This document shows, one piece after another, positions 1 through 52,199 of a stretch of DNA of 52,199 bases. Under the pieces are notes generated by a model, which was not told the DNA's origin, made no database searches, and saw only the letters and a list, made by a program, of their open reading frames with translations. Source of the stretch: Clostridia bacterium (GTDB lineage: Bacteria; Bacillota; Clostridia; Oscillospirales; Acutalibacteraceae). Made by a program: the position numbers and the translations under genes. The DNA lies in NCBI GenBank assembly GCA_024404755.1, contig JAKSPN010000001.1:1-52199 (forward strand). The letters are read 5' to 3'. Every line of letters begins with the position of its first letter. Within the stretch, counting starts at the first letter, position 1.

Positions 1-66
1 GTTGGCTTTCCAACACTTCTTCGTTAAAGTTTTCGGCAGTCAATTCGATTTCCATATACAATCTCC

Positions 67-1260
67 TTACTTTTCGCGTTTCAGGCGGAAATCCACCGAG
101 CGTTTCAAATATTCAAGATACTCCTCGTCGCGGCACATCGCCTTGGTCGGCGCATCCGACAGTTTCGCCACCGGACGGCCGTTGACGAATTGCAGTTTAA
201 TCACGATATTAAGCGATTCCTCTTTGGTATCGTTCGAGCAGAACGTGCCGATGCCGAACGACACCTTGGCGCGATCTTTGAAGTTATCGTAAAGCGCCTG
301 CGCGTGGTCGAAGTCCAGTCCGTCGCTGAACAAAAGCAGTTTGTTTTTCGGGTCCACGTCGTATTTTTTGTAGTGCGCGATAATCTTCTCGCCCCATTTG
401 AACGGGTCGCCGCTGTCATGGCGCACACCGGTGTAGTTGTTGACCATCGAACGGTTGAAATCGAGCAAGAACAGGTCGGTCGTAATCGTATCGGTCAGCG
501 CCGTACCGTTATCGCCCTGATACTCGTCGTACCAGTCTTTCATCGCGTAGTGGTTGGTATACGCCAGCGGGATAGAGTCGATACCCTGATACATCTGGAC
601 GAATTCGTGGGCATACGTGCCAATCGGCGTAAGATTGTATTTCATCGCAAAGTACACGTTGGACGTACCGACACAGTTTTTCGTCTCGGTCGCAAGCCGT
701 TTAATCACCACGTCTTCCCACTCGCGGGACAGACGGCGGCGGCAACCGAATTCGGCGAACTGGAACATATACGTGCCGTCGTTGAACGCGGCGATTTTCT
801 TATCCAAACGCTCTTTCGCGGATTTTAAGAGTTCGTCGTAGTCGTAGGTGAAGCGGAAATACACCTCGTTGACAATTTCGAGCAGATAAATCTCGAACTG
901 CATCGCCGAGAACAGCGGGCCTTTCACCACAATCGACAGTTCGCCGTCGGCGGAAAGCCCCGTTTCCACGTACTCGCGAATCGGCCGCCACAACCGCAGG
1001 AATTCCACGTAGTCGTTCTTAATAAACCGAATCGAACGGAGATAATCGAGTTCCTTTTTGGTGAATTTCAGCGAGCAGAGATGGTCGATTTGACCGTTGA
1101 TTTCGTCGAGCATCTCGCGGGTGAATTTCACGCCCTCGTTACGGCACTTAAAATAGTATTCCCCGCAAAGGTCGGTATGTTTATGGAAAATCACCTGGTC
1201 CATATTGAATTTGTAGAGATCGGTGTCGAGAAGCGACACGACAATCGGTTCTAATTTCAT
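67..1260 (-). CDS. pncB: nicotinate phosphoribosyltransferase
   Basis: 397-aa ORF. The N-terminus MKLEPIVVSLLDTDLYKFNM and the length fit PncB-type NAPRTase. RBS GAAAGGA lies upstream. It is the last gene of the pncA-nadE-pncB string. Confidence 0.88.
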   Translation of the reverse strand: MKLEPIVVSLLDTDLYKFNMDQVIFHKHTDLCGEYYFKCRNEGVKFTREMLDEINGQIDHLCSLKFTKKELDYLRSIRFIKNDYVEFLRLWRPIREYVETGLSADGELSIVVKGPLFSAMQFEIYLLEIVNEVYFRFTYDYDELLKSAKERLDKKIAAFNDGTYMFQFAEFGCRRRLSREWEDVVIKRLATETKNCVGTSNVYFAMKYNLTPIGTYAHEFVQMYQGIDSIPLAYTNHYAMKDWYDEYQGDNGTALTDTITTDLFLLDFNRSMVNNYTGVRHDSGDPFKWGEKIIAHYKKYDVDPKNKLLLFSDGLDFDHAQALYDNFKDRAKVSFGIGTFCSNDTKEESLNIVIKLQFVNGRPVAKLSDAPTKAMCRDEEYLEYLKRSVDFRLKREK

Positions 1261-1274
1261 ACTATCCGGTCCTT

Positions 1275-2000
1275 TCAGATGTTCGGCTCGAAAACGGGCA
1301 TCAGTTCTAACTTGAATTGGTTTTGTTTGTGCAGGCGGTCAATGCGCTCTTTTTTGGCGGGGTCGTCGATGACACCCTCGCGGATATAGCGGTCGAGTTC
1401 GGCGTAGGTGAAGCCGAGATTTTCCTCGTCCGTCTTGCCGCAAAGCCCGTCAATCGGCACTTTATCGACCAACACGTCCGGCAGTCCGAGCACGCGGCCG
1501 ATTTCTTTCACTTCCGCCACCGTCAGGCGCGAGCAGGGGCTGAAATCCCCCACCGAATCACCGTAGCGGGTGGAGTAACCGACCCAGTCTTCCGACAAAT
1601 TGCAGGTGTTGGCGACACGGCCGTTTTTGCTTTGGGACACGGCGTACAGCGTAGCCATCCGCACACGCGGCGGCAGATTGGTCAAACTCTGAGTCGAAAG
1701 TTCGAACGGCACGGCGTTTTTAATGCCCTCCACCGCGTCTTTCACGTTGACAATGACCGACTCGATGCCGAGATGGGACACAAGCAGTTTCGCCATATCG
1801 ATATCCGCTTGCTCGCCGCAAGGCATCAGCACGCCGACCACGCGGTCTTTACCGAGCGCTTCGGCACACAGCGCGGCGACGACGGAACTGTCTTTGCCGC
1901 CGGAAATACCGACAACCGCGTTGCAGTCCGGCCCGTTTTTTGCGAAGAAATCGCGAATCCACGCGACACATTCATTTTTGACTTTGACCGCATCAAACAT
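1275..2000 (-). CDS. nadE: NH3-dependent NAD+ synthetase
   Basis: Carries the PP-loop motif SGGKDSS, and the ~240-aa size fits NadE. I moved the start to ATG 2000 (MFDAV...). GGAGA lies 6 nt upstream of it, and this start clears the pncA stop at 2003-2005. Confidence 0.88.
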   Translation of the reverse strand: MFDAVKVKNECVAWIRDFFAKNGPDCNAVVGISGGKDSSVVAALCAEALGKDRVVGVLMPCGEQADIDMAKLLVSHLGIESVIVNVKDAVEGIKNAVPFELSTQSLTNLPPRVRMATLYAVSQSKNGRVANTCNLSEDWVGYSTRYGDSVGDFSPCSRLTVAEVKEIGRVLGLPDVLVDKVPIDGLCGKTDEENLGFTYAELDRYIREGVIDDPAKKERIDRLHKQNQFKLELMPVFEPNI

Positions 2001-2002
2001 AC

Positions 2003-2536
2003 TCATTCTCCTATCACGTCGATTTGGCAACTTTTCATCGTGGCGAGCGCGGCTTTATGCGCTTCGGGGGTCACGCCCGCGCAGCAAGACGCATCCACCG
2101 TGATTTTCGCGTTCGGGTAGCCGGCGCGCATAATCAGCACGTTGGACACCACGCAGATGTCGGTGCAAAGCCCGACAAACTCCGCTTCAATCTCCTCGCC
2201 GGGATAACGGTCTTTGAGCCCTTTCGAGATGCTGAAACTGCCGAAACCGGCTTTAATCACGTCTTTATACTCTTTGCCGGAAAGCGCCTCTTTGACCGCC
2301 GGACAGAGGTCGTGACCCTCGGTACCGTCGATACAATGCGCCACGGGGAGTTTTTGCCCCTCTAACGTGGAAAAATAGTTGTCGTAATGGGTGTCGTAGG
2401 TCACGAAAATCTCGTCGCCGTCAAACTCCTTGATTTTTTTGACCACGTTCGGCACAATCGCAACGGCTTCTTTCGTTCCCAAAGCGCCGTCCACAAAATC
2501 GTTTTGCATATCCACAACGACCAGCACTTTTTTCAC
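2003..2536 (-). CDS. pncA: nicotinamidase / isochorismatase-family hydrolase
   Basis: VVVDMQNDF motif and the conserved Cys context LCTDICV of the isochorismatase/nicotinamidase family. GTG start preceded by a G-rich RBS. Its position next to nadE and pncB supports a nicotinamidase role. Confidence 0.8.
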   Translation of the reverse strand: MKKVLVVVDMQNDFVDGALGTKEAVAIVPNVVKKIKEFDGDEIFVTYDTHYDNYFSTLEGQKLPVAHCIDGTEGHDLCPAVKEALSGKEYKDVIKAGFGSFSISKGLKDRYPGEEIEAEFVGLCTDICVVSNVLIMRAGYPNAKITVDASCCAGVTPEAHKAALATMKSCQIDVIGE

Positions 2537-2577
2537 AAAGCAACCCCCCTTTTTTATAGAATTCCCAAATTGTCCCC

Positions 2578-2606
2578 ATTATAGCACAGGAAAAACCGTT
2601 CGTCAA
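2578..2606 (-). promoter_or_regulatory. sigma-A type promoter for pncA-nadE-pncB
   Basis: Minus strand reads TTGACG, a 17-nt spacer, then TATAAT, about 40 nt upstream of the pncA GTG. Confidence 0.6.
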
Positions 2607-2636
2607 CAAAGAAAACCCCGTCTTTCGACGGGGTTT
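2604..2636 (-). terminator. rho-independent terminator of the 1542-aa surface protein gene
   Basis: 9-bp GC-rich stem AACCCCGTC/GACGGGGTT with a 4-nt loop, followed on the minus strand by TTTCTTTGTT. Confidence 0.7.
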
Positions 2637-2650
2637 TCAAGGATTTTTGC

Positions 2651-5600
2651 TTATTGCGCCGTTACGCCGGCTTCGCTGTGGTCACTCCACACGTTGACAC
2701 CGTCCGCGTTGCGGAACGCCTGCACGGTGTATTTCGCGCCGGCAACCGCATTCGCGTTGCGGTCGGTGTAACTCGTGGTGTTGATGCCGATCACGGTCTT
2801 AACGGTCTTCCACGCCGTTCCGTTCCAGCGATAGAGACGGTAACCGGTCGCACCGGTCACGGCCTCCCACGAGACTACAACGCCTTCACCGGTCACTTCC
2901 GCTTCGGAGAGTGTCGGCGTACCGAGTACCACGCGGGCAGTCGTGCCGGTGGCATCGTAGGTGCTGTAAATCTTCACACCGTCTTCGGTGGTGAATGCCT
3001 GCACCGTATAGGTGTAGTAGACGTTCGCCACCGGATTGTCGTCGGTGTAGGTCGTGTTGGGCGCGTCCACCGTGGCGATGGTGCGCCACGAGGTGTCCGC
3101 CGTCTTGCGATAGATGCGATAGCCCTCCGCACCGGAGACGGCTTCCCAGTTGATGGTAATCTTCATACCGTTCGCCTGACCCTCGGTTTCGGGCGTACCG
3201 AACTCGGCGGTCGCGGACACGCCGGTCTTGTCGTAATCCGACCATTGCGTAAGTCCGGTCACGGTGCTGTCGTAATACGCCTGCACCGTGTAGGTGTAGG
3301 TCTGACCGGCGATAAGCCCTTTGGCGAGGTAACTCACGGTGTTCGCATCGGCAATCGTCTTCACGGTCACCCAGTTGGTGCCGTCTTTACGGTACAGACG
3401 GTAGCCGGTCGCGCCGTTCACTTTCTGCCACGTCACGGTGATACCGGAAGCGGAAGCCACCGCCGAGGTCAAAACCGGCGCGCCGAAGGTCACGGTCGCG
3501 GATTTACCGGTCGCGTTGTAGTCGCCCCAAATCTTGCCGGACGTGCCGTTGACGTACGCCTGCACCGTATAGGTGTAGGTGCCTTTGGCAAGGGCTTCAT
3601 CCGTAAAGGTCGCGGTCGTGCCGCCGGTGATGTCTTTCACGGTGGCATACGCGCCACTGCCGGTCTTGCGATAGACACGGTAGCCGGCAGCACCACTCAC
3701 CGCGTTCCACTTGAAGATGACGTTGTAGCCATCCGCCGTCGCGGAAACAAGCGTGGGCGTTGCAGGCGGGTCGGGATCGACAATCACTTCGGTGAAGTTG
3801 GCGGTCACCGACACGTTCTTACTCGGCATCGTGAACTTGTTGTTCACAACCGTCACGTCGGAGGACGACCAGTTCGAGAACGCCCATCCGCTGCGGCTTT
3901 CGGGGGTCAGCGTAATTTCCGTTCCGGCCACCGCGCTGGACGGGCTCGCCGTACCGCCGGTGACGGACACGGTATACAGTTGTTTGTAGGTCGCGGTCAC
4001 GCTGACGTTCTTCGCGGGCATCGTGAAGGTGGTCGAGCTGCTGTTCGCGTTCGCAAAGGTCACGTCGGAGGACGTCCACTTATCGAACACGTAGCCGCTG
4101 CGGGTTTGGGCGGTAAGCGACACCGTCGCCCCCATCTTCGCAGAAGTCGGGTTCGCCGTGCCGTAGGTCACGGACACGGAATAGGTCGCGTCTTTATACG
4201 TCGCGGTCACCGTGACGTTCTTCGCCGGAAGCGTGAAGGTGGTCGTCGCGCTGCTCGCGTTCGCAAAGGTCACGCCATCGCTCGTCGTCCACTTATCGAA
4301 CACCTTGCCGGTTGCCGGCGCATTCGCGGTAATCGTGATGGTGTCGCCCATCGCGCCGCCCGCCGGAGAAGCCGAGCCGTTGTTCACGGTCACGGTGTAC
4401 GCCGCGTTTTTGTAGGTCGCGGTGATGCTCACGTTGGAAGCGGGCATCGTGAAGGTGTTGCCGGTGAAGGTCACCGACGGAGTCGAAGTCCACTTATCGA
4501 ACACTTTGCCGGAAGGCGCCGTACCCGGAGTCAGCGTAATCGTGTCGCCGACGTTCGCGGTGGTCTTGCTCGCCGTACCGCCGGTGACGGACACGGTGTA
4601 GTTGATTTTTTCAAAGTTCGCGGTCACGGTGACGTTCTTCGCCGGCATCGTGAAGGTGGTCGTCGCGTTGTTGGCGTTCGCAAAGGTCACGCCGTCGCTC
4701 GTCGTCCAGTTTTTGAATTTATAACCGGTTTGCGGGCTGTTCGCGGTGATGGTCACCGTGTTGTTATACATCTGGGTCGTCGGGCTCGCCGTACCGCCGG
4801 AGACGGTCACAGTGTAGGTTTTCGCTTTGTAGGTCGCTTCGACCGACACGTTGCCCGCCGGCATCGAGAAGGTGGTCTGCGTGCTGGTGGCGCTCGCAAA
4901 CGTCACGGCGGTCGAGCCGGATTTCACAACCCACTTATCGAATTCCATACCCGTCGCCGCGGCATTCGCGGTCAGGGTGATGGTATCGCCGTAGTTGGCG
5001 CTCGTTTTGGAAGCCGTACCGAGCGTCACGGAAACCGTGTAGTTGATTTTCTCATAGTTTGCGGTCACGGTCACGTTAGAAGCCGGCATCGTGAAGGTGG
5101 TCACCGTGCTGGTGGCGCTCGCAAAGGTCACGCCGGAGCCGGTCCAGTTTTTGAACTTGTAGCCGGTCGCCGGGCTGCCCGCGGTAATCGTCACGGTGTC
5201 GCCCGCCGCGGCCGTCGCTTTGTCGGTCGTACCGCCGGTCACCGTCACGGTGTAGGTGGTCGGAGTCACGCTGGACTCTTCTTCACCGCTCGGAATGCTG
5301 GTGCCTTCCACAAGGACAAAGTTGTCAAAAATCGCGGAGATATCCGTATTTTTCGGACCCTCAACGTAGATGTCGAAGCGGGTACGGTAGTCGGACGCAT
5401 CCGAGGACACGCCGGAATCCACCGTAAAGGTATAGTCGCCGCTCTCGGTAATGGTGATACGCGCGCCGGAACCGTCGCCGGATTTGTTATGGATCTTCAC
5501 GACCGCATTCGAGCCGGACATTTCCACACGAAGCGTATACGTTTTACCGTTGCCGACCACTTGGCTAAACGAAGCATTGGCGGTAATGGATTTATAATAG

Positions 5601-7279
5601 TTGGTATTGATGTTCAGTTTGCCGTTCGAAACGGTAAACGCGCTGGCAGGGTTAAACGTCCAACCGGTTGTACCGTTCGAGAAGTCGCCGTTGACGATAA
5701 GGTTGCCGGAAACCGTTCCGCCGCCACCACCGCTTTGGGTCGTGGTGGTCACCTGCTTGGTCGTGCTGGACGATGCGGAGGAATTGGAGGTCGGCGAAGT
5801 GGGCGTATCCCCACCGCCGGAGGTCCAACGATAAGCGTTGACCTCGATGGATTTCACCGTAAAGGTACCTGCGCCGGTCTCGTCATACAAACGCAGTCGA
5901 CCGGTGGTCGAGAAGTCCAACTCATTGGGATACTTGTACGAAATCGTCGAAAGCGAGGTGGAAACCGCCGTCGTACTCTCATCCGACCACGTCTCCGAGC
6001 CAAGCGAGTCGAAAAGCACCGCATAAACATAGTTTCCGTTGCTATTTTCCGTACCGGTCATAATGATTTCGTAATACTCGCCGGAATCCGGGTCAATCAT
6101 ACCGTTGGCTTGATAATCGGCAACAAGTGCAGAAATCATATCCGCGTTAACATATTCGCCACCGGCGGCCACCGCTTTATTTTCGTTTGCTTTGTAGTAC
6201 AGCGCTTTTTTCGTCAGCGTCATACCGGAGGTGTTTTTGGTCGTTGCGGTCGTTTGCACGTAAGAACCCGTTGTGCGGCTTTCGGTTACGCCGCCGCTGT
6301 TATACGAGGTCGTTCTGTTAGCAGAAATATCACCGCTGATATCTTGCGAGAACGAACGCGCATGGTGAATGGCTACACCGAAATCGGAAGTAAGGCCCGT
6401 ATTCGCCATAATGGTGTACAGACCGCGAATGTAATCTACAACGGTATTTTTATCTTTGCCGGCACGCGCCAAAGAAACGTTAGAAGCAAGCAACGAACCG
6501 TCCGATTCGTGCAGCGTGCATTCCATACCGATAACCACGTCGCAGTTATTGTTTTTGCAAAGCGTGACCGCATTGTTCACTTCCTGCGCACGGTCAAAAA
6601 TCGCTTGTGCGCTGGCAGTACGGTATGCCATCAGGTGCATACAACCTTTACCGCCCTTAAAACGGTTTACAAAGTCCGTATACACAGAGTTGTCGCCCCA
6701 TGCCGGGTTAAAGTCATACTCAACATAGATGTTTTTTTCAACAAAATTGGTCACGGCAGTCGGGAACGAAGCCTTCATTTCGGCGGCTACCTCATAGTCG
6801 AAGTGGAAACCGTACGCCCAGTCGTTGGGGTACGTATTACGGTACGTAACAAAGTTGTTCCCCATGTTCTTCATATAGCCGAGGTCGTCCATAAGGAACG
6901 AGGTAGCGATACCGTGTTGCATAGCCGCTTGCACAAAGGTGTGGATCTCACTCATCGTGGAAGTGGAGATGCTCTTGCCGGAGAAATCCCAACCGGCATA
7001 GTAATACACTTCGGTAATACCGGCATCCTCCAACAACTGCAAATAGTTTTCACGCGTTGTGGCGTTGGTGCCATCTTCCTTGTGCCACCACCACGCGCCG
7101 ACGCGCGGACGGTTGTCCATAGAGTACGCGTGCGCGTTGATGCTCATCGAGTCGCCGATCGCGTTCGTCAGGTTGGACGACCACGTAGTAAACGGTACGA
7201 TCGGGAGCGACAGTACCGTCAGCGCAATCGCCAACGCCCACGCCAACACGCGATAGGTGCGGTTTCTTGTTGTTGCCAT
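2651..7279 (-). CDS. giant secreted multidomain protein: N-terminal signal/anchor, unrecognised GH18-like enzyme core, shared beta-rich module, CBM-like module, 7 Listeria-Bacteroides (Flg_new) repeats, 4 FN3-like repeats
   Basis: Start set at ATG 7279 (MATTRNRTYRVLAWALAIALTVLSLP...), which has GAGGAGG upstream. The track ORF extends 35 codons further without an RBS. Domain calls are read from the translation: WWWH...HFDYE...LMAYR...GMECT core; NLIVNGDFSNGTTGW, which is CBM4/9-like; repeated YTVTV..G..F..W....VTF...FTMP..NV.V.A.Y units; and GYR(V/L/I)YRK units. Confidence 0.85.
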   Translation of the reverse strand: MATTRNRTYRVLAWALAIALTVLSLPIVPFTTWSSNLTNAIGDSMSINAHAYSMDNRPRVGAWWWHKEDGTNATTRENYLQLLEDAGITEVYYYAGWDFSGKSISTSTMSEIHTFVQAAMQHGIATSFLMDDLGYMKNMGNNFVTYRNTYPNDWAYGFHFDYEVAAEMKASFPTAVTNFVEKNIYVEYDFNPAWGDNSVYTDFVNRFKGGKGCMHLMAYRTASAQAIFDRAQEVNNAVTLCKNNNCDVVIGMECTLHESDGSLLASNVSLARAGKDKNTVVDYIRGLYTIMANTGLTSDFGVAIHHARSFSQDISGDISANRTTSYNSGGVTESRTTGSYVQTTATTKNTSGMTLTKKALYYKANENKAVAAGGEYVNADMISALVADYQANGMIDPDSGEYYEIIMTGTENSNGNYVYAVLFDSLGSETWSDESTTAVSTSLSTISYKYPNELDFSTTGRLRLYDETGAGTFTVKSIEVNAYRWTSGGGDTPTSPTSNSSASSSTTKQVTTTTQSGGGGGTVSGNLIVNGDFSNGTTGWTFNPASAFTVSNGKLNINTNYYKSITANASFSQVVGNGKTYTLRVEMSGSNAVVKIHNKSGDGSGARITITESGDYTFTVDSGVSSDASDYRTRFDIYVEGPKNTDISAIFDNFVLVEGTSIPSGEEESSVTPTTYTVTVTGGTTDKATAAAGDTVTITAGSPATGYKFKNWTGSGVTFASATSTVTTFTMPASNVTVTANYEKINYTVSVTLGTASKTSANYGDTITLTANAAATGMEFDKWVVKSGSTAVTFASATSTQTTFSMPAGNVSVEATYKAKTYTVTVSGGTASPTTQMYNNTVTITANSPQTGYKFKNWTTSDGVTFANANNATTTFTMPAKNVTVTANFEKINYTVSVTGGTASKTTANVGDTITLTPGTAPSGKVFDKWTSTPSVTFTGNTFTMPASNVSITATYKNAAYTVTVNNGSASPAGGAMGDTITITANAPATGKVFDKWTTSDGVTFANASSATTTFTLPAKNVTVTATYKDATYSVSVTYGTANPTSAKMGATVSLTAQTRSGYVFDKWTSSDVTFANANSSSTTFTMPAKNVSVTATYKQLYTVSVTGGTASPSSAVAGTEITLTPESRSGWAFSNWSSSDVTVVNNKFTMPSKNVSVTANFTEVIVDPDPPATPTLVSATADGYNVIFKWNAVSGAAGYRVYRKTGSGAYATVKDITGGTTATFTDEALAKGTYTYTVQAYVNGTSGKIWGDYNATGKSATVTFGAPVLTSAVASASGITVTWQKVNGATGYRLYRKDGTNWVTVKTIADANTVSYLAKGLIAGQTYTYTVQAYYDSTVTGLTQWSDYDKTGVSATAEFGTPETEGQANGMKITINWEAVSGAEGYRIYRKTADTSWRTIATVDAPNTTYTDDNPVANVYYTYTVQAFTTEDGVKIYSTYDATGTTARVVLGTPTLSEAEVTGEGVVVSWEAVTGATGYRLYRWNGTAWKTVKTVIGINTTSYTDRNANAVAGAKYTVQAFRNADGVNVWSDHSEAGVTAQ
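2654..3775 (-). repeat. 4 tandem ~90-95-aa FN3-like coding repeats (W..V.GA.GYR.YRK...W..V....TY.YTVQA)
   Basis: Periodicity seen directly in the C-terminal ~372 aa of the 2651-7279 product. Confidence 0.75.
3776..5255 (-). repeat. 7 tandem ~65-75-aa Listeria-Bacteroides (Flg_new/InlB B-repeat-like) coding repeats
   Basis: Seven units of the form YTV(T/S)V.GGTAS....G..I.(I/L)TA....G..F..WT....VTF......TTFTMPA.NV.VTA.Y. By eye, the DNA units of ~210-220 bp are ~80% identical between some copies. Confidence 0.8.
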
Positions 7280-7374
7280 AAAACAGGCCTCCTCAATAAT
7301 GATATCGGACAAAAAAAGGGGTAAAAAGATGTGTTTTTCCGGGGAAGACAGACTTCCCCACATTCCTACTGTAA

Positions 7375-7403
7375 AATATACCACTTTTTACCCACAATGT
7401 CAA
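7375..7403 (-). promoter_or_regulatory. near-consensus sigma-A promoter of the giant surface protein gene
   Basis: Minus strand reads TTGACA, a 17-nt spacer ending in TGG, then TATATT. This implies a leader of ~89 nt. Confidence 0.6.
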
Positions 7404-7497
7404 CGGTTTTTTGTGCTTTTTGTACAAACAAAACGACGAAAAGTGGTAGCCCTCGCTAACCGCCCGCAAACCCTTGATACAAGCGGCTGTTACAAAA

Positions 7498-7536
7498 AGA
7501 AAATCCGAGCAGAGAGTCCCCTGCTCGGATTTTTCG
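7498..7536 (-). terminator. rho-independent terminator of the dockerin protein gene
   Basis: Stem TCCGAGCAG/CTGCTCGGA (7504-7512 / 7521-7529), flanked by A/T runs, 25 nt downstream of the stop at 7561. Confidence 0.7.
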
Positions 7537-7560
7537 TATTTTATTTGTGAATTTTGACGA

Positions 7561-9312
7561 TTAGAAAGACTCAATGAGTCCCGCCAAGAACTTGCGAATC
7601 TGCAACACGTCTTTCATATTCACCGCGCCGTCTTGAGTCACGTCGGCGGCGGTCATATCGATTGCCGTTTGAAGGTTCGCCAAGAATTTACGCATCACGA
7701 GAACGTCTTTCATATTCACCGCGCCGTCCGCGTTCGCATCGCCGAGAAGCACCGCCGGCACACTCGGGTCGGTAGACGGCGTTGTCGGGTCGGTTTCGAC
7801 CGGCTCGGTCGCGGTGGTGGTGACTTTGTACGGGTTGCGGTACACTTTCACCCAGATGCCGCGCATATCGAGACAGTTCGATCCGCGGTCGCACGCGAGG
7901 AACAGCGTATTGGTCTTCGCACTCATATTGTCCTCGCTGCCGTTTCGCGTGAAGTCGATGGGTTTGCGAATATAAGAAATCACCTGCGGCGGGAAGCCGA
8001 CAAAGAAGTTTTGGACAACGGTACCGTTCGGATAATCTTGTTTATCCGCCCAAATGTCGCGGCCGCGGCTGTCGATGAGGCAGGGATAGAAGTTATCCGA
8101 CATAATGGCAACGCCCATCACCATCACTTCATAATACTCGCCCTGTTCGGGATCGATCGGACCGTTTTTCTCATAGTCGGCAACAAGCGCCTCAGACAAG
8201 CCCTCGAATTTGATGGCGACGCCGTTGGAGGTCGTGTCGAAATACTCGTCCATACCCATACGGCGATAGAGTTCGGTTTCGGTCAGTTCGTAGGTGATTT
8301 GCGTGGTCGTCTGCTCTTCGCCGGAGGTGCGGACGTATTGCGTGGTGGTGGCGTTTTCGTCAATCGAGCCGTGGGTCGTGCGCTCCGGCACGTTGCCCGC
8401 GAGTTTGTAGAACGAACGGTTTTGGTGAATCGCCATACCGTACGGAATCGACAGATTTTTCTCGTCGAGAATCTCAAACACGCCGTCGATCACCTCGAAC
8501 AACTTCTCTTTGTTGGAGTCGTGGAAGTCCACGCCGTCCTCGCCGGAGTTGTCGGTTTCCACGCCGTAAGTAATCGGGCAACCGTATTTGATGGCGGCGG
8601 TCAGGCACTCGTCACCGCAGGAGACCACTTTGTCCGCCCGCACGCGGTAGGACATTAAGCTCATCGTGTCGGTGTATTTCGCCAAGATGTTGAACAGACC
8701 GGTCACGCCTTCATAGGTCAGCGAAGCACCGCCGCGTTTTTCCCAGTTGACGTTCACGTCCACGTCGCACCAGATGCCCGCTTCGCGCAGTTCCTGCAGC
8801 GGCGCGATGAAGTAATCGACAAACGCTTGGGTCGGACGGCCGCCGGACGGCTCCATATCAAAGTGCATACCGTAAACGGCATCTTTCGGGTATTCCTCTT
8901 TGTAGGCGAGAAAGCCGTCTTTGATTTTTCCGGTCAAATAGGACGTATCGCCGTCTTTGAGATCCGCCCAACCGTCATACATAATGGCAACGCGGCAACC
9001 GTGAGCCATCGCTTTTTGGACAAAACCGTGCAGTTTCTCGCGGTTGCCCTCGGTCGTCAGGTAGTCGTAGCCGTAGAAATAAATCTCGTTGACACCCGAT
9101 TGTTGGTACAGCGACAGATATTTCTCGCACTCCGTCTCGTTAAAAGCATCTTGCGGCCACCACCACCAAGAGCCAAGGCGATGCTCCGCGGCGATTTCCG
9201 CGCCGCTCGCGGCGTTGGAGGTCATGGCAATCAGCGGCAGAGAGAAGATAATCATCACAGCCGCCAAAATCAGCGCCACAATCCGGGCAACTTTACCCCG
9301 TTTTCCGGTCAT
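7561..9312 (-). CDS. secreted dockerin-containing protein with the same unrecognised GH18-like core as 2651-7279
   Basis: Signal peptide MTGKRGKVARIVALILAAVMIIFSLPLIAMTSNAASG. Core motifs SWWWW, EIYFYG, YGMHFDMEP, LMSYR, YGVETD and MAIHQNRSF. A Thr/Pro linker precedes the C-terminal dockerin. Confidence 0.85.
   Translation of the reverse strand: MTGKRGKVARIVALILAAVMIIFSLPLIAMTSNAASGAEIAAEHRLGSWWWWPQDAFNETECEKYLSLYQQSGVNEIYFYGYDYLTTEGNREKLHGFVQKAMAHGCRVAIMYDGWADLKDGDTSYLTGKIKDGFLAYKEEYPKDAVYGMHFDMEPSGGRPTQAFVDYFIAPLQELREAGIWCDVDVNVNWEKRGGASLTYEGVTGLFNILAKYTDTMSLMSYRVRADKVVSCGDECLTAAIKYGCPITYGVETDNSGEDGVDFHDSNKEKLFEVIDGVFEILDEKNLSIPYGMAIHQNRSFYKLAGNVPERTTHGSIDENATTTQYVRTSGEEQTTTQITYELTETELYRRMGMDEYFDTTSNGVAIKFEGLSEALVADYEKNGPIDPEQGEYYEVMVMGVAIMSDNFYPCLIDSRGRDIWADKQDYPNGTVVQNFFVGFPPQVISYIRKPIDFTRNGSEDNMSAKTNTLFLACDRGSNCLDMRGIWVKVYRNPYKVTTTATEPVETDPTTPSTDPSVPAVLLGDANADGAVNMKDVLVMRKFLANLQTAIDMTAADVTQDGAVNMKDVLQIRKFLAGLIESF
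7564..7752 (-). other. type-I-like dockerin module (two Ca-binding repeats)
   Basis: DANADGAVNMKDVLVMRKFL and DVTQDGAVNMKDVLQIRKFL. These are two copies of the D.(N/T).DG.(V/I)N..D F-hand pattern that defines dockerins. Confidence 0.85.
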
Positions 9313-9386
9313 CGGTCATACACTCCTTAAAAGTTTTCATTCGCATAGATTTGCGGTATATATACTACCATTTTTCCGGTACTCTG

Positions 9387-10238
9387 TCAACCGCAATTCG
9401 ACAAATCTCCGCAATTTCGGCTGTAAAGCGGTTGTTCTTTACACGTAACTCCCCCGCCGGCCCACAACGCCGCCGCAAAGCCGCACAACCCGCACAACAC
9501 GGCGACAGCGCCGGTTTTGTCCGCCGAAAGCGGCGGGAGTACGGGCACGACCGATGCCGCCACAAAGCCGGTTACGGCGGCGTTCATCGCATCAAAAAAG
9601 CGGGTGTAAAGGAAGTTCACTATACAGACAAGTATCGCCGCCACTGCCGCGAATCCCACGGCAAACGGCAACAAACCGCGCCAATTCTCACCCGCTATGA
9701 CCGCGAGCACGCCTTCGTACGCGCCCATCGACAACAAAATGCACGAAGCGCTCACGCCGGGCACTACGGTGCCGAGCGCGTAGATGCCGCCGCACAAAAC
9801 GAACGCGCCAAACGTCGCGGGCGCGCCCATTCGCGGGAACAGATGACCGTAAAAGAGCAAAAGCCCCGCCGCAAACGCCGCGGCGGTCAGCCCCCACGCC
9901 CGCACGCGATGCCGTTGCGGCGCGGAAGCACCCGCAATGAGCGTGGCAAGGATAATTCCCGCGACGGCACACCGCATTTCGGCGGGAAACGCCTCAAACA
10001 GCCGCAAAAGTGCCCGCCCGAACGCGAGAATACCGCCCGCGATACCGAGCGCGAGCAAACAGAGCGTTTTGCCGTTTTGTCTAAGCGCTTTCAGCGGGTG
10101 CGCGGCGGCAAACAACAACGGCTCGTAGTAGCCGAACGAGGCGGCGAGCGCTCCCCCGCTGACTCCCGGCGCAATTCCGAGTGCGCCGATGGCTACCCCG
10201 CAAAACAGCGGGCGCAAAAACGATGCGTTTCGTGTCAT
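9387..10238 (-). CDS. DUF368-family membrane protein (family recently linked to polyprenyl-phosphate translocation)
   Basis: Polytopic hydrophobic protein carrying the duplicated PGVSGG / PGVSAS motif typical of DUF368. Start set at ATG 10238, which has GGAGGA 6 nt upstream. Confidence 0.7.
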   Translation of the reverse strand: MTRNASFLRPLFCGVAIGALGIAPGVSGGALAASFGYYEPLLFAAAHPLKALRQNGKTLCLLALGIAGGILAFGRALLRLFEAFPAEMRCAVAGIILATLIAGASAPQRHRVRAWGLTAAAFAAGLLLFYGHLFPRMGAPATFGAFVLCGGIYALGTVVPGVSASCILLSMGAYEGVLAVIAGENWRGLLPFAVGFAAVAAILVCIVNFLYTRFFDAMNAAVTGFVAASVVPVLPPLSADKTGAVAVLCGLCGFAAALWAGGGVTCKEQPLYSRNCGDLSNCG

Positions 10239-10274
10239 ACACATTCCTCCCGCTTTTGTATATGCAGAAAAACG

Positions 10275-10305
10275 CAAAAAAGCACCTCAAACGAGGTGCT
10301 TTTTA
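10275..10305. terminator. bidirectional rho-independent terminator downstream of rnpB
   Basis: AAAAAAGCACCTC-AAAC-GAGGTGCTTTTT: a perfect 7-bp stem flanked by A and T runs. Confidence 0.7.
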
Positions 10306-10308
10306 AGC

Positions 10309-10636
10309 GTGAGTGAGTCTGTAAGCCGGGTTCTGTCTTGAATAGTCATCTATCTCGACCGTTCGTTGCCGAACGGCTCAAGCCGCCTTTCAAAGCACGT
10401 CGGGTCAACGTATCGCTTTTGTCGGCGTTGCATCGGATAGGGTTTGCAGGGCCACACAGTCTCCTGTGCGCCGGTGAGCTCTTACCTCGCCTTTCCACCC
10501 TTACCCGCAAAGCGGGCGGTATCTCTCTGTTGCACTTTCCCTAAGGTCACCCTCGGCGGCCGTTAGCCGTTATCCTGCCCTGTGATGCCCGGACTTTCCT
10601 CATACCCGAAGGTACGCGACTATCCGGCTCACTCAC
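10309..10636 (-). ncRNA. rnpB: RNase P RNA, bacterial class A
   Basis: The minus strand contains GAGGAAAGTCCGGGC (P4 5' strand), AGTGCAACAGAGAG, GGTAAGGGTGGAAAGGCGAGGTAAGAGCTCACCGG and ACAGAACCCGGCTTA (P4 3' strand). The 5' GTGAGTGAG pairs with the 3' CTCACTCAC to form P1. Confidence 0.92.
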
Positions 10637-10644
10637 AGAGAGTG

Positions 10645-10673
10645 AGTATAGCCGATTTTTCGCGTTTTGTCAA
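10645..10673 (-). promoter_or_regulatory. consensus promoter of rnpB
   Basis: Minus strand reads TTGACA, a 17-nt spacer, then TATACT, ending 8 nt before the P1 helix. The -35 element overlaps the PBP stop codon (10670-10672). Confidence 0.65.
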
Positions 10674-12274
10674 CCGTTTGTTTGCAAAGACCGCAAATAC
10701 AACGCGTCGCAAATCTCTTGGAACACCGGCGCGGCGCTTTCTTCCCGCGCTTCGCTGTTTTCGCAAAGCACCGTCACCACGTATTGCGGACGCTCCGCCG
10801 GAAAGAAGCCGGTAAACCAATGCTGAACGACCTCTTTACCGTCTTCCACCCAGCCGGTTTCCGCCGTTCCCGTTTTGGCGGCGGCGGGCAGGTAATACGG
10901 CTGACCTTTGGCACCCGTTCCCTCCTCCATCGTGTACACCATCATCGGATAGAGCGTTTTGGCAGTCTCTTTCGAGAATACCTCCTGCGCGGGCGACGGA
11001 TCGGCTTTTGTAAAGTTGCCGTTTTCGTCCACCGTTCCCGCCACGAGTGTCGGGCGGTAAATCGCCCCGCCGTTCACTATTGCGGCAGCCAGTTGCGCCA
11101 CGTGCAGCGGCGTTGCAAGCAGTTCCCCCTGCCCGAACGCGAGGTTACACAGCGCCGCATCCGACGATTTAAGCGTTTTAAGCGACGGCAAGGTTGCCCG
11201 CGCGGTAGAAAGCCCCGGCGCGGGAGTCCACGCGCGGTCTAACCCGAACGCCACCGCCATATCGTAAACCGGCTCTGCCCCGACGGAAAGCGCCAACTGG
11301 ATATAGTAGGGGTTGCAGGACTTGGCGAACGCCTCTTTCATATCGAGCGTGCCGTGTCCGAGGATATAGTGACAGCGAAAAAAGTTCCCGCCGAGCCCGT
11401 AACCGCCGTTGCAGGTGAATTCCGTTTCGGGCGAAGCGCCCGCTTCAAGCGCCGCCGATGCGGTCACGATTTTGAACACCGATCCGCAGTTATAGTCCGC
11501 AAACGCGCGGTTGAGAAGCGGCGCGTTGTCCGCCGAAAGCACCGCCTCCACGCCGTTTGGCTGATAGGTCGGCACGCTGGCGAGCGCGCGAATCTCCCCC
11601 GTCGGCTCCATCACCACCACCGCGCCGCAAGTCATTTTTTCGGCGGCGTGCTCGGCGATTTGCTGAATGGCGCTGTCAATAGTCAGCACCACCCCGCCCT
11701 TGCATTTTGCGGTGGTATCGGTCACCGTCGGCGCCGTTCCCGCCACCGGCTTTCCGGCGGCATCCACCGCATACGTCACCTCCACCGCGCCCGCATACGA
11801 CGTAAGCAGGTCGTCAAACGCGTACTCGATGCCGCACACCCCGCCGTTTTCGTTGCAATACCCGAGCACGTGCGGCGCAATCGTTTGTCCCGCATACCGT
11901 ATCGGCAGGGTTTTAAGCGTGACCCCGTCGCACAGCGCAAGCGGCGTATCGCTTTTGACGGCAATCGGCTTGTCGCTTGCAAGCCGTTCCAACAGTTCCG
12001 CCGCCTCCGGCTTTGAAAACGAAGACCTCACCATCGCTTTTGCCTTTTCGGTGGGCGCGATGGCGGCCACGTAACCGAAATCCCGATTGACGAGCGCCCG
12101 CCGGTTGCAGTCGTAAATCGTGCCCCGCGCCGTGCCGAGCGTGACCGTAGCGGTCGCTTGGGCAACGGCGGCTTCTTTCAGTTCCGGCTCGTTTTGAAGG
12201 GTCACCACCCGCCACGTACAAACGCCGAGCAAAAGACACAACGTAACAGCAAACGATACCACACGCAATTTCAT
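10670..12274 (-). CDS. class B penicillin-binding protein (peptidoglycan D,D-transpeptidase, FtsI/SpoVD-like)
   Basis: N-terminal membrane anchor. SVFK (SxxK) and KTGTAE (KTG) transpeptidase motifs. No PASTA domains. Confidence 0.88.
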   Translation of the reverse strand: MKLRVVSFAVTLCLLLGVCTWRVVTLQNEPELKEAAVAQATATVTLGTARGTIYDCNRRALVNRDFGYVAAIAPTEKAKAMVRSSFSKPEAAELLERLASDKPIAVKSDTPLALCDGVTLKTLPIRYAGQTIAPHVLGYCNENGGVCGIEYAFDDLLTSYAGAVEVTYAVDAAGKPVAGTAPTVTDTTAKCKGGVVLTIDSAIQQIAEHAAEKMTCGAVVVMEPTGEIRALASVPTYQPNGVEAVLSADNAPLLNRAFADYNCGSVFKIVTASAALEAGASPETEFTCNGGYGLGGNFFRCHYILGHGTLDMKEAFAKSCNPYYIQLALSVGAEPVYDMAVAFGLDRAWTPAPGLSTARATLPSLKTLKSSDAALCNLAFGQGELLATPLHVAQLAAAIVNGGAIYRPTLVAGTVDENGNFTKADPSPAQEVFSKETAKTLYPMMVYTMEEGTGAKGQPYYLPAAAKTGTAETGWVEDGKEVVQHWFTGFFPAERPQYVVTVLCENSEAREESAAPVFQEICDALYLRSLQTNG

Positions 12275-12334
12275 AAAAAAATCCTCCCGTTCACGGGTTA
12301 GGTTGCCCGCAAACGAGAGGATTTAATCGGTAAT

Positions 12335-14014
12335 TTAGTCCGCGTATACGCCGATGTCGTAGCGATAGCAAATCGCCATATGCTCGTCGAACGTTTCGGA
12401 ATAGTAGGTGACCGTCGGGTCAACGCTCGTATCCGTGGCGAAGTAGAAGCAGTTGATGATATCGTTGTCATCGTTGGGATACGCCACCGCACGCAGCGCC
12501 GCCAGACCCGGGTTGCTGATAGGTCCGGTGGGAAGTCCCTCGCAGATATAAGTGCTGTATGCTTGGAAGCTCGGGTTTTCTTTGCCTGCGCCCGGCTGGA
12601 AGTTCTCGACGTACTCGGTGGTAACGTCGGATTGCAGGTGCGGGAACTCGGCAGGACTGCCGAGACGGTTGTGGAACACACGGGCGATTTTCGCCATATC
12701 CACCGTGTTGTCCGCTTCCATTTGCACCACCGAAGCCAGCGTAACCGCTTCGTCCAGCGTAAGGCCCATGGCTTTGATACCGGTTTTCAGTTTGGTATCC
12801 ACACGGGTATCGAAGTTGTCGAAGAATTTTTCAAGCACCGCTTCCGGACTGCATTGTTTATAGAACGTGTAGGTATCCGGGAACAGATAACCCTCCAACC
12901 GATAGATACGGTACGGATGGTCGGTGCCGGCACCTACGTCGGGAATGGCGGCGATGAAGTCGTAATCCGAATAGTCGCCCTCTTCGAGTTCGGTGAGGAA
13001 TTCCTGCGAGCCGCAGACCTCGTTTTCTTCGAGCAGTTTGGCGATTTCGAGGACGTTGTAGCCCTCGGGGATGGTCACGTCCACCGTTTCACGCTCACCG
13101 ACGGATTGCAAATCGGAGATGATGCCCTGATAGCCCTCGTTGGAGGCGAGCGTAAACACGCCCGACTGATACTGTCCGTCGGCGTGGGTGAATTTCGAGA
13201 ACAAACGGAACAACAGCGGATGGGACACGAGTCCGTTATCGTGGAGCACTTCCGCCACCTGCTTGGTGTTCGCGCCGCGCGGAATGGCAACGTCCACCTC
13301 GCGCTCGGATTTGTTAAGACCCAGCATATCCAGCGCACCGGTCACGCCGATAAACGCCAACACACAGGACACCGCCAACACACACACGAGATAGAAAATC
13401 ATACCCATGCAAGAGAGGCGTTTGCGCTCTTCTTCCTCGTATTCTTCCCACTCGTCGATGTGGACGGGCGCATTCGGGTCAAGCGGCTCTTCCTCGTCTT
13501 CCTCGTCGAGAATGCGCACCGGCGCGTTCGGGTCAACCTCGACCTCCGGCGCGACTTCCGGCGCGGCGGCGATTTCCGCGGCCGCTTCCGGCGCAGTTTC
13601 TTCGTCAAGCGTTTCCGCTTCGTCCGCAACCGTCACTTCGTCCGTTTCTTCTAAAACGGGCGTTTCGACCGGACGTTCCCATTCGCCGATATCGCCTTCT
13701 TTGTCCATCTTGGCGGCGACGGCGGCGGCAATGGCGTTCACCGCATCGGGGGATTTTTGAACGGGTTGTTCCTCTTCCTCCTCCGCTTTCGCCGCATACC
13801 GATTAACCGCCGACGGCACAGTATGGATTGCGGGCTCGCTCTCCGCCGTGTTGCGAAGCGGCGGGGCTTTACGCTTCGGCGTAAACTCCACCGGCGCATC
13901 CATCGCATCAGGGCTGATGTTCAGGCGGAAACCCGCCACTTTTTCTTTCCGTTCCCGGGCGGCACGTTCCGCCTCCGTTTCAAACGGGCTTTGTCCGTTG
14001 TCAAATTCGCTCAC
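12335..14014 (-). CDS. mltG: endolytic murein transglycosylase MltG (YceG family) with a long acidic N-terminal extension
   Basis: The C-terminal ~330 aa carry YceG hallmarks (YRLEGYLFPDTY, single TM CMGMIFYLVCVLAVSCVLAFIGV). GTG start with GAGAGGAG RBS. Confidence 0.85.
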   Translation of the reverse strand: MSEFDNGQSPFETEAERAARERKEKVAGFRLNISPDAMDAPVEFTPKRKAPPLRNTAESEPAIHTVPSAVNRYAAKAEEEEEQPVQKSPDAVNAIAAAVAAKMDKEGDIGEWERPVETPVLEETDEVTVADEAETLDEETAPEAAAEIAAAPEVAPEVEVDPNAPVRILDEEDEEEPLDPNAPVHIDEWEEYEEEERKRLSCMGMIFYLVCVLAVSCVLAFIGVTGALDMLGLNKSEREVDVAIPRGANTKQVAEVLHDNGLVSHPLLFRLFSKFTHADGQYQSGVFTLASNEGYQGIISDLQSVGERETVDVTIPEGYNVLEIAKLLEENEVCGSQEFLTELEEGDYSDYDFIAAIPDVGAGTDHPYRIYRLEGYLFPDTYTFYKQCSPEAVLEKFFDNFDTRVDTKLKTGIKAMGLTLDEAVTLASVVQMEADNTVDMAKIARVFHNRLGSPAEFPHLQSDVTTEYVENFQPGAGKENPSFQAYSTYICEGLPTGPISNPGLAALRAVAYPNDDNDIINCFYFATDTSVDPTVTYYSETFDEHMAICYRYDIGVYAD

Positions 14015-14059
14015 AGAAAGACACTCCTCTCGGTGTATGTTGAAAGAATGAAATCAAAT

Positions 14060-14599
14060 TTATTCGCATTGCAACGCGCTTTTGACCGTGTCGGCCACGT
14101 CCGCGCCTTTGAGATAGGCAAGCAGCGCCAACGCAAACGGAAGCGCCGCACCCGCGCCTTTGCCGGTCACCACGTTGCCGTCGGTCACGGCAAGGTCGTC
14201 GCAAAGCGTTGCGCCCGTAAGCTCGCTTTCAAACCCCGGAAAGCAGGTCGCGCGTTTGCCTTTGAGCAAACCGTTGTGCCCGAGCACCGACGGCGCGGCG
14301 CAAATCGCGGCGATGAGCGCGCCTTTTTCGTTGGCGGCGGCCAGCGCTTTTTTCACCGTTTCGGACGCGTCGAGGTTTTTCGTGCCCGGCATACCGCCCG
14401 GAAGCACCACGCCGGAAAGCGCGGCAAAATCCACCTCGTCTTCGCTCAAATCGGCGGTAACGGGAATGTGGTGACTGCCGGTGACGGTTTTGCCGCCGAT
14501 GCCGACGGTTTTCACGTCCACACCGCCGCGACGAAGCACGTCCACGGGCGTGAGCGCTTCCACTTCTTCAAATCCGTTTGCCAAAAACACGTAAATCAT
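14060..14599 (-). CDS. DJ-1/PfpI family protein
   Basis: MIYVFLANGFEEVEAL and the nucleophile elbow AAICAAPSVL, typical of the DJ-1/ThiJ/YajL family. Confidence 0.85.
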   Translation of the reverse strand: MIYVFLANGFEEVEALTPVDVLRRGGVDVKTVGIGGKTVTGSHHIPVTADLSEDEVDFAALSGVVLPGGMPGTKNLDASETVKKALAAANEKGALIAAICAAPSVLGHNGLLKGKRATCFPGFESELTGATLCDDLAVTDGNVVTGKGAGAALPFALALLAYLKGADVADTVKSALQCE

Positions 14600-14657
14600 C
14601 TGTTTTTCCTCCGAAATTCGGTGTAAAGCGCTTCGCCATTACACCGCATAAACTCGC

Positions 14658-15311
14658 TTAAACAAAGGGTTTCAGCCACTCCATCAGCGACTCGGTTACC
14701 GCTTCAATCGAAAACGGTTTGTCGCCCTCGCCGCAGGGAATGACCGTCCAGTTCCACCGTTTGGCGGCATAAAGCGCGGCCTCGCGGCAGGTTTCTAAAA
14801 ACTTGACGTTCCGTTCGTGCAGGTCTTTTTTGGATTCGTCGCCGTCGTACCGTTCGGTCATCAGCCGTTGGGACACGGCAAGCGGCATATCGAGAAAACA
14901 CACCGCATCGGGGCGCGGAAGCCCCAATTTTTCGTACTCGTAATCCTCCATCCAGTCGAGGAACGCATCCCACGTTTCGCGGGGCGAACGCGCCAACTGG
15001 TAAATCGCGTTGGAGGTGGTATAGCGGGCGGCCACAATGAGTTTGCCCGCCTCATAGTCTTCTTTCCAGAACTTTTGGAAACTCGCGTAACGGTCCACCG
15101 CGTAAAACGACGATGCGGCAAAGGGGCTCGCATCCTCACCGAACTCCCCCGCCAGATATTGCTTCACAAGCGCGGACGACGGCTGTTCGTAGTCGGGAAA
15201 CGAGATTTCCCGAAACTCCACGCCCATGTCGGCAAGCCGCGCGCGGATTTGTTCGAGCTGGGTGGATTTTCCGCAGCCGTCCAACCCGTCGATAACACAC
15301 AGTTTTCCCAT
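14658..15311 (-). CDS. tmk: thymidylate kinase
   Basis: P-loop GLDGCGKSTQ and a size of 217 aa. The ATG shares one nucleotide with the thyX stop (TAATG). Confidence 0.85.
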   Translation of the reverse strand: MGKLCVIDGLDGCGKSTQLEQIRARLADMGVEFREISFPDYEQPSSALVKQYLAGEFGEDASPFAASSFYAVDRYASFQKFWKEDYEAGKLIVAARYTTSNAIYQLARSPRETWDAFLDWMEDYEYEKLGLPRPDAVCFLDMPLAVSQRLMTERYDGDESKKDLHERNVKFLETCREAALYAAKRWNWTVIPCGEGDKPFSIEAVTESLMEWLKPFV

Positions 15312-16081
15312 TATTTTTGCCCCTTAATCGCGGCGTATTTGGCGCGCACCTCGGCGGTCTTGCCACAGCACATTTTGCCCTCGGGGCACGGGCCGGCGAC
15401 ACACGCGGGGCCGGCTTTGCAGAAAAGCGTCGGCGCAACCTCGACACAGCATTTGAGCATCTGCTCCGCCATTTCGCGGATTTCCCATTGCGCGCGCATA
15501 CAGCAGCGCTGACGGAACATATTTTGGAGACTGCGGGCGTTCATCGTCAAAAGAATCTTGGTGCAGCAGGCGTTCGGAAGCACAAACCGCGCATCTTCAA
15601 TCGCTTTTTTCTCGGCGGCGCGGTGGGCTTCTTTTTCGTCTTTGCCCTCCGCCAAGAACGCGGCTTCGTGTTTTTTCATAAGAATCTCGGTCAACTGCTC
15701 ATAGTGGCGCTGATCCTCTTCCATCGCGGCCAAAAACTCCGCTTTTGCCTCGGGCACCGCCGCGATTTCCGGCGGCAACACGTACTCGAACTGCGCCTCG
15801 CGGACGTAGCGCTGACTTTGCACGCTGTACGAAGCGATGCGGTGGCGGGTGATTTGCGCCAACAGCGAACGGGACACACCCTCGATACCAAACGTAAACG
15901 AGGCGTGCTCCACCGGGCTTTCGTGGCCGAGTTCGGACAACATCTCCACAAACGAGGCCGCTTTCTCCTCGGTCATTTTCTCGCGCAGGTCGTCAATCGA
16001 CGCCGCGGAATAACAAAGCCGCGCCGCGGAAGCAATCGTCTGCTCCGGATGGGGCGTGTAGGTAATCAACGTCACTTTCAT
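15311..16081 (-). CDS. thyX: FAD-dependent thymidylate synthase ThyX, with Cys-rich C-terminal part
   Basis: ThyX signature RHRIASYSVQSQRY, plus the AQWEIR element. Start set at ATG 16081 (MKVTLITYTPHP) with AAGGAAAAGG upstream. The track ORF N-extension has no RBS. Confidence 0.88.
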   Translation of the reverse strand: MKVTLITYTPHPEQTIASAARLCYSAASIDDLREKMTEEKAASFVEMLSELGHESPVEHASFTFGIEGVSRSLLAQITRHRIASYSVQSQRYVREAQFEYVLPPEIAAVPEAKAEFLAAMEEDQRHYEQLTEILMKKHEAAFLAEGKDEKEAHRAAEKKAIEDARFVLPNACCTKILLTMNARSLQNMFRQRCCMRAQWEIREMAEQMLKCCVEVAPTLFCKAGPACVAGPCPEGKMCCGKTAEVRAKYAAIKGQK

Positions 16082-16291
16082 CACAAAAACCGCCTTTTCC
16101 TTTGAATTTTCAATGCAAAAATCACAGAATATTCCAGTCAGAAACAGTATATCAAATTTTATCGGGAATTGCAAGGGATTTTACGAGGATTTTTTACGTT
16201 TATACTTGGCCCATTCCGCCCCGTTTCCCCGCTTTTTCGGCGAATTTTATAAAAATCTACCAATTTTGTCTACATTTTTTCGTTGTCCCTC

Positions 16292-16320
16292 TTGACAAGT
16301 TAGTGTTGGCTAACTATAAT
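16292..16320 (+). promoter_or_regulatory. consensus sigma-A promoter of feoAB with an embedded palindrome
   Basis: TTGACA (16292-16297), a 17-nt spacer, then TATAAT (16315-16320). The spacer plus the flanking bases read AGTTAG-TGTTGG-CTAACT, which contains a 6-bp perfect inverted repeat. Confidence 0.7.
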
Positions 16321-16374
16321 GAGGTGTGATAGAATAGAAACCGAAAAATGTAAGTAAACGTTAGAGGTAGCAGT

Positions 16375-16614
16375 ATGCAAAAAACGGTAAACGACTTAAA
16401 AATCGGCGAAGGCGGCGTGGTGACGGCGCTCGGTTGCTCGGGTGCTTTGCGCCGCCGCATCATCGATATGGGCATCACCCCCGGCGCGCACGTGATTATG
16501 CGCAAAGAAGCGCCGATGGGCGACCCGATTGAAATCAACGTCCGCGGCTATGAACTGAGCATTCGCCGTTCGGAAGCGAAAGAAATCGAAATCGAGCCGG
16601 AGGTGGTCAAATGA
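16375..16614 (+). CDS. feoA: ferrous iron transport protein A
   Basis: 79-aa SH3-like FeoA pattern (L..L..G....V......G..R.RL.DMGI.PG..V). ATGA overlap with feoB. Confidence 0.88.
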   Translation: MQKTVNDLKIGEGGVVTALGCSGALRRRIIDMGITPGAHVIMRKEAPMGDPIEINVRGYELSIRRSEAKEIEIEPEVVK

Positions 16615-18776
16615 GTGTCACCTACGCGCTCGCCGGCAACCCCAACTGCGGCAAAACGACGCTCTTTAACGAGTTGACCGGCTCCAACCAATACGTCGGC
16701 AACTGGCCGGGTGTCACGGTCGAGAAAAAAGCGGGTCAACTGAAAAGCCACGGCGAAGACGTGACGGTCGTGGACCTGCCGGGTATCTACTCCCTCTCCC
16801 CTTACTCCGCCGAAGAAATGGTCAGCCGCAATATGCTGCTTGAAGACCACCCCGATGCCATCATCGACGTGGTGGATGCGACCAACTTGGAACGCAACCT
16901 CTATCTATCGTTGCAATTAGCGGAACTCGGGCTTCCGATGGTTATCGCGCTCAATATGATGGATATGTTGAAACAGCGCGGGCTGATTATCGACGTGCAA
17001 AAAATGGAACACCTTTTAGGTATTCCGATTGTCCCGATTGCCGCTTCGCGCGGGCAGGGCATCGACAAGCTCGTTGACCGTGCGTTCCACGACGGCGCGA
17101 AACGCATCGCCAAAGAGGTGCTCCCCTTTGACGAGCAGACGATTGCGAAGCGCATCGAAAAAGCGTTCCCCGACAACGAGTATATCCACCACGAACTGCA
17201 CGAACGCCGCGAACACCACGGCGCGGAGTATCGCTCGACCTACAAAATCGACGAGATTTACGAAGCGGACGTGCTCGAAGCCCTGCTCCGTATCGAAAAA
17301 ATCATCGAGCCGAAGTGTATGAAAGCGAATATGGCGCTGCGCTGGTCGGCGGTGAAAGTTATGGACGACGACCCGCCGACGATTGAGGCGCTCGGGCTGA
17401 CCCAAGGCGAAGCCAACCTTATCAACGAAATCGTCTCTGCGCTCGAAACGGACAAAATGCAGCGCGATATGATTATCGCCGACCAGAAATACAAGTTCAT
17501 CTGCAAGGTGTGCGACGAATGCGTGGTACACCTCAAAAAACCGGGCGAACTCACGGTTTCGGACAAGGTGGACAAAATCGTCACCAACAAATACCTCGCC
17601 ATTCCCGTGTTTGCGGGCGTAATGGCGCTGGTGTTCTTTATCGCGTTCGGGCCGATCGGCTCGTTTTTAACCGACGGCGCGGCGGCGCTCATCGGTGCGC
17701 TGACCGCCACCATCCGCACGGGACTCACCTCGGCGGGCGCCTCCGATTGGGCGGTGTCGCTCGTATGCGACGGCATTGTCGCGGGTGTCGGGTCGATTGT
17801 GTCCTTTTTCCCGCAGATTCTCCTCTTGTTCTTCTTCCTCTCGCTTTTAGAGGACAGCGGCTATATGGCGCGCGCCGCGTTCATTATGGACAAATCGCTC
17901 CACAGAACGGGACTTTCCGGCCGTTCGTTCGTACCGATGCTGATGGGCTTCGGTTGCTCCGTTCCCGGCATTATGGCGGCACGCACGCTTGAAAACGAGC
18001 GCGACCGGCGACTGACCATTATGCTCACGCCGTTTATGTCCTGCTCGGCAAAAATGCCGGTGTATGCGCTGTTTATCGCGGCGTTTTTCCCGAAATACGC
18101 GGGACTGGTGATTTTCTGTATCTACGCGTTCGGGTTGTTGATGGCGATTCTCTGCGCCACCATTCTTAATAAAACCATCTTAAAAGGCGGTCACGCGCCG
18201 TTTGTAATGGAACTGCCGCCCTACCGCCTGCCCACCGCAAAAACGCTGTGGATGCATCTGTGGGAACGCATCAAAGACTTCGCCGTGCGCGCCGGCACGA
18301 TTTTGCTCGCCGCTTCGGTGATTATCTGGTTCTTGCAGTCGTTTGACCTCGGGCTTCACCTGCTGACCCCCGACCAAGCCGCCGACAGCATTTTGGCAAC
18401 CATCGGCAAAGGACTTGCGCCTCTGTTCATTCCTCTCGGCTTCGGCAACTGGCAAACGTCGGTGGCACTCGTGTCCGGTTTCGTCGCCAAAGAAGCGGTG
18501 GTCGGCACGCTCAATATTCTCATCTCCCCGGTGTCCGATGCGGCGATGCACGCCGCGCTCGGCACGATGTTTACGCCGGTGGCGGCGCTCGCGTTCCTCG
18601 TGTTCGTGCTGCTCTACTGCCCGTGCGTGGCGGCATTCTCCGCAATGAAGCGGGAGTTCCGTTCGTGGAAATGGGCGGTCGGCACGGTCGCGTTCCAAAC
18701 CGCCGTCGCGTGGGTATGCGCGTTCGTCGTGTACCAATTCGGCACGTTGTTCGTCAACGTGGTACAGTTGCTGTAA
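16611..18776 (+). CDS. feoB: ferrous iron transporter FeoB
   Basis: N-terminal G-domain (GNPNCGKTTLFN, DLPG) followed by a large polytopic permease domain. 721 aa. Confidence 0.92.
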   Translation: MSVTYALAGNPNCGKTTLFNELTGSNQYVGNWPGVTVEKKAGQLKSHGEDVTVVDLPGIYSLSPYSAEEMVSRNMLLEDHPDAIIDVVDATNLERNLYLSLQLAELGLPMVIALNMMDMLKQRGLIIDVQKMEHLLGIPIVPIAASRGQGIDKLVDRAFHDGAKRIAKEVLPFDEQTIAKRIEKAFPDNEYIHHELHERREHHGAEYRSTYKIDEIYEADVLEALLRIEKIIEPKCMKANMALRWSAVKVMDDDPPTIEALGLTQGEANLINEIVSALETDKMQRDMIIADQKYKFICKVCDECVVHLKKPGELTVSDKVDKIVTNKYLAIPVFAGVMALVFFIAFGPIGSFLTDGAAALIGALTATIRTGLTSAGASDWAVSLVCDGIVAGVGSIVSFFPQILLLFFFLSLLEDSGYMARAAFIMDKSLHRTGLSGRSFVPMLMGFGCSVPGIMAARTLENERDRRLTIMLTPFMSCSAKMPVYALFIAAFFPKYAGLVIFCIYAFGLLMAILCATILNKTILKGGHAPFVMELPPYRLPTAKTLWMHLWERIKDFAVRAGTILLAASVIIWFLQSFDLGLHLLTPDQAADSILATIGKGLAPLFIPLGFGNWQTSVALVSGFVAKEAVVGTLNILISPVSDAAMHAALGTMFTPVAALAFLVFVLLYCPCVAAFSAMKREFRSWKWAVGTVAFQTAVAWVCAFVVYQFGTLFVNVVQLL

Positions 18777-18791
18777 CCTAAAATAAAGCAT

Positions 18792-18826
18792 AAAAAAACC
18801 CGCAACCTCTCGGTTGCGGGTTTTTT
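18792..18826. terminator. bidirectional terminator between convergent feoB and the TPM gene
   Basis: AAAAAAACCCGCAACC-TCTC-GGTTGCGGGTTTTTT. Confidence 0.8.
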
Positions 18827-18829
18827 GCG

Positions 18830-19585
18830 TTAAAAATGGCCGCCGCCACCGCCGTGGCTGACACCGCCGGAACTCATGTGCGAGCCGCCGGAGCCGCCGT
18901 CGTCTTTGGGTCGGGCGGTACGGGTTACGGTGTTATAGAGGAAATTCTCCTGTGCGAGCGTGACGTTGAGCGAGCCGGGTTTTAAGTAGTTGTTCGCCGC
19001 CGGCTGGAAGCGCACGGTTTTGAGTTTGGCTTTCATCGAGCCGACCACAATCAGCGCGATAATAAAGCCGATGACGAGCGCCACCCCCACGCGCGTCCAG
19101 TTGAAGAAACTGGTTTTGTGGATAATTTCGCGTTTGACTTCGTTCGCATACGCTTTGAACGCGCCGGCATAATCACCGGCGGACAAATCGCTGACAATGC
19201 GGTCACCGACGGTGCTGTAACTCACCATTTCGATGCATTTACCGCAGGTGGACACGTACCACGCGCGCTCCTCCATCGAGAGAAGCAGCAACACGCCGTC
19301 TTGCCCGCTTTCGCCGCGGCCGTAGCCGTTTTGGTCATAGTAATCGTCGGCGAACGCCATTTCGCTTTTCATACCGAGCGACGGGGTCGTCACCACGACG
19401 ATATCCGCATCCACCGCGTCGCTCGCTTCGTTGAGCGCCGTAATGATTTCCGATTTTTCGGCGGTCGTCAAAAGATTGGCATCATCCACCAACAAATCCG
19501 CACCGCTTTTGGCGGAAACCGACACTGCGAACAACGCAGCAAACACCATAAGACACCCGAGAAGGGCGAAAATTCGTTTTGTCAT
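18830..19585 (-). CDS. TPM-domain (YgcG-like) membrane protein
   Basis: Start set at ATG 19585 (MTKRIFALLGCLMVFAALFAVSVSA) with AAGGAGGGGA RBS. The TPM-like segment reads LLVDDANLLT..EK..I...L......DIVVVT. It has a mid-protein TM helix and a Gly-rich tail GGSGGSHMSSGGVSHGGGGGHF. Confidence 0.75.
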   Translation of the reverse strand: MTKRIFALLGCLMVFAALFAVSVSAKSGADLLVDDANLLTTAEKSEIITALNEASDAVDADIVVVTTPSLGMKSEMAFADDYYDQNGYGRGESGQDGVLLLLSMEERAWYVSTCGKCIEMVSYSTVGDRIVSDLSAGDYAGAFKAYANEVKREIIHKTSFFNWTRVGVALVIGFIIALIVVGSMKAKLKTVRFQPAANNYLKPGSLNVTLAQENFLYNTVTRTARPKDDGGSGGSHMSSGGVSHGGGGGHF

Positions 19586-19599
19586 CTTCGTCCCCTCCT

Positions 19600-20685
19600 T
19601 TACAGCAACCCGAGCAAGCCGAACACCGCGAACAGCGCCGCGGAAATGCCGACCGTCAGCCCGCCGAGCCAGCGCCAAAACGCCGCTTTGTCGCACGGCA
19701 GGTCGCCGACGAATTTGCCGGTTTGTCCGTTCATCGCAAACGTGTATTGGCATCCGTTCCACGTCGTGTTGAGCAGCCACACGGGATAGAGCGCGTAGCG
19801 CACCTTGCCGTTATCGAGCCGCACGGTACTGCTTTCCGGCACTACCGTAGAAAATCCCGTCACGGTCGAGGCAAACACCTCTTCGGTACTGCGCTTAATG
19901 CGCGCGTTGGCGCGTTCGATGCTCTGCTCGGCGGTCACGTCGTATTTGTCCGCCAAAAAGCCGGAGAGATACGCCGTTTGGAAATCCACCGCCTGCGAAA
20001 AATCGAACGGCTCGATGGATTCCATCAAATCGTCCGCCATACGCAGCGAGCCGTCCACCGGAACGTACTGGAATCCGAGGTCGCCGGCGCGAAGCACCAT
20101 AAAGTGGCTCGTTTCGGTATAGTCGTAGTCGCTGTCGCTCCAATGGCGCACGTTGGTCGCGTGGTAACGGATATTGGCATCCGCATCCGCATCAAACAAC
20201 CAAAACGGGACGTAAATGCCTTTGATTTCGTCGATGTGGTTTTGGCTTTTGAACACTTTGGGCAACAGACGTTTGCCCTGCAAATGCTTTTCGAGTCCGG
20301 CTTTCGCCGCCTCTTTATCGAGTTTGAACGGAATGACCACGTCGGGGCGAAGCGCACCCGAGAGGTTGCCTTTCATCACGACCGGATTGCCGCAAAACGG
20401 GCACGCGGTCGCCGCGGTGGTTTTTTCGCAGGCGATTTCGCCGCCGCAGGTATCGCAAACGTAGGTGGCGAGCGCATCCTGCTCGCCCTCCTGCCATTCG
20501 CCGCCCATATCGGTCTGCCATTGCATCTCGTCGGGGGCATCCATTTTTAAGCCGTCGTCGTAACTTTGGAGCGTTGCCATATCGAATTCCGTGCCGCAAA
20601 ATTCGCATTTGACTTTTTGCAGAGCGGTATCGAAGGTCATTCTTCCGTTACAACACGGGCAGGTATATTCCAAAAGATTTCCCAT
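19600..20685 (-). CDS. double zinc-ribbon protein with a C-terminal TM anchor, function unknown
   Basis: CPCC...CEFC and CDTC...CPFC ribbons, a ~230-aa conserved-looking domain, and a terminal hydrophobic helix. AAGGAGGA RBS. It ends 14 nt before the TPM gene. Confidence 0.75.
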   Translation of the reverse strand: MGNLLEYTCPCCNGRMTFDTALQKVKCEFCGTEFDMATLQSYDDGLKMDAPDEMQWQTDMGGEWQEGEQDALATYVCDTCGGEIACEKTTAATACPFCGNPVVMKGNLSGALRPDVVIPFKLDKEAAKAGLEKHLQGKRLLPKVFKSQNHIDEIKGIYVPFWLFDADADANIRYHATNVRHWSDSDYDYTETSHFMVLRAGDLGFQYVPVDGSLRMADDLMESIEPFDFSQAVDFQTAYLSGFLADKYDVTAEQSIERANARIKRSTEEVFASTVTGFSTVVPESSTVRLDNGKVRYALYPVWLLNTTWNGCQYTFAMNGQTGKFVGDLPCDKAAFWRWLGGLTVGISAALFAVFGLLGLL

Positions 20686-20745
20686 TCAAAATCCTCCTTT
20701 TTCTTCACACTAATAGGGCAAGTATAGCACACAAATGCCGAAAAG

Positions 20746-21780
20746 TCAACTCTGCACCCACTCCGAGCGGTCGTACGAGAACAAGTTTACGTCATAGACG
20801 TTCTCGGTAGAAGCGGTTTTGGAAGCAATCGCCCGCCCCGCGCCAAACGCCACGCAATCGGCGGGGTTGTCCGCCACACGGCATTCCACGCCGAGTTCGC
20901 GCGACAACCGCTCGGCGAGCCCGAACAGTTCGGCACAGCCGCCGGTCAGCGTAATGCCGTTCGCCATCACGTCCCCCGCTATTTCGGGCGGCGTGGTTTC
21001 GAGCACCGCTTGGATAGCGGCTAAAATCGCCGCAAACGGCTCGGAAAGCGCTTGGAACACGTCGGCGGCAGACACGGTTTTTACACACGGGAGCCCCGAA
21101 ATCGAGTCCCGTCCGCGCACGTCCATCGTTTCCTCCCGCGGGAGAACGCCGCCGATTTGGCGTTTGATTTCCTCGGCGGTTTTGAGGCCGATAACGTGGT
21201 TATAGCGATTACGCACCATACGGACGATGGCTTCATCCATATCGTCGCCCGCCACTTTGATGGATTTCGCCGATGCCACGCTTCCGAGGGACAACACGCC
21301 CACGTCGGTCGTACCCGCGCCGATATCCACCACCATACAGCCGTTCGGCTCTTCCACCGGAAGACCCGCACCGAACGCCGCGGCAATATATTCTTCCACC
21401 AGCGCCACACGGCGGATACCCACCGCCGTCGCCGCCTGCACTACCGAGCGCTCTTCCACCTCGGTCACGGCGGCGGGCACGGAAATGGCGGCGCGGGGCT
21501 TAAACACCTTAAACGCGCACACCTTGTTGACAAACGCGCGCAACATCTTCTCCGCGGCATCGTAATCGGACACCACGCCTTTGCGCATCGGGCGCACCAC
21601 GCGAATGGTCGGCGGCTCTTTTTCGAGCATGTCATACGCTTCCCGCCCCACGGCGATGACCCGCCCCGTTTTGGTTTCAATCGCGATGACCGACGGCTCG
21701 CAAAGCACGATTCCCGCGCCCTCGCGGTAAATCGACACTTTGGACGTACCCAAATCGATGCCTAAATTCGTTCCTGCCAT
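20746..21780 (-). CDS. mreB: rod shape-determining protein MreB/Mbl family
   Basis: Actin-fold motifs GIDLGTS, VVDIGAGTTD and LTGGCA. 344 aa. Confidence 0.9.
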   Translation of the reverse strand: MAGTNLGIDLGTSKVSIYREGAGIVLCEPSVIAIETKTGRVIAVGREAYDMLEKEPPTIRVVRPMRKGVVSDYDAAEKMLRAFVNKVCAFKVFKPRAAISVPAAVTEVEERSVVQAATAVGIRRVALVEEYIAAAFGAGLPVEEPNGCMVVDIGAGTTDVGVLSLGSVASAKSIKVAGDDMDEAIVRMVRNRYNHVIGLKTAEEIKRQIGGVLPREETMDVRGRDSISGLPCVKTVSAADVFQALSEPFAAILAAIQAVLETTPPEIAGDVMANGITLTGGCAELFGLAERLSRELGVECRVADNPADCVAFGAGRAIASKTASTENVYDVNLFSYDRSEWVQS

Positions 21781-22494
21781 TCAGAAATCTCCCCTCTCTA
21801 ATCGGGTTTTGGCGAGGGTCGCGCCGAACACGGCGCTTGCCCCGTAGATTTTTAATATCAGCGCACATTCGCGCAACGTCGCGCCGGTGGTACACACGTC
21901 GTCCACCACCAAAAAGCGCTTGTCCGCCACGTCCGCGTTCAGAAGACAGTCGAGCGCGCCGCGCAGGTTGCCCTCGCGTTCAGCGGCGGGCACTTCCTTT
22001 TGCGGTTTGGTGGGAAACGCTTTGCACAGCGTCGGCACAAGCGGCACGTTAAGCCGTTTCGCCACTTCCCGCGCAAGCCATTCACTTTGGTTATAGCCGC
22101 GCTCGCGAAAATCGTCTTTGTCCATCGGCACAAAGGTCACGCCGTCAAACGCGACGTCCTCGAACTCCTGCTTGACCGTCTCGGCGATTTCTTTCGCGTA
22201 ATAGGCGGCGGTGAGCGCCGTCGCGTTTTCCTTAAAGCGCAAGACACCGCGCTTTACCGCGCCCTCATACAAAAACGGCGCACACACCGCATCGAGTACG
22301 GTCGCGGTGCTTTTGCAGGTGCAATACGCTTTTGACAACCCGCACCGCAGACACAGCGGGCGCTCCTGCCGCGGCAACGTGGCGTTGCACCGCTCGCACA
22401 CCGGCATTCCGGCGTACACCACCGTGTCGCAAAACGCGCACCGTTCCGGGAAAAACACCGCCAACACACGGCGGGACAACGGCAATTTCTTCAT
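21781..22494 (-). CDS. comFC: ComF family protein (ComFC-type phosphoribosyltransferase)
   Basis: N-terminal Cys clusters (CAFC, CERC, CLRC) and the PRTase motif FLVVDDVCTTGATL. Confidence 0.85.
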   Translation of the reverse strand: MKKLPLSRRVLAVFFPERCAFCDTVVYAGMPVCERCNATLPRQERPLCLRCGLSKAYCTCKSTATVLDAVCAPFLYEGAVKRGVLRFKENATALTAAYYAKEIAETVKQEFEDVAFDGVTFVPMDKDDFRERGYNQSEWLAREVAKRLNVPLVPTLCKAFPTKPQKEVPAAEREGNLRGALDCLLNADVADKRFLVVDDVCTTGATLRECALILKIYGASAVFGATLAKTRLERGDF

Positions 22495-24713
22495 ACGGCG
22501 CCGTCCTCATCCCGGGCGGTCAAAAACTCTTGAAGCCCGCTGTAACGCAGGGTTTTGCGGTTGTTTTCAATCATCCGCCAAAGCGTTTCATCCTCGCCGA
22601 CGATGACGAGCAGATTTTTTGCCCGCGTCACCGCGGTATACAGCAAATGGCGGTAACAAAGCGGTTTCGGCACGTCGAACAGCGGAATGACCACGATATT
22701 AAACTCGTTGCCCTGGCTCTTGTGGACGGTGGTGGCGTAAGCGAGTTCCAAATCCTCTGCATCCGCGCGCAGATAGGTCACCTCGCGGTCGTCGTCAAAC
22801 GTTACCGTCAGGCAATCGTCCCGCCGGTCCACCTCGGTCAGCACGCCGATGTCGCCGTTGAACACGCCCGCGCCCACCGCGCCGTCCGGCTTGGTCCACG
22901 ACAAGTCGTAGTTGTTTTTGGTTTGCATCACCTTGTCGCCCACGCGGAACGTACGGAAACCGGACGTAAACTCCGCTTTTGTCGCCGAGGGCGGGTTGCA
23001 TTTTTCTTGGAGTGCTTTGTTGAGTTCTTCCGTCCCCACCCGACCTTTGCGGGCGGGTGCAAGCACCTGAATCCCGTCGAACACGCTTTCGCCGTATTTC
23101 TCCGGCAAGCGGCGGGAACAGAGGTCCACCACCGCGTGGCTGACGGCGGCGGCGCTGTCGCGTTTCATAAAGAAGAAGTCCGATTCTTTGTCCCCCGCAA
23201 GCGGCGGTTCGCCCGCCACAATGCGGTGGGCGTTTTGGACGATATGGCTTTCGAGCGCTTGGCGAAACACCCGTTTGAGTTCCACCGCCGGCACCAATCC
23301 GCTGGCCACCAAGTCGCCGAGCACGTTGCCCGCGCCGATGGCGGGAAGTTGGTGGGAATCGCCGACAAGCACCAAGCGGCAATGCGGTTTCAGCGCCCGC
23401 AACAACGAGCAAAAGAGCGCCGCATCCACCATCGACAACTCGTCCACAATCACGGTATCCGCATCCAGCGGATTCAGTTCGTCCCGCGCGAAAACGGGGC
23501 GGTCATCCTCCGTCCATTGCACTTCCAAAAGACGGTGGACGGTTTTGGCTTCCCGTCCGGTGAGTTCGCTCATCCGCTTGGCGGCGCGGCCGGTCGGCGC
23601 GGCTAAAAGCACCGTTTCGCCCTGCGCTTCAAGCGCGGTTAAAATCGCTTTGAGCGTGGTGGTTTTTCCCGTTCCGGGGCCACCGGTCAAAATAAAAATC
23701 TGCCGCTTTAACGCGGTTTCAATCGCCAGTCGTTGCTCGTTTTCGTACACAATGCCGTCCGTGCGCTCAATCGCTTCAATCAGCGCGTCGGTATCCGCTA
23801 CGTACAGCGGTGTTCCCTCCACGCGCTCGCGCACGTCTTTGGCGATGTATTTTTCCTGCACGAACAGTTCCGGCAAAAAAGCGAACACCTGCCCGCGCAG
23901 CGTGGAAATCACAACTTTCCCGCTGCTGATGAGCGCGTTTAAGCCGTCAATCACCGTTTCCCGCGGGATTTGCAACAGCCCCGCCGTCACCTCGCACAGC
24001 TTGTCCGTCGGCAGGCAGGTATGACCGTTGTGGGTGTTGTGGCGCAACACGTGTAACAGCGCGGCTTTCACCCTGCGCGGGTCGTCCGCCGCAAACTGCC
24101 GTTCCTCGCAAAGCGCATCCACGCGGTCAAACGACACGCCCAGAGCGTTGTCGCAGAGAATATAGGGGTTTTCTTTGATTTTGTCCGCCGCCGCGGCACC
24201 CCATTTTTTATAGCATTTTAAGCATTCGGTGGGGTTAAGCCCGTATTCCGAAAGCACGAGCATCGCTTCCCGCAGTCCGAACTGTTCGGCGAACGCATCC
24301 CCCATTTGACGGGCGGCCGCGGCGGTGATGCCGGAGATTTCCGCCAATCGTTCCGGTTCTTCCTGCAACACGCGCAGCGAATCGTCCCCGAATTTGCGCA
24401 CAATTTTAAGCGCACGACCGGGGCCGATGCCTTTCACCGCGCCGGAACTCAAATACCGCAAAATAGCGGAAGCATCCGACGGCAGTCGCCGTTCGCATTG
24501 CTCTGCTTTGAACTGCACGCCGAAAGTCGCGTGCTCGGTAAAACTGCCGCGGGCGCGAATTTCCTCGCCCACCGCCACCTCGGGCAGTACGCCGACAACC
24601 GTATGTAATTGTTCATCGCTCGACACTTCCAGCACCGTCCACCCGTTGTCGGGATTGCGGAACACCACGCGTTCCACCGTGCCGCAAAGTTCCGGCAGTT
24701 CTCTGTCGTCCAT
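22491..24713 (-). CDS. recD2: SF1B ATP-dependent RecD-like DNA helicase (RecD2)
   Basis: Walker A LTGGPGTGKTT, DELSMVD, and a C-terminal SH3-like/2B region ending in TVHKSQG. 740 aa. 4-nt overlap with comFC. Confidence 0.9.
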   Translation of the reverse strand: MDDRELPELCGTVERVVFRNPDNGWTVLEVSSDEQLHTVVGVLPEVAVGEEIRARGSFTEHATFGVQFKAEQCERRLPSDASAILRYLSSGAVKGIGPGRALKIVRKFGDDSLRVLQEEPERLAEISGITAAAARQMGDAFAEQFGLREAMLVLSEYGLNPTECLKCYKKWGAAAADKIKENPYILCDNALGVSFDRVDALCEERQFAADDPRRVKAALLHVLRHNTHNGHTCLPTDKLCEVTAGLLQIPRETVIDGLNALISSGKVVISTLRGQVFAFLPELFVQEKYIAKDVRERVEGTPLYVADTDALIEAIERTDGIVYENEQRLAIETALKRQIFILTGGPGTGKTTTLKAILTALEAQGETVLLAAPTGRAAKRMSELTGREAKTVHRLLEVQWTEDDRPVFARDELNPLDADTVIVDELSMVDAALFCSLLRALKPHCRLVLVGDSHQLPAIGAGNVLGDLVASGLVPAVELKRVFRQALESHIVQNAHRIVAGEPPLAGDKESDFFFMKRDSAAAVSHAVVDLCSRRLPEKYGESVFDGIQVLAPARKGRVGTEELNKALQEKCNPPSATKAEFTSGFRTFRVGDKVMQTKNNYDLSWTKPDGAVGAGVFNGDIGVLTEVDRRDDCLTVTFDDDREVTYLRADAEDLELAYATTVHKSQGNEFNIVVIPLFDVPKPLCYRHLLYTAVTRAKNLLVIVGEDETLWRMIENNRKTLRYSGLQEFLTARDEDGAV

Positions 24714-24754
24714 ACTGTCCTTCCTTTTTTATCACAGTTATATAACAGTATACT

Positions 24755-25039
24755 CTATTCCGATAAAAAAAGCAAGGTTTCGGCAACATTCGACGGCGAA
24801 ATTCTTCCGTTTTTTTCGTCCGGCTCGCCCGCCGTCCAAAACACCACCGGATGTCCCGCTTTTTCCTCCCACAACTCGCGGCAAAACGGGGTCAGCGCCT
24901 GCCCGTCGTCACACCGCACAAGTGTGACCGGCTTCATCTCTTTCGGCAACCACAACCACGACGTAAACCGCACGATTCCCTCGCACAAACCGTACACCGA
25001 AAGCACACCTACCATCACGAAAAACAACACCGTACTCAC
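24755..25039 (-). CDS. hypothetical small membrane protein
   Basis: GTG start with AAAGGGGAGAG RBS and one N-terminal TM helix (VLFFVMVGVLSVYGL). It is co-oriented with its neighbours. No recognisable family. Confidence 0.4.
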   Translation of the reverse strand: MSTVLFFVMVGVLSVYGLCEGIVRFTSWLWLPKEMKPVTLVRCDDGQALTPFCRELWEEKAGHPVVFWTAGEPDEKNGRISPSNVAETLLFLSE

Positions 25040-25116
25040 GTCGCTCTCCCCTTTCCGACAAAACCCCTCCGCGCCCGTCCCTTGCTATCAACCTATGCGG
25101 CGCAGAAAAAAGCGTG

Positions 25117-25150
25117 AAAAAAAGCACCGTCAACAGACGGTGCTTTTGCT
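25117..25150 (-). terminator. rho-independent terminator of trkA
   Basis: Stem GCACCGTC/GACGGTGC (25124-25143), followed on the minus strand by TTTTTTT. Confidence 0.75.
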
Positions 25151-25160
25151 TTATTCTTTG

Positions 25161-26519
25161 TTATTTCGCCAAAATGTCGTTGAGTTCGTCCATACCGGCC
25201 ACGGTGGTAACCACAATCACGCGGTCGTCGGTGCGAATCACGTCGTCGCCGGTAGGATAGATGATTTTGCCGGCGCGCACGATGCTGACAATCAGCAAAT
25301 TCTTTTGCAGCCGCAGATTTTTCAGCGGCAAATCTTTGCCTTTGAAGTCGTCGTTCACCCGAAACTCAATCGCTTCCACTTTGCCGCCGACGATTTTGGA
25401 CAGTGCCAACATACTGCCGCCGGAAGAACTCTGCATCGCGCGGACGTACCGCACGATACGGTCCGCCGCGATGGTATGCGGCGTAATCACGCACTCGATG
25501 CCCGCTTTGGAAAGCACTTCACCGAAGGAGATGTGGTTGACCTTGGTGATGACTTTCGGCACGTTGCACGCGCCCGCGTACATGGAAATCACCACGTTTT
25601 CCTCGTCAAGACCGGTCAGCGCCACCAGCGCATCCACTTCCTCGGCACCCTCGTCTTTCAGCGTTTCGCGGTCCGAGCCGTCGCCGCAAAGCACGGTGGC
25701 TTTCGGATAGCGCTCGGCAAGCAGTTCGCACCGTTTCGGGTCCATATCCAACACCTTCACGCGGATACCCGCTTCGAGCAGTTCACGGATGAGGTAATAG
25801 GCGATTTTGCCGCCGCCCACAATCATCGCGGTGCGGGTTTTGGTGCTCGTAAGTCCCAACGTGCGGAACAGTTGCGAAATATCGTTCGGCGCGGCGGTCA
25901 AACTGATGCGATCTCCTTCCTGCGGCACAAAATCGCCGTTCGGGATAATCACGTCGTCCCCGCGCTGCACGGCGCAGATAAGAATCTGCGCCTTAAACAG
26001 ACCGGACAGTTTCGACAGCGGATGTCCGATAATCGGGCTGTCCGCCGGCAGTTTCAGTTCCACGATTTCAATGCGGCCTTTGGCGAAAAAGTCCACTTTC
26101 ATCGCCGACGGGAAGCGGAGAATACGGGAAATATCCGTCGCCGCCTCTTTTTCGGGGTTGATGGCAAGACTCAGGTTGAGTTCGTCCCGCAACGTCATCA
26201 CGCTCTTGGCGTAATCCGGCTCGCGGACACGGGCAATACTGTGTTTTGCACCCAATTTTTTCGCCAACAGACAACACAGAATATTCTGCTCGTCGGTAGA
26301 CGTGACGGCAATCATCAAATCCGCCGTCGGCACACCCGCCTGGGTTTGCACCTCTTGGCTCAAGCCGTTGCCGTGGATACACGACACGTCCAGCGAGTTG
26401 CGCGCCATACTGATGACGGTTTCGTTGTTGTCGATAATCACGATATCGTGACCCTCGTCCGACAACCGTTCGGCAAGCGAGAAGCCCAATTTACCGTTAC
26501 CCACAATGACAATTTTCAT
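25161..26519 (-). CDS. trkA: Trk system potassium uptake protein TrkA (tandem RCK)
   Basis: Two Rossmann motifs (IVIVGNGKLG and MIVGGGKIA), each followed by a TrkA-C segment. 452 aa. Confidence 0.9.
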   Translation of the reverse strand: MKIVIVGNGKLGFSLAERLSDEGHDIVIIDNNETVISMARNSLDVSCIHGNGLSQEVQTQAGVPTADLMIAVTSTDEQNILCCLLAKKLGAKHSIARVREPDYAKSVMTLRDELNLSLAINPEKEAATDISRILRFPSAMKVDFFAKGRIEIVELKLPADSPIIGHPLSKLSGLFKAQILICAVQRGDDVIIPNGDFVPQEGDRISLTAAPNDISQLFRTLGLTSTKTRTAMIVGGGKIAYYLIRELLEAGIRVKVLDMDPKRCELLAERYPKATVLCGDGSDRETLKDEGAEEVDALVALTGLDEENVVISMYAGACNVPKVITKVNHISFGEVLSKAGIECVITPHTIAADRIVRYVRAMQSSSGGSMLALSKIVGGKVEAIEFRVNDDFKGKDLPLKNLRLQKNLLIVSIVRAGKIIYPTGDDVIRTDDRVIVVTTVAGMDELNDILAK

Positions 26520-26557
26520 TTACAACACCTCAATTTCTGAAAAGGCCTATTCAAAAG

Positions 26558-27430
26558 TCAATATTTTTCTACGTCGATTTCTTTGCGCATCGCGCAATAA
26601 CTTTGGTGGCGCGAGGGGGCGATTTCCCCCGCCGCGACCGCCTCGCACACCGCGCATCCTTTTTCGGAAACGTGGTGGCAGGAAGCGAATTTACACTTGC
26701 CGAGATACGGCAAAAACTCCCGAAAACAAAACGGCAGGTTGTCGGGGTCAATATCCGTCAACCGCGGCAGTTCGAGCGACGAAAATCCCGGTGTATCCGC
26801 GAAAAAGCCGCCGTCCTCCCGTTCATACAAGACGGTGGCGCGGGTGGTGTGCCGTCCGCGCCCGAGTTTGCGGCTGGTTTCGCCGGTAGACAGCCCGAGC
26901 CGCGGGTCCAAACGGTTGAGAAGCGAGGATTTCCCCACGCCGCTGTTGCCGGAAAACACACAAATCTTGCCGGACAGCGCCGCTTTGAGCGCCTCCACCC
27001 CGTCGCCGGTTTCCGCCGACACGGTAAAGGTGCGAAATCCCGCCTGTTCGTAAAGCGCATGAAGCGCGGCGGCATCTTCCAAATCGGATTTGTTAAACAC
27101 AATAACCGGCTCGATTTCCTGCTCTTCCGCGAGCGCAATCATTGCATCCAAAACGGGCAAATTCGGTGCGGGGTCGGTCACCGACGACACGAGCACCAAA
27201 CAGTCCACGTTGGCGACCGGCGGGCGGCGCAGAGCGTTTTTGCGCGTCAGCAGTTCCTCGATAGCGCCGGTGCCGTCATCCTGCACCGTTACGCGCACGA
27301 GGTCACCCGCCAGCGGCGACACCCCTTGTTTTCGCAAAGAGCCGCGACCGCGGCACTCCGCCGTTCCCTCGTCGGTTTTGACGGTATAAAACCCGCCGAG
27401 CACCCCGAGAACACGTCCGTTTTTCTCCAT
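26558..27430 (-). CDS. rsgA: ribosome small-subunit-dependent GTPase A
   Basis: Circularly permuted GTPase (NKSDL ... GNSGVGKSSLLN) with a C-terminal Zn knuckle (CKFASCHHVSEKGC). Start set at ATG 27430 with AGGAGGA RBS. Confidence 0.9.
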   Translation of the reverse strand: MEKNGRVLGVLGGFYTVKTDEGTAECRGRGSLRKQGVSPLAGDLVRVTVQDDGTGAIEELLTRKNALRRPPVANVDCLVLVSSVTDPAPNLPVLDAMIALAEEQEIEPVIVFNKSDLEDAAALHALYEQAGFRTFTVSAETGDGVEALKAALSGKICVFSGNSGVGKSSLLNRLDPRLGLSTGETSRKLGRGRHTTRATVLYEREDGGFFADTPGFSSLELPRLTDIDPDNLPFCFREFLPYLGKCKFASCHHVSEKGCAVCEAVAAGEIAPSRHQSYCAMRKEIDVEKY

Positions 27431-27519
27431 TCGTCCTCCTAAACACCGCCGAATGCGGTGCAACAAAAGCCGCAAAAAACGGTTGCCCGTTCCTCCACGG
27501 CTTTTGCGTTACGTCAAAT

Positions 27520-29619
27520 TTATTCCTCGCCGTGCGCCGCATCCGACACGTCCGCCGCGGAATTCTCCGCCGGCTCGGTCGTCTTCACCGGTTCGGTCGT
27601 CTTCACCGGTTCGGTCGTTTTCGGCGCTTCGGTCGTCTTCACCGGCTCTTTGAAACTATGTTTTTCGGTAACGTTGGCTTTGCCCGCCACCGGGTCTACG
27701 GTATACTTGTAGTACGGCGCATACTCGCTCGAACCGGCGACGGCGATTTGCACCGCCACGCTGTATTTCGTGCCGCGCACCTCGGTAAAGGTCAGCGTTT
27801 TCACACCGAGGTCAGAGGGCAACAACCCTTGCAACCCCGCGGAATAATCGGCGTTATACGAGCCGTCCACGTACACTTTGAGGTCCACAGCGCAAGACAC
27901 GGACGGCAGCGGCAACGCCACTTGCACGTCGCGGTAGCCGGAACTGACCACGAGCGACACCGCCGTGCCGGGTTTCAAACTCTCGCCGCCGGCAGGACTC
28001 TGTTCCAACACGGTGCCCGCCGGTTTTTCGCTGTTTTTCTCTTTGCCCACCGAGGCGGTGAAGCCCTGCTCGGTCAGGCGTTTAATCGCATCGTCTTTCT
28101 GCGAGCCGACCACGTCGTCCACTTTGACCGGGTCGGGCTCTTTGACACCGGTGCTGACGTACACGTACACAATCGTGCCTTTGACAACCGGCGTTTCGGC
28201 GGGCGTAATTTTAATGACGTTGCCTACCGCCACTTCGTCGGAAGACGCTTCCACTTTTTGCGGCTCCAACAAGAGGGATTTCAGCCGCGACATAATCTGC
28301 GCTTCCGGCTGCGTGCCGTTGATTTCCGGCAACTCAATTTCCTGCGCACCCTTGCTAATAGTGAGCGTCAACACTTTGGTTTTGGCTTTCACGTGTTTGT
28401 TGGCGGCAGGGTCCTGCGCCACCACGTAGCCCTTTTCGTAGTCGTTGTTAAACTCGTATTCGAGCGACACGTCGGCAAACTCTTTGAAGTTATCCGCCGA
28501 CAGATCGTCGTATTTCTTGCCGACAAAGTTCGGCACGACAAGCGTATCTTTCCCCTTGCCGCCGAACAGCCAGTTGTTGCTGATGGCGACAATGCCGAGG
28601 ATGACGAGGGTCAGGAAAATCACGCCCGCCGCCACCGCCAGCCAGAACGGTTTGGAGAACAGGAATTTCTGCTTTTCAATCGGCTCGGCATCCGCCACCG
28701 ACGAACGGGACGTGCCTTTGATGCTGGTAATCGCATCCACGTAGCGGGTCGGGTTTTCGTCGGTCAGATAGGTATAGGCGAAATGGATGCTCGGATTTTG
28801 CTTGAATTCCTGGATATCCTGCAACATCTCCGCCGCCGACTGATAGCGTTTTTCGGGGTTTTTCTGCATGGCTTTCATAGTGATTTCTTCGAGACCTTCC
28901 GGAATATCCGGGTTAATCTCGGTCGGCTTTTTCGCCTGCGACTGCAACTGCATAATCGCGACCGACACCGCGTTGTCCGCCTCAAACGGCAACGAGCCGG
29001 TCAGCATTTCATACAGCATCACACCGACGGAATAGATGTCGGATTTCTCGTCGGTCAACGCGCCGCGCGCCTGCTCGGGGCTGATGTAATGCACCGAGCC
29101 GATGGCTTTGTTCGTGTGGTCGGTGCGCACGTCGGTGCGGGAGAAACGCGCAATGCCGAAGTCGGTCACTTTAATCGTGCCGTCCGCGAGAAGCATAATA
29201 TTCTGCGGTTTGATATCGCGGTGCACAATGCCCTTGTCGTGGGCGTGCTGCAGCGCGCGGAGAATTTGCTGAACGAAATACACCGCTTCCTGCCAGGTCA
29301 CACGTTGTTGCTCAATGTATTCTTTCAGCGAAATACCGTCGATATATTCCATCACGATATACTGGATTTTGTCGCCGAAACTCACGTCGAGCACCTTCAC
29401 GATGTTCGGGTGGGACAAAATCGCAATGGCTTTGGACTCGTTCTTAAAACGGCGGGTGAATTCCTCGTTGGTCAGATACTCGTCTTTGAGAATCTTGACC
29501 GCCACCTCGCGCTCGTCAATCGAGTCGTAGGCGCAATAGACGTAAGCCATACCGCCTACGCCGATGAGTTCACGAATTTCGTACCGTCCGTCCAGTCGTT
29601 TTCCGATGTACTTATCCAT
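27520..29619 (-). CDS. prkC: Ser/Thr protein kinase PrkC with PASTA repeats
   Basis: Hanks kinase motifs ([19 protein letters not shown]), a TM segment, 3 PASTA-like units, an Ig-like tail, and a PVKTTE repeat at the C-terminus. Confidence 0.92.
27572..27643 (-). repeat. 4 tandem 18-bp coding repeats ([12 protein letters not shown]) at the prkC 3' end
   Basis: GG(C/T)TCGGTCGTCTTCACC-type units read directly at 27572, 27590, 27608 and 27626. Confidence 0.8.
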
Positions 29620-29640
29620 CTGTCCGTTCTCCTTTTTCTG

Positions 29641-30366
29641 TCAAGCAATGAGTGCCACGGTAATATTATCGCTTCCGCCCGCCATATTCGCGGCGTGAAT
29701 CAAACGCTCTGCCGCGGTTTGCGGCGGGAAAGAAAGCAGGATTTTCCGTATTTCGTCGGTCTCCACCATATTGGTCAAACCGTCGGTGCAAATGAGAAGT
29801 GCGCCCCGTTCGGGGATTTCCCGTTCGTCCAAATCGCATTCCACCGTATCCTCCACACCGAGAGCGCGGGTAATGAAATGCTTGCGCGGGTGGGTTTTGG
29901 CTTCGCTTTCGGTCAGCCGACCGCTTTCCACCATTTCCTGCACCAGCGAGTGGTCGCGGGTGACCTGTTCGAGCCCCGCCTCGGTCACGAGATACGCGCG
30001 GCTGTCACCGACGTGAGCAAGCACCGCGGTGTTGCCCATCACAACGGCCACCACGACGGTGGTCCCCATCCCGCGCAGGTTTTCGTCCTTGGCGGCGGTG
30101 TCGAACACCTCGACGTTGGCGGCGGCCACCGCACATTCGAGCACGTAGCGAATGGATTGCGGGGTCATATTCTCCCGATACGCGGCGGCAAGCCGTTCGG
30201 TAATGATTTTCACAGCGAGGGTGCTGGCGACGTTACCGCCTTTGGCGCCGCCCATACCGTCACATACAACGGCGAACACCACGTCGTCCGCCAGACGACC
30301 GCAGGCGTAAGCGTCTTGGTTGGTCGGGCGTACCCGCCCCGTATCCGTTTTTCCGTAAGTCTGCAC
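29641..30366 (-). CDS. stp: PP2C-family Ser/Thr phosphatase (Stp/PrpC)
   Basis: GKTDTGRVRPTNQD, DGMGG and GGSDNITV motifs. Start set at GTG 30366, preceded by AAGGAGGTGG. This removes the overlap with rlmN. Confidence 0.88.
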   Translation of the reverse strand: MQTYGKTDTGRVRPTNQDAYACGRLADDVVFAVVCDGMGGAKGGNVASTLAVKIITERLAAAYRENMTPQSIRYVLECAVAAANVEVFDTAAKDENLRGMGTTVVVAVVMGNTAVLAHVGDSRAYLVTEAGLEQVTRDHSLVQEMVESGRLTESEAKTHPRKHFITRALGVEDTVECDLDEREIPERGALLICTDGLTNMVETDEIRKILLSFPPQTAAERLIHAANMAGGSDNITVALIA

Positions 30367-30380
30367 GGTGTTCCACCTCC

Positions 30381-31418
30381 TTACACTTGTTCGTTGCGTT
30401 TTAATTGCCCGCAAGACGCGCTGATATCCGCGCCGAGCGTGCGCCGCACCGTCACGGGAATCCCGCGGGCGGCCAAAATATCCGAGAACGCTTTTAAGCG
30501 TTCGGCTTTACTGCGTTTATGGTCTTTCCCCCGCACTTCGTTGGCGGGAATGAGGTTGACGTGGCAGAGCATCCCTTTGAGTTTGCCCGCGAGTTCGCGC
30601 GCGCACTCGTCCGAGTCGTTCACCCCGTCAATCATCGCGTATTCAAACGAAATGCGCCGCGAGGTCGCGCTCGCGTAATCGCGGCAGGCGGAAAGCAGTT
30701 CGTCCACCGACCAGCGTTTGGCGACCGGCATCATCTGCCGCCGCAATTCGTCGTTCGGCGCGTGAAGCGACACCGAAAGCGTGAGTTGCAGATTTTCCTC
30801 CTGCAAACGGCGGATTTTATCCACCAATCCGCAGGTGGAAAGCGACACGTGCCGCATACCGATATGCACGCCGCCCTCTTCCGAGAGCATCTGCAAAAAA
30901 CGCAGGACGTTGTCGTAGTTATCCAGCGGCTCGCCCATCCCCATCAGCACGATGTGGGACACCCGCACGTTTTGTTCCGCTTCGGCGGCTTCGGCAGCCT
31001 CGATTTGGGCAATCATCTCGGAGGGAAGCAGATTGCGGACAAGTCCCTCCATGCCGGTCGCGCAAAACGAGCAACCCATCCGGCAACCGACTTGGGTGGA
31101 CAGGCATTGCGACCAACCGTGTTTATAGTGCATCAGCACCGATTCCACGACCTCGCCGTCCGACAAGCGGAAAAGATACTTCACCGTGCCGTCAATCGCG
31201 GACACGAAACGCTTTTCCACCGTCACCGACGGCACGAGCGCGGCTTCTTTAAGAAACGCCCGCAAATCGGCAGGCAGGTTTTGCATTTTGTCGAAATCGG
31301 TCACACCGCGGTCCAAAAACGAGCGAATTTGCTTCGCGCGAAACGCGGGAAACCCCGCCGCGGTCACGAACGCCGTCAACTCGACATCGGTCATCGACTT
31401 TACGTCGCGTTTATCCAT
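30381..31418 (-). CDS. rlmN: 23S rRNA (adenine2503-C2)-methyltransferase RlmN (radical SAM)
   Basis: CRMGCSFCATG radical-SAM cluster motif and the conserved late Cys (SCGQL). Confidence 0.9.
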   Translation of the reverse strand: MDKRDVKSMTDVELTAFVTAAGFPAFRAKQIRSFLDRGVTDFDKMQNLPADLRAFLKEAALVPSVTVEKRFVSAIDGTVKYLFRLSDGEVVESVLMHYKHGWSQCLSTQVGCRMGCSFCATGMEGLVRNLLPSEMIAQIEAAEAAEAEQNVRVSHIVLMGMGEPLDNYDNVLRFLQMLSEEGGVHIGMRHVSLSTCGLVDKIRRLQEENLQLTLSVSLHAPNDELRRQMMPVAKRWSVDELLSACRDYASATSRRISFEYAMIDGVNDSDECARELAGKLKGMLCHVNLIPANEVRGKDHKRSKAERLKAFSDILAARGIPVTVRRTLGADISASCGQLKRNEQV

Positions 31419-32787
31419 CGTTTTCGCCGCCTTTCTTCAAAAATCCGGCGATATAAAACCCGTCGCTCCCCGTCACAAAGGGAAACAGCGTGATTTCGTG
31501 GCTCGGCGCAACCCCGCACAGCGCGAACAGTTCCGGCACCGGCAATATCCGCGGCGAAAACTCCGGATGTTCTTTGAGAAACCGCGCCGTTTGCTGCTCG
31601 TTTTCGGCGGGGTTTAAGGTGCAGGTCGAATATTGCAGCACGCCGCCGGGTTTTACCATCGCGGCGCTCTGTTCCAAAATGCGGTACTGCACGTCGGGCA
31701 ATTCCGACAGCATCGAGAGGTCTTTATAGCGAATTTCCGGCTTGCGGCGAATAACACCGAGACCGGAGCACGGCACGTCGCACAACACGCGGTCAAACGC
31801 GCCTACAAGCGGTTTCGGGCAAGGCGTCGCGGCATCCCGCGCCACCGTTTGCACAATGGTTGCACCGGCTTCTTCGGCGCGGCTTTCCATCCTGTCGCAC
31901 TTTTGCGGATAGAGGTCACACGCCAAAATCGAGCCGCGATTTTCCATATATTGCGCCGCGGTCAGCGATTTGCCGCCCGGTGCGGCACACACGTCCGCCA
32001 CCCGTTCGGAGGGCTTGGGCGAAAGCGCTTTCACACACCACCCCGAAGCGACGTCCTGATAATACCACTTTTTATTTGAAAAATCAAGCATTTTCCGTTC
32101 GTCCGCGGCCTCCACCGTTACGGTAGCGGGAAGCCCCTCGACAAACGCAAACGAAATGCCCGCGGCTTCGGCTTCTTTCGCCCATTCCGCCGCCGTGGTT
32201 TTCAGCGTGTTGATTTTCACCGACGTGGGCGGGCGGTCGTTGAGATGCGCCACGAGTTTTCGCGCCGTATCTTCGCCGTACGCCGCGGCAAAAAAATCAA
32301 ACAGCGGTTTCGGGCAGGATTCTTTAAGGCACAAGCCCTCGTCTCCCGCGGGAAACCCGTCAAACAACGTGGCGCGGTCGCGGTCAATCCCGCGCAGCAC
32401 CGCGTTGACAAACCCCGCCGCACGCGCCTGTCCGCAGGCCTTCGTGAGGTTGACCGCCTCGTTAACCGCGGCGGAAACGGGGATTTTATCGCAATAGAGC
32501 AACTGGAACGCGCCGACGCGCAGGTGTTCGAGCACCAGCGGGTGCAGACGTTTCAGCGGTTGTTTCGACCGCGCCTGCAACACGGCATCGAGTGTCAGCC
32601 GCCGTTCCTCCACCCCGCGCACGAGGTGAGCATAGAGCGCTTTGTCCGCCGCCGGCGCAGTCTTGTAAGCACCGGACAGCGCGTTGTCGATAAGAATATT
32701 CGAGTAGCCGCCGCCCAGATGCAATTTTTGCAGGGTTTTGGCCGCCATCTCGCGGGCGGAAACCGCCGTTTTTTCGGTTTTTGCCAC
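31411..32787 (-). CDS. rsmB: 16S rRNA (cytosine967-C5)-methyltransferase RsmB
   Basis: N-terminal NusB-like domain. SAM-MTase motifs DVCAAPGGK and DVPCSGLGV, plus TCT. Confidence 0.9.
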   Translation of the reverse strand: MAKTEKTAVSAREMAAKTLQKLHLGGGYSNILIDNALSGAYKTAPAADKALYAHLVRGVEERRLTLDAVLQARSKQPLKRLHPLVLEHLRVGAFQLLYCDKIPVSAAVNEAVNLTKACGQARAAGFVNAVLRGIDRDRATLFDGFPAGDEGLCLKESCPKPLFDFFAAAYGEDTARKLVAHLNDRPPTSVKINTLKTTAAEWAKEAEAAGISFAFVEGLPATVTVEAADERKMLDFSNKKWYYQDVASGWCVKALSPKPSERVADVCAAPGGKSLTAAQYMENRGSILACDLYPQKCDRMESRAEEAGATIVQTVARDAATPCPKPLVGAFDRVLCDVPCSGLGVIRRKPEIRYKDLSMLSELPDVQYRILEQSAAMVKPGGVLQYSTCTLNPAENEQQTARFLKEHPEFSPRILPVPELFALCGVAPSHEITLFPFVTGSDGFYIAGFLKKGGENDG

Positions 32788-32851
32788 GTCGGTCCCCTCC
32801 CCACGCTTGTTTTTTGTGAAAATTTAGGCGTAAAGCACTTTTGCTTTACAG

Positions 32852-33769
32852 TTATCCGAGTGCCGTTCCAAGCGGCAGTTCGTGCCCGCGCCAGAACAGT
32901 TCGGCATCCATCGCCTTGCCGCCCTCGATTTGGACGGTGACGAGTTGCAACGCCACGCCGTCGCCGCACGCCACGCAAAGCGGCGTTCCGCTGACGATTG
33001 TGCCGGGTTTGCCGTTCGTTTGACCGCCCACTTTTGCGGCGTGGACTTTCAGCGTTTTGCCGTTCCACACGGTTTGCGCCGTCGGCCACGGGTTGAGCCC
33101 GCGCACTTGGTTGTAAAGTTCAACCGCTTTACGGTTAAAATCCAGCGGACTGTCTTTTTTCGTCAGCATCGGAGCGTACACACTCTCGCCCACTTGCGGT
33201 TTTCGCGTAATCGTTCCCGCTTCGAGCCCTTTAAGCGTATCCGAAAGCACGTCCGCGCCGTCGGCGGCGAGCGCATCAAAGAGTTCGCCGGCGGTCATCT
33301 CGCCCACCTTGCGGCGGCGTTCGAGCAGAATATCGCCGGTGTCGAGCCCCGCGTCCATCTGCATGGTCGCAACGCCGCTTTCCTCGTCGCCCGCCAGCAC
33401 CGCCCATTGGATGGGCGCGGCGCCGCGAAACCGCGGCAACAGCGAGCCGTGGACGTTGACACAGCCGTATTGCGGCAAATCCAGCACCCGTTGCGGGATA
33501 ATCTTACCGTACGCCACCACCACGATGCAATCGGGCTTCTCGGCGGCGAGACGGTCATAGGTTTCGTCCGTTTTCATCGAGGCGGGCTGAAACACGGGAA
33601 TCCCCCGTTCCACCGCCAACTGTTTCACCGGCGGCGGGGTCAAAATCTGCTTTCTGCCGACGGCTTTGTCCGCTTGGGTAACCACAAGCGTGACCTCGTG
33701 GCCGTCCGCGAGCAGTCGTTCGAGCGACGGGAGCGCAAAATCCGGCGTTCCCATAAACACGATGCGCAT
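32852..33769 (-). CDS. fmt: methionyl-tRNA formyltransferase
   Basis: MRIVFMGTPDFA, HGSLLPRFRGAAPIQ. 305 aa. Confidence 0.92.
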   Translation of the reverse strand: MRIVFMGTPDFALPSLERLLADGHEVTLVVTQADKAVGRKQILTPPPVKQLAVERGIPVFQPASMKTDETYDRLAAEKPDCIVVVAYGKIIPQRVLDLPQYGCVNVHGSLLPRFRGAAPIQWAVLAGDEESGVATMQMDAGLDTGDILLERRRKVGEMTAGELFDALAADGADVLSDTLKGLEAGTITRKPQVGESVYAPMLTKKDSPLDFNRKAVELYNQVRGLNPWPTAQTVWNGKTLKVHAAKVGGQTNGKPGTIVSGTPLCVACGDGVALQLVTVQIEGGKAMDAELFWRGHELPLGTALG

Positions 33770-33770
33770 C

Positions 33771-34244
33771 TTACCCCTCCGCCCTCAATTCTTCCTCGGT
33801 AAGCATCCGATCGGCGCGCTCGGTAAAGAGAATGCCGTCGAGATGGTCGTTTTCGTGGCAGGCGCACCGCGCCATCAAATCCTCGCATTTGAGGCGATAT
33901 TCGTTGCCGTTGCGGTCCTGCGCCTGCAAAATCACCTTTTGCGGGCGGGTGACAATGCCCCACTCGTTCGGGCAGGAAAGGCAACCCTCCTGTCCCGTCT
34001 GCTCGCCTTTTTTGCCGAGAATCACGGGGTTGATGGCTTCAATAAAGCCGTCGCCGGTGTCCATAATGAACAGACGGCGCAAAATGCCTACCTGCGGGCC
34101 GGCAAGCCCGACACCGTTCGAAGCAACCAGCGTTTCTTGCATATCGTCGAGCAGTTCCCACAATCTCTCGTTAAACTCGGTCACGGGGCGGCACACTTTA
34201 TGCAGCTGCGGCTCGTCGGACGTTAAAATGTTACGTAATGCCAT
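33771..34244 (-). CDS. def: peptide deformylase
   Basis: GVGLAGPQVG, EGCLS and HENDHL metal-binding motifs. Confidence 0.92.
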   Translation of the reverse strand: MALRNILTSDEPQLHKVCRPVTEFNERLWELLDDMQETLVASNGVGLAGPQVGILRRLFIMDTGDGFIEAINPVILGKKGEQTGQEGCLSCPNEWGIVTRPQKVILQAQDRNGNEYRLKCEDLMARCACHENDHLDGILFTERADRMLTEEELRAEG

Positions 34245-34268
34245 AAAAATTCCTCCAAAACGCGGGTA

Positions 34269-36734
34269 TCAAAGCATACTCGCGGGGTTCACGTCAATAA
34301 ATGCGGTGACGGTTTTGTGTTTCGGGTCTTTGCCGAACGCGGTCAAAAGCGCGCCGAGCATCTCTCTTGTTCGCGCGCGGCTGACCCCTTTCAGCAGTAA
34401 GCGATAACGGTATTTTCCCGCCGCTTTCGCCACCGTGGCGCGGGTCGGGTCAAGCGCAATCAGCGGCACGTCCTGATAGGTCGTGGTCACCGCGGTGCGC
34501 ACCATCGACAAAAATTCGTCGGCGGCTTGTTTTACCGCGCTCTCCCTCTCGCCCACAAAGCCGATTTGGAACAAATCGGAAAACGGCGGGTATTTCATCC
34601 GATAGCGCGATTCGATTTCCGTTTCGAAAAAGGCGGGATAATCCTGCGCCGCCGCAAGCGCAATCACGGGGTTTTCGGGGGTGACGGTTTGGATAACCGC
34701 CAAGCTCTCCGCATCGCGGCGACCGGCTCTGCCGATTACCTGCGTGAGCAGCGAAAACGCCGTTTCGTAGGCGCGGTAATCGTCGCCGTACAGCGCCTGG
34801 TCGGCGGAAAGCACCCCGACAAGCCCCACGTTCGGGAAATCCAGCCCTTTGGCGACCATTTGGGTGCCTACCATAATTCTATATTCGTTCCGCGCAAAGG
34901 CGGCGAATTTTTCTTCGTAAGAAAACCGCGACATGGTGGTATCCGCATCCATCCGCAGTACCGGCACGTCGGGGAACAGTTCCGCGAGTTCATCTTCCAC
35001 CTTCTGGGTGCCCATACCGGCGTAGCGGAGCGTTTCTTCCCCGCACTCGGGACAAGCGGTCAGCCGCGGGCGGTGATACCCGCAGTAGTGACACATCAGT
35101 TGGGCGTTGGCGGCGTGATAGGTCATCGACACCGAGCAAGACGGGCAGGTCAGCACGTGTCCGCAGTTGCGGCAGGACACGAACGTGTGATACCCGCGGC
35201 GGTTCAGAAGCAAAATCACCTGCTTGCCGGCGGCAAGGCAGGCCTCCATCTCCGCTTTGAGCGCATCGCCGATAACACGACCGGATTCATCCGCCCGCAT
35301 ATCCGCCACCTTGACGGTAGGCAAGCGCGCCTCGCCGTAGCGGGACGACAACGTAAAGAGATGGATTTTCCCCTCCTGCGCCCGACGGTAGGTGTCCACC
35401 GACGGCGTAGCGGAGGCAAGCAGCACCAGCGCGTTATTTTTTGCCGCGCGGTATTTGGCAACGTCGCGCGCATGATACCGCGGCGAAGTTTCGGATTTGT
35501 AGGTATGTTCCTGCTCTTCGTCGAACACGATGAGCCCCAAATCGGCAAGCGGCGCAAATACCGCCGAACGCGTTCCCACCACGATTTTGGCATCGCCGCG
35601 GCGAATGCGCTTCCACTCGTCCATCCGTTCGCCGATGGAAAGCCCGCTGTGAAGCACGGCAACGTCCCGCCCGAAACGGCGAACAAAACCATCCAGCACC
35701 TGCGGAGTCAGCGAGATTTCGGGAACGAGTACCAGCGCCCGCTTTCCGCGGGACAACACGTCTTCGATGAGGCGCATATACACCTGCGTTTTTCCGCTTC
35801 CCGTCACGCCGTAAAGCAGCGCGGCGGCGGGTTTTTCCGCCTTGGAAAGTGCGGACAGTCCCTCGAACACGGTGTGTTGTTCTTCGTTGAGTGTCACCGC
35901 TTTTTCGGTTTTTGCGGCGGTTTTTACCGGCGAGCGCAAGCGCTCTTGCTCATAGAATTCCGCCACGCCCTTTTTCACAAGCGCGTTCACCACCGCGGAC
36001 GAAGCCACGGCGAAGTAGGCAATTTCTTTGAGCGTGGCGCATCCCGCCTCCGCCAAAAATTCCACCACCGCTTTTTGCTTTGCGGTCAGTTTCCATTCGA
36101 CCTGCCGTTCGGTGAGTTCCTCCTCCGACACGGCGAGCCGCACCATCCGCACGGTGGCATCGTTCGCCACGCGCTCGGTGGACACGTCCGCCGAAAGCAG
36201 TCCTTTTTTTACGAGTTTTTCGGGAATCGTACACGTTTCCGCAAGCCCGAGCGCCTTAAACAGCGCTCCGCGCTCTAACCCGTCCGCAAACGAGGCCACC
36301 TCGTCAAACACGCGGCGCTCCTCATCCGAAAGCGCGGCGAGCGTTTCGGGCGAAACGTCCTCCGTCACGCGATACAGCGGGGTCACGCGCATAGTCAGTC
36401 CCGGCGGGAGTTGGGTTTTGAGCGCCTCGAACAACGTACAAAACGTATGCTCTTTGAGCCACAACGCCAGCGAAATCATCTCCGCCGAAAACAGCGGTTC
36501 TTCGTCCAACACGGCGGCCACCGGTTTCAATTTCGGCACCGGCTGCTCTTTTTGAACGCTCAAAATCACCGCCTGACGGCGACGGTTGCCGCCGCCGAAC
36601 GGCACCAGCACCCGCAATCCCGGTTGCGGCTCGATTTCCACATTCTGCCACAGATAACTGTACGGCTTATCAAAGTGAAACGCGGCGCCTTCCACCGCCG
36701 CTGTAACAATCGTCGGCAACTGCACCGCTTTCAC
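34269..36734 (-). CDS. priA: primosomal replication restart helicase PriA
   Basis: Walker A GVTGSGKT, DEEQE, and a Cys-rich Zn insertion (CRNCGHVLTCPSCSVSMTYH...CHYCG...CPECG). Confidence 0.92.
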   Translation of the reverse strand: MKAVQLPTIVTAAVEGAAFHFDKPYSYLWQNVEIEPQPGLRVLVPFGGGNRRRQAVILSVQKEQPVPKLKPVAAVLDEEPLFSAEMISLALWLKEHTFCTLFEALKTQLPPGLTMRVTPLYRVTEDVSPETLAALSDEERRVFDEVASFADGLERGALFKALGLAETCTIPEKLVKKGLLSADVSTERVANDATVRMVRLAVSEEELTERQVEWKLTAKQKAVVEFLAEAGCATLKEIAYFAVASSAVVNALVKKGVAEFYEQERLRSPVKTAAKTEKAVTLNEEQHTVFEGLSALSKAEKPAAALLYGVTGSGKTQVYMRLIEDVLSRGKRALVLVPEISLTPQVLDGFVRRFGRDVAVLHSGLSIGERMDEWKRIRRGDAKIVVGTRSAVFAPLADLGLIVFDEEQEHTYKSETSPRYHARDVAKYRAAKNNALVLLASATPSVDTYRRAQEGKIHLFTLSSRYGEARLPTVKVADMRADESGRVIGDALKAEMEACLAAGKQVILLLNRRGYHTFVSCRNCGHVLTCPSCSVSMTYHAANAQLMCHYCGYHRPRLTACPECGEETLRYAGMGTQKVEDELAELFPDVPVLRMDADTTMSRFSYEEKFAAFARNEYRIMVGTQMVAKGLDFPNVGLVGVLSADQALYGDDYRAYETAFSLLTQVIGRAGRRDAESLAVIQTVTPENPVIALAAAQDYPAFFETEIESRYRMKYPPFSDLFQIGFVGERESAVKQAADEFLSMVRTAVTTTYQDVPLIALDPTRATVAKAAGKYRYRLLLKGVSRARTREMLGALLTAFGKDPKHKTVTAFIDVNPASML

Positions 36735-36762
36735 CTCCCGTTTGTTGACCGGTGTATCGTTC

Positions 36763-36963
36763 TCAGTCGTTTTCCGGCATCATGATTTTGTAGTCGCCCT
36801 CGGTCAGGTCGGCGACCGCCAAACTCACCGGTTTTTCGATGAGAATCTGGCTTTCTTCTTCCGCTTTGGAAGCGATTTCGCGGGCACGTTTCGCCACGCC
36901 CACCACTACCGCATAGCGGCTTTTGTTGCCTTTCAATTTTTCAATGTCGGTCGGTCTTAACAT
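36763..36963 (-). CDS. rpoZ: DNA-directed RNA polymerase subunit omega
   Basis: 66 aa, with the SRYAVVVGVAKRAREI motif. It sits in the conserved gmk-rpoZ position. Confidence 0.88.
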   Translation of the reverse strand: MLRPTDIEKLKGNKSRYAVVVGVAKRAREIASKAEEESQILIEKPVSLAVADLTEGDYKIMMPEND

Positions 36964-36996
36964 AGTTGTTTCCTCCTGTGTATATGAAATTTTTGA

Positions 36997-37572
36997 TTAC
37001 GCGTTTTTGATTTCGCTTTCGAGTTCCATAATCTCGATAAGCCGCGCGGCGGCTTTCTCTACCTCGTCGTTGACAACGAGATAGCGATAGAACTCTTTTT
37101 GGGTCAGTTCCCACACCGCACGCTTTAAGCGGCGCTGGATTTTATCTTCCGTTTCCGTTCCGCGGGCACGCAGACGGCGTTCCAATTCTTCAAGCGACGG
37201 CGAAGCGAGGAAAATCGACACCGCATCGGGGCATTTTTCCACGATTTGTTTGCCGCCCTGCACCTCGATTTCCAGCACCACGTCGCGGCCGGCTTCGCGC
37301 TGTTCCTCCACCCACGCTTTGGGCGTTCCGTAGAAGTTGCCGGCATATTCGGCATACTCCAAAAACGCATCCTCGGCGATGGCTTTTGTAAACTCCTCTT
37401 TGGTCACGAAGAAATAATGCACGCCGTCGATTTCGCCGGGGCGCGGGTCGCGGGTCGTCATCGACACGGACACGCAGGCGCTTTTCCGCTGTTCCAACAC
37501 ACGGGCGAGCACCGTGCCTTTGCCGCAACCGGACGGGCCGGACAACACGACCAAAAGTCCTTTTTTGCTCAT
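36997..37572 (-). CDS. gmk: guanylate kinase
   Basis: LSGPSGCGKGT P-loop. Start set at ATG 37572 (MSKKGLLVVL) with GGAGGA RBS. Confidence 0.92.
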   Translation of the reverse strand: MSKKGLLVVLSGPSGCGKGTVLARVLEQRKSACVSVSMTTRDPRPGEIDGVHYFFVTKEEFTKAIAEDAFLEYAEYAGNFYGTPKAWVEEQREAGRDVVLEIEVQGGKQIVEKCPDAVSIFLASPSLEELERRLRARGTETEDKIQRRLKRAVWELTQKEFYRYLVVNDEVEKAAARLIEIMELESEIKNA

Positions 37573-37574
37573 GC

Positions 37575-37826
37575 TTATTCCTCCGTTTCGTCGGCGGCAT
37601 CCGCACGCGCACACAAGGTTTCGGGCGACAGCGCCGACAGCACCACGTGGTCGCTGTCCATAATAATCACCGCACGGGTGCGGCGGCCGTAGGTCGCGTC
37701 AATCAGCATTTTCTGCTCCCGCGCCTCGGTAATCATCCGTTTAATCGGCGCGGAATCGGGGCTGACCACGCCCACCATACGCGGGGCGGCAATCATATTG
37801 CCGAAACCGACGTTTATGAGTTTCAT
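37575..37826 (-). CDS. remA: DUF370 / RemA family regulator
   Basis: [30 protein letters not shown]...[15 protein letters not shown], which is the typical RemA sequence pattern. Confidence 0.88.
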
Positions 37827-37844
37827 TGCGCGTTCCTCCCCGCT

Positions 37845-38723
37845 TTATTCGATGTTTTGGATTTGTTCGCGGATTTTTTCGAGTTCCGCTTTGATGTCCA
37901 CCACCACGCGCGCAAGTTCCAAATCCTGCGCTTTCGAGCCGGTGGTGTTGGCTTCGCGGTTCATCTCCTGCACGAGGAAATCGAGCTTTCGACCCACCGC
38001 TTCTTTGGAATCCATCAGCTTATGCAGTTGGTCGATATGACTGCGCAGGCGGACGGTTTCCTCCGCCACCGCGATTTTATCGGCAAACAGCGCCGCTTCG
38101 GTCAGCAGACGGCTTTCGTCCACCGTGGCGGTAGACAGCAATTCGCGCATCCGTTTTTCGACTTTTTCCATATGTTCTTTGACCGTTTGGGGATTGCGTT
38201 CTTCCACCACGGCGACCTTTTCGAGGATGAGGTCCGCGCGGGACAGCACGTCGGCTTTGAGTTTTTCGCCCTCCACCTCGCGCATCGCCACAAATTTGTC
38301 GAGCGCTTCTTCCGCCACGGTTTTGACCGCTTCCCACACCGCGTCTTCGTCCAACTCGACGGGACGGGTTTTGAGCACGTCGGGCATTCTGGCGAGCGCC
38401 ATCGTGGAGATGTCATCCCGCAGTTCGTACGTATCGCGCAACTCGGTCAGCGCCGCAAGCGTTGCTTTCGCAACGGCGTGGTCCACCGTCACCTCGGCGG
38501 TGGCATCGCCCGCCGCCTCGATGTAGACGACAACGTCCACCTTGCCGCGGGAAACGCGGGATTGCACGAGCGCTTTCAGTTTATCGTCCAAAAAGTTGTA
38601 GGCGCGCGGCAACCGCGAGCCGTATTCAAAATAGCGGTGGTTGACGGATTTGAGTTCCACCTGAATATTCAGCCCGCCCACCGTCTGTTGACTGCGACCG
38701 AAGCCGGTCATACTTCTGACCAT
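37845..38723 (-). CDS. yicC: YicC/YloC family endoribonuclease (DUF1732)
   Basis: MVRSMTGFGR N-terminus and a C-terminal EMNREANT.GSK motif. Start set at ATG 38723, which has the best RBS spacing. Confidence 0.85.
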   Translation of the reverse strand: MVRSMTGFGRSQQTVGGLNIQVELKSVNHRYFEYGSRLPRAYNFLDDKLKALVQSRVSRGKVDVVVYIEAAGDATAEVTVDHAVAKATLAALTELRDTYELRDDISTMALARMPDVLKTRPVELDEDAVWEAVKTVAEEALDKFVAMREVEGEKLKADVLSRADLILEKVAVVEERNPQTVKEHMEKVEKRMRELLSTATVDESRLLTEAALFADKIAVAEETVRLRSHIDQLHKLMDSKEAVGRKLDFLVQEMNREANTTGSKAQDLELARVVVDIKAELEKIREQIQNIE

Positions 38724-38829
38724 AATCATTCCTGCCTTATACTAAAAAATTTATTTTATATGGGTATTTGTTCTATTATAACGCGGGCAACTGGAAATTA
38801 CAAGCCCTTTTCGCATTTTCCGAGACAAT

Positions 38830-39711
38830 TCAGGGACAAAATCCGTGATTTTCAAGTACCTGCCGCATATCCTCGGGAAGCGACGCCGTAACTTCCACCG
38901 TTTCGCCGGTAATCGGGTGCAAGAATTCCATTTTTCCGCAATGCAGCGCGTGGCGCGGCATCACCGTTTCGTCCGTGCCGTACATCGTGTCGCCCGCAAG
39001 CGGAAATCCGAGCGACGACAAATGCACGCGGATTTGGTGGGTGCGCCCCGTTTCGAGCCACACCCGCAGATACGACAATTCTCCGTCGTGCGCGAGCACC
39101 TCGTAATGGGTCACGCTTTCTTTGCCGCCTTCCCCCACCTCGCGGGTAATGGTGCAGCCCTCTTTCACGCGAATCGGTGCATCCACCGTACCGTTTTCGG
39201 TCATCTCGCCGAGCACGATGGCGCGGTATTCTTTTTTGACGTTACCGGCAAGCGCATACACCACGTGGGGATTTTTGCCCGCAAGCAACAGCCCGCTTGT
39301 GTTGCGGTCCAACCGGTTGACCGGACGAAAACTGTGGGACACGCCGTTTTGCTCGTAATACGCCACCACGCCGTTTGCGAGCGTCGGCTCGGGTTTGCCC
39401 GCCGACGGATGCACCGCCAAATACGGCGGCTTGTTGACAACGAGCAGATACTCGTCTTCGTATACGATATCAAGCGGCATCGGCACGCCCTCGATTTTCA
39501 CCTGTTCTTCCGGCATCGTGAGGGTCACCACCTGCCCCGCTTTTACGCGGTCAATACTGCGCGCGTGCGCGCCGTCTACGACAATGCCGTTTTCGGCGTG
39601 TTTTAACCGCACCACCATCCGCCACGAAAGACCGCAGTCGCGGCGCAGAAAATTCTGTACCGTGTCGCCGTCATACGCGGCGGGTACAACGTATTCGAGT
39701 GTTTTTTCCAC
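38830..39711 (-). CDS. RluA-family 23S rRNA pseudouridine synthase (RluD-like, with S4 domain)
   Basis: Catalytic motif HRLDRNTSGLLL preceded by an S4-like N-terminus. GTG start with AAAGGGGGA RBS. Confidence 0.85.
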   Translation of the reverse strand: MEKTLEYVVPAAYDGDTVQNFLRRDCGLSWRMVVRLKHAENGIVVDGAHARSIDRVKAGQVVTLTMPEEQVKIEGVPMPLDIVYEDEYLLVVNKPPYLAVHPSAGKPEPTLANGVVAYYEQNGVSHSFRPVNRLDRNTSGLLLAGKNPHVVYALAGNVKKEYRAIVLGEMTENGTVDAPIRVKEGCTITREVGEGGKESVTHYEVLAHDGELSYLRVWLETGRTHQIRVHLSSLGFPLAGDTMYGTDETVMPRHALHCGKMEFLHPITGETVEVTASLPEDMRQVLENHGFCP

Positions 39712-39727
39712 AAGGGTTCCCCCTTTC

Positions 39728-39766
39728 TAAAAAGCGATACACGCAGAGGCAACCGCCCCTGCGTGT
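39728..39766 (-). terminator. possible terminator after bioY
   Basis: 8-bp stem ACACGCAG/CTGCGTGT with a 12-nt loop, followed on the minus strand by an interrupted T run. Confidence 0.4.
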
Positions 39767-39771
39767 GACAA

Positions 39772-40305
39772 TCAGTTCAGTTGTTGCAAGCTCTTTTTGA
39801 GCCGCGGAGAAAGCACGGTGGCCGCCGCGATTTTTACCGCATCGAACGGCAAAAACGGCAACACGCACACAGGGAGCGCCGCGAAAAACGACGTCTTCGC
39901 CGTCACCGCATACCACCCGCAGCCGAGCAGATACAAGAGCACCGTGCCGCCGCAAAACGCGCCGCAAAGCGCCAAGCGGGAGTCGGTGCGGTCGGAGGCA
40001 AATCCCGCCGCCGCAACGAGCAGTAGATAGCCCCACAAAAAGCCGCCGGTCGGCCCGATCAGCGTATACAGTCCGCCGTGAAGCCCCGCGAACACCGGCA
40101 CGCCGATGCCGCCGAGCAACAGATAGAGTCCGACGGCGACAAGCCCCCGCTTGCACCCCGCGACCCCGCCGATACAACAAACGGCGAAGGTGGCGAGCGT
40201 AACGGGAACGGCGCCCACCGGCACCATAAACGGACAAATCACGCACAACACCGCGCACAGCACGGCGCAGACGGTCATCTCCCGCACGGAACGGGTCGTT
40301 TTCAT
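39772..40305 (-). CDS. bioY: biotin transporter BioY (ECF S-component type)
   Basis: Hydrophobic ~177-aa protein with BioY-like segments (PVTLATFAV, GGIGVPVFAG, GPTGGFLWGY). ATG 40305 forms an ATGA overlap with the upstream stop. Confidence 0.85.
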   Translation of the reverse strand: MKTTRSVREMTVCAVLCAVLCVICPFMVPVGAVPVTLATFAVCCIGGVAGCKRGLVAVGLYLLLGGIGVPVFAGLHGGLYTLIGPTGGFLWGYLLLVAAAGFASDRTDSRLALCGAFCGGTVLLYLLGCGWYAVTAKTSFFAALPVCVLPFLPFDAVKIAAATVLSPRLKKSLQQLN

Positions 40306-41378
40306 GAAACCGACGCTCCTTTCTCCGACCAAATGACGTGGCGATAATGCCCTTTGGCGGTATCGTCGTAATACCAGGTGTTGTCGGTGGTCACCGCGAC
40401 GTTCGCCACCGTTTTGCCGCCTTTGATAATCGCGTACTGCGTGGCGCTTTGGTTGTTGATGACAATCGACTCGTTGGATTTGGCGCTGTCCGCCGTTTTG
40501 CCGGACACTTCGTTATACACAATCAGCGCGGATTTCGTAAACTCGCTGACCGGCTCGGCAAGCCAATAGTTGCCGAGTTTTCGCCCGATTAAGCGATACA
40601 AAAATCCGGTTTTCTCGCGGTAATAATACTCGCCGTCCGGACCGTGTGCCACCGCGCCGAGCACGTTGCCTTTCGCATCGGTTGCCACGTAAAAGTCGCA
40701 GTCCACGCCGTTGACCAATCCGTTGCCGGATTGTTCCACCGTGCAGGTGCTGCTCTTCGTAAACTCTTTGAGCATCCATTCCGCGATATCCAAAACCGAC
40801 TCGCCGTCCAGCGGCAGGTCGCCGACGGTCAGCGTGCCGTCGTCCATCAGCGTAACGGGAATATAGTCGCCGTATTGGTCTTTGTAGTACCATTGACCGT
40901 CGCTCGACTGGGCAATCTGCTCGGTGTGACCCGCGCCGTCCGACACGGTATACACTTTGCACTTTTCGCCGTTAATCAGCGTTTCGCCGCCTTGTTGTGC
41001 CGCGGCGGGTTGGGTGGGCGCACCCACGCTGTACAGAGCGCTTTCATACGCCTCGGAATCCTCGGTCAAGCCGCCGCGGTCGTCCGCCGCGTGAAGCGCT
41101 TTTGCCACGGCAATCGCCTCATCCTCCACGCTCGCAAACTCCACTTTGGACGTGTCGCCGCTGTCGCTTCCGTTTTCGTTGGATTTTTGACCGGCAGAGG
41201 AATTTTCGCCCCCGTTACCGCCGGACACGTCCGCGCCGGGAGCCGTGCTTACCGCGCCGCTTTGCGACTCCGCGCCGGAGACGGCGGAGGTGTCTTTTCC
41301 TCCGTGTTTTTTACAGCCGGTGCAAAGCAGCAGCGCCGCCACCGCCAGCACGAACAGAATTTTCACAGTACGTTTCAT
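40302..41378 (-). CDS. probable lipoprotein with three internal repeats, function unknown
   Basis: Signal peptide MKRTVKILFVLAVAALLLCTGC and a low-complexity Ser/Gly linker. Three ~90-aa modules follow, each ending in (V/I)NG..C..Y.V.D..G.....A...DG.(W/Y)YY.(D/E)..G.Y. Confidence 0.7.
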   Translation of the reverse strand: MKRTVKILFVLAVAALLLCTGCKKHGGKDTSAVSGAESQSGAVSTAPGADVSGGNGGENSSAGQKSNENGSDSGDTSKVEFASVEDEAIAVAKALHAADDRGGLTEDSEAYESALYSVGAPTQPAAAQQGGETLINGEKCKVYTVSDGAGHTEQIAQSSDGQWYYKDQYGDYIPVTLMDDGTLTVGDLPLDGESVLDIAEWMLKEFTKSSTCTVEQSGNGLVNGVDCDFYVATDAKGNVLGAVAHGPDGEYYYREKTGFLYRLIGRKLGNYWLAEPVSEFTKSALIVYNEVSGKTADSAKSNESIVINNQSATQYAIIKGGKTVANVAVTTDNTWYYDDTAKGHYRHVIWSEKGASVS

Positions 41379-41470
41379 AAAATAGGCACTCCTTGTATTT
41401 TTGTGTCGTCCCTATTATATAAAACTTTGCGCCATAATGCAAGCGATTTACAAAAACTTTCCGCTTTTCG

Positions 41471-41499
41471 TTGAAATTGCCGCAAATTTGTGGTACACT
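41471..41499 (+). promoter_or_regulatory. candidate promoter of the aminopeptidase-pyrR operon
   Basis: TTGAAA, a 17-nt spacer ending in TGG, then TACACT, 30 nt upstream of ATG 41530. Confidence 0.5.
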
Positions 41500-41529
41500 A
41501 ATGAAAAACACGAAAAGGTGTGACGTTTT

Positions 41530-42753
41530 ATGAACAAAACGCAACTGCGCAAATACGCCAAACTCCTCGCCACCATGGGCGGCGGGGTCAAAAAAGGCAT
41601 GGACGTGGTGATTTCCGCCGAGACCGACCAGCCGGAATTTGTGAAACTGCTCGTCGAGGAATGTTACCGCGCCGGCGCGCGCAAAGTCGAGGTGGATTGG
41701 CACTATCAGCCGCTGCAAAAACTGAACGTCCGCCACCAATCGCAAAAAACGCTCGGCACGCTTACCCCGTGGGAAGTGGAAAAACTCAAATACCGCGCAA
41801 AAACCCTGCCGGTGATGATCTATCTTCTCTCCGAAGACCCGGACGGCTTGCGCGGGATGAATCAAGAGAAACAGAGCAAAGCCACGCAGGAACGCTATAA
41901 AATCATCAAACCCATCCGCGACACGATGGAGAACAAATATCCGTGGTGTATCGCCGCCGTGCCGAGCGAGGCGTGGGCGAAAAAACTGTTCCCGCACGAC
42001 CGCAAATCGGTCGCGGTCAACAAGTTGTGGGACGCGATTTTGGCGACCGCGCGGGTCACCGACGACCCCGTCAAGGCGTGGGAGGAACACAACCGCGATT
42101 TGGCGGCGCGCTCGGCGTATCTCAACAGTTTGCACATCAAAAAACTGCACTACAAAGCCAAAAACGGGACGGATTTCACCGTCGGGCTGATGCCGGAAAG
42201 CCGCTTTGCCGGCGGCGAGGAGAAAACCCTCTCCGGCGTGCGGTTTAACCCGAATATGCCGACCGAAGAGGTGTTCACCACCCCGAAACGCGGCGAAGCC
42301 GAAGGCACGGTGGTGGCGACCATGCCGCTTTCCTACCGCGGCGAACTTATCGAGGGATTTTCGATGCGGTTTGAGGGCGGCAAAGTGGTGGAATGCCACG
42401 CCGACAAGAACGAGGAATTGCTCAAACAACTGATTGCGATGGACGACGGCGCCGCCTACCTCGGCGAATGTGCGCTCGTCCCCTACGATTCCCCCATTCG
42501 TAAGTCCGGTATTCTCTTTTACAACACGCTGTTCGACGAAAACGCCGCCTGCCATTTGGCGCTCGGTATGGGCTTCGCCGACTGCGTGGACAATTTCCAA
42601 AACCGCACGCTCGACGAGTGCCACAAACTCGGTGTCAACGACTCGATTATCCACGAAGACTTTATGATCGGCTGTGCCGATTTGTCCATCACCGCCGAAA
42701 CGGAAGACGGCAAGACTGTCCAAATCTTCCAAAACGGCGGCTGGGCGTTTTAA
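41530..42753 (+). CDS. M29-family aminopeptidase (AmpS/PepS-like)
   Basis: 407 aa. N-terminus MNKTQLRKYAKLLATMGGGVKKG and a C-terminal region with HLALG and DFMIG, typical of thermophilic-metalloprotease M29. Confidence 0.8.
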   Translation: MNKTQLRKYAKLLATMGGGVKKGMDVVISAETDQPEFVKLLVEECYRAGARKVEVDWHYQPLQKLNVRHQSQKTLGTLTPWEVEKLKYRAKTLPVMIYLLSEDPDGLRGMNQEKQSKATQERYKIIKPIRDTMENKYPWCIAAVPSEAWAKKLFPHDRKSVAVNKLWDAILATARVTDDPVKAWEEHNRDLAARSAYLNSLHIKKLHYKAKNGTDFTVGLMPESRFAGGEEKTLSGVRFNPNMPTEEVFTTPKRGEAEGTVVATMPLSYRGELIEGFSMRFEGGKVVECHADKNEELLKQLIAMDDGAAYLGECALVPYDSPIRKSGILFYNTLFDENAACHLALGMGFADCVDNFQNRTLDECHKLGVNDSIIHEDFMIGCADLSITAETEDGKTVQIFQNGGWAF

Positions 42754-42765
42754 GGAGGATTCGCT

Positions 42766-43299
42766 ATGCAAAAGAAAGCCCAACTGATGAACGGCGCGGA
42801 TATGGACCGCACGCTCGTGCGCCTTTCGCACCAGATTTTAGAGAAAAACCACGGCACGAACAACCTCTGTTTTATCGGCGTAAAAACCCGCGGCGTGCCG
42901 ATTGCCAAGCGGTTGTCGGACAACATTCGCCGCATTGACGGTGCGGAAGTGCCGGTCGGCGAACTGGATATTACGCTCTACCGCGACGACCTCGATTTGC
43001 AAAAAACCGAGCCGCGCGTCGGCGAAACGAACATCCCCTTTTCGGTTGCCGGCAAAGTCGTCATTCTCGTGGACGACGTGATGTATACGGGTCGCACCGC
43101 CCGCGCCGCGATTGACGCGGTGATGCGGCTTGGTCGCCCCGCCAAAATCCAACTTGCCGTCCTCGTGGACCGTGGCCACCGCGAACTGCCCATCCGCGGC
43201 GACTTCGTCGGGCGCAACATTCCCTCGGCCCGCGAGGAAAAAGTGGTCGTTCACTTAACCGAAACGGACAACGAGAACGACGTGAGCATCTGGGGCTGA
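42766..43299 (+). CDS. pyrR: bifunctional pyrimidine operon regulator / uracil phosphoribosyltransferase PyrR
   Basis: PRTase motif VILVDDVMYTGRTARAA, plus the PyrR-typical ends N-terminal DRTLVRLSHQILEKN and C-terminal LAVLVDRGHRELPI. Confidence 0.9.
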   Translation: MQKKAQLMNGADMDRTLVRLSHQILEKNHGTNNLCFIGVKTRGVPIAKRLSDNIRRIDGAEVPVGELDITLYRDDLDLQKTEPRVGETNIPFSVAGKVVILVDDVMYTGRTARAAIDAVMRLGRPAKIQLAVLVDRGHRELPIRGDFVGRNIPSAREEKVVVHLTETDNENDVSIWG

Positions 43300-43326
43300 C
43301 GAAAAACGCCGAAATATGTGTAAAGC

Positions 43327-43358
43327 AAAACGCCTTGTCGTTTGACAAGGCGTTTTTG
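43327..43358. terminator. bidirectional terminator between pyrR and the GIY-YIG gene
   Basis: AAAACGCCTTGTC-GTTT-GACAAGGCGTTTTT. Confidence 0.8.
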
Positions 43359-43364
43359 TTTTAG

Positions 43365-43622
43365 TTATTTTAGGATGTTATGTGCCGAAGAAATCAGCGC
43401 CACCTTTTCCGGTCGAGACAGTTGCTTGATTTGCGCCTCGCGCCGCATCGCATCGCGCTTTTCTTCGTGTTCCTCGGCGTACACCATCCTAACCGGTCGG
43501 CGGGTTTTCGTATACTTCGCGCCCGTTCCGGCGTTGTGGGCGGCAAGCCGTTTTTCTAAATCGTTGGTCCATCCGGTGTAAAGGGTGTTATCTTTACAGA
43601 GAACCATATACGTATAGTTCAA
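43365..43622 (-). CDS. small GIY-YIG (URI-domain) nuclease family protein
   Basis: (M)NYTYMVLCKDNTLYTGWTNDLEKRLAAHNAGTGAKYTKTRRPVRMVYAEEHEEKRDAMRREAQIKQLSR matches the stand-alone GIY-YIG pattern. Start proposed at TTG 43622, with GAAAGGGGCGGGAAG upstream. Confidence 0.75.
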   Translation of the reverse strand: MNYTYMVLCKDNTLYTGWTNDLEKRLAAHNAGTGAKYTKTRRPVRMVYAEEHEEKRDAMRREAQIKQLSRPEKVALISSAHNILK

Positions 43623-43675
43623 CTTCCCGCCCCTTTCAGCGTTTTTTGCGTGGATTACAGACACAAAGCCCCATC

Positions 43676-44227
43676 TTACTCCACAATCTCCACCGTCATC
43701 CCGTGAGCGTTTGCAAACTCCTCGGCATAACTGCCCTTGTGGCAGGCAATCACCGTTTTGCACCCCTCGTCAAAGGTGTGTTCCCCGATGTCCTTTACGC
43801 TGTCGGGAACGTAGATTTTCGGCACGTCCGGCATATTGTGGAACAGATAATCACCAAAATTCGGCACACCGTCGGTAAACACCATATAGCGTTTTGCTTC
43901 ATCATTATACAAGCCGATGACGTTGGGGGTCGGTTCACTTGCGGGCCCGTTTGTAAAATACGACTCATCAAAATCCCGCATTTTGGTCACGGGCACGTCA
44001 TTATAGGTTGAATCTCCGCACCATACAAACAAATCGTACCCTTCGCCGTTCTTATCCAGAAAATGACCGTGGTCACAGTTAAGGTAGTTACCCGATGCAC
44101 ACGCACATTTGATGTTGAATTGGCTCGAATGGTTGCGGGCATCAAAAATATCGTCGGGGTTAAGCGCGCACCCAACGGCAGCCAGCAAGACAAAACAAAG
44201 TACAAAAGCAAGCACGATGTGTTTCAT
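43676..44227 (-). CDS. lipoprotein with CxCx7CxHxH motif and a C-terminal BspA-type LRR-like unit (copy 1)
   Basis: Start set at ATG 44227 (MKHIVLAFVLCFVLLAAVGC lipobox) with AAAGGGGA RBS. The C-terminus IYVPDSVKDIGEHTFDEGCKTVIACHKGSYAEEFA resembles a single LRR_5 unit. Confidence 0.75.
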   Translation of the reverse strand: MKHIVLAFVLCFVLLAAVGCALNPDDIFDARNHSSQFNIKCACASGNYLNCDHGHFLDKNGEGYDLFVWCGDSTYNDVPVTKMRDFDESYFTNGPASEPTPNVIGLYNDEAKRYMVFTDGVPNFGDYLFHNMPDVPKIYVPDSVKDIGEHTFDEGCKTVIACHKGSYAEEFANAHGMTVEIVE

Positions 44228-44245
44228 AAAAATCCCCTTTCGTTT

Positions 44246-44290
44246 GTAAAGTGTATTATCTTCACAGAGAACCATATACGTATAGTTCAC
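44246..44290 (-). pseudogene. remnant of the GIY-YIG gene 5' end (15 codons), left by the tandem duplication
   Basis: GTG AAC TAT ACG TAT ATG GTT CTC TGT GAA GAT AAT ACA CTT TAC encodes VNYTYMVLCEDNTLY. It stops at the duplication junction and lacks the rest of the GIY-YIG domain. Confidence 0.8.
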
Positions 44291-44343
44291 TTTCCCGCCC
44301 CTTTCAGCGTTTTTTGCATAGATTACATACACAAAGCCCTATC

Positions 44344-44976
44344 TTACTCCACAATTTCCACCGTCATCCCGTGAGCGTTTGCAAACTCCTCGGCATAACT
44401 GCCCTTGTGGCAGGCAATCACCGTTTTGCACCCCTCGTCAAAGGTGTGTTCCCCGATGTCCTTTACGCTGTCGGGAACGTAGATTTTCGGCACGTCCGGC
44501 ATATTGTGGAACAGATAATCACCAAAATTCGGCACACCGTCGGTAAACACCATATAGCGTTTTGTGTTGTCACCGTAGGCCTCGATAACATTGGGGTCCG
44601 GCTCATCCTCTGACTCTTTCACAAAACAGGACTCGTCAAAATCCCGCATTTTGGTTACCGGCACACCGTCAAGGGTTGCGTTTTCGCGCCACACAAACAA
44701 ATCGTACCCTTCGCCGTTCTTATCCAAAAAATGACCGTGGTCACAGTTAAGTCGACTGCCCAAAGCACAAGCACAGCGGATATTGAACTCACTCGAATGG
44801 TTGCGGGCATCAAAAATATCGTCAGGGTCAAGTGCCTCGGTGGGCATTATCGCCGCCGTCTGTGTTGCCGTCACCGTCGGTGTCGGTGTACTCTCCGTTT
44901 TTGTCGGAGCAACGTCGCACCCAACGGTAGCCAGCAAGACAAAACAAAGTACAAAAGCAAGCACGATGTGTTTCAT
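44344..44976 (-). CDS. lipoprotein with CxCx7CxHxH motif and a C-terminal LRR-like unit (copy 2, with an extra Thr/Pro linker)
   Basis: Start set at ATG 44976, with the same signal peptide as copy 1. It has an extra DVAPTKTESTPTPTVTATQTAAIMPTEAL segment and a C-terminal 73 aa essentially identical to copy 1. Confidence 0.75.
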   Translation of the reverse strand: MKHIVLAFVLCFVLLATVGCDVAPTKTESTPTPTVTATQTAAIMPTEALDPDDIFDARNHSSEFNIRCACALGSRLNCDHGHFLDKNGEGYDLFVWRENATLDGVPVTKMRDFDESCFVKESEDEPDPNVIEAYGDNTKRYMVFTDGVPNFGDYLFHNMPDVPKIYVPDSVKDIGEHTFDEGCKTVIACHKGSYAEEFANAHGMTVEIVE

Positions 44977-45048
44977 AAAAAACTCCCCTTTCGTTTCGCC
45001 AATTTCATTGGCTTCTATTACCATAACGAACGAGAACGCAAATGTATT

Positions 45049-45081
45049 GGAAAATTTTGAAATTTTTTTGAAAAATTTTCC
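45049..45081. promoter_or_regulatory. AT-rich 10-bp perfect inverted repeat in the leader of the lipoprotein cluster
   Basis: GGAAAATTTT, 13 nt, then AAAATTTTCC. It lies between the predicted promoter (45090-45118) and ATG 44976. Confidence 0.5.
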
Positions 45082-45089
45082 GTAAGTTC

Positions 45090-45118
45090 AGTATAGCACG
45101 TTTTTCGCCGCCCGACAA
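45090..45118 (-). promoter_or_regulatory. candidate promoter of the lipoprotein / GIY-YIG cluster
   Basis: Minus strand reads TTGTCG, a 17-nt spacer ending in TGC, then TATACT. Confidence 0.5.
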
Positions 45119-45142
45119 GGGGGTTTTTGCGCCGACCAAGCA

Positions 45143-45180
45143 CAAAACAAAAACCCGCCTGCCAATCGGCAAGCGGGTTT
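45143..45180 (-). terminator. rho-independent terminator of pfp
   Basis: Stem CCCGCCTGCC/GGCAAGCGGG (one mismatch), followed on the minus strand by TTTTTGTTTTG. Confidence 0.7.
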
Positions 45181-45192
45181 CAAATTCAGCGA

Positions 45193-46440
45193 TTAGACGC
45201 GGACTTTTTTCAGGTTGGCGAAGCGCGGCAGGCCGTCTTCTTTCACCATTTCGGTCTCGCCTTGAATCAGCGGGAGCGCGTAGTCAACGTAGAGGTCGTT
45301 CAGGCCGTCTTGGGTTTTGTTGAGCCAGGACAGCGGGACTTTCTTCTCGGTGTTGGCGACAACGGTCAAATCGAACAGTTTGATGTTGCATTTGTAGTTG
45401 CCGTTCTCATCGGTGGAGCGCTCGAAGCCGACCATCTTATCGGTCACGCCGGCGATGGCATTCTCGACCGCCGCTTTACCGGAGGCAAAGGACTCGTCGA
45501 TATCGGTTTTGGAAGCGCAATGCGCGGCGCAGCGCTGAAGCAGGCTCAACTCGATGCCGCGGACTTTCGCGCCGGTCTCGCGCTGCACAACGGACGCGAG
45601 GTAAGCGGCAAGACCGCCCATCTGCGCGTGGCCGAAACTGTCTTTCTGTTGCGCCGAAGCGGTCGCGTACTCGGCAATGTATTTACCGTCTTTGTCGTGG
45701 ATACCCTCGGACACGGCAACGATGCATTTGCCGTTGCGGTCATAGATATCACGGACTTTCTCCAGGAAGGAGTTCATATCGAAATCGACTTCCGGCAGAT
45801 AGATGAGGTCCGCACCGTTGCCTTTCGCACCGGCGAGAGCGGCGGCGGCGGTCAGCCAGCCGGCGTTGCGGCCCATGATCTCCACCACGGTGATCATACC
45901 GGTGTCGTACACGCGCGCGTCACGATAAATCTCCATCATCGAGGTGGCGATGTATTTCGCGGCGGAAGCGTAACCCGGGCAGTGGTCGGTACCGTCGAGG
46001 TCGTTGTCGATGGTCTTCGGAATGCCCATCACGCGGCACTCATAGCCGTTTTGGAGCATAAATTTCGAGATTTTGTTGCAGGTGTCCATGGAGTCGTTGC
46101 CGCCGTTGTAGAAGAAGTAGCGGACGTTGTATTTCTGGAAGATTTCGAGAATGCGTTTGTAATCGGTATCGTCGTCATCCGGATCTTTCAGTTTATAGCG
46201 GCAGGAGCCGAGCGCCGAAGACGGGGTGAATTTGAGGAGTTCGAGTTCTTCCGGATCCTCTTTACCCATATCGATGAGGTTGTCGTTCAGCACGCCTTTG
46301 ATGCCGTTGAGGGCACCGTAAACCGCCGTGATATCCTCGCTTTCGAGCGCGGTTTTGATCGCGCCGTACGCGCTGGCGTTAATGACGGAGGTCGGGCCGC
46401 CGGACTGACCGATGATGCAAGCACCTTTAAGAGTTCCCAT
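45193..46440 (-). CDS. pfp: pyrophosphate-dependent 6-phosphofructokinase (diphosphate-fructose-6-phosphate 1-phosphotransferase)
   Basis: PFK fold. GGNDS replaces the GGDGS of ATP-PFKs, and PKTIDND replaces PGTIDND. This gives Asp and Lys at the two positions known to discriminate PPi- from ATP-dependent PFKs. Confidence 0.82.
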   Translation of the reverse strand: MGTLKGACIIGQSGGPTSVINASAYGAIKTALESEDITAVYGALNGIKGVLNDNLIDMGKEDPEELELLKFTPSSALGSCRYKLKDPDDDDTDYKRILEIFQKYNVRYFFYNGGNDSMDTCNKISKFMLQNGYECRVMGIPKTIDNDLDGTDHCPGYASAAKYIATSMMEIYRDARVYDTGMITVVEIMGRNAGWLTAAAALAGAKGNGADLIYLPEVDFDMNSFLEKVRDIYDRNGKCIVAVSEGIHDKDGKYIAEYATASAQQKDSFGHAQMGGLAAYLASVVQRETGAKVRGIELSLLQRCAAHCASKTDIDESFASGKAAVENAIAGVTDKMVGFERSTDENGNYKCNIKLFDLTVVANTEKKVPLSWLNKTQDGLNDLYVDYALPLIQGETEMVKEDGLPRFANLKKVRV

Positions 46441-46568
46441 AGTTTTTTACCACCTTTTTTGATAAAATTTAGAACACGAAAATTGTACCATATTCTCCGA
46501 AAAATTGCAATCGTTTTTTGCCAAAAAGACAAGAATTGAGCCATTTTTTCAAATTCCCGCAAAAAGTG

Positions 46569-46597
46569 TTGACGAATAGAATAAAAGCGGTTAAAAT
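46569..46597 (+). promoter_or_regulatory. candidate promoter of the DUF1015-oadB-oadG operon
   Basis: TTGACG, a 17-nt spacer, then TAAAAT, 46 nt upstream of ATG 46644. Confidence 0.55.
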
Positions 46598-46643
46598 ATA
46601 GGGGTATTTGTAAAAACTCTATAAAAAGAATCGAGGAATCCCT

Positions 46644-47912
46644 ATGGCCAACATTGCCCCCTTCCGTGCCCTGCGGTTTACCGCCGGCGCCGGCGACATC
46701 GACGAACTCTGCTGCCCGCCTTATGACATTATTTCGGACGACCAGCGCCGCGCTTTTCTCGGCACGAACGAGAAAAACATCATCCGCTTGGAACTCCCCC
46801 GCGAGGGCGAAAACCCCTATGCGGTCGCGGGCGACACGCTGAAAGCGTGGCTTGAAAGCGGCGCGCTCAAACAAGACGATGAGCCCGCTTTGTACGTTTA
46901 TCAGGAAGAATTCGTCGCTTACGGCAAACCGTACACCCTGCGCGGCTTCACCTGCACCGTCGAACTGCAACCGTTCTCGGCGGGCGTGGTACTTCCGCAC
47001 GAGGAAACCCTCTCGAAAGCGAAACAAGACCGCTTTGATTTGATGTGCGCTACCGGTTGCAATTTCAGCCAAATCTACTCGCTGTATGACGACCCCGACC
47101 GCGCGGTCGATGCCATTCTCGATAAATTCTGCACCTCCGAGCCCGCCGCCCGCTTTACGGATGCGGACGACGTGATTCACTCGCTGTGGGTCGTGCCGGA
47201 TTGCGACGACGTGCGCGCCGTGTGCCAACTGTTCGAGGACAAAAAACTCTACATCGCCGACGGCCACCACCGCTATGAAACCGCGCTTCGCTACCGCGAC
47301 CATCTGCGCGCCGAGGGCGGCGAAACCGGCTCGTCCGACCGCGTGATGATGTTCCTTTGCGCCATGCAGCACGACGGGCTTGTAGTGTTCCCCACCCACC
47401 GCGTGATTCACAATATCGACGGCTTCGACAGTATGAATTTCCTCAAAGAGGCCGCCGCGGTGTGCGAGGTGCTTCCCCTCGCCAACTTCGAGGATATCGA
47501 GCCGCGCCTTAACGCGGTGTACGAAGCCGGCGGCAAAGCGTTCGGTTACTACGACGGCGAAAAAGCGGCGCTGCTCACCGTTTCCGACCTCGACCAGATG
47601 AAAGCCCTGCTTCCGAACGCCTCTCAAGCCCTCCGCGAGTTGGACGTGACGCTCCTGCACTCTCTCCTGCTCGAGCGCCTTTGCGGTATCGACAAAGCGG
47701 CGATGGCGGCGGGCGGCAAACTCACCTACACCCGCGATGCGGCGGAGGCGAAAGCGCTCACCGACAACGGCGCGGATGCGTGCTTTATCTTAAACCCCAC
47801 CCGCGTGACCGAAATCAGCGCGGTGGCGCGCGAGGGCGAAAAAATGCCGCAAAAATCCACCTATTTCTACCCGAAACTGATTACCGGTCTTACGATGAAC
47901 AAACTTCTGTGA
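46644..47912 (+). CDS. DUF1015 (COG4198) family protein
   Basis: N-terminal PFRALRF...CPPYDIIS and central ADGHHRYETAL, as I recall them for DUF1015. 422 aa. Confidence 0.72.
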   Translation: MANIAPFRALRFTAGAGDIDELCCPPYDIISDDQRRAFLGTNEKNIIRLELPREGENPYAVAGDTLKAWLESGALKQDDEPALYVYQEEFVAYGKPYTLRGFTCTVELQPFSAGVVLPHEETLSKAKQDRFDLMCATGCNFSQIYSLYDDPDRAVDAILDKFCTSEPAARFTDADDVIHSLWVVPDCDDVRAVCQLFEDKKLYIADGHHRYETALRYRDHLRAEGGETGSSDRVMMFLCAMQHDGLVVFPTHRVIHNIDGFDSMNFLKEAAAVCEVLPLANFEDIEPRLNAVYEAGGKAFGYYDGEKAALLTVSDLDQMKALLPNASQALRELDVTLLHSLLLERLCGIDKAAMAAGGKLTYTRDAAEAKALTDNGADACFILNPTRVTEISAVAREGEKMPQKSTYFYPKLITGLTMNKLL

Positions 47913-47922
47913 GGTGCTTTGA

Positions 47923-49053
47923 ATGACCTTTTTTGAACCGCTTGTTCAAAACCTGCTGTTGATGTTTCAAGACGGCAGTTGGTGGAAACTGATGACTATG
48001 TGGGTCATCGGCGGCTTGCTCATTTTCCTCGCCATTAAAAAGGAAATGGAGCCGTCGCTCCTGCTTCCCATCGGCTTCGGCGCGATTTTAGTCAACTTGC
48101 CGGGACTGTCCGACGGACTGCACAACCTGACGTTTCTTTACGACGTGGGTGTCAAATCGCAGGAACTGTTGCCGCTGATTCTCTTTATCGGCATCGGCGC
48201 GATGATTGACTTCGGCCCGCTGCTCTCAAACCCCAAACTGATGCTCTTCGGTGCGGCGGCGCAGTTCGGCATTTTTTTCACGTTCGCGATGGCGAGCGTG
48301 TGCGGCTTTGATTTGCGCGATGCGGCATCCATCTCGATTATCGGCGCGGCGGACGGCCCGACCTCTATCGTCGTGGCGCAGGAGCTCGGCTCGAAATACC
48401 TGCCCGCGATTATCGTCGCCGCCTACTCGTATATGGCGCTTGTGCCGATTATTCAGCCGCCGATTATCAAGTTGCTCACCACCAAAAACGAGCGACTCAT
48501 CCGGATGCCCTACGCACCGCAATCGGTCAGCAAACTCACCCGCATCCTCTTCCCGATTTTGGCGACCGTCATCACCGGCGTAATTGCGCCGGACAGCGTG
48601 GAACTCATCGGTTTCTTGATGTTCGGCAACCTCATCCGCGAATGCGGCGTTTTGAACAGTTTGTCCGAAACCGCCCAAAACGTCCTCGCCAACCTCGTGA
48701 CGCTGTTCCTCGGCATCACGGTGGCAGTCGGTATGAAAGCCGAAGCGTTTTTAACGTGGCAGACGTTGCTCATCCTGGGGCTCGGCTTGGTCGCGTTTGT
48801 CTTTGACACCGCGGGCGGCGTGGTGTTCGCCAAATTCCTCAATCTGTTCTTAAAAGAAAAAATCAACCCGATGATCGGCGCGGCGGGCATTTCGGCATTC
48901 CCGATGTCCGCGCGTATCGTCCACAAGCTCGGGCGCGAGGAAGACAGCCAAAACTTCCTGCTTCCCCACGCCATCGGGGTCAACGTCTCCGGTCAGGTGG
49001 CTTCCGTCGTTGCCGGCGGTCTGATGCTCCACCTCGTTTCCGGTCTTTTGTAA
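47923..49053 (+). CDS. sodium ion-translocating decarboxylase beta subunit (OadB/GcdB/MmdB family)
   Basis: Polytopic 376-aa protein with IIGAADGPTS, FGNLIRECG and AGISAFPMSAR, the conserved elements of the OadB family. It starts 10 nt after the DUF1015 stop. Confidence 0.85.
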   Translation: MTFFEPLVQNLLLMFQDGSWWKLMTMWVIGGLLIFLAIKKEMEPSLLLPIGFGAILVNLPGLSDGLHNLTFLYDVGVKSQELLPLILFIGIGAMIDFGPLLSNPKLMLFGAAAQFGIFFTFAMASVCGFDLRDAASISIIGAADGPTSIVVAQELGSKYLPAIIVAAYSYMALVPIIQPPIIKLLTTKNERLIRMPYAPQSVSKLTRILFPILATVITGVIAPDSVELIGFLMFGNLIRECGVLNSLSETAQNVLANLVTLFLGITVAVGMKAEAFLTWQTLLILGLGLVAFVFDTAGGVVFAKFLNLFLKEKINPMIGAAGISAFPMSARIVHKLGREEDSQNFLLPHAIGVNVSGQVASVVAGGLMLHLVSGLL

Positions 49054-49065
49054 GGAGGAACGCGT

Positions 49066-49206
49066 ATGCTTTTAATGACCTCTCTTTCCACGGTACTGTC
49101 GGTCATCGGCCAAGGGCTTATCGGCGTGTTCGTCGTTTTGGGTCTGTTGGCTCTCGCGGTGCTCATCCTCAACAAAACGACCGGCGACAAGCCGAAAGAC
49201 GAATAA
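49066..49206 (+). CDS. OadG-like small single-TM subunit (46 aa, below the ORF-track cut-off)
   Basis: TAAGGAGGAACGCGT-ATG. The product is MLLMTSLSTVLSVIGQGLIGVFVVLGLLALAVLILNKTTGDKPKDE. One TM helix plus a charged tail is the pattern of decarboxylase gamma subunits. Confidence 0.6.
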   Translation: MLLMTSLSTVLSVIGQGLIGVFVVLGLLALAVLILNKTTGDKPKDE

Positions 49207-49213
49207 ACCTACC

Positions 49214-49252
49214 AAAAAACGGCTCAGAAACGTTGTTTCCGAGCCGTTTTCT
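49214..49252. terminator. bidirectional terminator between the oadG-like and SPOCS/LysM genes
   Basis: 12-bp stem CGGCTCAGAAAC/GTTTCCGAGCCG (one mismatch) flanked by A and T runs. Confidence 0.7.
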
Positions 49253-50758
49253 TTATGCCAGCGGTACTAAAAGCATCGTGCGTTTGTCTAACACGTCCGC
49301 TTCGAGTTCGTTTTCGATTTTCAGCGCTTCCACCGACGTGTGGGCGGCTTTTGCCACGTCCCAAAGGGTCTCGCCCGCATCGGCATAGACGATTTTCACC
49401 GCCGCAGCCGAAGCGGGATAGGCGGCGCTCTCGTCCCCCGTAATCGCCGTCACCGCCACGGCGCTCGTTTCGGCATATTGGCGGCGGCAAGCGCAAAGCG
49501 TGGCTTTCACGGTCAGTTGCCCCTCCGCTTCGGAAAGCGCCTCGCAGGAAGTCACCGCAAACGCGGTTTCTTCGCCGCTTCCCACCGCCGCAAGCGTTTC
49601 GGAAAACTCCGTCGTGTGGTCAAGATACTGGATTTGCCCGTCGGCGCTCTCGGTCAGCAAATGCACCGCGAGCCGCCCGCGTAAAAGCCGCACACCGTCG
49701 CCGTTTTCGTGCGAAAGCGGCGTTGCCTCGCACCACACCGCGCGCACGCTCGCCACGTTGTCCGCCGAAAGCGTCTCGGAAACGGTCAGCGGCTCGCTCG
49801 AAACCGCAAGCAGTCGCCGCCCCGTCACCGCGCCCGTTTCCAAAGAAACCGGCATAGAAGCGGCATAAGCATCGGTCACGACGGTGGCGGTCTCCTCTTT
49901 CCACGCCTGCACCGAAAGCAACAGTTTTGTGGTCGAAACCAACACGGTTTCGCCGTTTTCCTCCTCCAACCGCAGGTGATGTGCCGTCACCCGCACCCGC
50001 GCATCGACCGTGGTATTTTCGTCCGTTCCCGCCAAATCCACCATCTGGCTGAACGGAAGCGAAAAGCGGCGTTCTGCCGTTTTTCCGCTGTCCCCGTCGC
50101 ACAAAAGAAGCGCTGTTATCACCAAATCGCCTTTGACAATCACCTTGCCCGCCAGCACCTTGGTTTCGGTCACCGTCGGCACGGCGCAACTGCGCACCAC
50201 ACGCTCGGCACCGTCGGCGTTCCCCAGCGCCTCGTTCACCGAAAACGGCTTTTGCGCCCATCCCGCCGGAACGCCGGACGTCACCGGCGCGGTTTTCAAA
50301 AACACGCCGCCGTCCTCCACGCCCGCAAGCGCGGTTTGCTCGCCGGTGGACACCGCCGCCGCGTGAACGCGCACCGCGCCGTGAATATCGAGCCTTCGCG
50401 GGCTGACGGCGCGGCAATGCACGTAATCCGCCTCGGCGGTCACGTCCGCCGCCATCTCGCCCACCCGCCCGTCGCAGGAAAAGGACGCGGCGAACGCTTG
50501 GCTCATTTCGTAGGTGTAGACGGTTTTACGCTCCTCGTCCAGATACAGCACCCGCAAAAGCGCCGTGCCGTCGGCGGTGAGTTTGTCGCCGTTTTGCCCG
50601 CACGCCGTCACCGACGGCACAAGTTCGCAGGTGAGAATCGCCGCCACGTCGGGACAGTAATCGGGCAGCACCACGTCCGCGTCAATCGGGCGCTCGTCGG
50701 TGGCATCGAGCAACGCCGACACCGTTTGTATGGTTTGCATCTTGGTCTTAAATTCCAT
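49253..50758 (-). CDS. DUF3794 (SPOCS) domain protein with a C-terminal LysM
   Basis: VVLPDYCPDVAAIL is the hallmark start of DUF3794 units. The C-terminal VKIVYADAGETLWDVAKAAHTSVEALKIENEL is LysM-like. Start set at ATG 50758 with GAGGGAGAG RBS. Confidence 0.75.
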   Translation of the reverse strand: MEFKTKMQTIQTVSALLDATDERPIDADVVLPDYCPDVAAILTCELVPSVTACGQNGDKLTADGTALLRVLYLDEERKTVYTYEMSQAFAASFSCDGRVGEMAADVTAEADYVHCRAVSPRRLDIHGAVRVHAAAVSTGEQTALAGVEDGGVFLKTAPVTSGVPAGWAQKPFSVNEALGNADGAERVVRSCAVPTVTETKVLAGKVIVKGDLVITALLLCDGDSGKTAERRFSLPFSQMVDLAGTDENTTVDARVRVTAHHLRLEEENGETVLVSTTKLLLSVQAWKEETATVVTDAYAASMPVSLETGAVTGRRLLAVSSEPLTVSETLSADNVASVRAVWCEATPLSHENGDGVRLLRGRLAVHLLTESADGQIQYLDHTTEFSETLAAVGSGEETAFAVTSCEALSEAEGQLTVKATLCACRRQYAETSAVAVTAITGDESAAYPASAAAVKIVYADAGETLWDVAKAAHTSVEALKIENELEADVLDKRTMLLVPLA

Positions 50759-50809
50759 AGGTTGTCTCTCCCTCACAAAGGATTTTGTATATCCTTATGC
50801 GAGAGCGCA

Positions 50810-50842
50810 GAAAAAAAGACCGTCCGCAGACGGTCTTTTTTG
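50810..50842 (-). terminator. rho-independent terminator of the EamA transporter gene
   Basis: AGACCGTC-CGCA-GACGGTCT, with a T run on the minus strand. Confidence 0.7.
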
Positions 50843-50851
50843 TAGCATAAA

Positions 50852-51775
50852 TCAGTTTTCTTTTCTCTTTTCCGGCAACTGTGCCAGCACGATAGCGGCG
50901 AACATCAACACGCAACCGCCCACCTGAATCCACGTCGGGATTTGCCCGAGTAGGAGTGCCGCGGCAAGCACCGCGAACACGGATTCGAGGCTCATCAGCA
51001 TAGAAGCGAGTGTCGGCGGTGTATACTTTTGGCCGAGAATTTGCAAGGTATAGGCAAGCCCGCTCGACAACATACCGGCATAGAGGATTTCCACCCACGC
51101 GCCGCATATGGCCGACACCGACGGCTGCTCGAACGCGAGCATTCCGAGTCCGGACAACACGCCGACCACCGCAAATTGGAAGCACGAGAGTTCCACCCCG
51201 TCCACCTCGTCGATAAAGCGGTCCACGATAAGAATTTGCACCGCGAAGAAAATCGCGCTGCCGAACACGAGAATATCGCCGAAATCCGGCCGCGTTTTGC
51301 CGGTCATACAAAGGAGATACAAGCCCAAAAGCGCAAGCGCCACGCCGACCCACACGTTGCCGCCGACTTTTTTCCTTAAAAACAACCCGAACAGCGGCAC
51401 AAGCAGAATGTACAACGCGGTTACAAAGCCCGCTTTGCCCACCACCGCGCCGTCGGTCGCCGTTCCGGCGATGGAAGCCGCCAAATCGTTATAGTAGATG
51501 CCGAACTGTTGCAGACAACACGCGATACAGAGCGTTACACCGCAGGCAAGCCCCACTTTGAGAAAGGTCTTTTTGTCGCTTTTGGTCGCCGTCCCCTTTT
51601 TGCGCCGCACAAGAATCCACGGCAACAGCACAAGCGCGCCCAAAAACGAGCGCGCCGACTGAAACGTGAACGATTCCACGTACTGCATAGCGGTGCTCTG
51701 CGCCACAAACGCCGAGCCCCAAATCATCGCGCAAAGCGTGAGCATCGCGATGCCTTTTAGCCGATTTTTTGTCAT
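50852..51775 (-). CDS. DMT-superfamily (EamA) transporter
   Basis: Ten predicted TM segments, a duplicated EamA architecture, and N-terminal IWGSAFVAQ. Confidence 0.82.
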   Translation of the reverse strand: MTKNRLKGIAMLTLCAMIWGSAFVAQSTAMQYVESFTFQSARSFLGALVLLPWILVRRKKGTATKSDKKTFLKVGLACGVTLCIACCLQQFGIYYNDLAASIAGTATDGAVVGKAGFVTALYILLVPLFGLFLRKKVGGNVWVGVALALLGLYLLCMTGKTRPDFGDILVFGSAIFFAVQILIVDRFIDEVDGVELSCFQFAVVGVLSGLGMLAFEQPSVSAICGAWVEILYAGMLSSGLAYTLQILGQKYTPPTLASMLMSLESVFAVLAAALLLGQIPTWIQVGGCVLMFAAIVLAQLPEKRKEN

Positions 51776-51795
51776 AATTCCTCCGAAACACCCAT

Positions 51796-51831
51796 AAAAA
51801 TCCCGCTTTGAAAATCAAAGCGGGATTTTTG
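51796..51831 (-). terminator. rho-independent terminator of the truncated paralog gene
   Basis: TCCCGCTTTG-AAAAT-CAAAGCGGGA, flanked by A and T runs. Confidence 0.75.
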
Positions 51832-51837
51832 GTTTTG

Positions 51838-52199
51838 TTAGTTCAGATAGTCGCCCCAGTGGAGACGAAGCGCTTTCATCGTGGATTCCGAGTGGATTGC
51901 GTAACCCACCGGGAAATCGTTTTCCAACTCACGGTTATCCACCTTTTGGTTGAGTTTGTACAATTCCGACCAAGCAGTGTAAATACCCTCTTCGTGGAAG
52001 TCCACGTGGTCGCCCTCGCCGGAGTTGCCGAGTTCGATACCGAACACCACTTTGGTGCCGTACTGTTTGGCGGCGGGAATGATGTTCGTGCCGCAGCCGT
52101 AGATATCCGCGTATTTATCGCGATAGGACATCATGCACATACAATCGCAGTTGGCGGCGATGATGTTGTAAATGCCGGTCACGCCGTTATACTCCAAAT
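51838..52199 (-). CDS. C-terminal part of a third paralog of the GH18-like core (5' end lies outside the window)
   Basis: CMCMMSYRDK...FGIELGNSGEGDHVDFHEEG...GYAIHSES aligns with LMSYR...YGVETDNSGEDGVDFHDS...GMAIHQNRS of 7561-9312. Confidence 0.8.
   Translation of the reverse strand, partial: LEYNGVTGIYNIIAANCDCMCMMSYRDKYADIYGCGTNIIPAAKQYGTKVVFGIELGNSGEGDHVDFHEEGIYTAWSELYKLNQKVDNRELENDFPVGYAIHSESTMKALRLHWGDYLN

Follow-up and report, generated by a model that had tools for sequence, protein, structure and literature searches.

A secreted (beta/alpha)8-barrel domain, possibly a very remote relative of GH18, shared by two neighbouring genes of a Clostridia bacterium

The two neighbouring genes described here, from a gut bacterium, encode proteins of 583 and 1542 amino acids with a common core. 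The explanation that we favour, and to which we give roughly an even chance, is that this core is an enzyme domain in its own right, secreted and folded as a (beta/alpha)8 barrel. It would belong to an unnamed family, very remotely related to GH18 (chitinases and endo-beta-N-acetylglucosaminidases; clan GH-K type). The family is a candidate for a new, GH18-like glycoside hydrolase family. It is large and unnamed in any curated library. It is not wholly unseen, since the PDB contains an unpublished structure of one member (10yv). The family is expanded into tandem arrays in Acutalibacteraceae and is a major dockerin cargo there, which points to nutrient glycan foraging.

Both genes are found on the minus strand of the window, that is, the whole stretch of 52,199 nucleotides that was analysed. 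The features are as follows.

7561..9312, minus strand: gene for the 583-aa dockerin protein; the ORF comprises signal peptide, barrel core, beta module, Thr/Pro linker and dockerin
9208..9312, minus strand: signal-peptide-like N-terminus of the 583-aa protein (MTGKRGKVARIVALILAAVMIIFSLPLIAMTSNAA), read from sequence
8368..9195, minus strand: barrel core of the 583-aa protein, aa 40-315, from AF2 and family conservation; key residues W49, W51, Y78, H150, D152, E154, D185, M220, Y222, R223, E252 and H296
7813..8301, minus strand: jelly-roll beta-sandwich module of the 583-aa protein, aa 338-500, holding ALVADYEKNGPIDPEQGEYYE, from AF2
7585..7746, minus strand: type I dockerin of the 583-aa protein (PF00404 Dockerin_1, aa 523-576, E 1.3e-11)
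7500..7533, minus strand: terminator-like hairpin with a 15-bp stem and a T-run, between both genes (consensus scan)
7375..7403, minus strand: promoter-like site upstream of the 1542-aa gene (consensus scan; 11/12 matches, extended -10)
2651..7279, minus strand: gene for the 1542-aa protein, ORF from ATG; order signal peptide, barrel core, beta module, CBM_4_9, seven InlB B-repeats, four fn3-like repeats
6290..7111, minus strand: barrel core of the 1542-aa protein, aa 57-330 (HMM match E 7e-91); key residues W63, W65, Y92, H159, D161, E163, D189, M217, Y219, R220, E253 and H305
5795..6214, minus strand: beta-sandwich module of the 1542-aa protein, aa ~356-495, from likeness to the 583-aa module
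5441..5707, minus strand: CBM_4_9 of the 1542-aa protein (PF02018, E 1.2e-7; 32.6 bits, above the gathering cutoff of 25.9 when the segment is scanned alone)
3776..5257, minus strand: seven Flg_new_2 (divergent InlB B-repeat) domains (PF18998, E 3e-72, 7 stretches)
2654..3775, minus strand: four fn3-like repeats with the motif GYR(V/I/L)YRK (fn3 E 1e-8)
51841..52197, minus strand: third barrel core, truncated where the window stops, with its last 118 aa present (HMM positions 159-261, E 2e-28)

Each of the two genes appears to be transcribed on its own. A GTG start is possible for the 1542-aa ORF at 7384, upstream of the ATG, but the ATG is favoured because of the promoter-like site at 7403-7375. 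The fn3-like repeats of this protein also give weak GH85_C matches (E 2.7e-9). The third core carries the sequences MMSYRD, GIEL and GYAIHS, and the full-length representative of this copy (P0042) consists of an N-terminal dockerin and a core.

A preliminary description had proposed, from the letters of the DNA, that the two proteins share an enzyme-like core followed by a beta-rich module, and BLASTP agrees. The core (~275 aa) has 27% identity (E 5e-31) and the module (~150 aa) 31% identity (E 3e-17), while the N-terminal ~500 aa of both proteins align with 27% identity and E 6e-52. The motifs listed for the core are each found at one site per protein, namely GAWWW/GSWWW, EVYYY/EIYFY, YGFHFDYE/YGMHFDME, LMAYR/LMSYR, GME/GVE and VAIH/MAIH, as is the longer signature ALVADY(Q/E)xNGxIDPxxGEYYE. 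The hand-counted Glu-to-Tyr distance is exactly 56 in the 1542-aa and 68 in the 583-aa protein. The fused domains were also recovered, with Dockerin_1 (E 1e-11), seven Flg_new_2/InlB B-repeats, CBM_4_9 and fn3 repeats. The core had been left without a family, and it gave no match in Pfam, NCBIfam or a single-sequence PDB search; across 74 diverse family members there was nothing in Pfam and NCBIfam at E<=10. A profile match to a characterised family had been named as a test of novelty, and no confident one appeared. The suggested amplification in this genome is seen as the third copy in the window, and related MAGs have tandem arrays with 3 to at least 11 cores each.

The fold was predicted with AF2. 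The 583-aa core is modelled as a (beta/alpha)8 barrel of eight beta/alpha units (pLDDT 93.7, pTM 0.91), which was the fold expected in the preliminary description. The conserved Asp-x-Glu, the Tyr and the other invariants are placed at the C-terminal ends of strands beta1, 2, 4, 5, 6, 7 and 8. These strand ends would form the catalytic face, with a pocket geometry that we infer from strand topology. The beta module of the same protein is predicted as a jelly-roll beta-sandwich (pLDDT 92.4) without Pfam match, and Foldseek gave remote matches only (Kex2 P-domain, TNF-like lectins, capsid jelly rolls). In other family members it may precede or follow the core, and it is probably a CBM-like binding module, an independent, shuffled accessory domain.

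The relationship to GH18, a hunch in the preliminary description, is the best-supported one when Foldseek ranks, the family profile against PDB and the decoy comparison are considered, even though the homology is remote and by hhalign statistically marginal. In the Foldseek search of PDB, the five best matches are GH18, as are about 20 of the first 50, with figures (E 1e-6, TM 0.51-0.59) close to those for GH1, GH5 and GH39. A family profile built on diverse members (A5) was searched against 177,635 PDB sequences and gave five matches only: 10yv, a designed protein, a ribosomal protein and the GH18 chitinases 5xwf (E 6e-4) and 5jh8 (E 0.49). These E-values are optimistic, since the designed alpha/beta protein reaches E 0.002. 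The alignment with 5xwf pairs G-x-H-x-D-x-E with G-L-N-L-D-W-E and D-x-x-x-x-M-S-Y with D-A-F-Y-I-M-A-Y, and hhalign against 104 real GH18 domains gave the same beta3-beta6 register. The hhalign probability was 9.5%, and the score of 28.2, compared with 19-25.5 for reversed controls, was attained by one of 40 block-shuffled profiles. The real GH18 domains had a median of 2.3 bits against -1.5 for reversed decoys, and 25 of the 104 were above the best decoy.

Core and GH18 are both (beta/alpha)8 barrels with an i, i+2, i+4 ladder leading to the Glu after beta4 (G-x-H-x-D-x-E-P and G-x-D-x-D-W-E-Y-P, respectively) and D-x-x-x-(L/I)-M-x-Y after beta6. The Glu-to-Tyr spacing is similar (56-68 in the core), a Trp closes beta1 in both, and beta8 carries G-x-x-x-(aromatic or His) in both. 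The differences are nevertheless considerable. The Pfam GH18 model misses the family, identity to GH18 is 10-15%, and SxGG on beta3 is replaced by L-x-G-D or M-Y-D-G. The core lacks the first two Asp of DxxDxDxE, with His in place of the middle Asp; the Asp after the Tyr is changed to Arg and the beta8 Trp to His. Conserved residues not found in GH18 are an Asp on beta5 and a Glu on beta7. Unlike GH18, the barrel is compact (~275 aa) and without the alpha+beta insertion.

The most likely activity would be retaining hydrolysis of a glycosidic bond beside a 2-acetamido sugar by substrate-assisted catalysis. The general acid/base would be Glu154 of the 583-aa protein (Glu163 of the 1542-aa protein), which ends beta4 and has 100% conservation. 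Two positions before it, Asp152/Asp161 (99% conserved) would orient the N-acetyl group, and His150/His159 may stand in for the second Asp of GH18. The Tyr of the M-x-Y after beta6, Tyr222/Tyr219 (98-99% conserved), would stabilise the oxazolinium intermediate. Trp49, Trp51 and Tyr78 (Trp63, Trp65 and Tyr92 in the 1542-aa protein) would form the sugar platform. The dockerin would plug the 583-aa protein into a cohesin scaffold, and the 1542-aa paralogue may be held at the substrate or cell surface via its CBM_4_9, InlB-type repeats and fn3 repeats.

In core numbering (E115 being the beta4 Glu), E115 is conserved in 100%, D113 and M181 in 99% and Y183 in 98% of 158 cores. W10, W12, Y39, H111 and H257 are also family-wide invariants, and W10, W12, M181 and Y183 are all 96-99% conserved. 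The least conserved of the acidic/His set are D146 (91%) and E213 (92%), where A, S, G, N, L or T can occur instead.

This pattern bears on the other possible activities. A retaining glycosidase of the clan GH-A ('4/7') type, acting on a neutral plant or microbial polysaccharide, is unlikely. The beta4 Glu (E154/E163) would then be the acid/base, the beta7 Glu (E252/E253) the nucleophile and the beta6 Tyr its hydrogen-bonding partner. E213 does end beta7 with 92% conservation, and E115-P116 recalls the 'E-P' of the N-E-P motif, but directly before E115 there is V, I, M or L in all cases and Asn in none. GH1, GH5 and GH39 have similar Foldseek scores, GH39 with the highest TMq (0.61); against PDB, however, the family profile detects no GH-A sequence compared with two GH18. 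CBM_4_9 modules are usual companions of beta-glucanases and xylanases, and CBM_4_9 and dockerin are consistent with a neutral substrate. The GH-A reading is also favoured by one locus with four paralogues around a GH94 phosphorylase, whose sister contig has a GH30 gene close by. The GH-A mechanism is disfavoured because domains without the beta7 Glu retain D-x-E and M-x-Y: in 13 domains E213 is swapped for N, Q, A, L, T, D or K with H-x-D-x-E, M-x-Y and every other signature residue kept. It also leaves the 99% conservation of D113 and M181 unexplained. The title given to 10yv by its depositors, 'Putative GH97 from Cellulomonas fimi', suggests a divergent GH97 glycosidase, and GH97 catalytic domains are (beta/alpha)8 barrels too. 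This is very improbable: at E<=10 the Pfam model Glyco_hydro_97 matches no family member, 10yv included, no solved GH97 sequence is matched by the family profile or by 10yv itself, and the top 50 Foldseek matches include no GH97 structure. The core is moreover a single domain of ~275 aa without the N- and C-terminal domains of GH97.

Activities other than glycoside hydrolysis have a small chance. H111, D113, E115, D146, E213 and H257 have the composition of a metal site, and a barrel binding a divalent cation through His, Asp and Glu from beta4, beta5, beta7 and beta8 could be an amidase/deacetylase or a xylose-isomerase-like sugar isomerase/epimerase. An E-D-H-E tetrad typifies xylose-isomerase-like barrels, and the beta4-beta5-beta7 spacing (E115, D146, E213) resembles it; Foldseek places 4ovx, a protein with a xylose-isomerase domain, 22nd, and a Bacillus badius member is named 'amidase' in RefSeq, a name without HMM support. 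Such an enzyme is improbable, since the putative ligands D146 and E213 vary while M181, Y183, W10 and W12, which are not of ligand type, are better conserved. Amidase, CE4 and AP_endonuc_2 signals are absent in Pfam/NCBIfam at E<=10, and architectures with dockerin and CBM typify glycan-active enzymes. A non-catalytic, lectin-like barrel comparable to the GH18 chitinase-like lectins, serving as adhesin or cellulosome targeting unit, is quite improbable too. Several observations would fit it: cores are joined to dockerins and adhesin-type repeats, paralogues have multiplied massively in a way that recalls binding-protein families, and the second domains of some tandem proteins are degenerate (P0017 aa 518-790, for example). 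Chitinase-like lectins, however, characteristically lack exactly the candidate acid/base Glu and the Asp, which are nearly invariant in the 158 domains, and a separate binding-type module (beta sandwich, CBM_4_9) is already attached.

The distribution of the family was determined by an exhaustive search, which gave 1266 clusters at E<=1e-3. A hydrophobic N-terminus like that of a signal peptide or lipoprotein is present in 131 of 164 family proteins. Dockerins are found in 19 of 74 members and others have CBM_4_9, SLH, Flg_new or tandem double cores, a range of accessory domains that is common for CAZymes. In the Acutalibacteraceae genomes the tandem arrays are mostly dockerin-linked. The orthologues of the 583-aa protein (64-95% identity) all have the dockerin, and orthologue-like giant proteins are encoded directly downstream of the dockerin gene in three loci (L001, L002 and L003), with a similar one in L019. 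The genomic contexts of stand-alone members are heterogeneous and gave no substrate clue.

A precedent for such an enzyme is seen in GH163 and GH185 (Pfam DUF4838), remote GH20-like TIM barrels with only remote clan GH-K similarity, once a DUF and now GH families, that use substrate-assisted catalysis on GlcNAc-containing glycans (PMC10570127). They are unrelated in sequence to the core, which does not match PF16126. The 'mucinolysomes' of Acutalibacteraceae (Limousia) are dockerin systems dedicated to HexNAc-rich mucin glycans (PMC12997984). They share with the present proteins the bacterial family, dockerin-based display of secreted enzymes and multi-copy families, but their enzymes belong to known GH families (GH2, 20, 84, 101, 136 and others) and the present barrel is not among them.

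The PDB entry 10yv (275 aa, Cellulomonas fimi, no publication found) belongs to the family proper, the match spanning the entire domain at E 1.4e-21. Shared with the family are M-W-L-W on beta1, H-x-D-x-E-P, D-x-P-W-W on beta5 and G-L-E-T on beta7. The entry is placed in a divergent branch because V-T-F replaces M-S-Y on beta6, a change that also speaks against the GH18 link. It is a stand-alone actinobacterial protein without dockerin or beta module. The closest fold match is the unannotated Terrestrivirus protein A0A3G4ZKF2 (giant virus, BFVD predicted structure; 15% identity to the core), which from TMq 0.84 and E 3e-12 probably belongs to the same or a sister family.

The 583-aa and 1542-aa proteins are encoded by neighbouring genes, and a third copy of the core that they share is found at the far end of the window. 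The features are:

7561-9312, minus strand, open reading frame of the 583-aa protein
7533-7500, terminator-like hairpin of 15 bp between the two genes
7403-7375, promoter-like site upstream of the 1542-aa gene
2651-7279, minus strand, open reading frame of the 1542-aa protein
51841-52197, minus strand, third core copy, cut by the window end, with its own stop codon followed by hairpin-like sequence

The hairpin at 7533-7500, together with separate promoter-like sites, suggests that the two genes form two transcription units. Given where the promoter-like site lies (7403-7375), the more likely start of the 1542-aa gene is the ATG at 7279. The first ~500 residues of the two proteins are 27% identical (BLASTP, E 6e-52), the core alone 27% (E 5e-31) and the downstream beta-rich module alone 31% (E 3e-17). 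All the shared motifs listed in the preliminary description were found, with one occurrence each in both proteins, and its hand-counted distances from the motif Glu to the motif Tyr, 56 residues in the large protein and 68 in the dockerin protein, are exact. The domains said to be fused to the core were also confirmed: the 583-aa protein bears Dockerin_1, and the 1542-aa protein bears seven Flg_new_2 (InlB B-repeat) domains, four fn3-like repeats and a CBM_4_9 domain that passes the gathering score when its segment is scanned by itself. The 583-aa protein has a signal peptide and a type I dockerin (Dockerin_1, E 1e-11) on a catalytic-type module. The fn3-like repeats (2654-3775, minus strand; aa 1169-1542 of the large protein) match GH85_C, a C-terminal domain found in GH85 endo-beta-N-acetylglucosaminidases, partially but significantly (E 2.7e-9), and the match recurs in an orthologue-like protein at locus L019. 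It may reflect generic fn3 similarity or be a hint at N-glycan/HexNAc biology.

For the core, neither window protein gives a match in Pfam or NCBIfam. Its AlphaFold2 model, built from an 11-sequence alignment, has eight alternating strand/helix units with a pLDDT of 93.7 and a pTM of 0.91, and the (beta/alpha)8 barrel expected from the preliminary description is therefore borne out by the model. The word-indexed homologue search gave just 16 close relatives of the 583-aa protein and no match for the N-terminus of the 1542-aa protein. This underestimate of the family was corrected by an exhaustive HMM profile search of 1.84 billion representatives, which gave 1266 clusters at E<=1e-3, of which 390 reach E<=1e-10 and 74 reach E<=1e-30, and the family is therefore sizeable and no orphan. 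Among the 74 diverse members none had a Pfam match on the core at E<=10, and a search for recurrent sub-threshold matches gave none on the core. Accessory Pfam domains were found in these members, dockerin in 19 of the 74 as well as Flg_new, SLH, DUF4874/DUF4832 and others. No source-given name was found for the 10 family members looked up. A signal-peptide or lipoprotein-like N-terminus is present in 131 of 164 family proteins, 89 of the 164 consist essentially of the barrel alone, and six proteins have two barrels in tandem. Tandem cores are seen for example in the family proteins P0017, P0018, P0019, P0114, P0138 and P0146 and at L009:1772-8929 and L010:2312-4495; the second core of P0017 is degenerate at most signature positions and keeps D113, E115 and Y183 (core numbering). 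The core thus represents a real, large, secreted TIM-barrel enzyme-type family without curated classification.

Conservation was computed over 158 cores, in a core numbering to which 39 is added for the 583-aa protein. Near-invariant are W10 and W12 in beta1, Y39 in beta2, and F58. At or just past the end of beta4 are H111 (96%), D113 (99%) and E115 (100%), in beta5 D146 (91%), just after beta6 M181 (99%) and Y183 (98%), at the end of beta7 E213 (92%) and in beta8 G253 and H257 (98%). Both window proteins keep the complete near-invariant set, as does the truncated third copy within its C-terminal 118 aa. In the model these positions all lie at the C-terminal strand ends, the canonical catalytic face of such a barrel, and judged from the topology the acidic residues, the Tyr and the several Trp would have the composition of a sugar-processing site.

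The best-supported relationship of the core is with GH18, since the fold comparison, the profile matches in the PDB, the profile-profile alignment and the decoy comparison, four independent tests, agree and always in the catalytic register. Foldseek against the PDB gave remote matches only (E about 1e-6, TM 0.5-0.6, 10-15% identity), of which the first five and about 20 of the top 50 belong to GH18; the others are GH1, GH5, GH39 and a few non-glycosidase barrels. The diverse 27-sequence family profile, A5, was compared with all PDB sequences and matched 10yv_A across the full domain with E 1.4e-21. A solved structure, unpublished and titled 'Putative GH97 from Cellulomonas fimi', thus already exists for a family member; 10yv was not among the structures in the Foldseek library. 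Two of the four other matches of A5 are the GH18 chitinases 5xwf (E 6e-4) and 5jh8 (E 0.49). In the 5xwf alignment G-i-H-l-D-v-E-p is placed over G-L-N-L-D-W-E-Y and D-t-v-v-l-M-s-Y-r over D-A-F-Y-I-M-A-Y-D. Searches of the PDB with a single sequence or the 11-sequence profile gave no match; A5 alone reached 10yv and GH18. Aligned by hhalign with a GH18 profile made from E. coli ChiA and 103 homologues, the core falls in the same beta3-beta6 register with a score of 28.2 (P 0.003, probability 9.5%), against 19-25.5 for reversed controls, and one of 40 block-shuffled profiles attains 28.2. The family HMM gives real GH18 domains a median of 2.3 bits and reversed decoys one of -1.5 bits, with 25 of the 104 real domains above the best reversed decoy. 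The earlier interpretation of the core as GH18-like is supported by the Foldseek top five, by the register of the 5xwf match and by the real domains scoring above decoys. The link is remote, and sequence statistics alone do not prove it. PF00704 (Glyco_hydro_18) has no match at E<=10 in the two window proteins, the 11 close homologues or the 74 diverse members, while the positive control, E. coli ChiA, does match.

The differences from GH18 are found in each of the motifs compared. From DxxDxDxE on beta4 the family keeps only D-x-E, which aligns on D-W-E of GH18 in both hmmsearch and hhalign; the position of the middle Asp is taken by His (96%), and the first Asp has no counterpart. After beta6, where GH18 has M-x-Y-D, M181 and Y183 align on I-M-A-Y-D of 5xwf, but the Asp is changed to Arg (85%). 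The SxGG motif on beta3 is absent and the family strand ends in L-x-G-D, represented by M-Y-D-G and L-M-D-D in the window proteins. The Trp of beta8 is also absent, and the family has G-x-A-I-H, with His257 at 98%.

An attractive alternative is a clan GH-A enzyme with the beta4 Glu as acid/base and a beta7 Glu as nucleophile, and E213 does sit at the end of beta7. Just before E115, 151 of the 158 domains have V, I, M or L and none has the Asn of GH-A, and E213 is replaced by N, Q, A, L, T, D or K in 13 domains that keep H-x-D-x-E and M-x-Y intact, both of which argue against GH-A. The reading of the conserved residues as a metal site is weakened by the fact that D146 and E213, which would have to serve as ligands, show the lowest conservation in the set, whereas M181, Y183 and the Trp residues hardly vary.

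The GH97 label of 10yv has no HMM support, as the Pfam models of the GH97 catalytic, N-terminal and C-terminal domains match neither 10yv nor any member tested; neither the family profile nor 10yv matches a solved GH97 chain, and no GH97 structure is found in the Foldseek top 50. The label 'amidase' is carried in RefSeq by a Bacillus badius member, WP_120036611.1 (L032:4884-5786, on plasmid pPM400). NCBIfam is empty at E<=10 for this protein and nine other members, and no curated Pfam amidase match was found among family members. GH185/GH163 (DUF4838) was set aside because the Pfam family differs. No description of the C. fimi protein (10yv) or of an equivalent dockerin-borne barrel was found in the literature. 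The one close fold match, well ahead of all others, is an uncharacterised Terrestrivirus sp. protein in BFVD, A0A3G4ZKF2 (TMq 0.84, E 3e-12); this model comparison suggests that the family, or a sister family, is also represented among nucleocytoplasmic large DNA viruses or in their hosts. With tblastn no core was found in phage genomes.

Because the GH-A, metal-site, GH97 and amidase readings are argued against, substrate-assisted retaining catalysis of GH18 type on a 2-acetamido-sugar glycan is favoured, with about an even chance of being correct; its enzymatic steps are inferred. E154 of the 583-aa protein (E163 of the 1542-aa protein) would act as acid/base, D152 (D161) would position the acetamido group and Y222 (Y219) would stabilise the intermediate. 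Most probably the core is a glycoside hydrolase whose catalytic ladder is a modified form of that in GH18. The family is a candidate for a new GH family of clan GH-K type, and not a categorically new system.

No Pfam model matches the ~150-aa module. Its predicted structure (pLDDT 92.4) is a jelly-roll beta sandwich with one helix bearing the ALVADY motif, and the nearest solved folds, all remote, are the Kex2 P-domain, blood-group-glycan-binding TNF-like lectins and viral capsid jelly rolls. The module follows the core in about 20 proteins, precedes it in at least six and occurs twice in one. Because its position varies, it is regarded as an independent, shuffled accessory; it is new, and is most simply predicted to be a family-specific binding module.

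The suggestion that the core is amplified agrees with the third copy in the window and with three to at least 11 cores per related MAG, as lower bounds; the loci were scanned in six frames with the HMM. The full-length representative of the third copy, P0042 (423 aa), lacks the beta module, and its core is preceded by an N-terminal dockerin. All close relatives are in Acutalibacteraceae MAGs and two rumen Clostridia MAGs. The tandem of dockerin gene and giant gene is conserved at L001, L002 and L003, three adjacent core copies are found at L006 and four at L015, and L009 has at least four cores, including a 2386-aa protein with two. At L022 four copies surround a GH94 gene. Dockerin or adhesin repeats were found in all eight paralogues tested. 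The family is thus amplified as dockerin cargo in gut Acutalibacteraceae, and is the most amplified such cargo in some gut and rumen Clostridia genomes.

The contexts of stand-alone members (P0079, P0171, P0092, P0107, P0087 and the Bacillus, Priestia and Paenibacillus plasmid copies) are heterogeneous with no conserved partner; isolated neighbours (GH94, GH30, a HAD hydrolase, GNATs, GT4, a sulfatase-like protein and an LPMO) do not converge. On the ENA metagenome contig L022 (1209-10407) the four paralogues of 283, 392, 284 and 441 aa, some without signal peptide, are interleaved with the GH94 phosphorylase and a 649-aa dockerin/CBM_4_9-like protein, and its sister contig L021 has a GH30 gene close by. 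On a Paenibacillus cellulositrophicus megaplasmid (L034:4744-7248) an 834-aa 'Ig-like domain-containing protein' contains the barrel; its gene adjoins one for a sulfatase-like hydrolase, and a gene for a lytic polysaccharide monooxygenase follows at a greater distance downstream.

Acutalibacteraceae of the genus Limousia were recently shown to build dockerin/cohesin 'mucinolysomes' directed at HexNAc-rich mucin glycans (PMC12997984). A HexNAc-directed activity of the core would be compatible with this precedent, the likeness being at family level and not tying the window to Limousia. Tentatively, the core may be a new CAZy family of clan GH-K with an altered ladder (His-x-Asp-x-Glu and Met-x-Tyr-Arg) and a specificity outside GH18, 20, 84 and 85, the principal tandemly amplified cargo of a cohesin-dockerin complex, as yet undescribed, of gut Acutalibacteraceae, together with a new jelly-roll binding module specific to the family; this combination is possible but somewhat doubtful. 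The target could then be, for instance, an acidic or otherwise modified HexNAc glycan from host mucus or from the cell walls of microbes. If active, the core would represent a sizeable secreted, uncurated glycosidase family of more than 1200 clusters at 50% identity to which standard CAZyme annotation is blind, and the glycan-degrading capacity of gut and rumen Clostridia would therefore be undercounted. The altered ladder would in that case illustrate the divergence of substrate-assisted glycosidases, and new specificities for glycan analysis or remodelling could result. A proper assignment is needed because the public labels, 'putative GH97' in the PDB and 'amidase' in RefSeq, conflict.

The remainder of the window consists of chromosomal housekeeping genes. 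A 506-aa ORF at 41311-42831 (minus strand) has no Pfam match at E<=1e-4. The 1542-aa gene is directly followed downstream by an NAD salvage cluster of three genes (NAPRTase, NAD synthase and an isochorismatase-type hydrolase; 67-2536, minus strand), with a strong bidirectional terminator-like hairpin (2611-2638) between them. On its upstream side the dockerin gene directly adjoins cell-envelope genes (9387-14014, minus strand) for a VCA0040-like undecaprenyl-phosphate translocase-like protein, a class B penicillin-binding protein and a YceG/MltG-like protein; that they adjoin a gene for a putative HexNAc-glycan hydrolase may be a coincidence.
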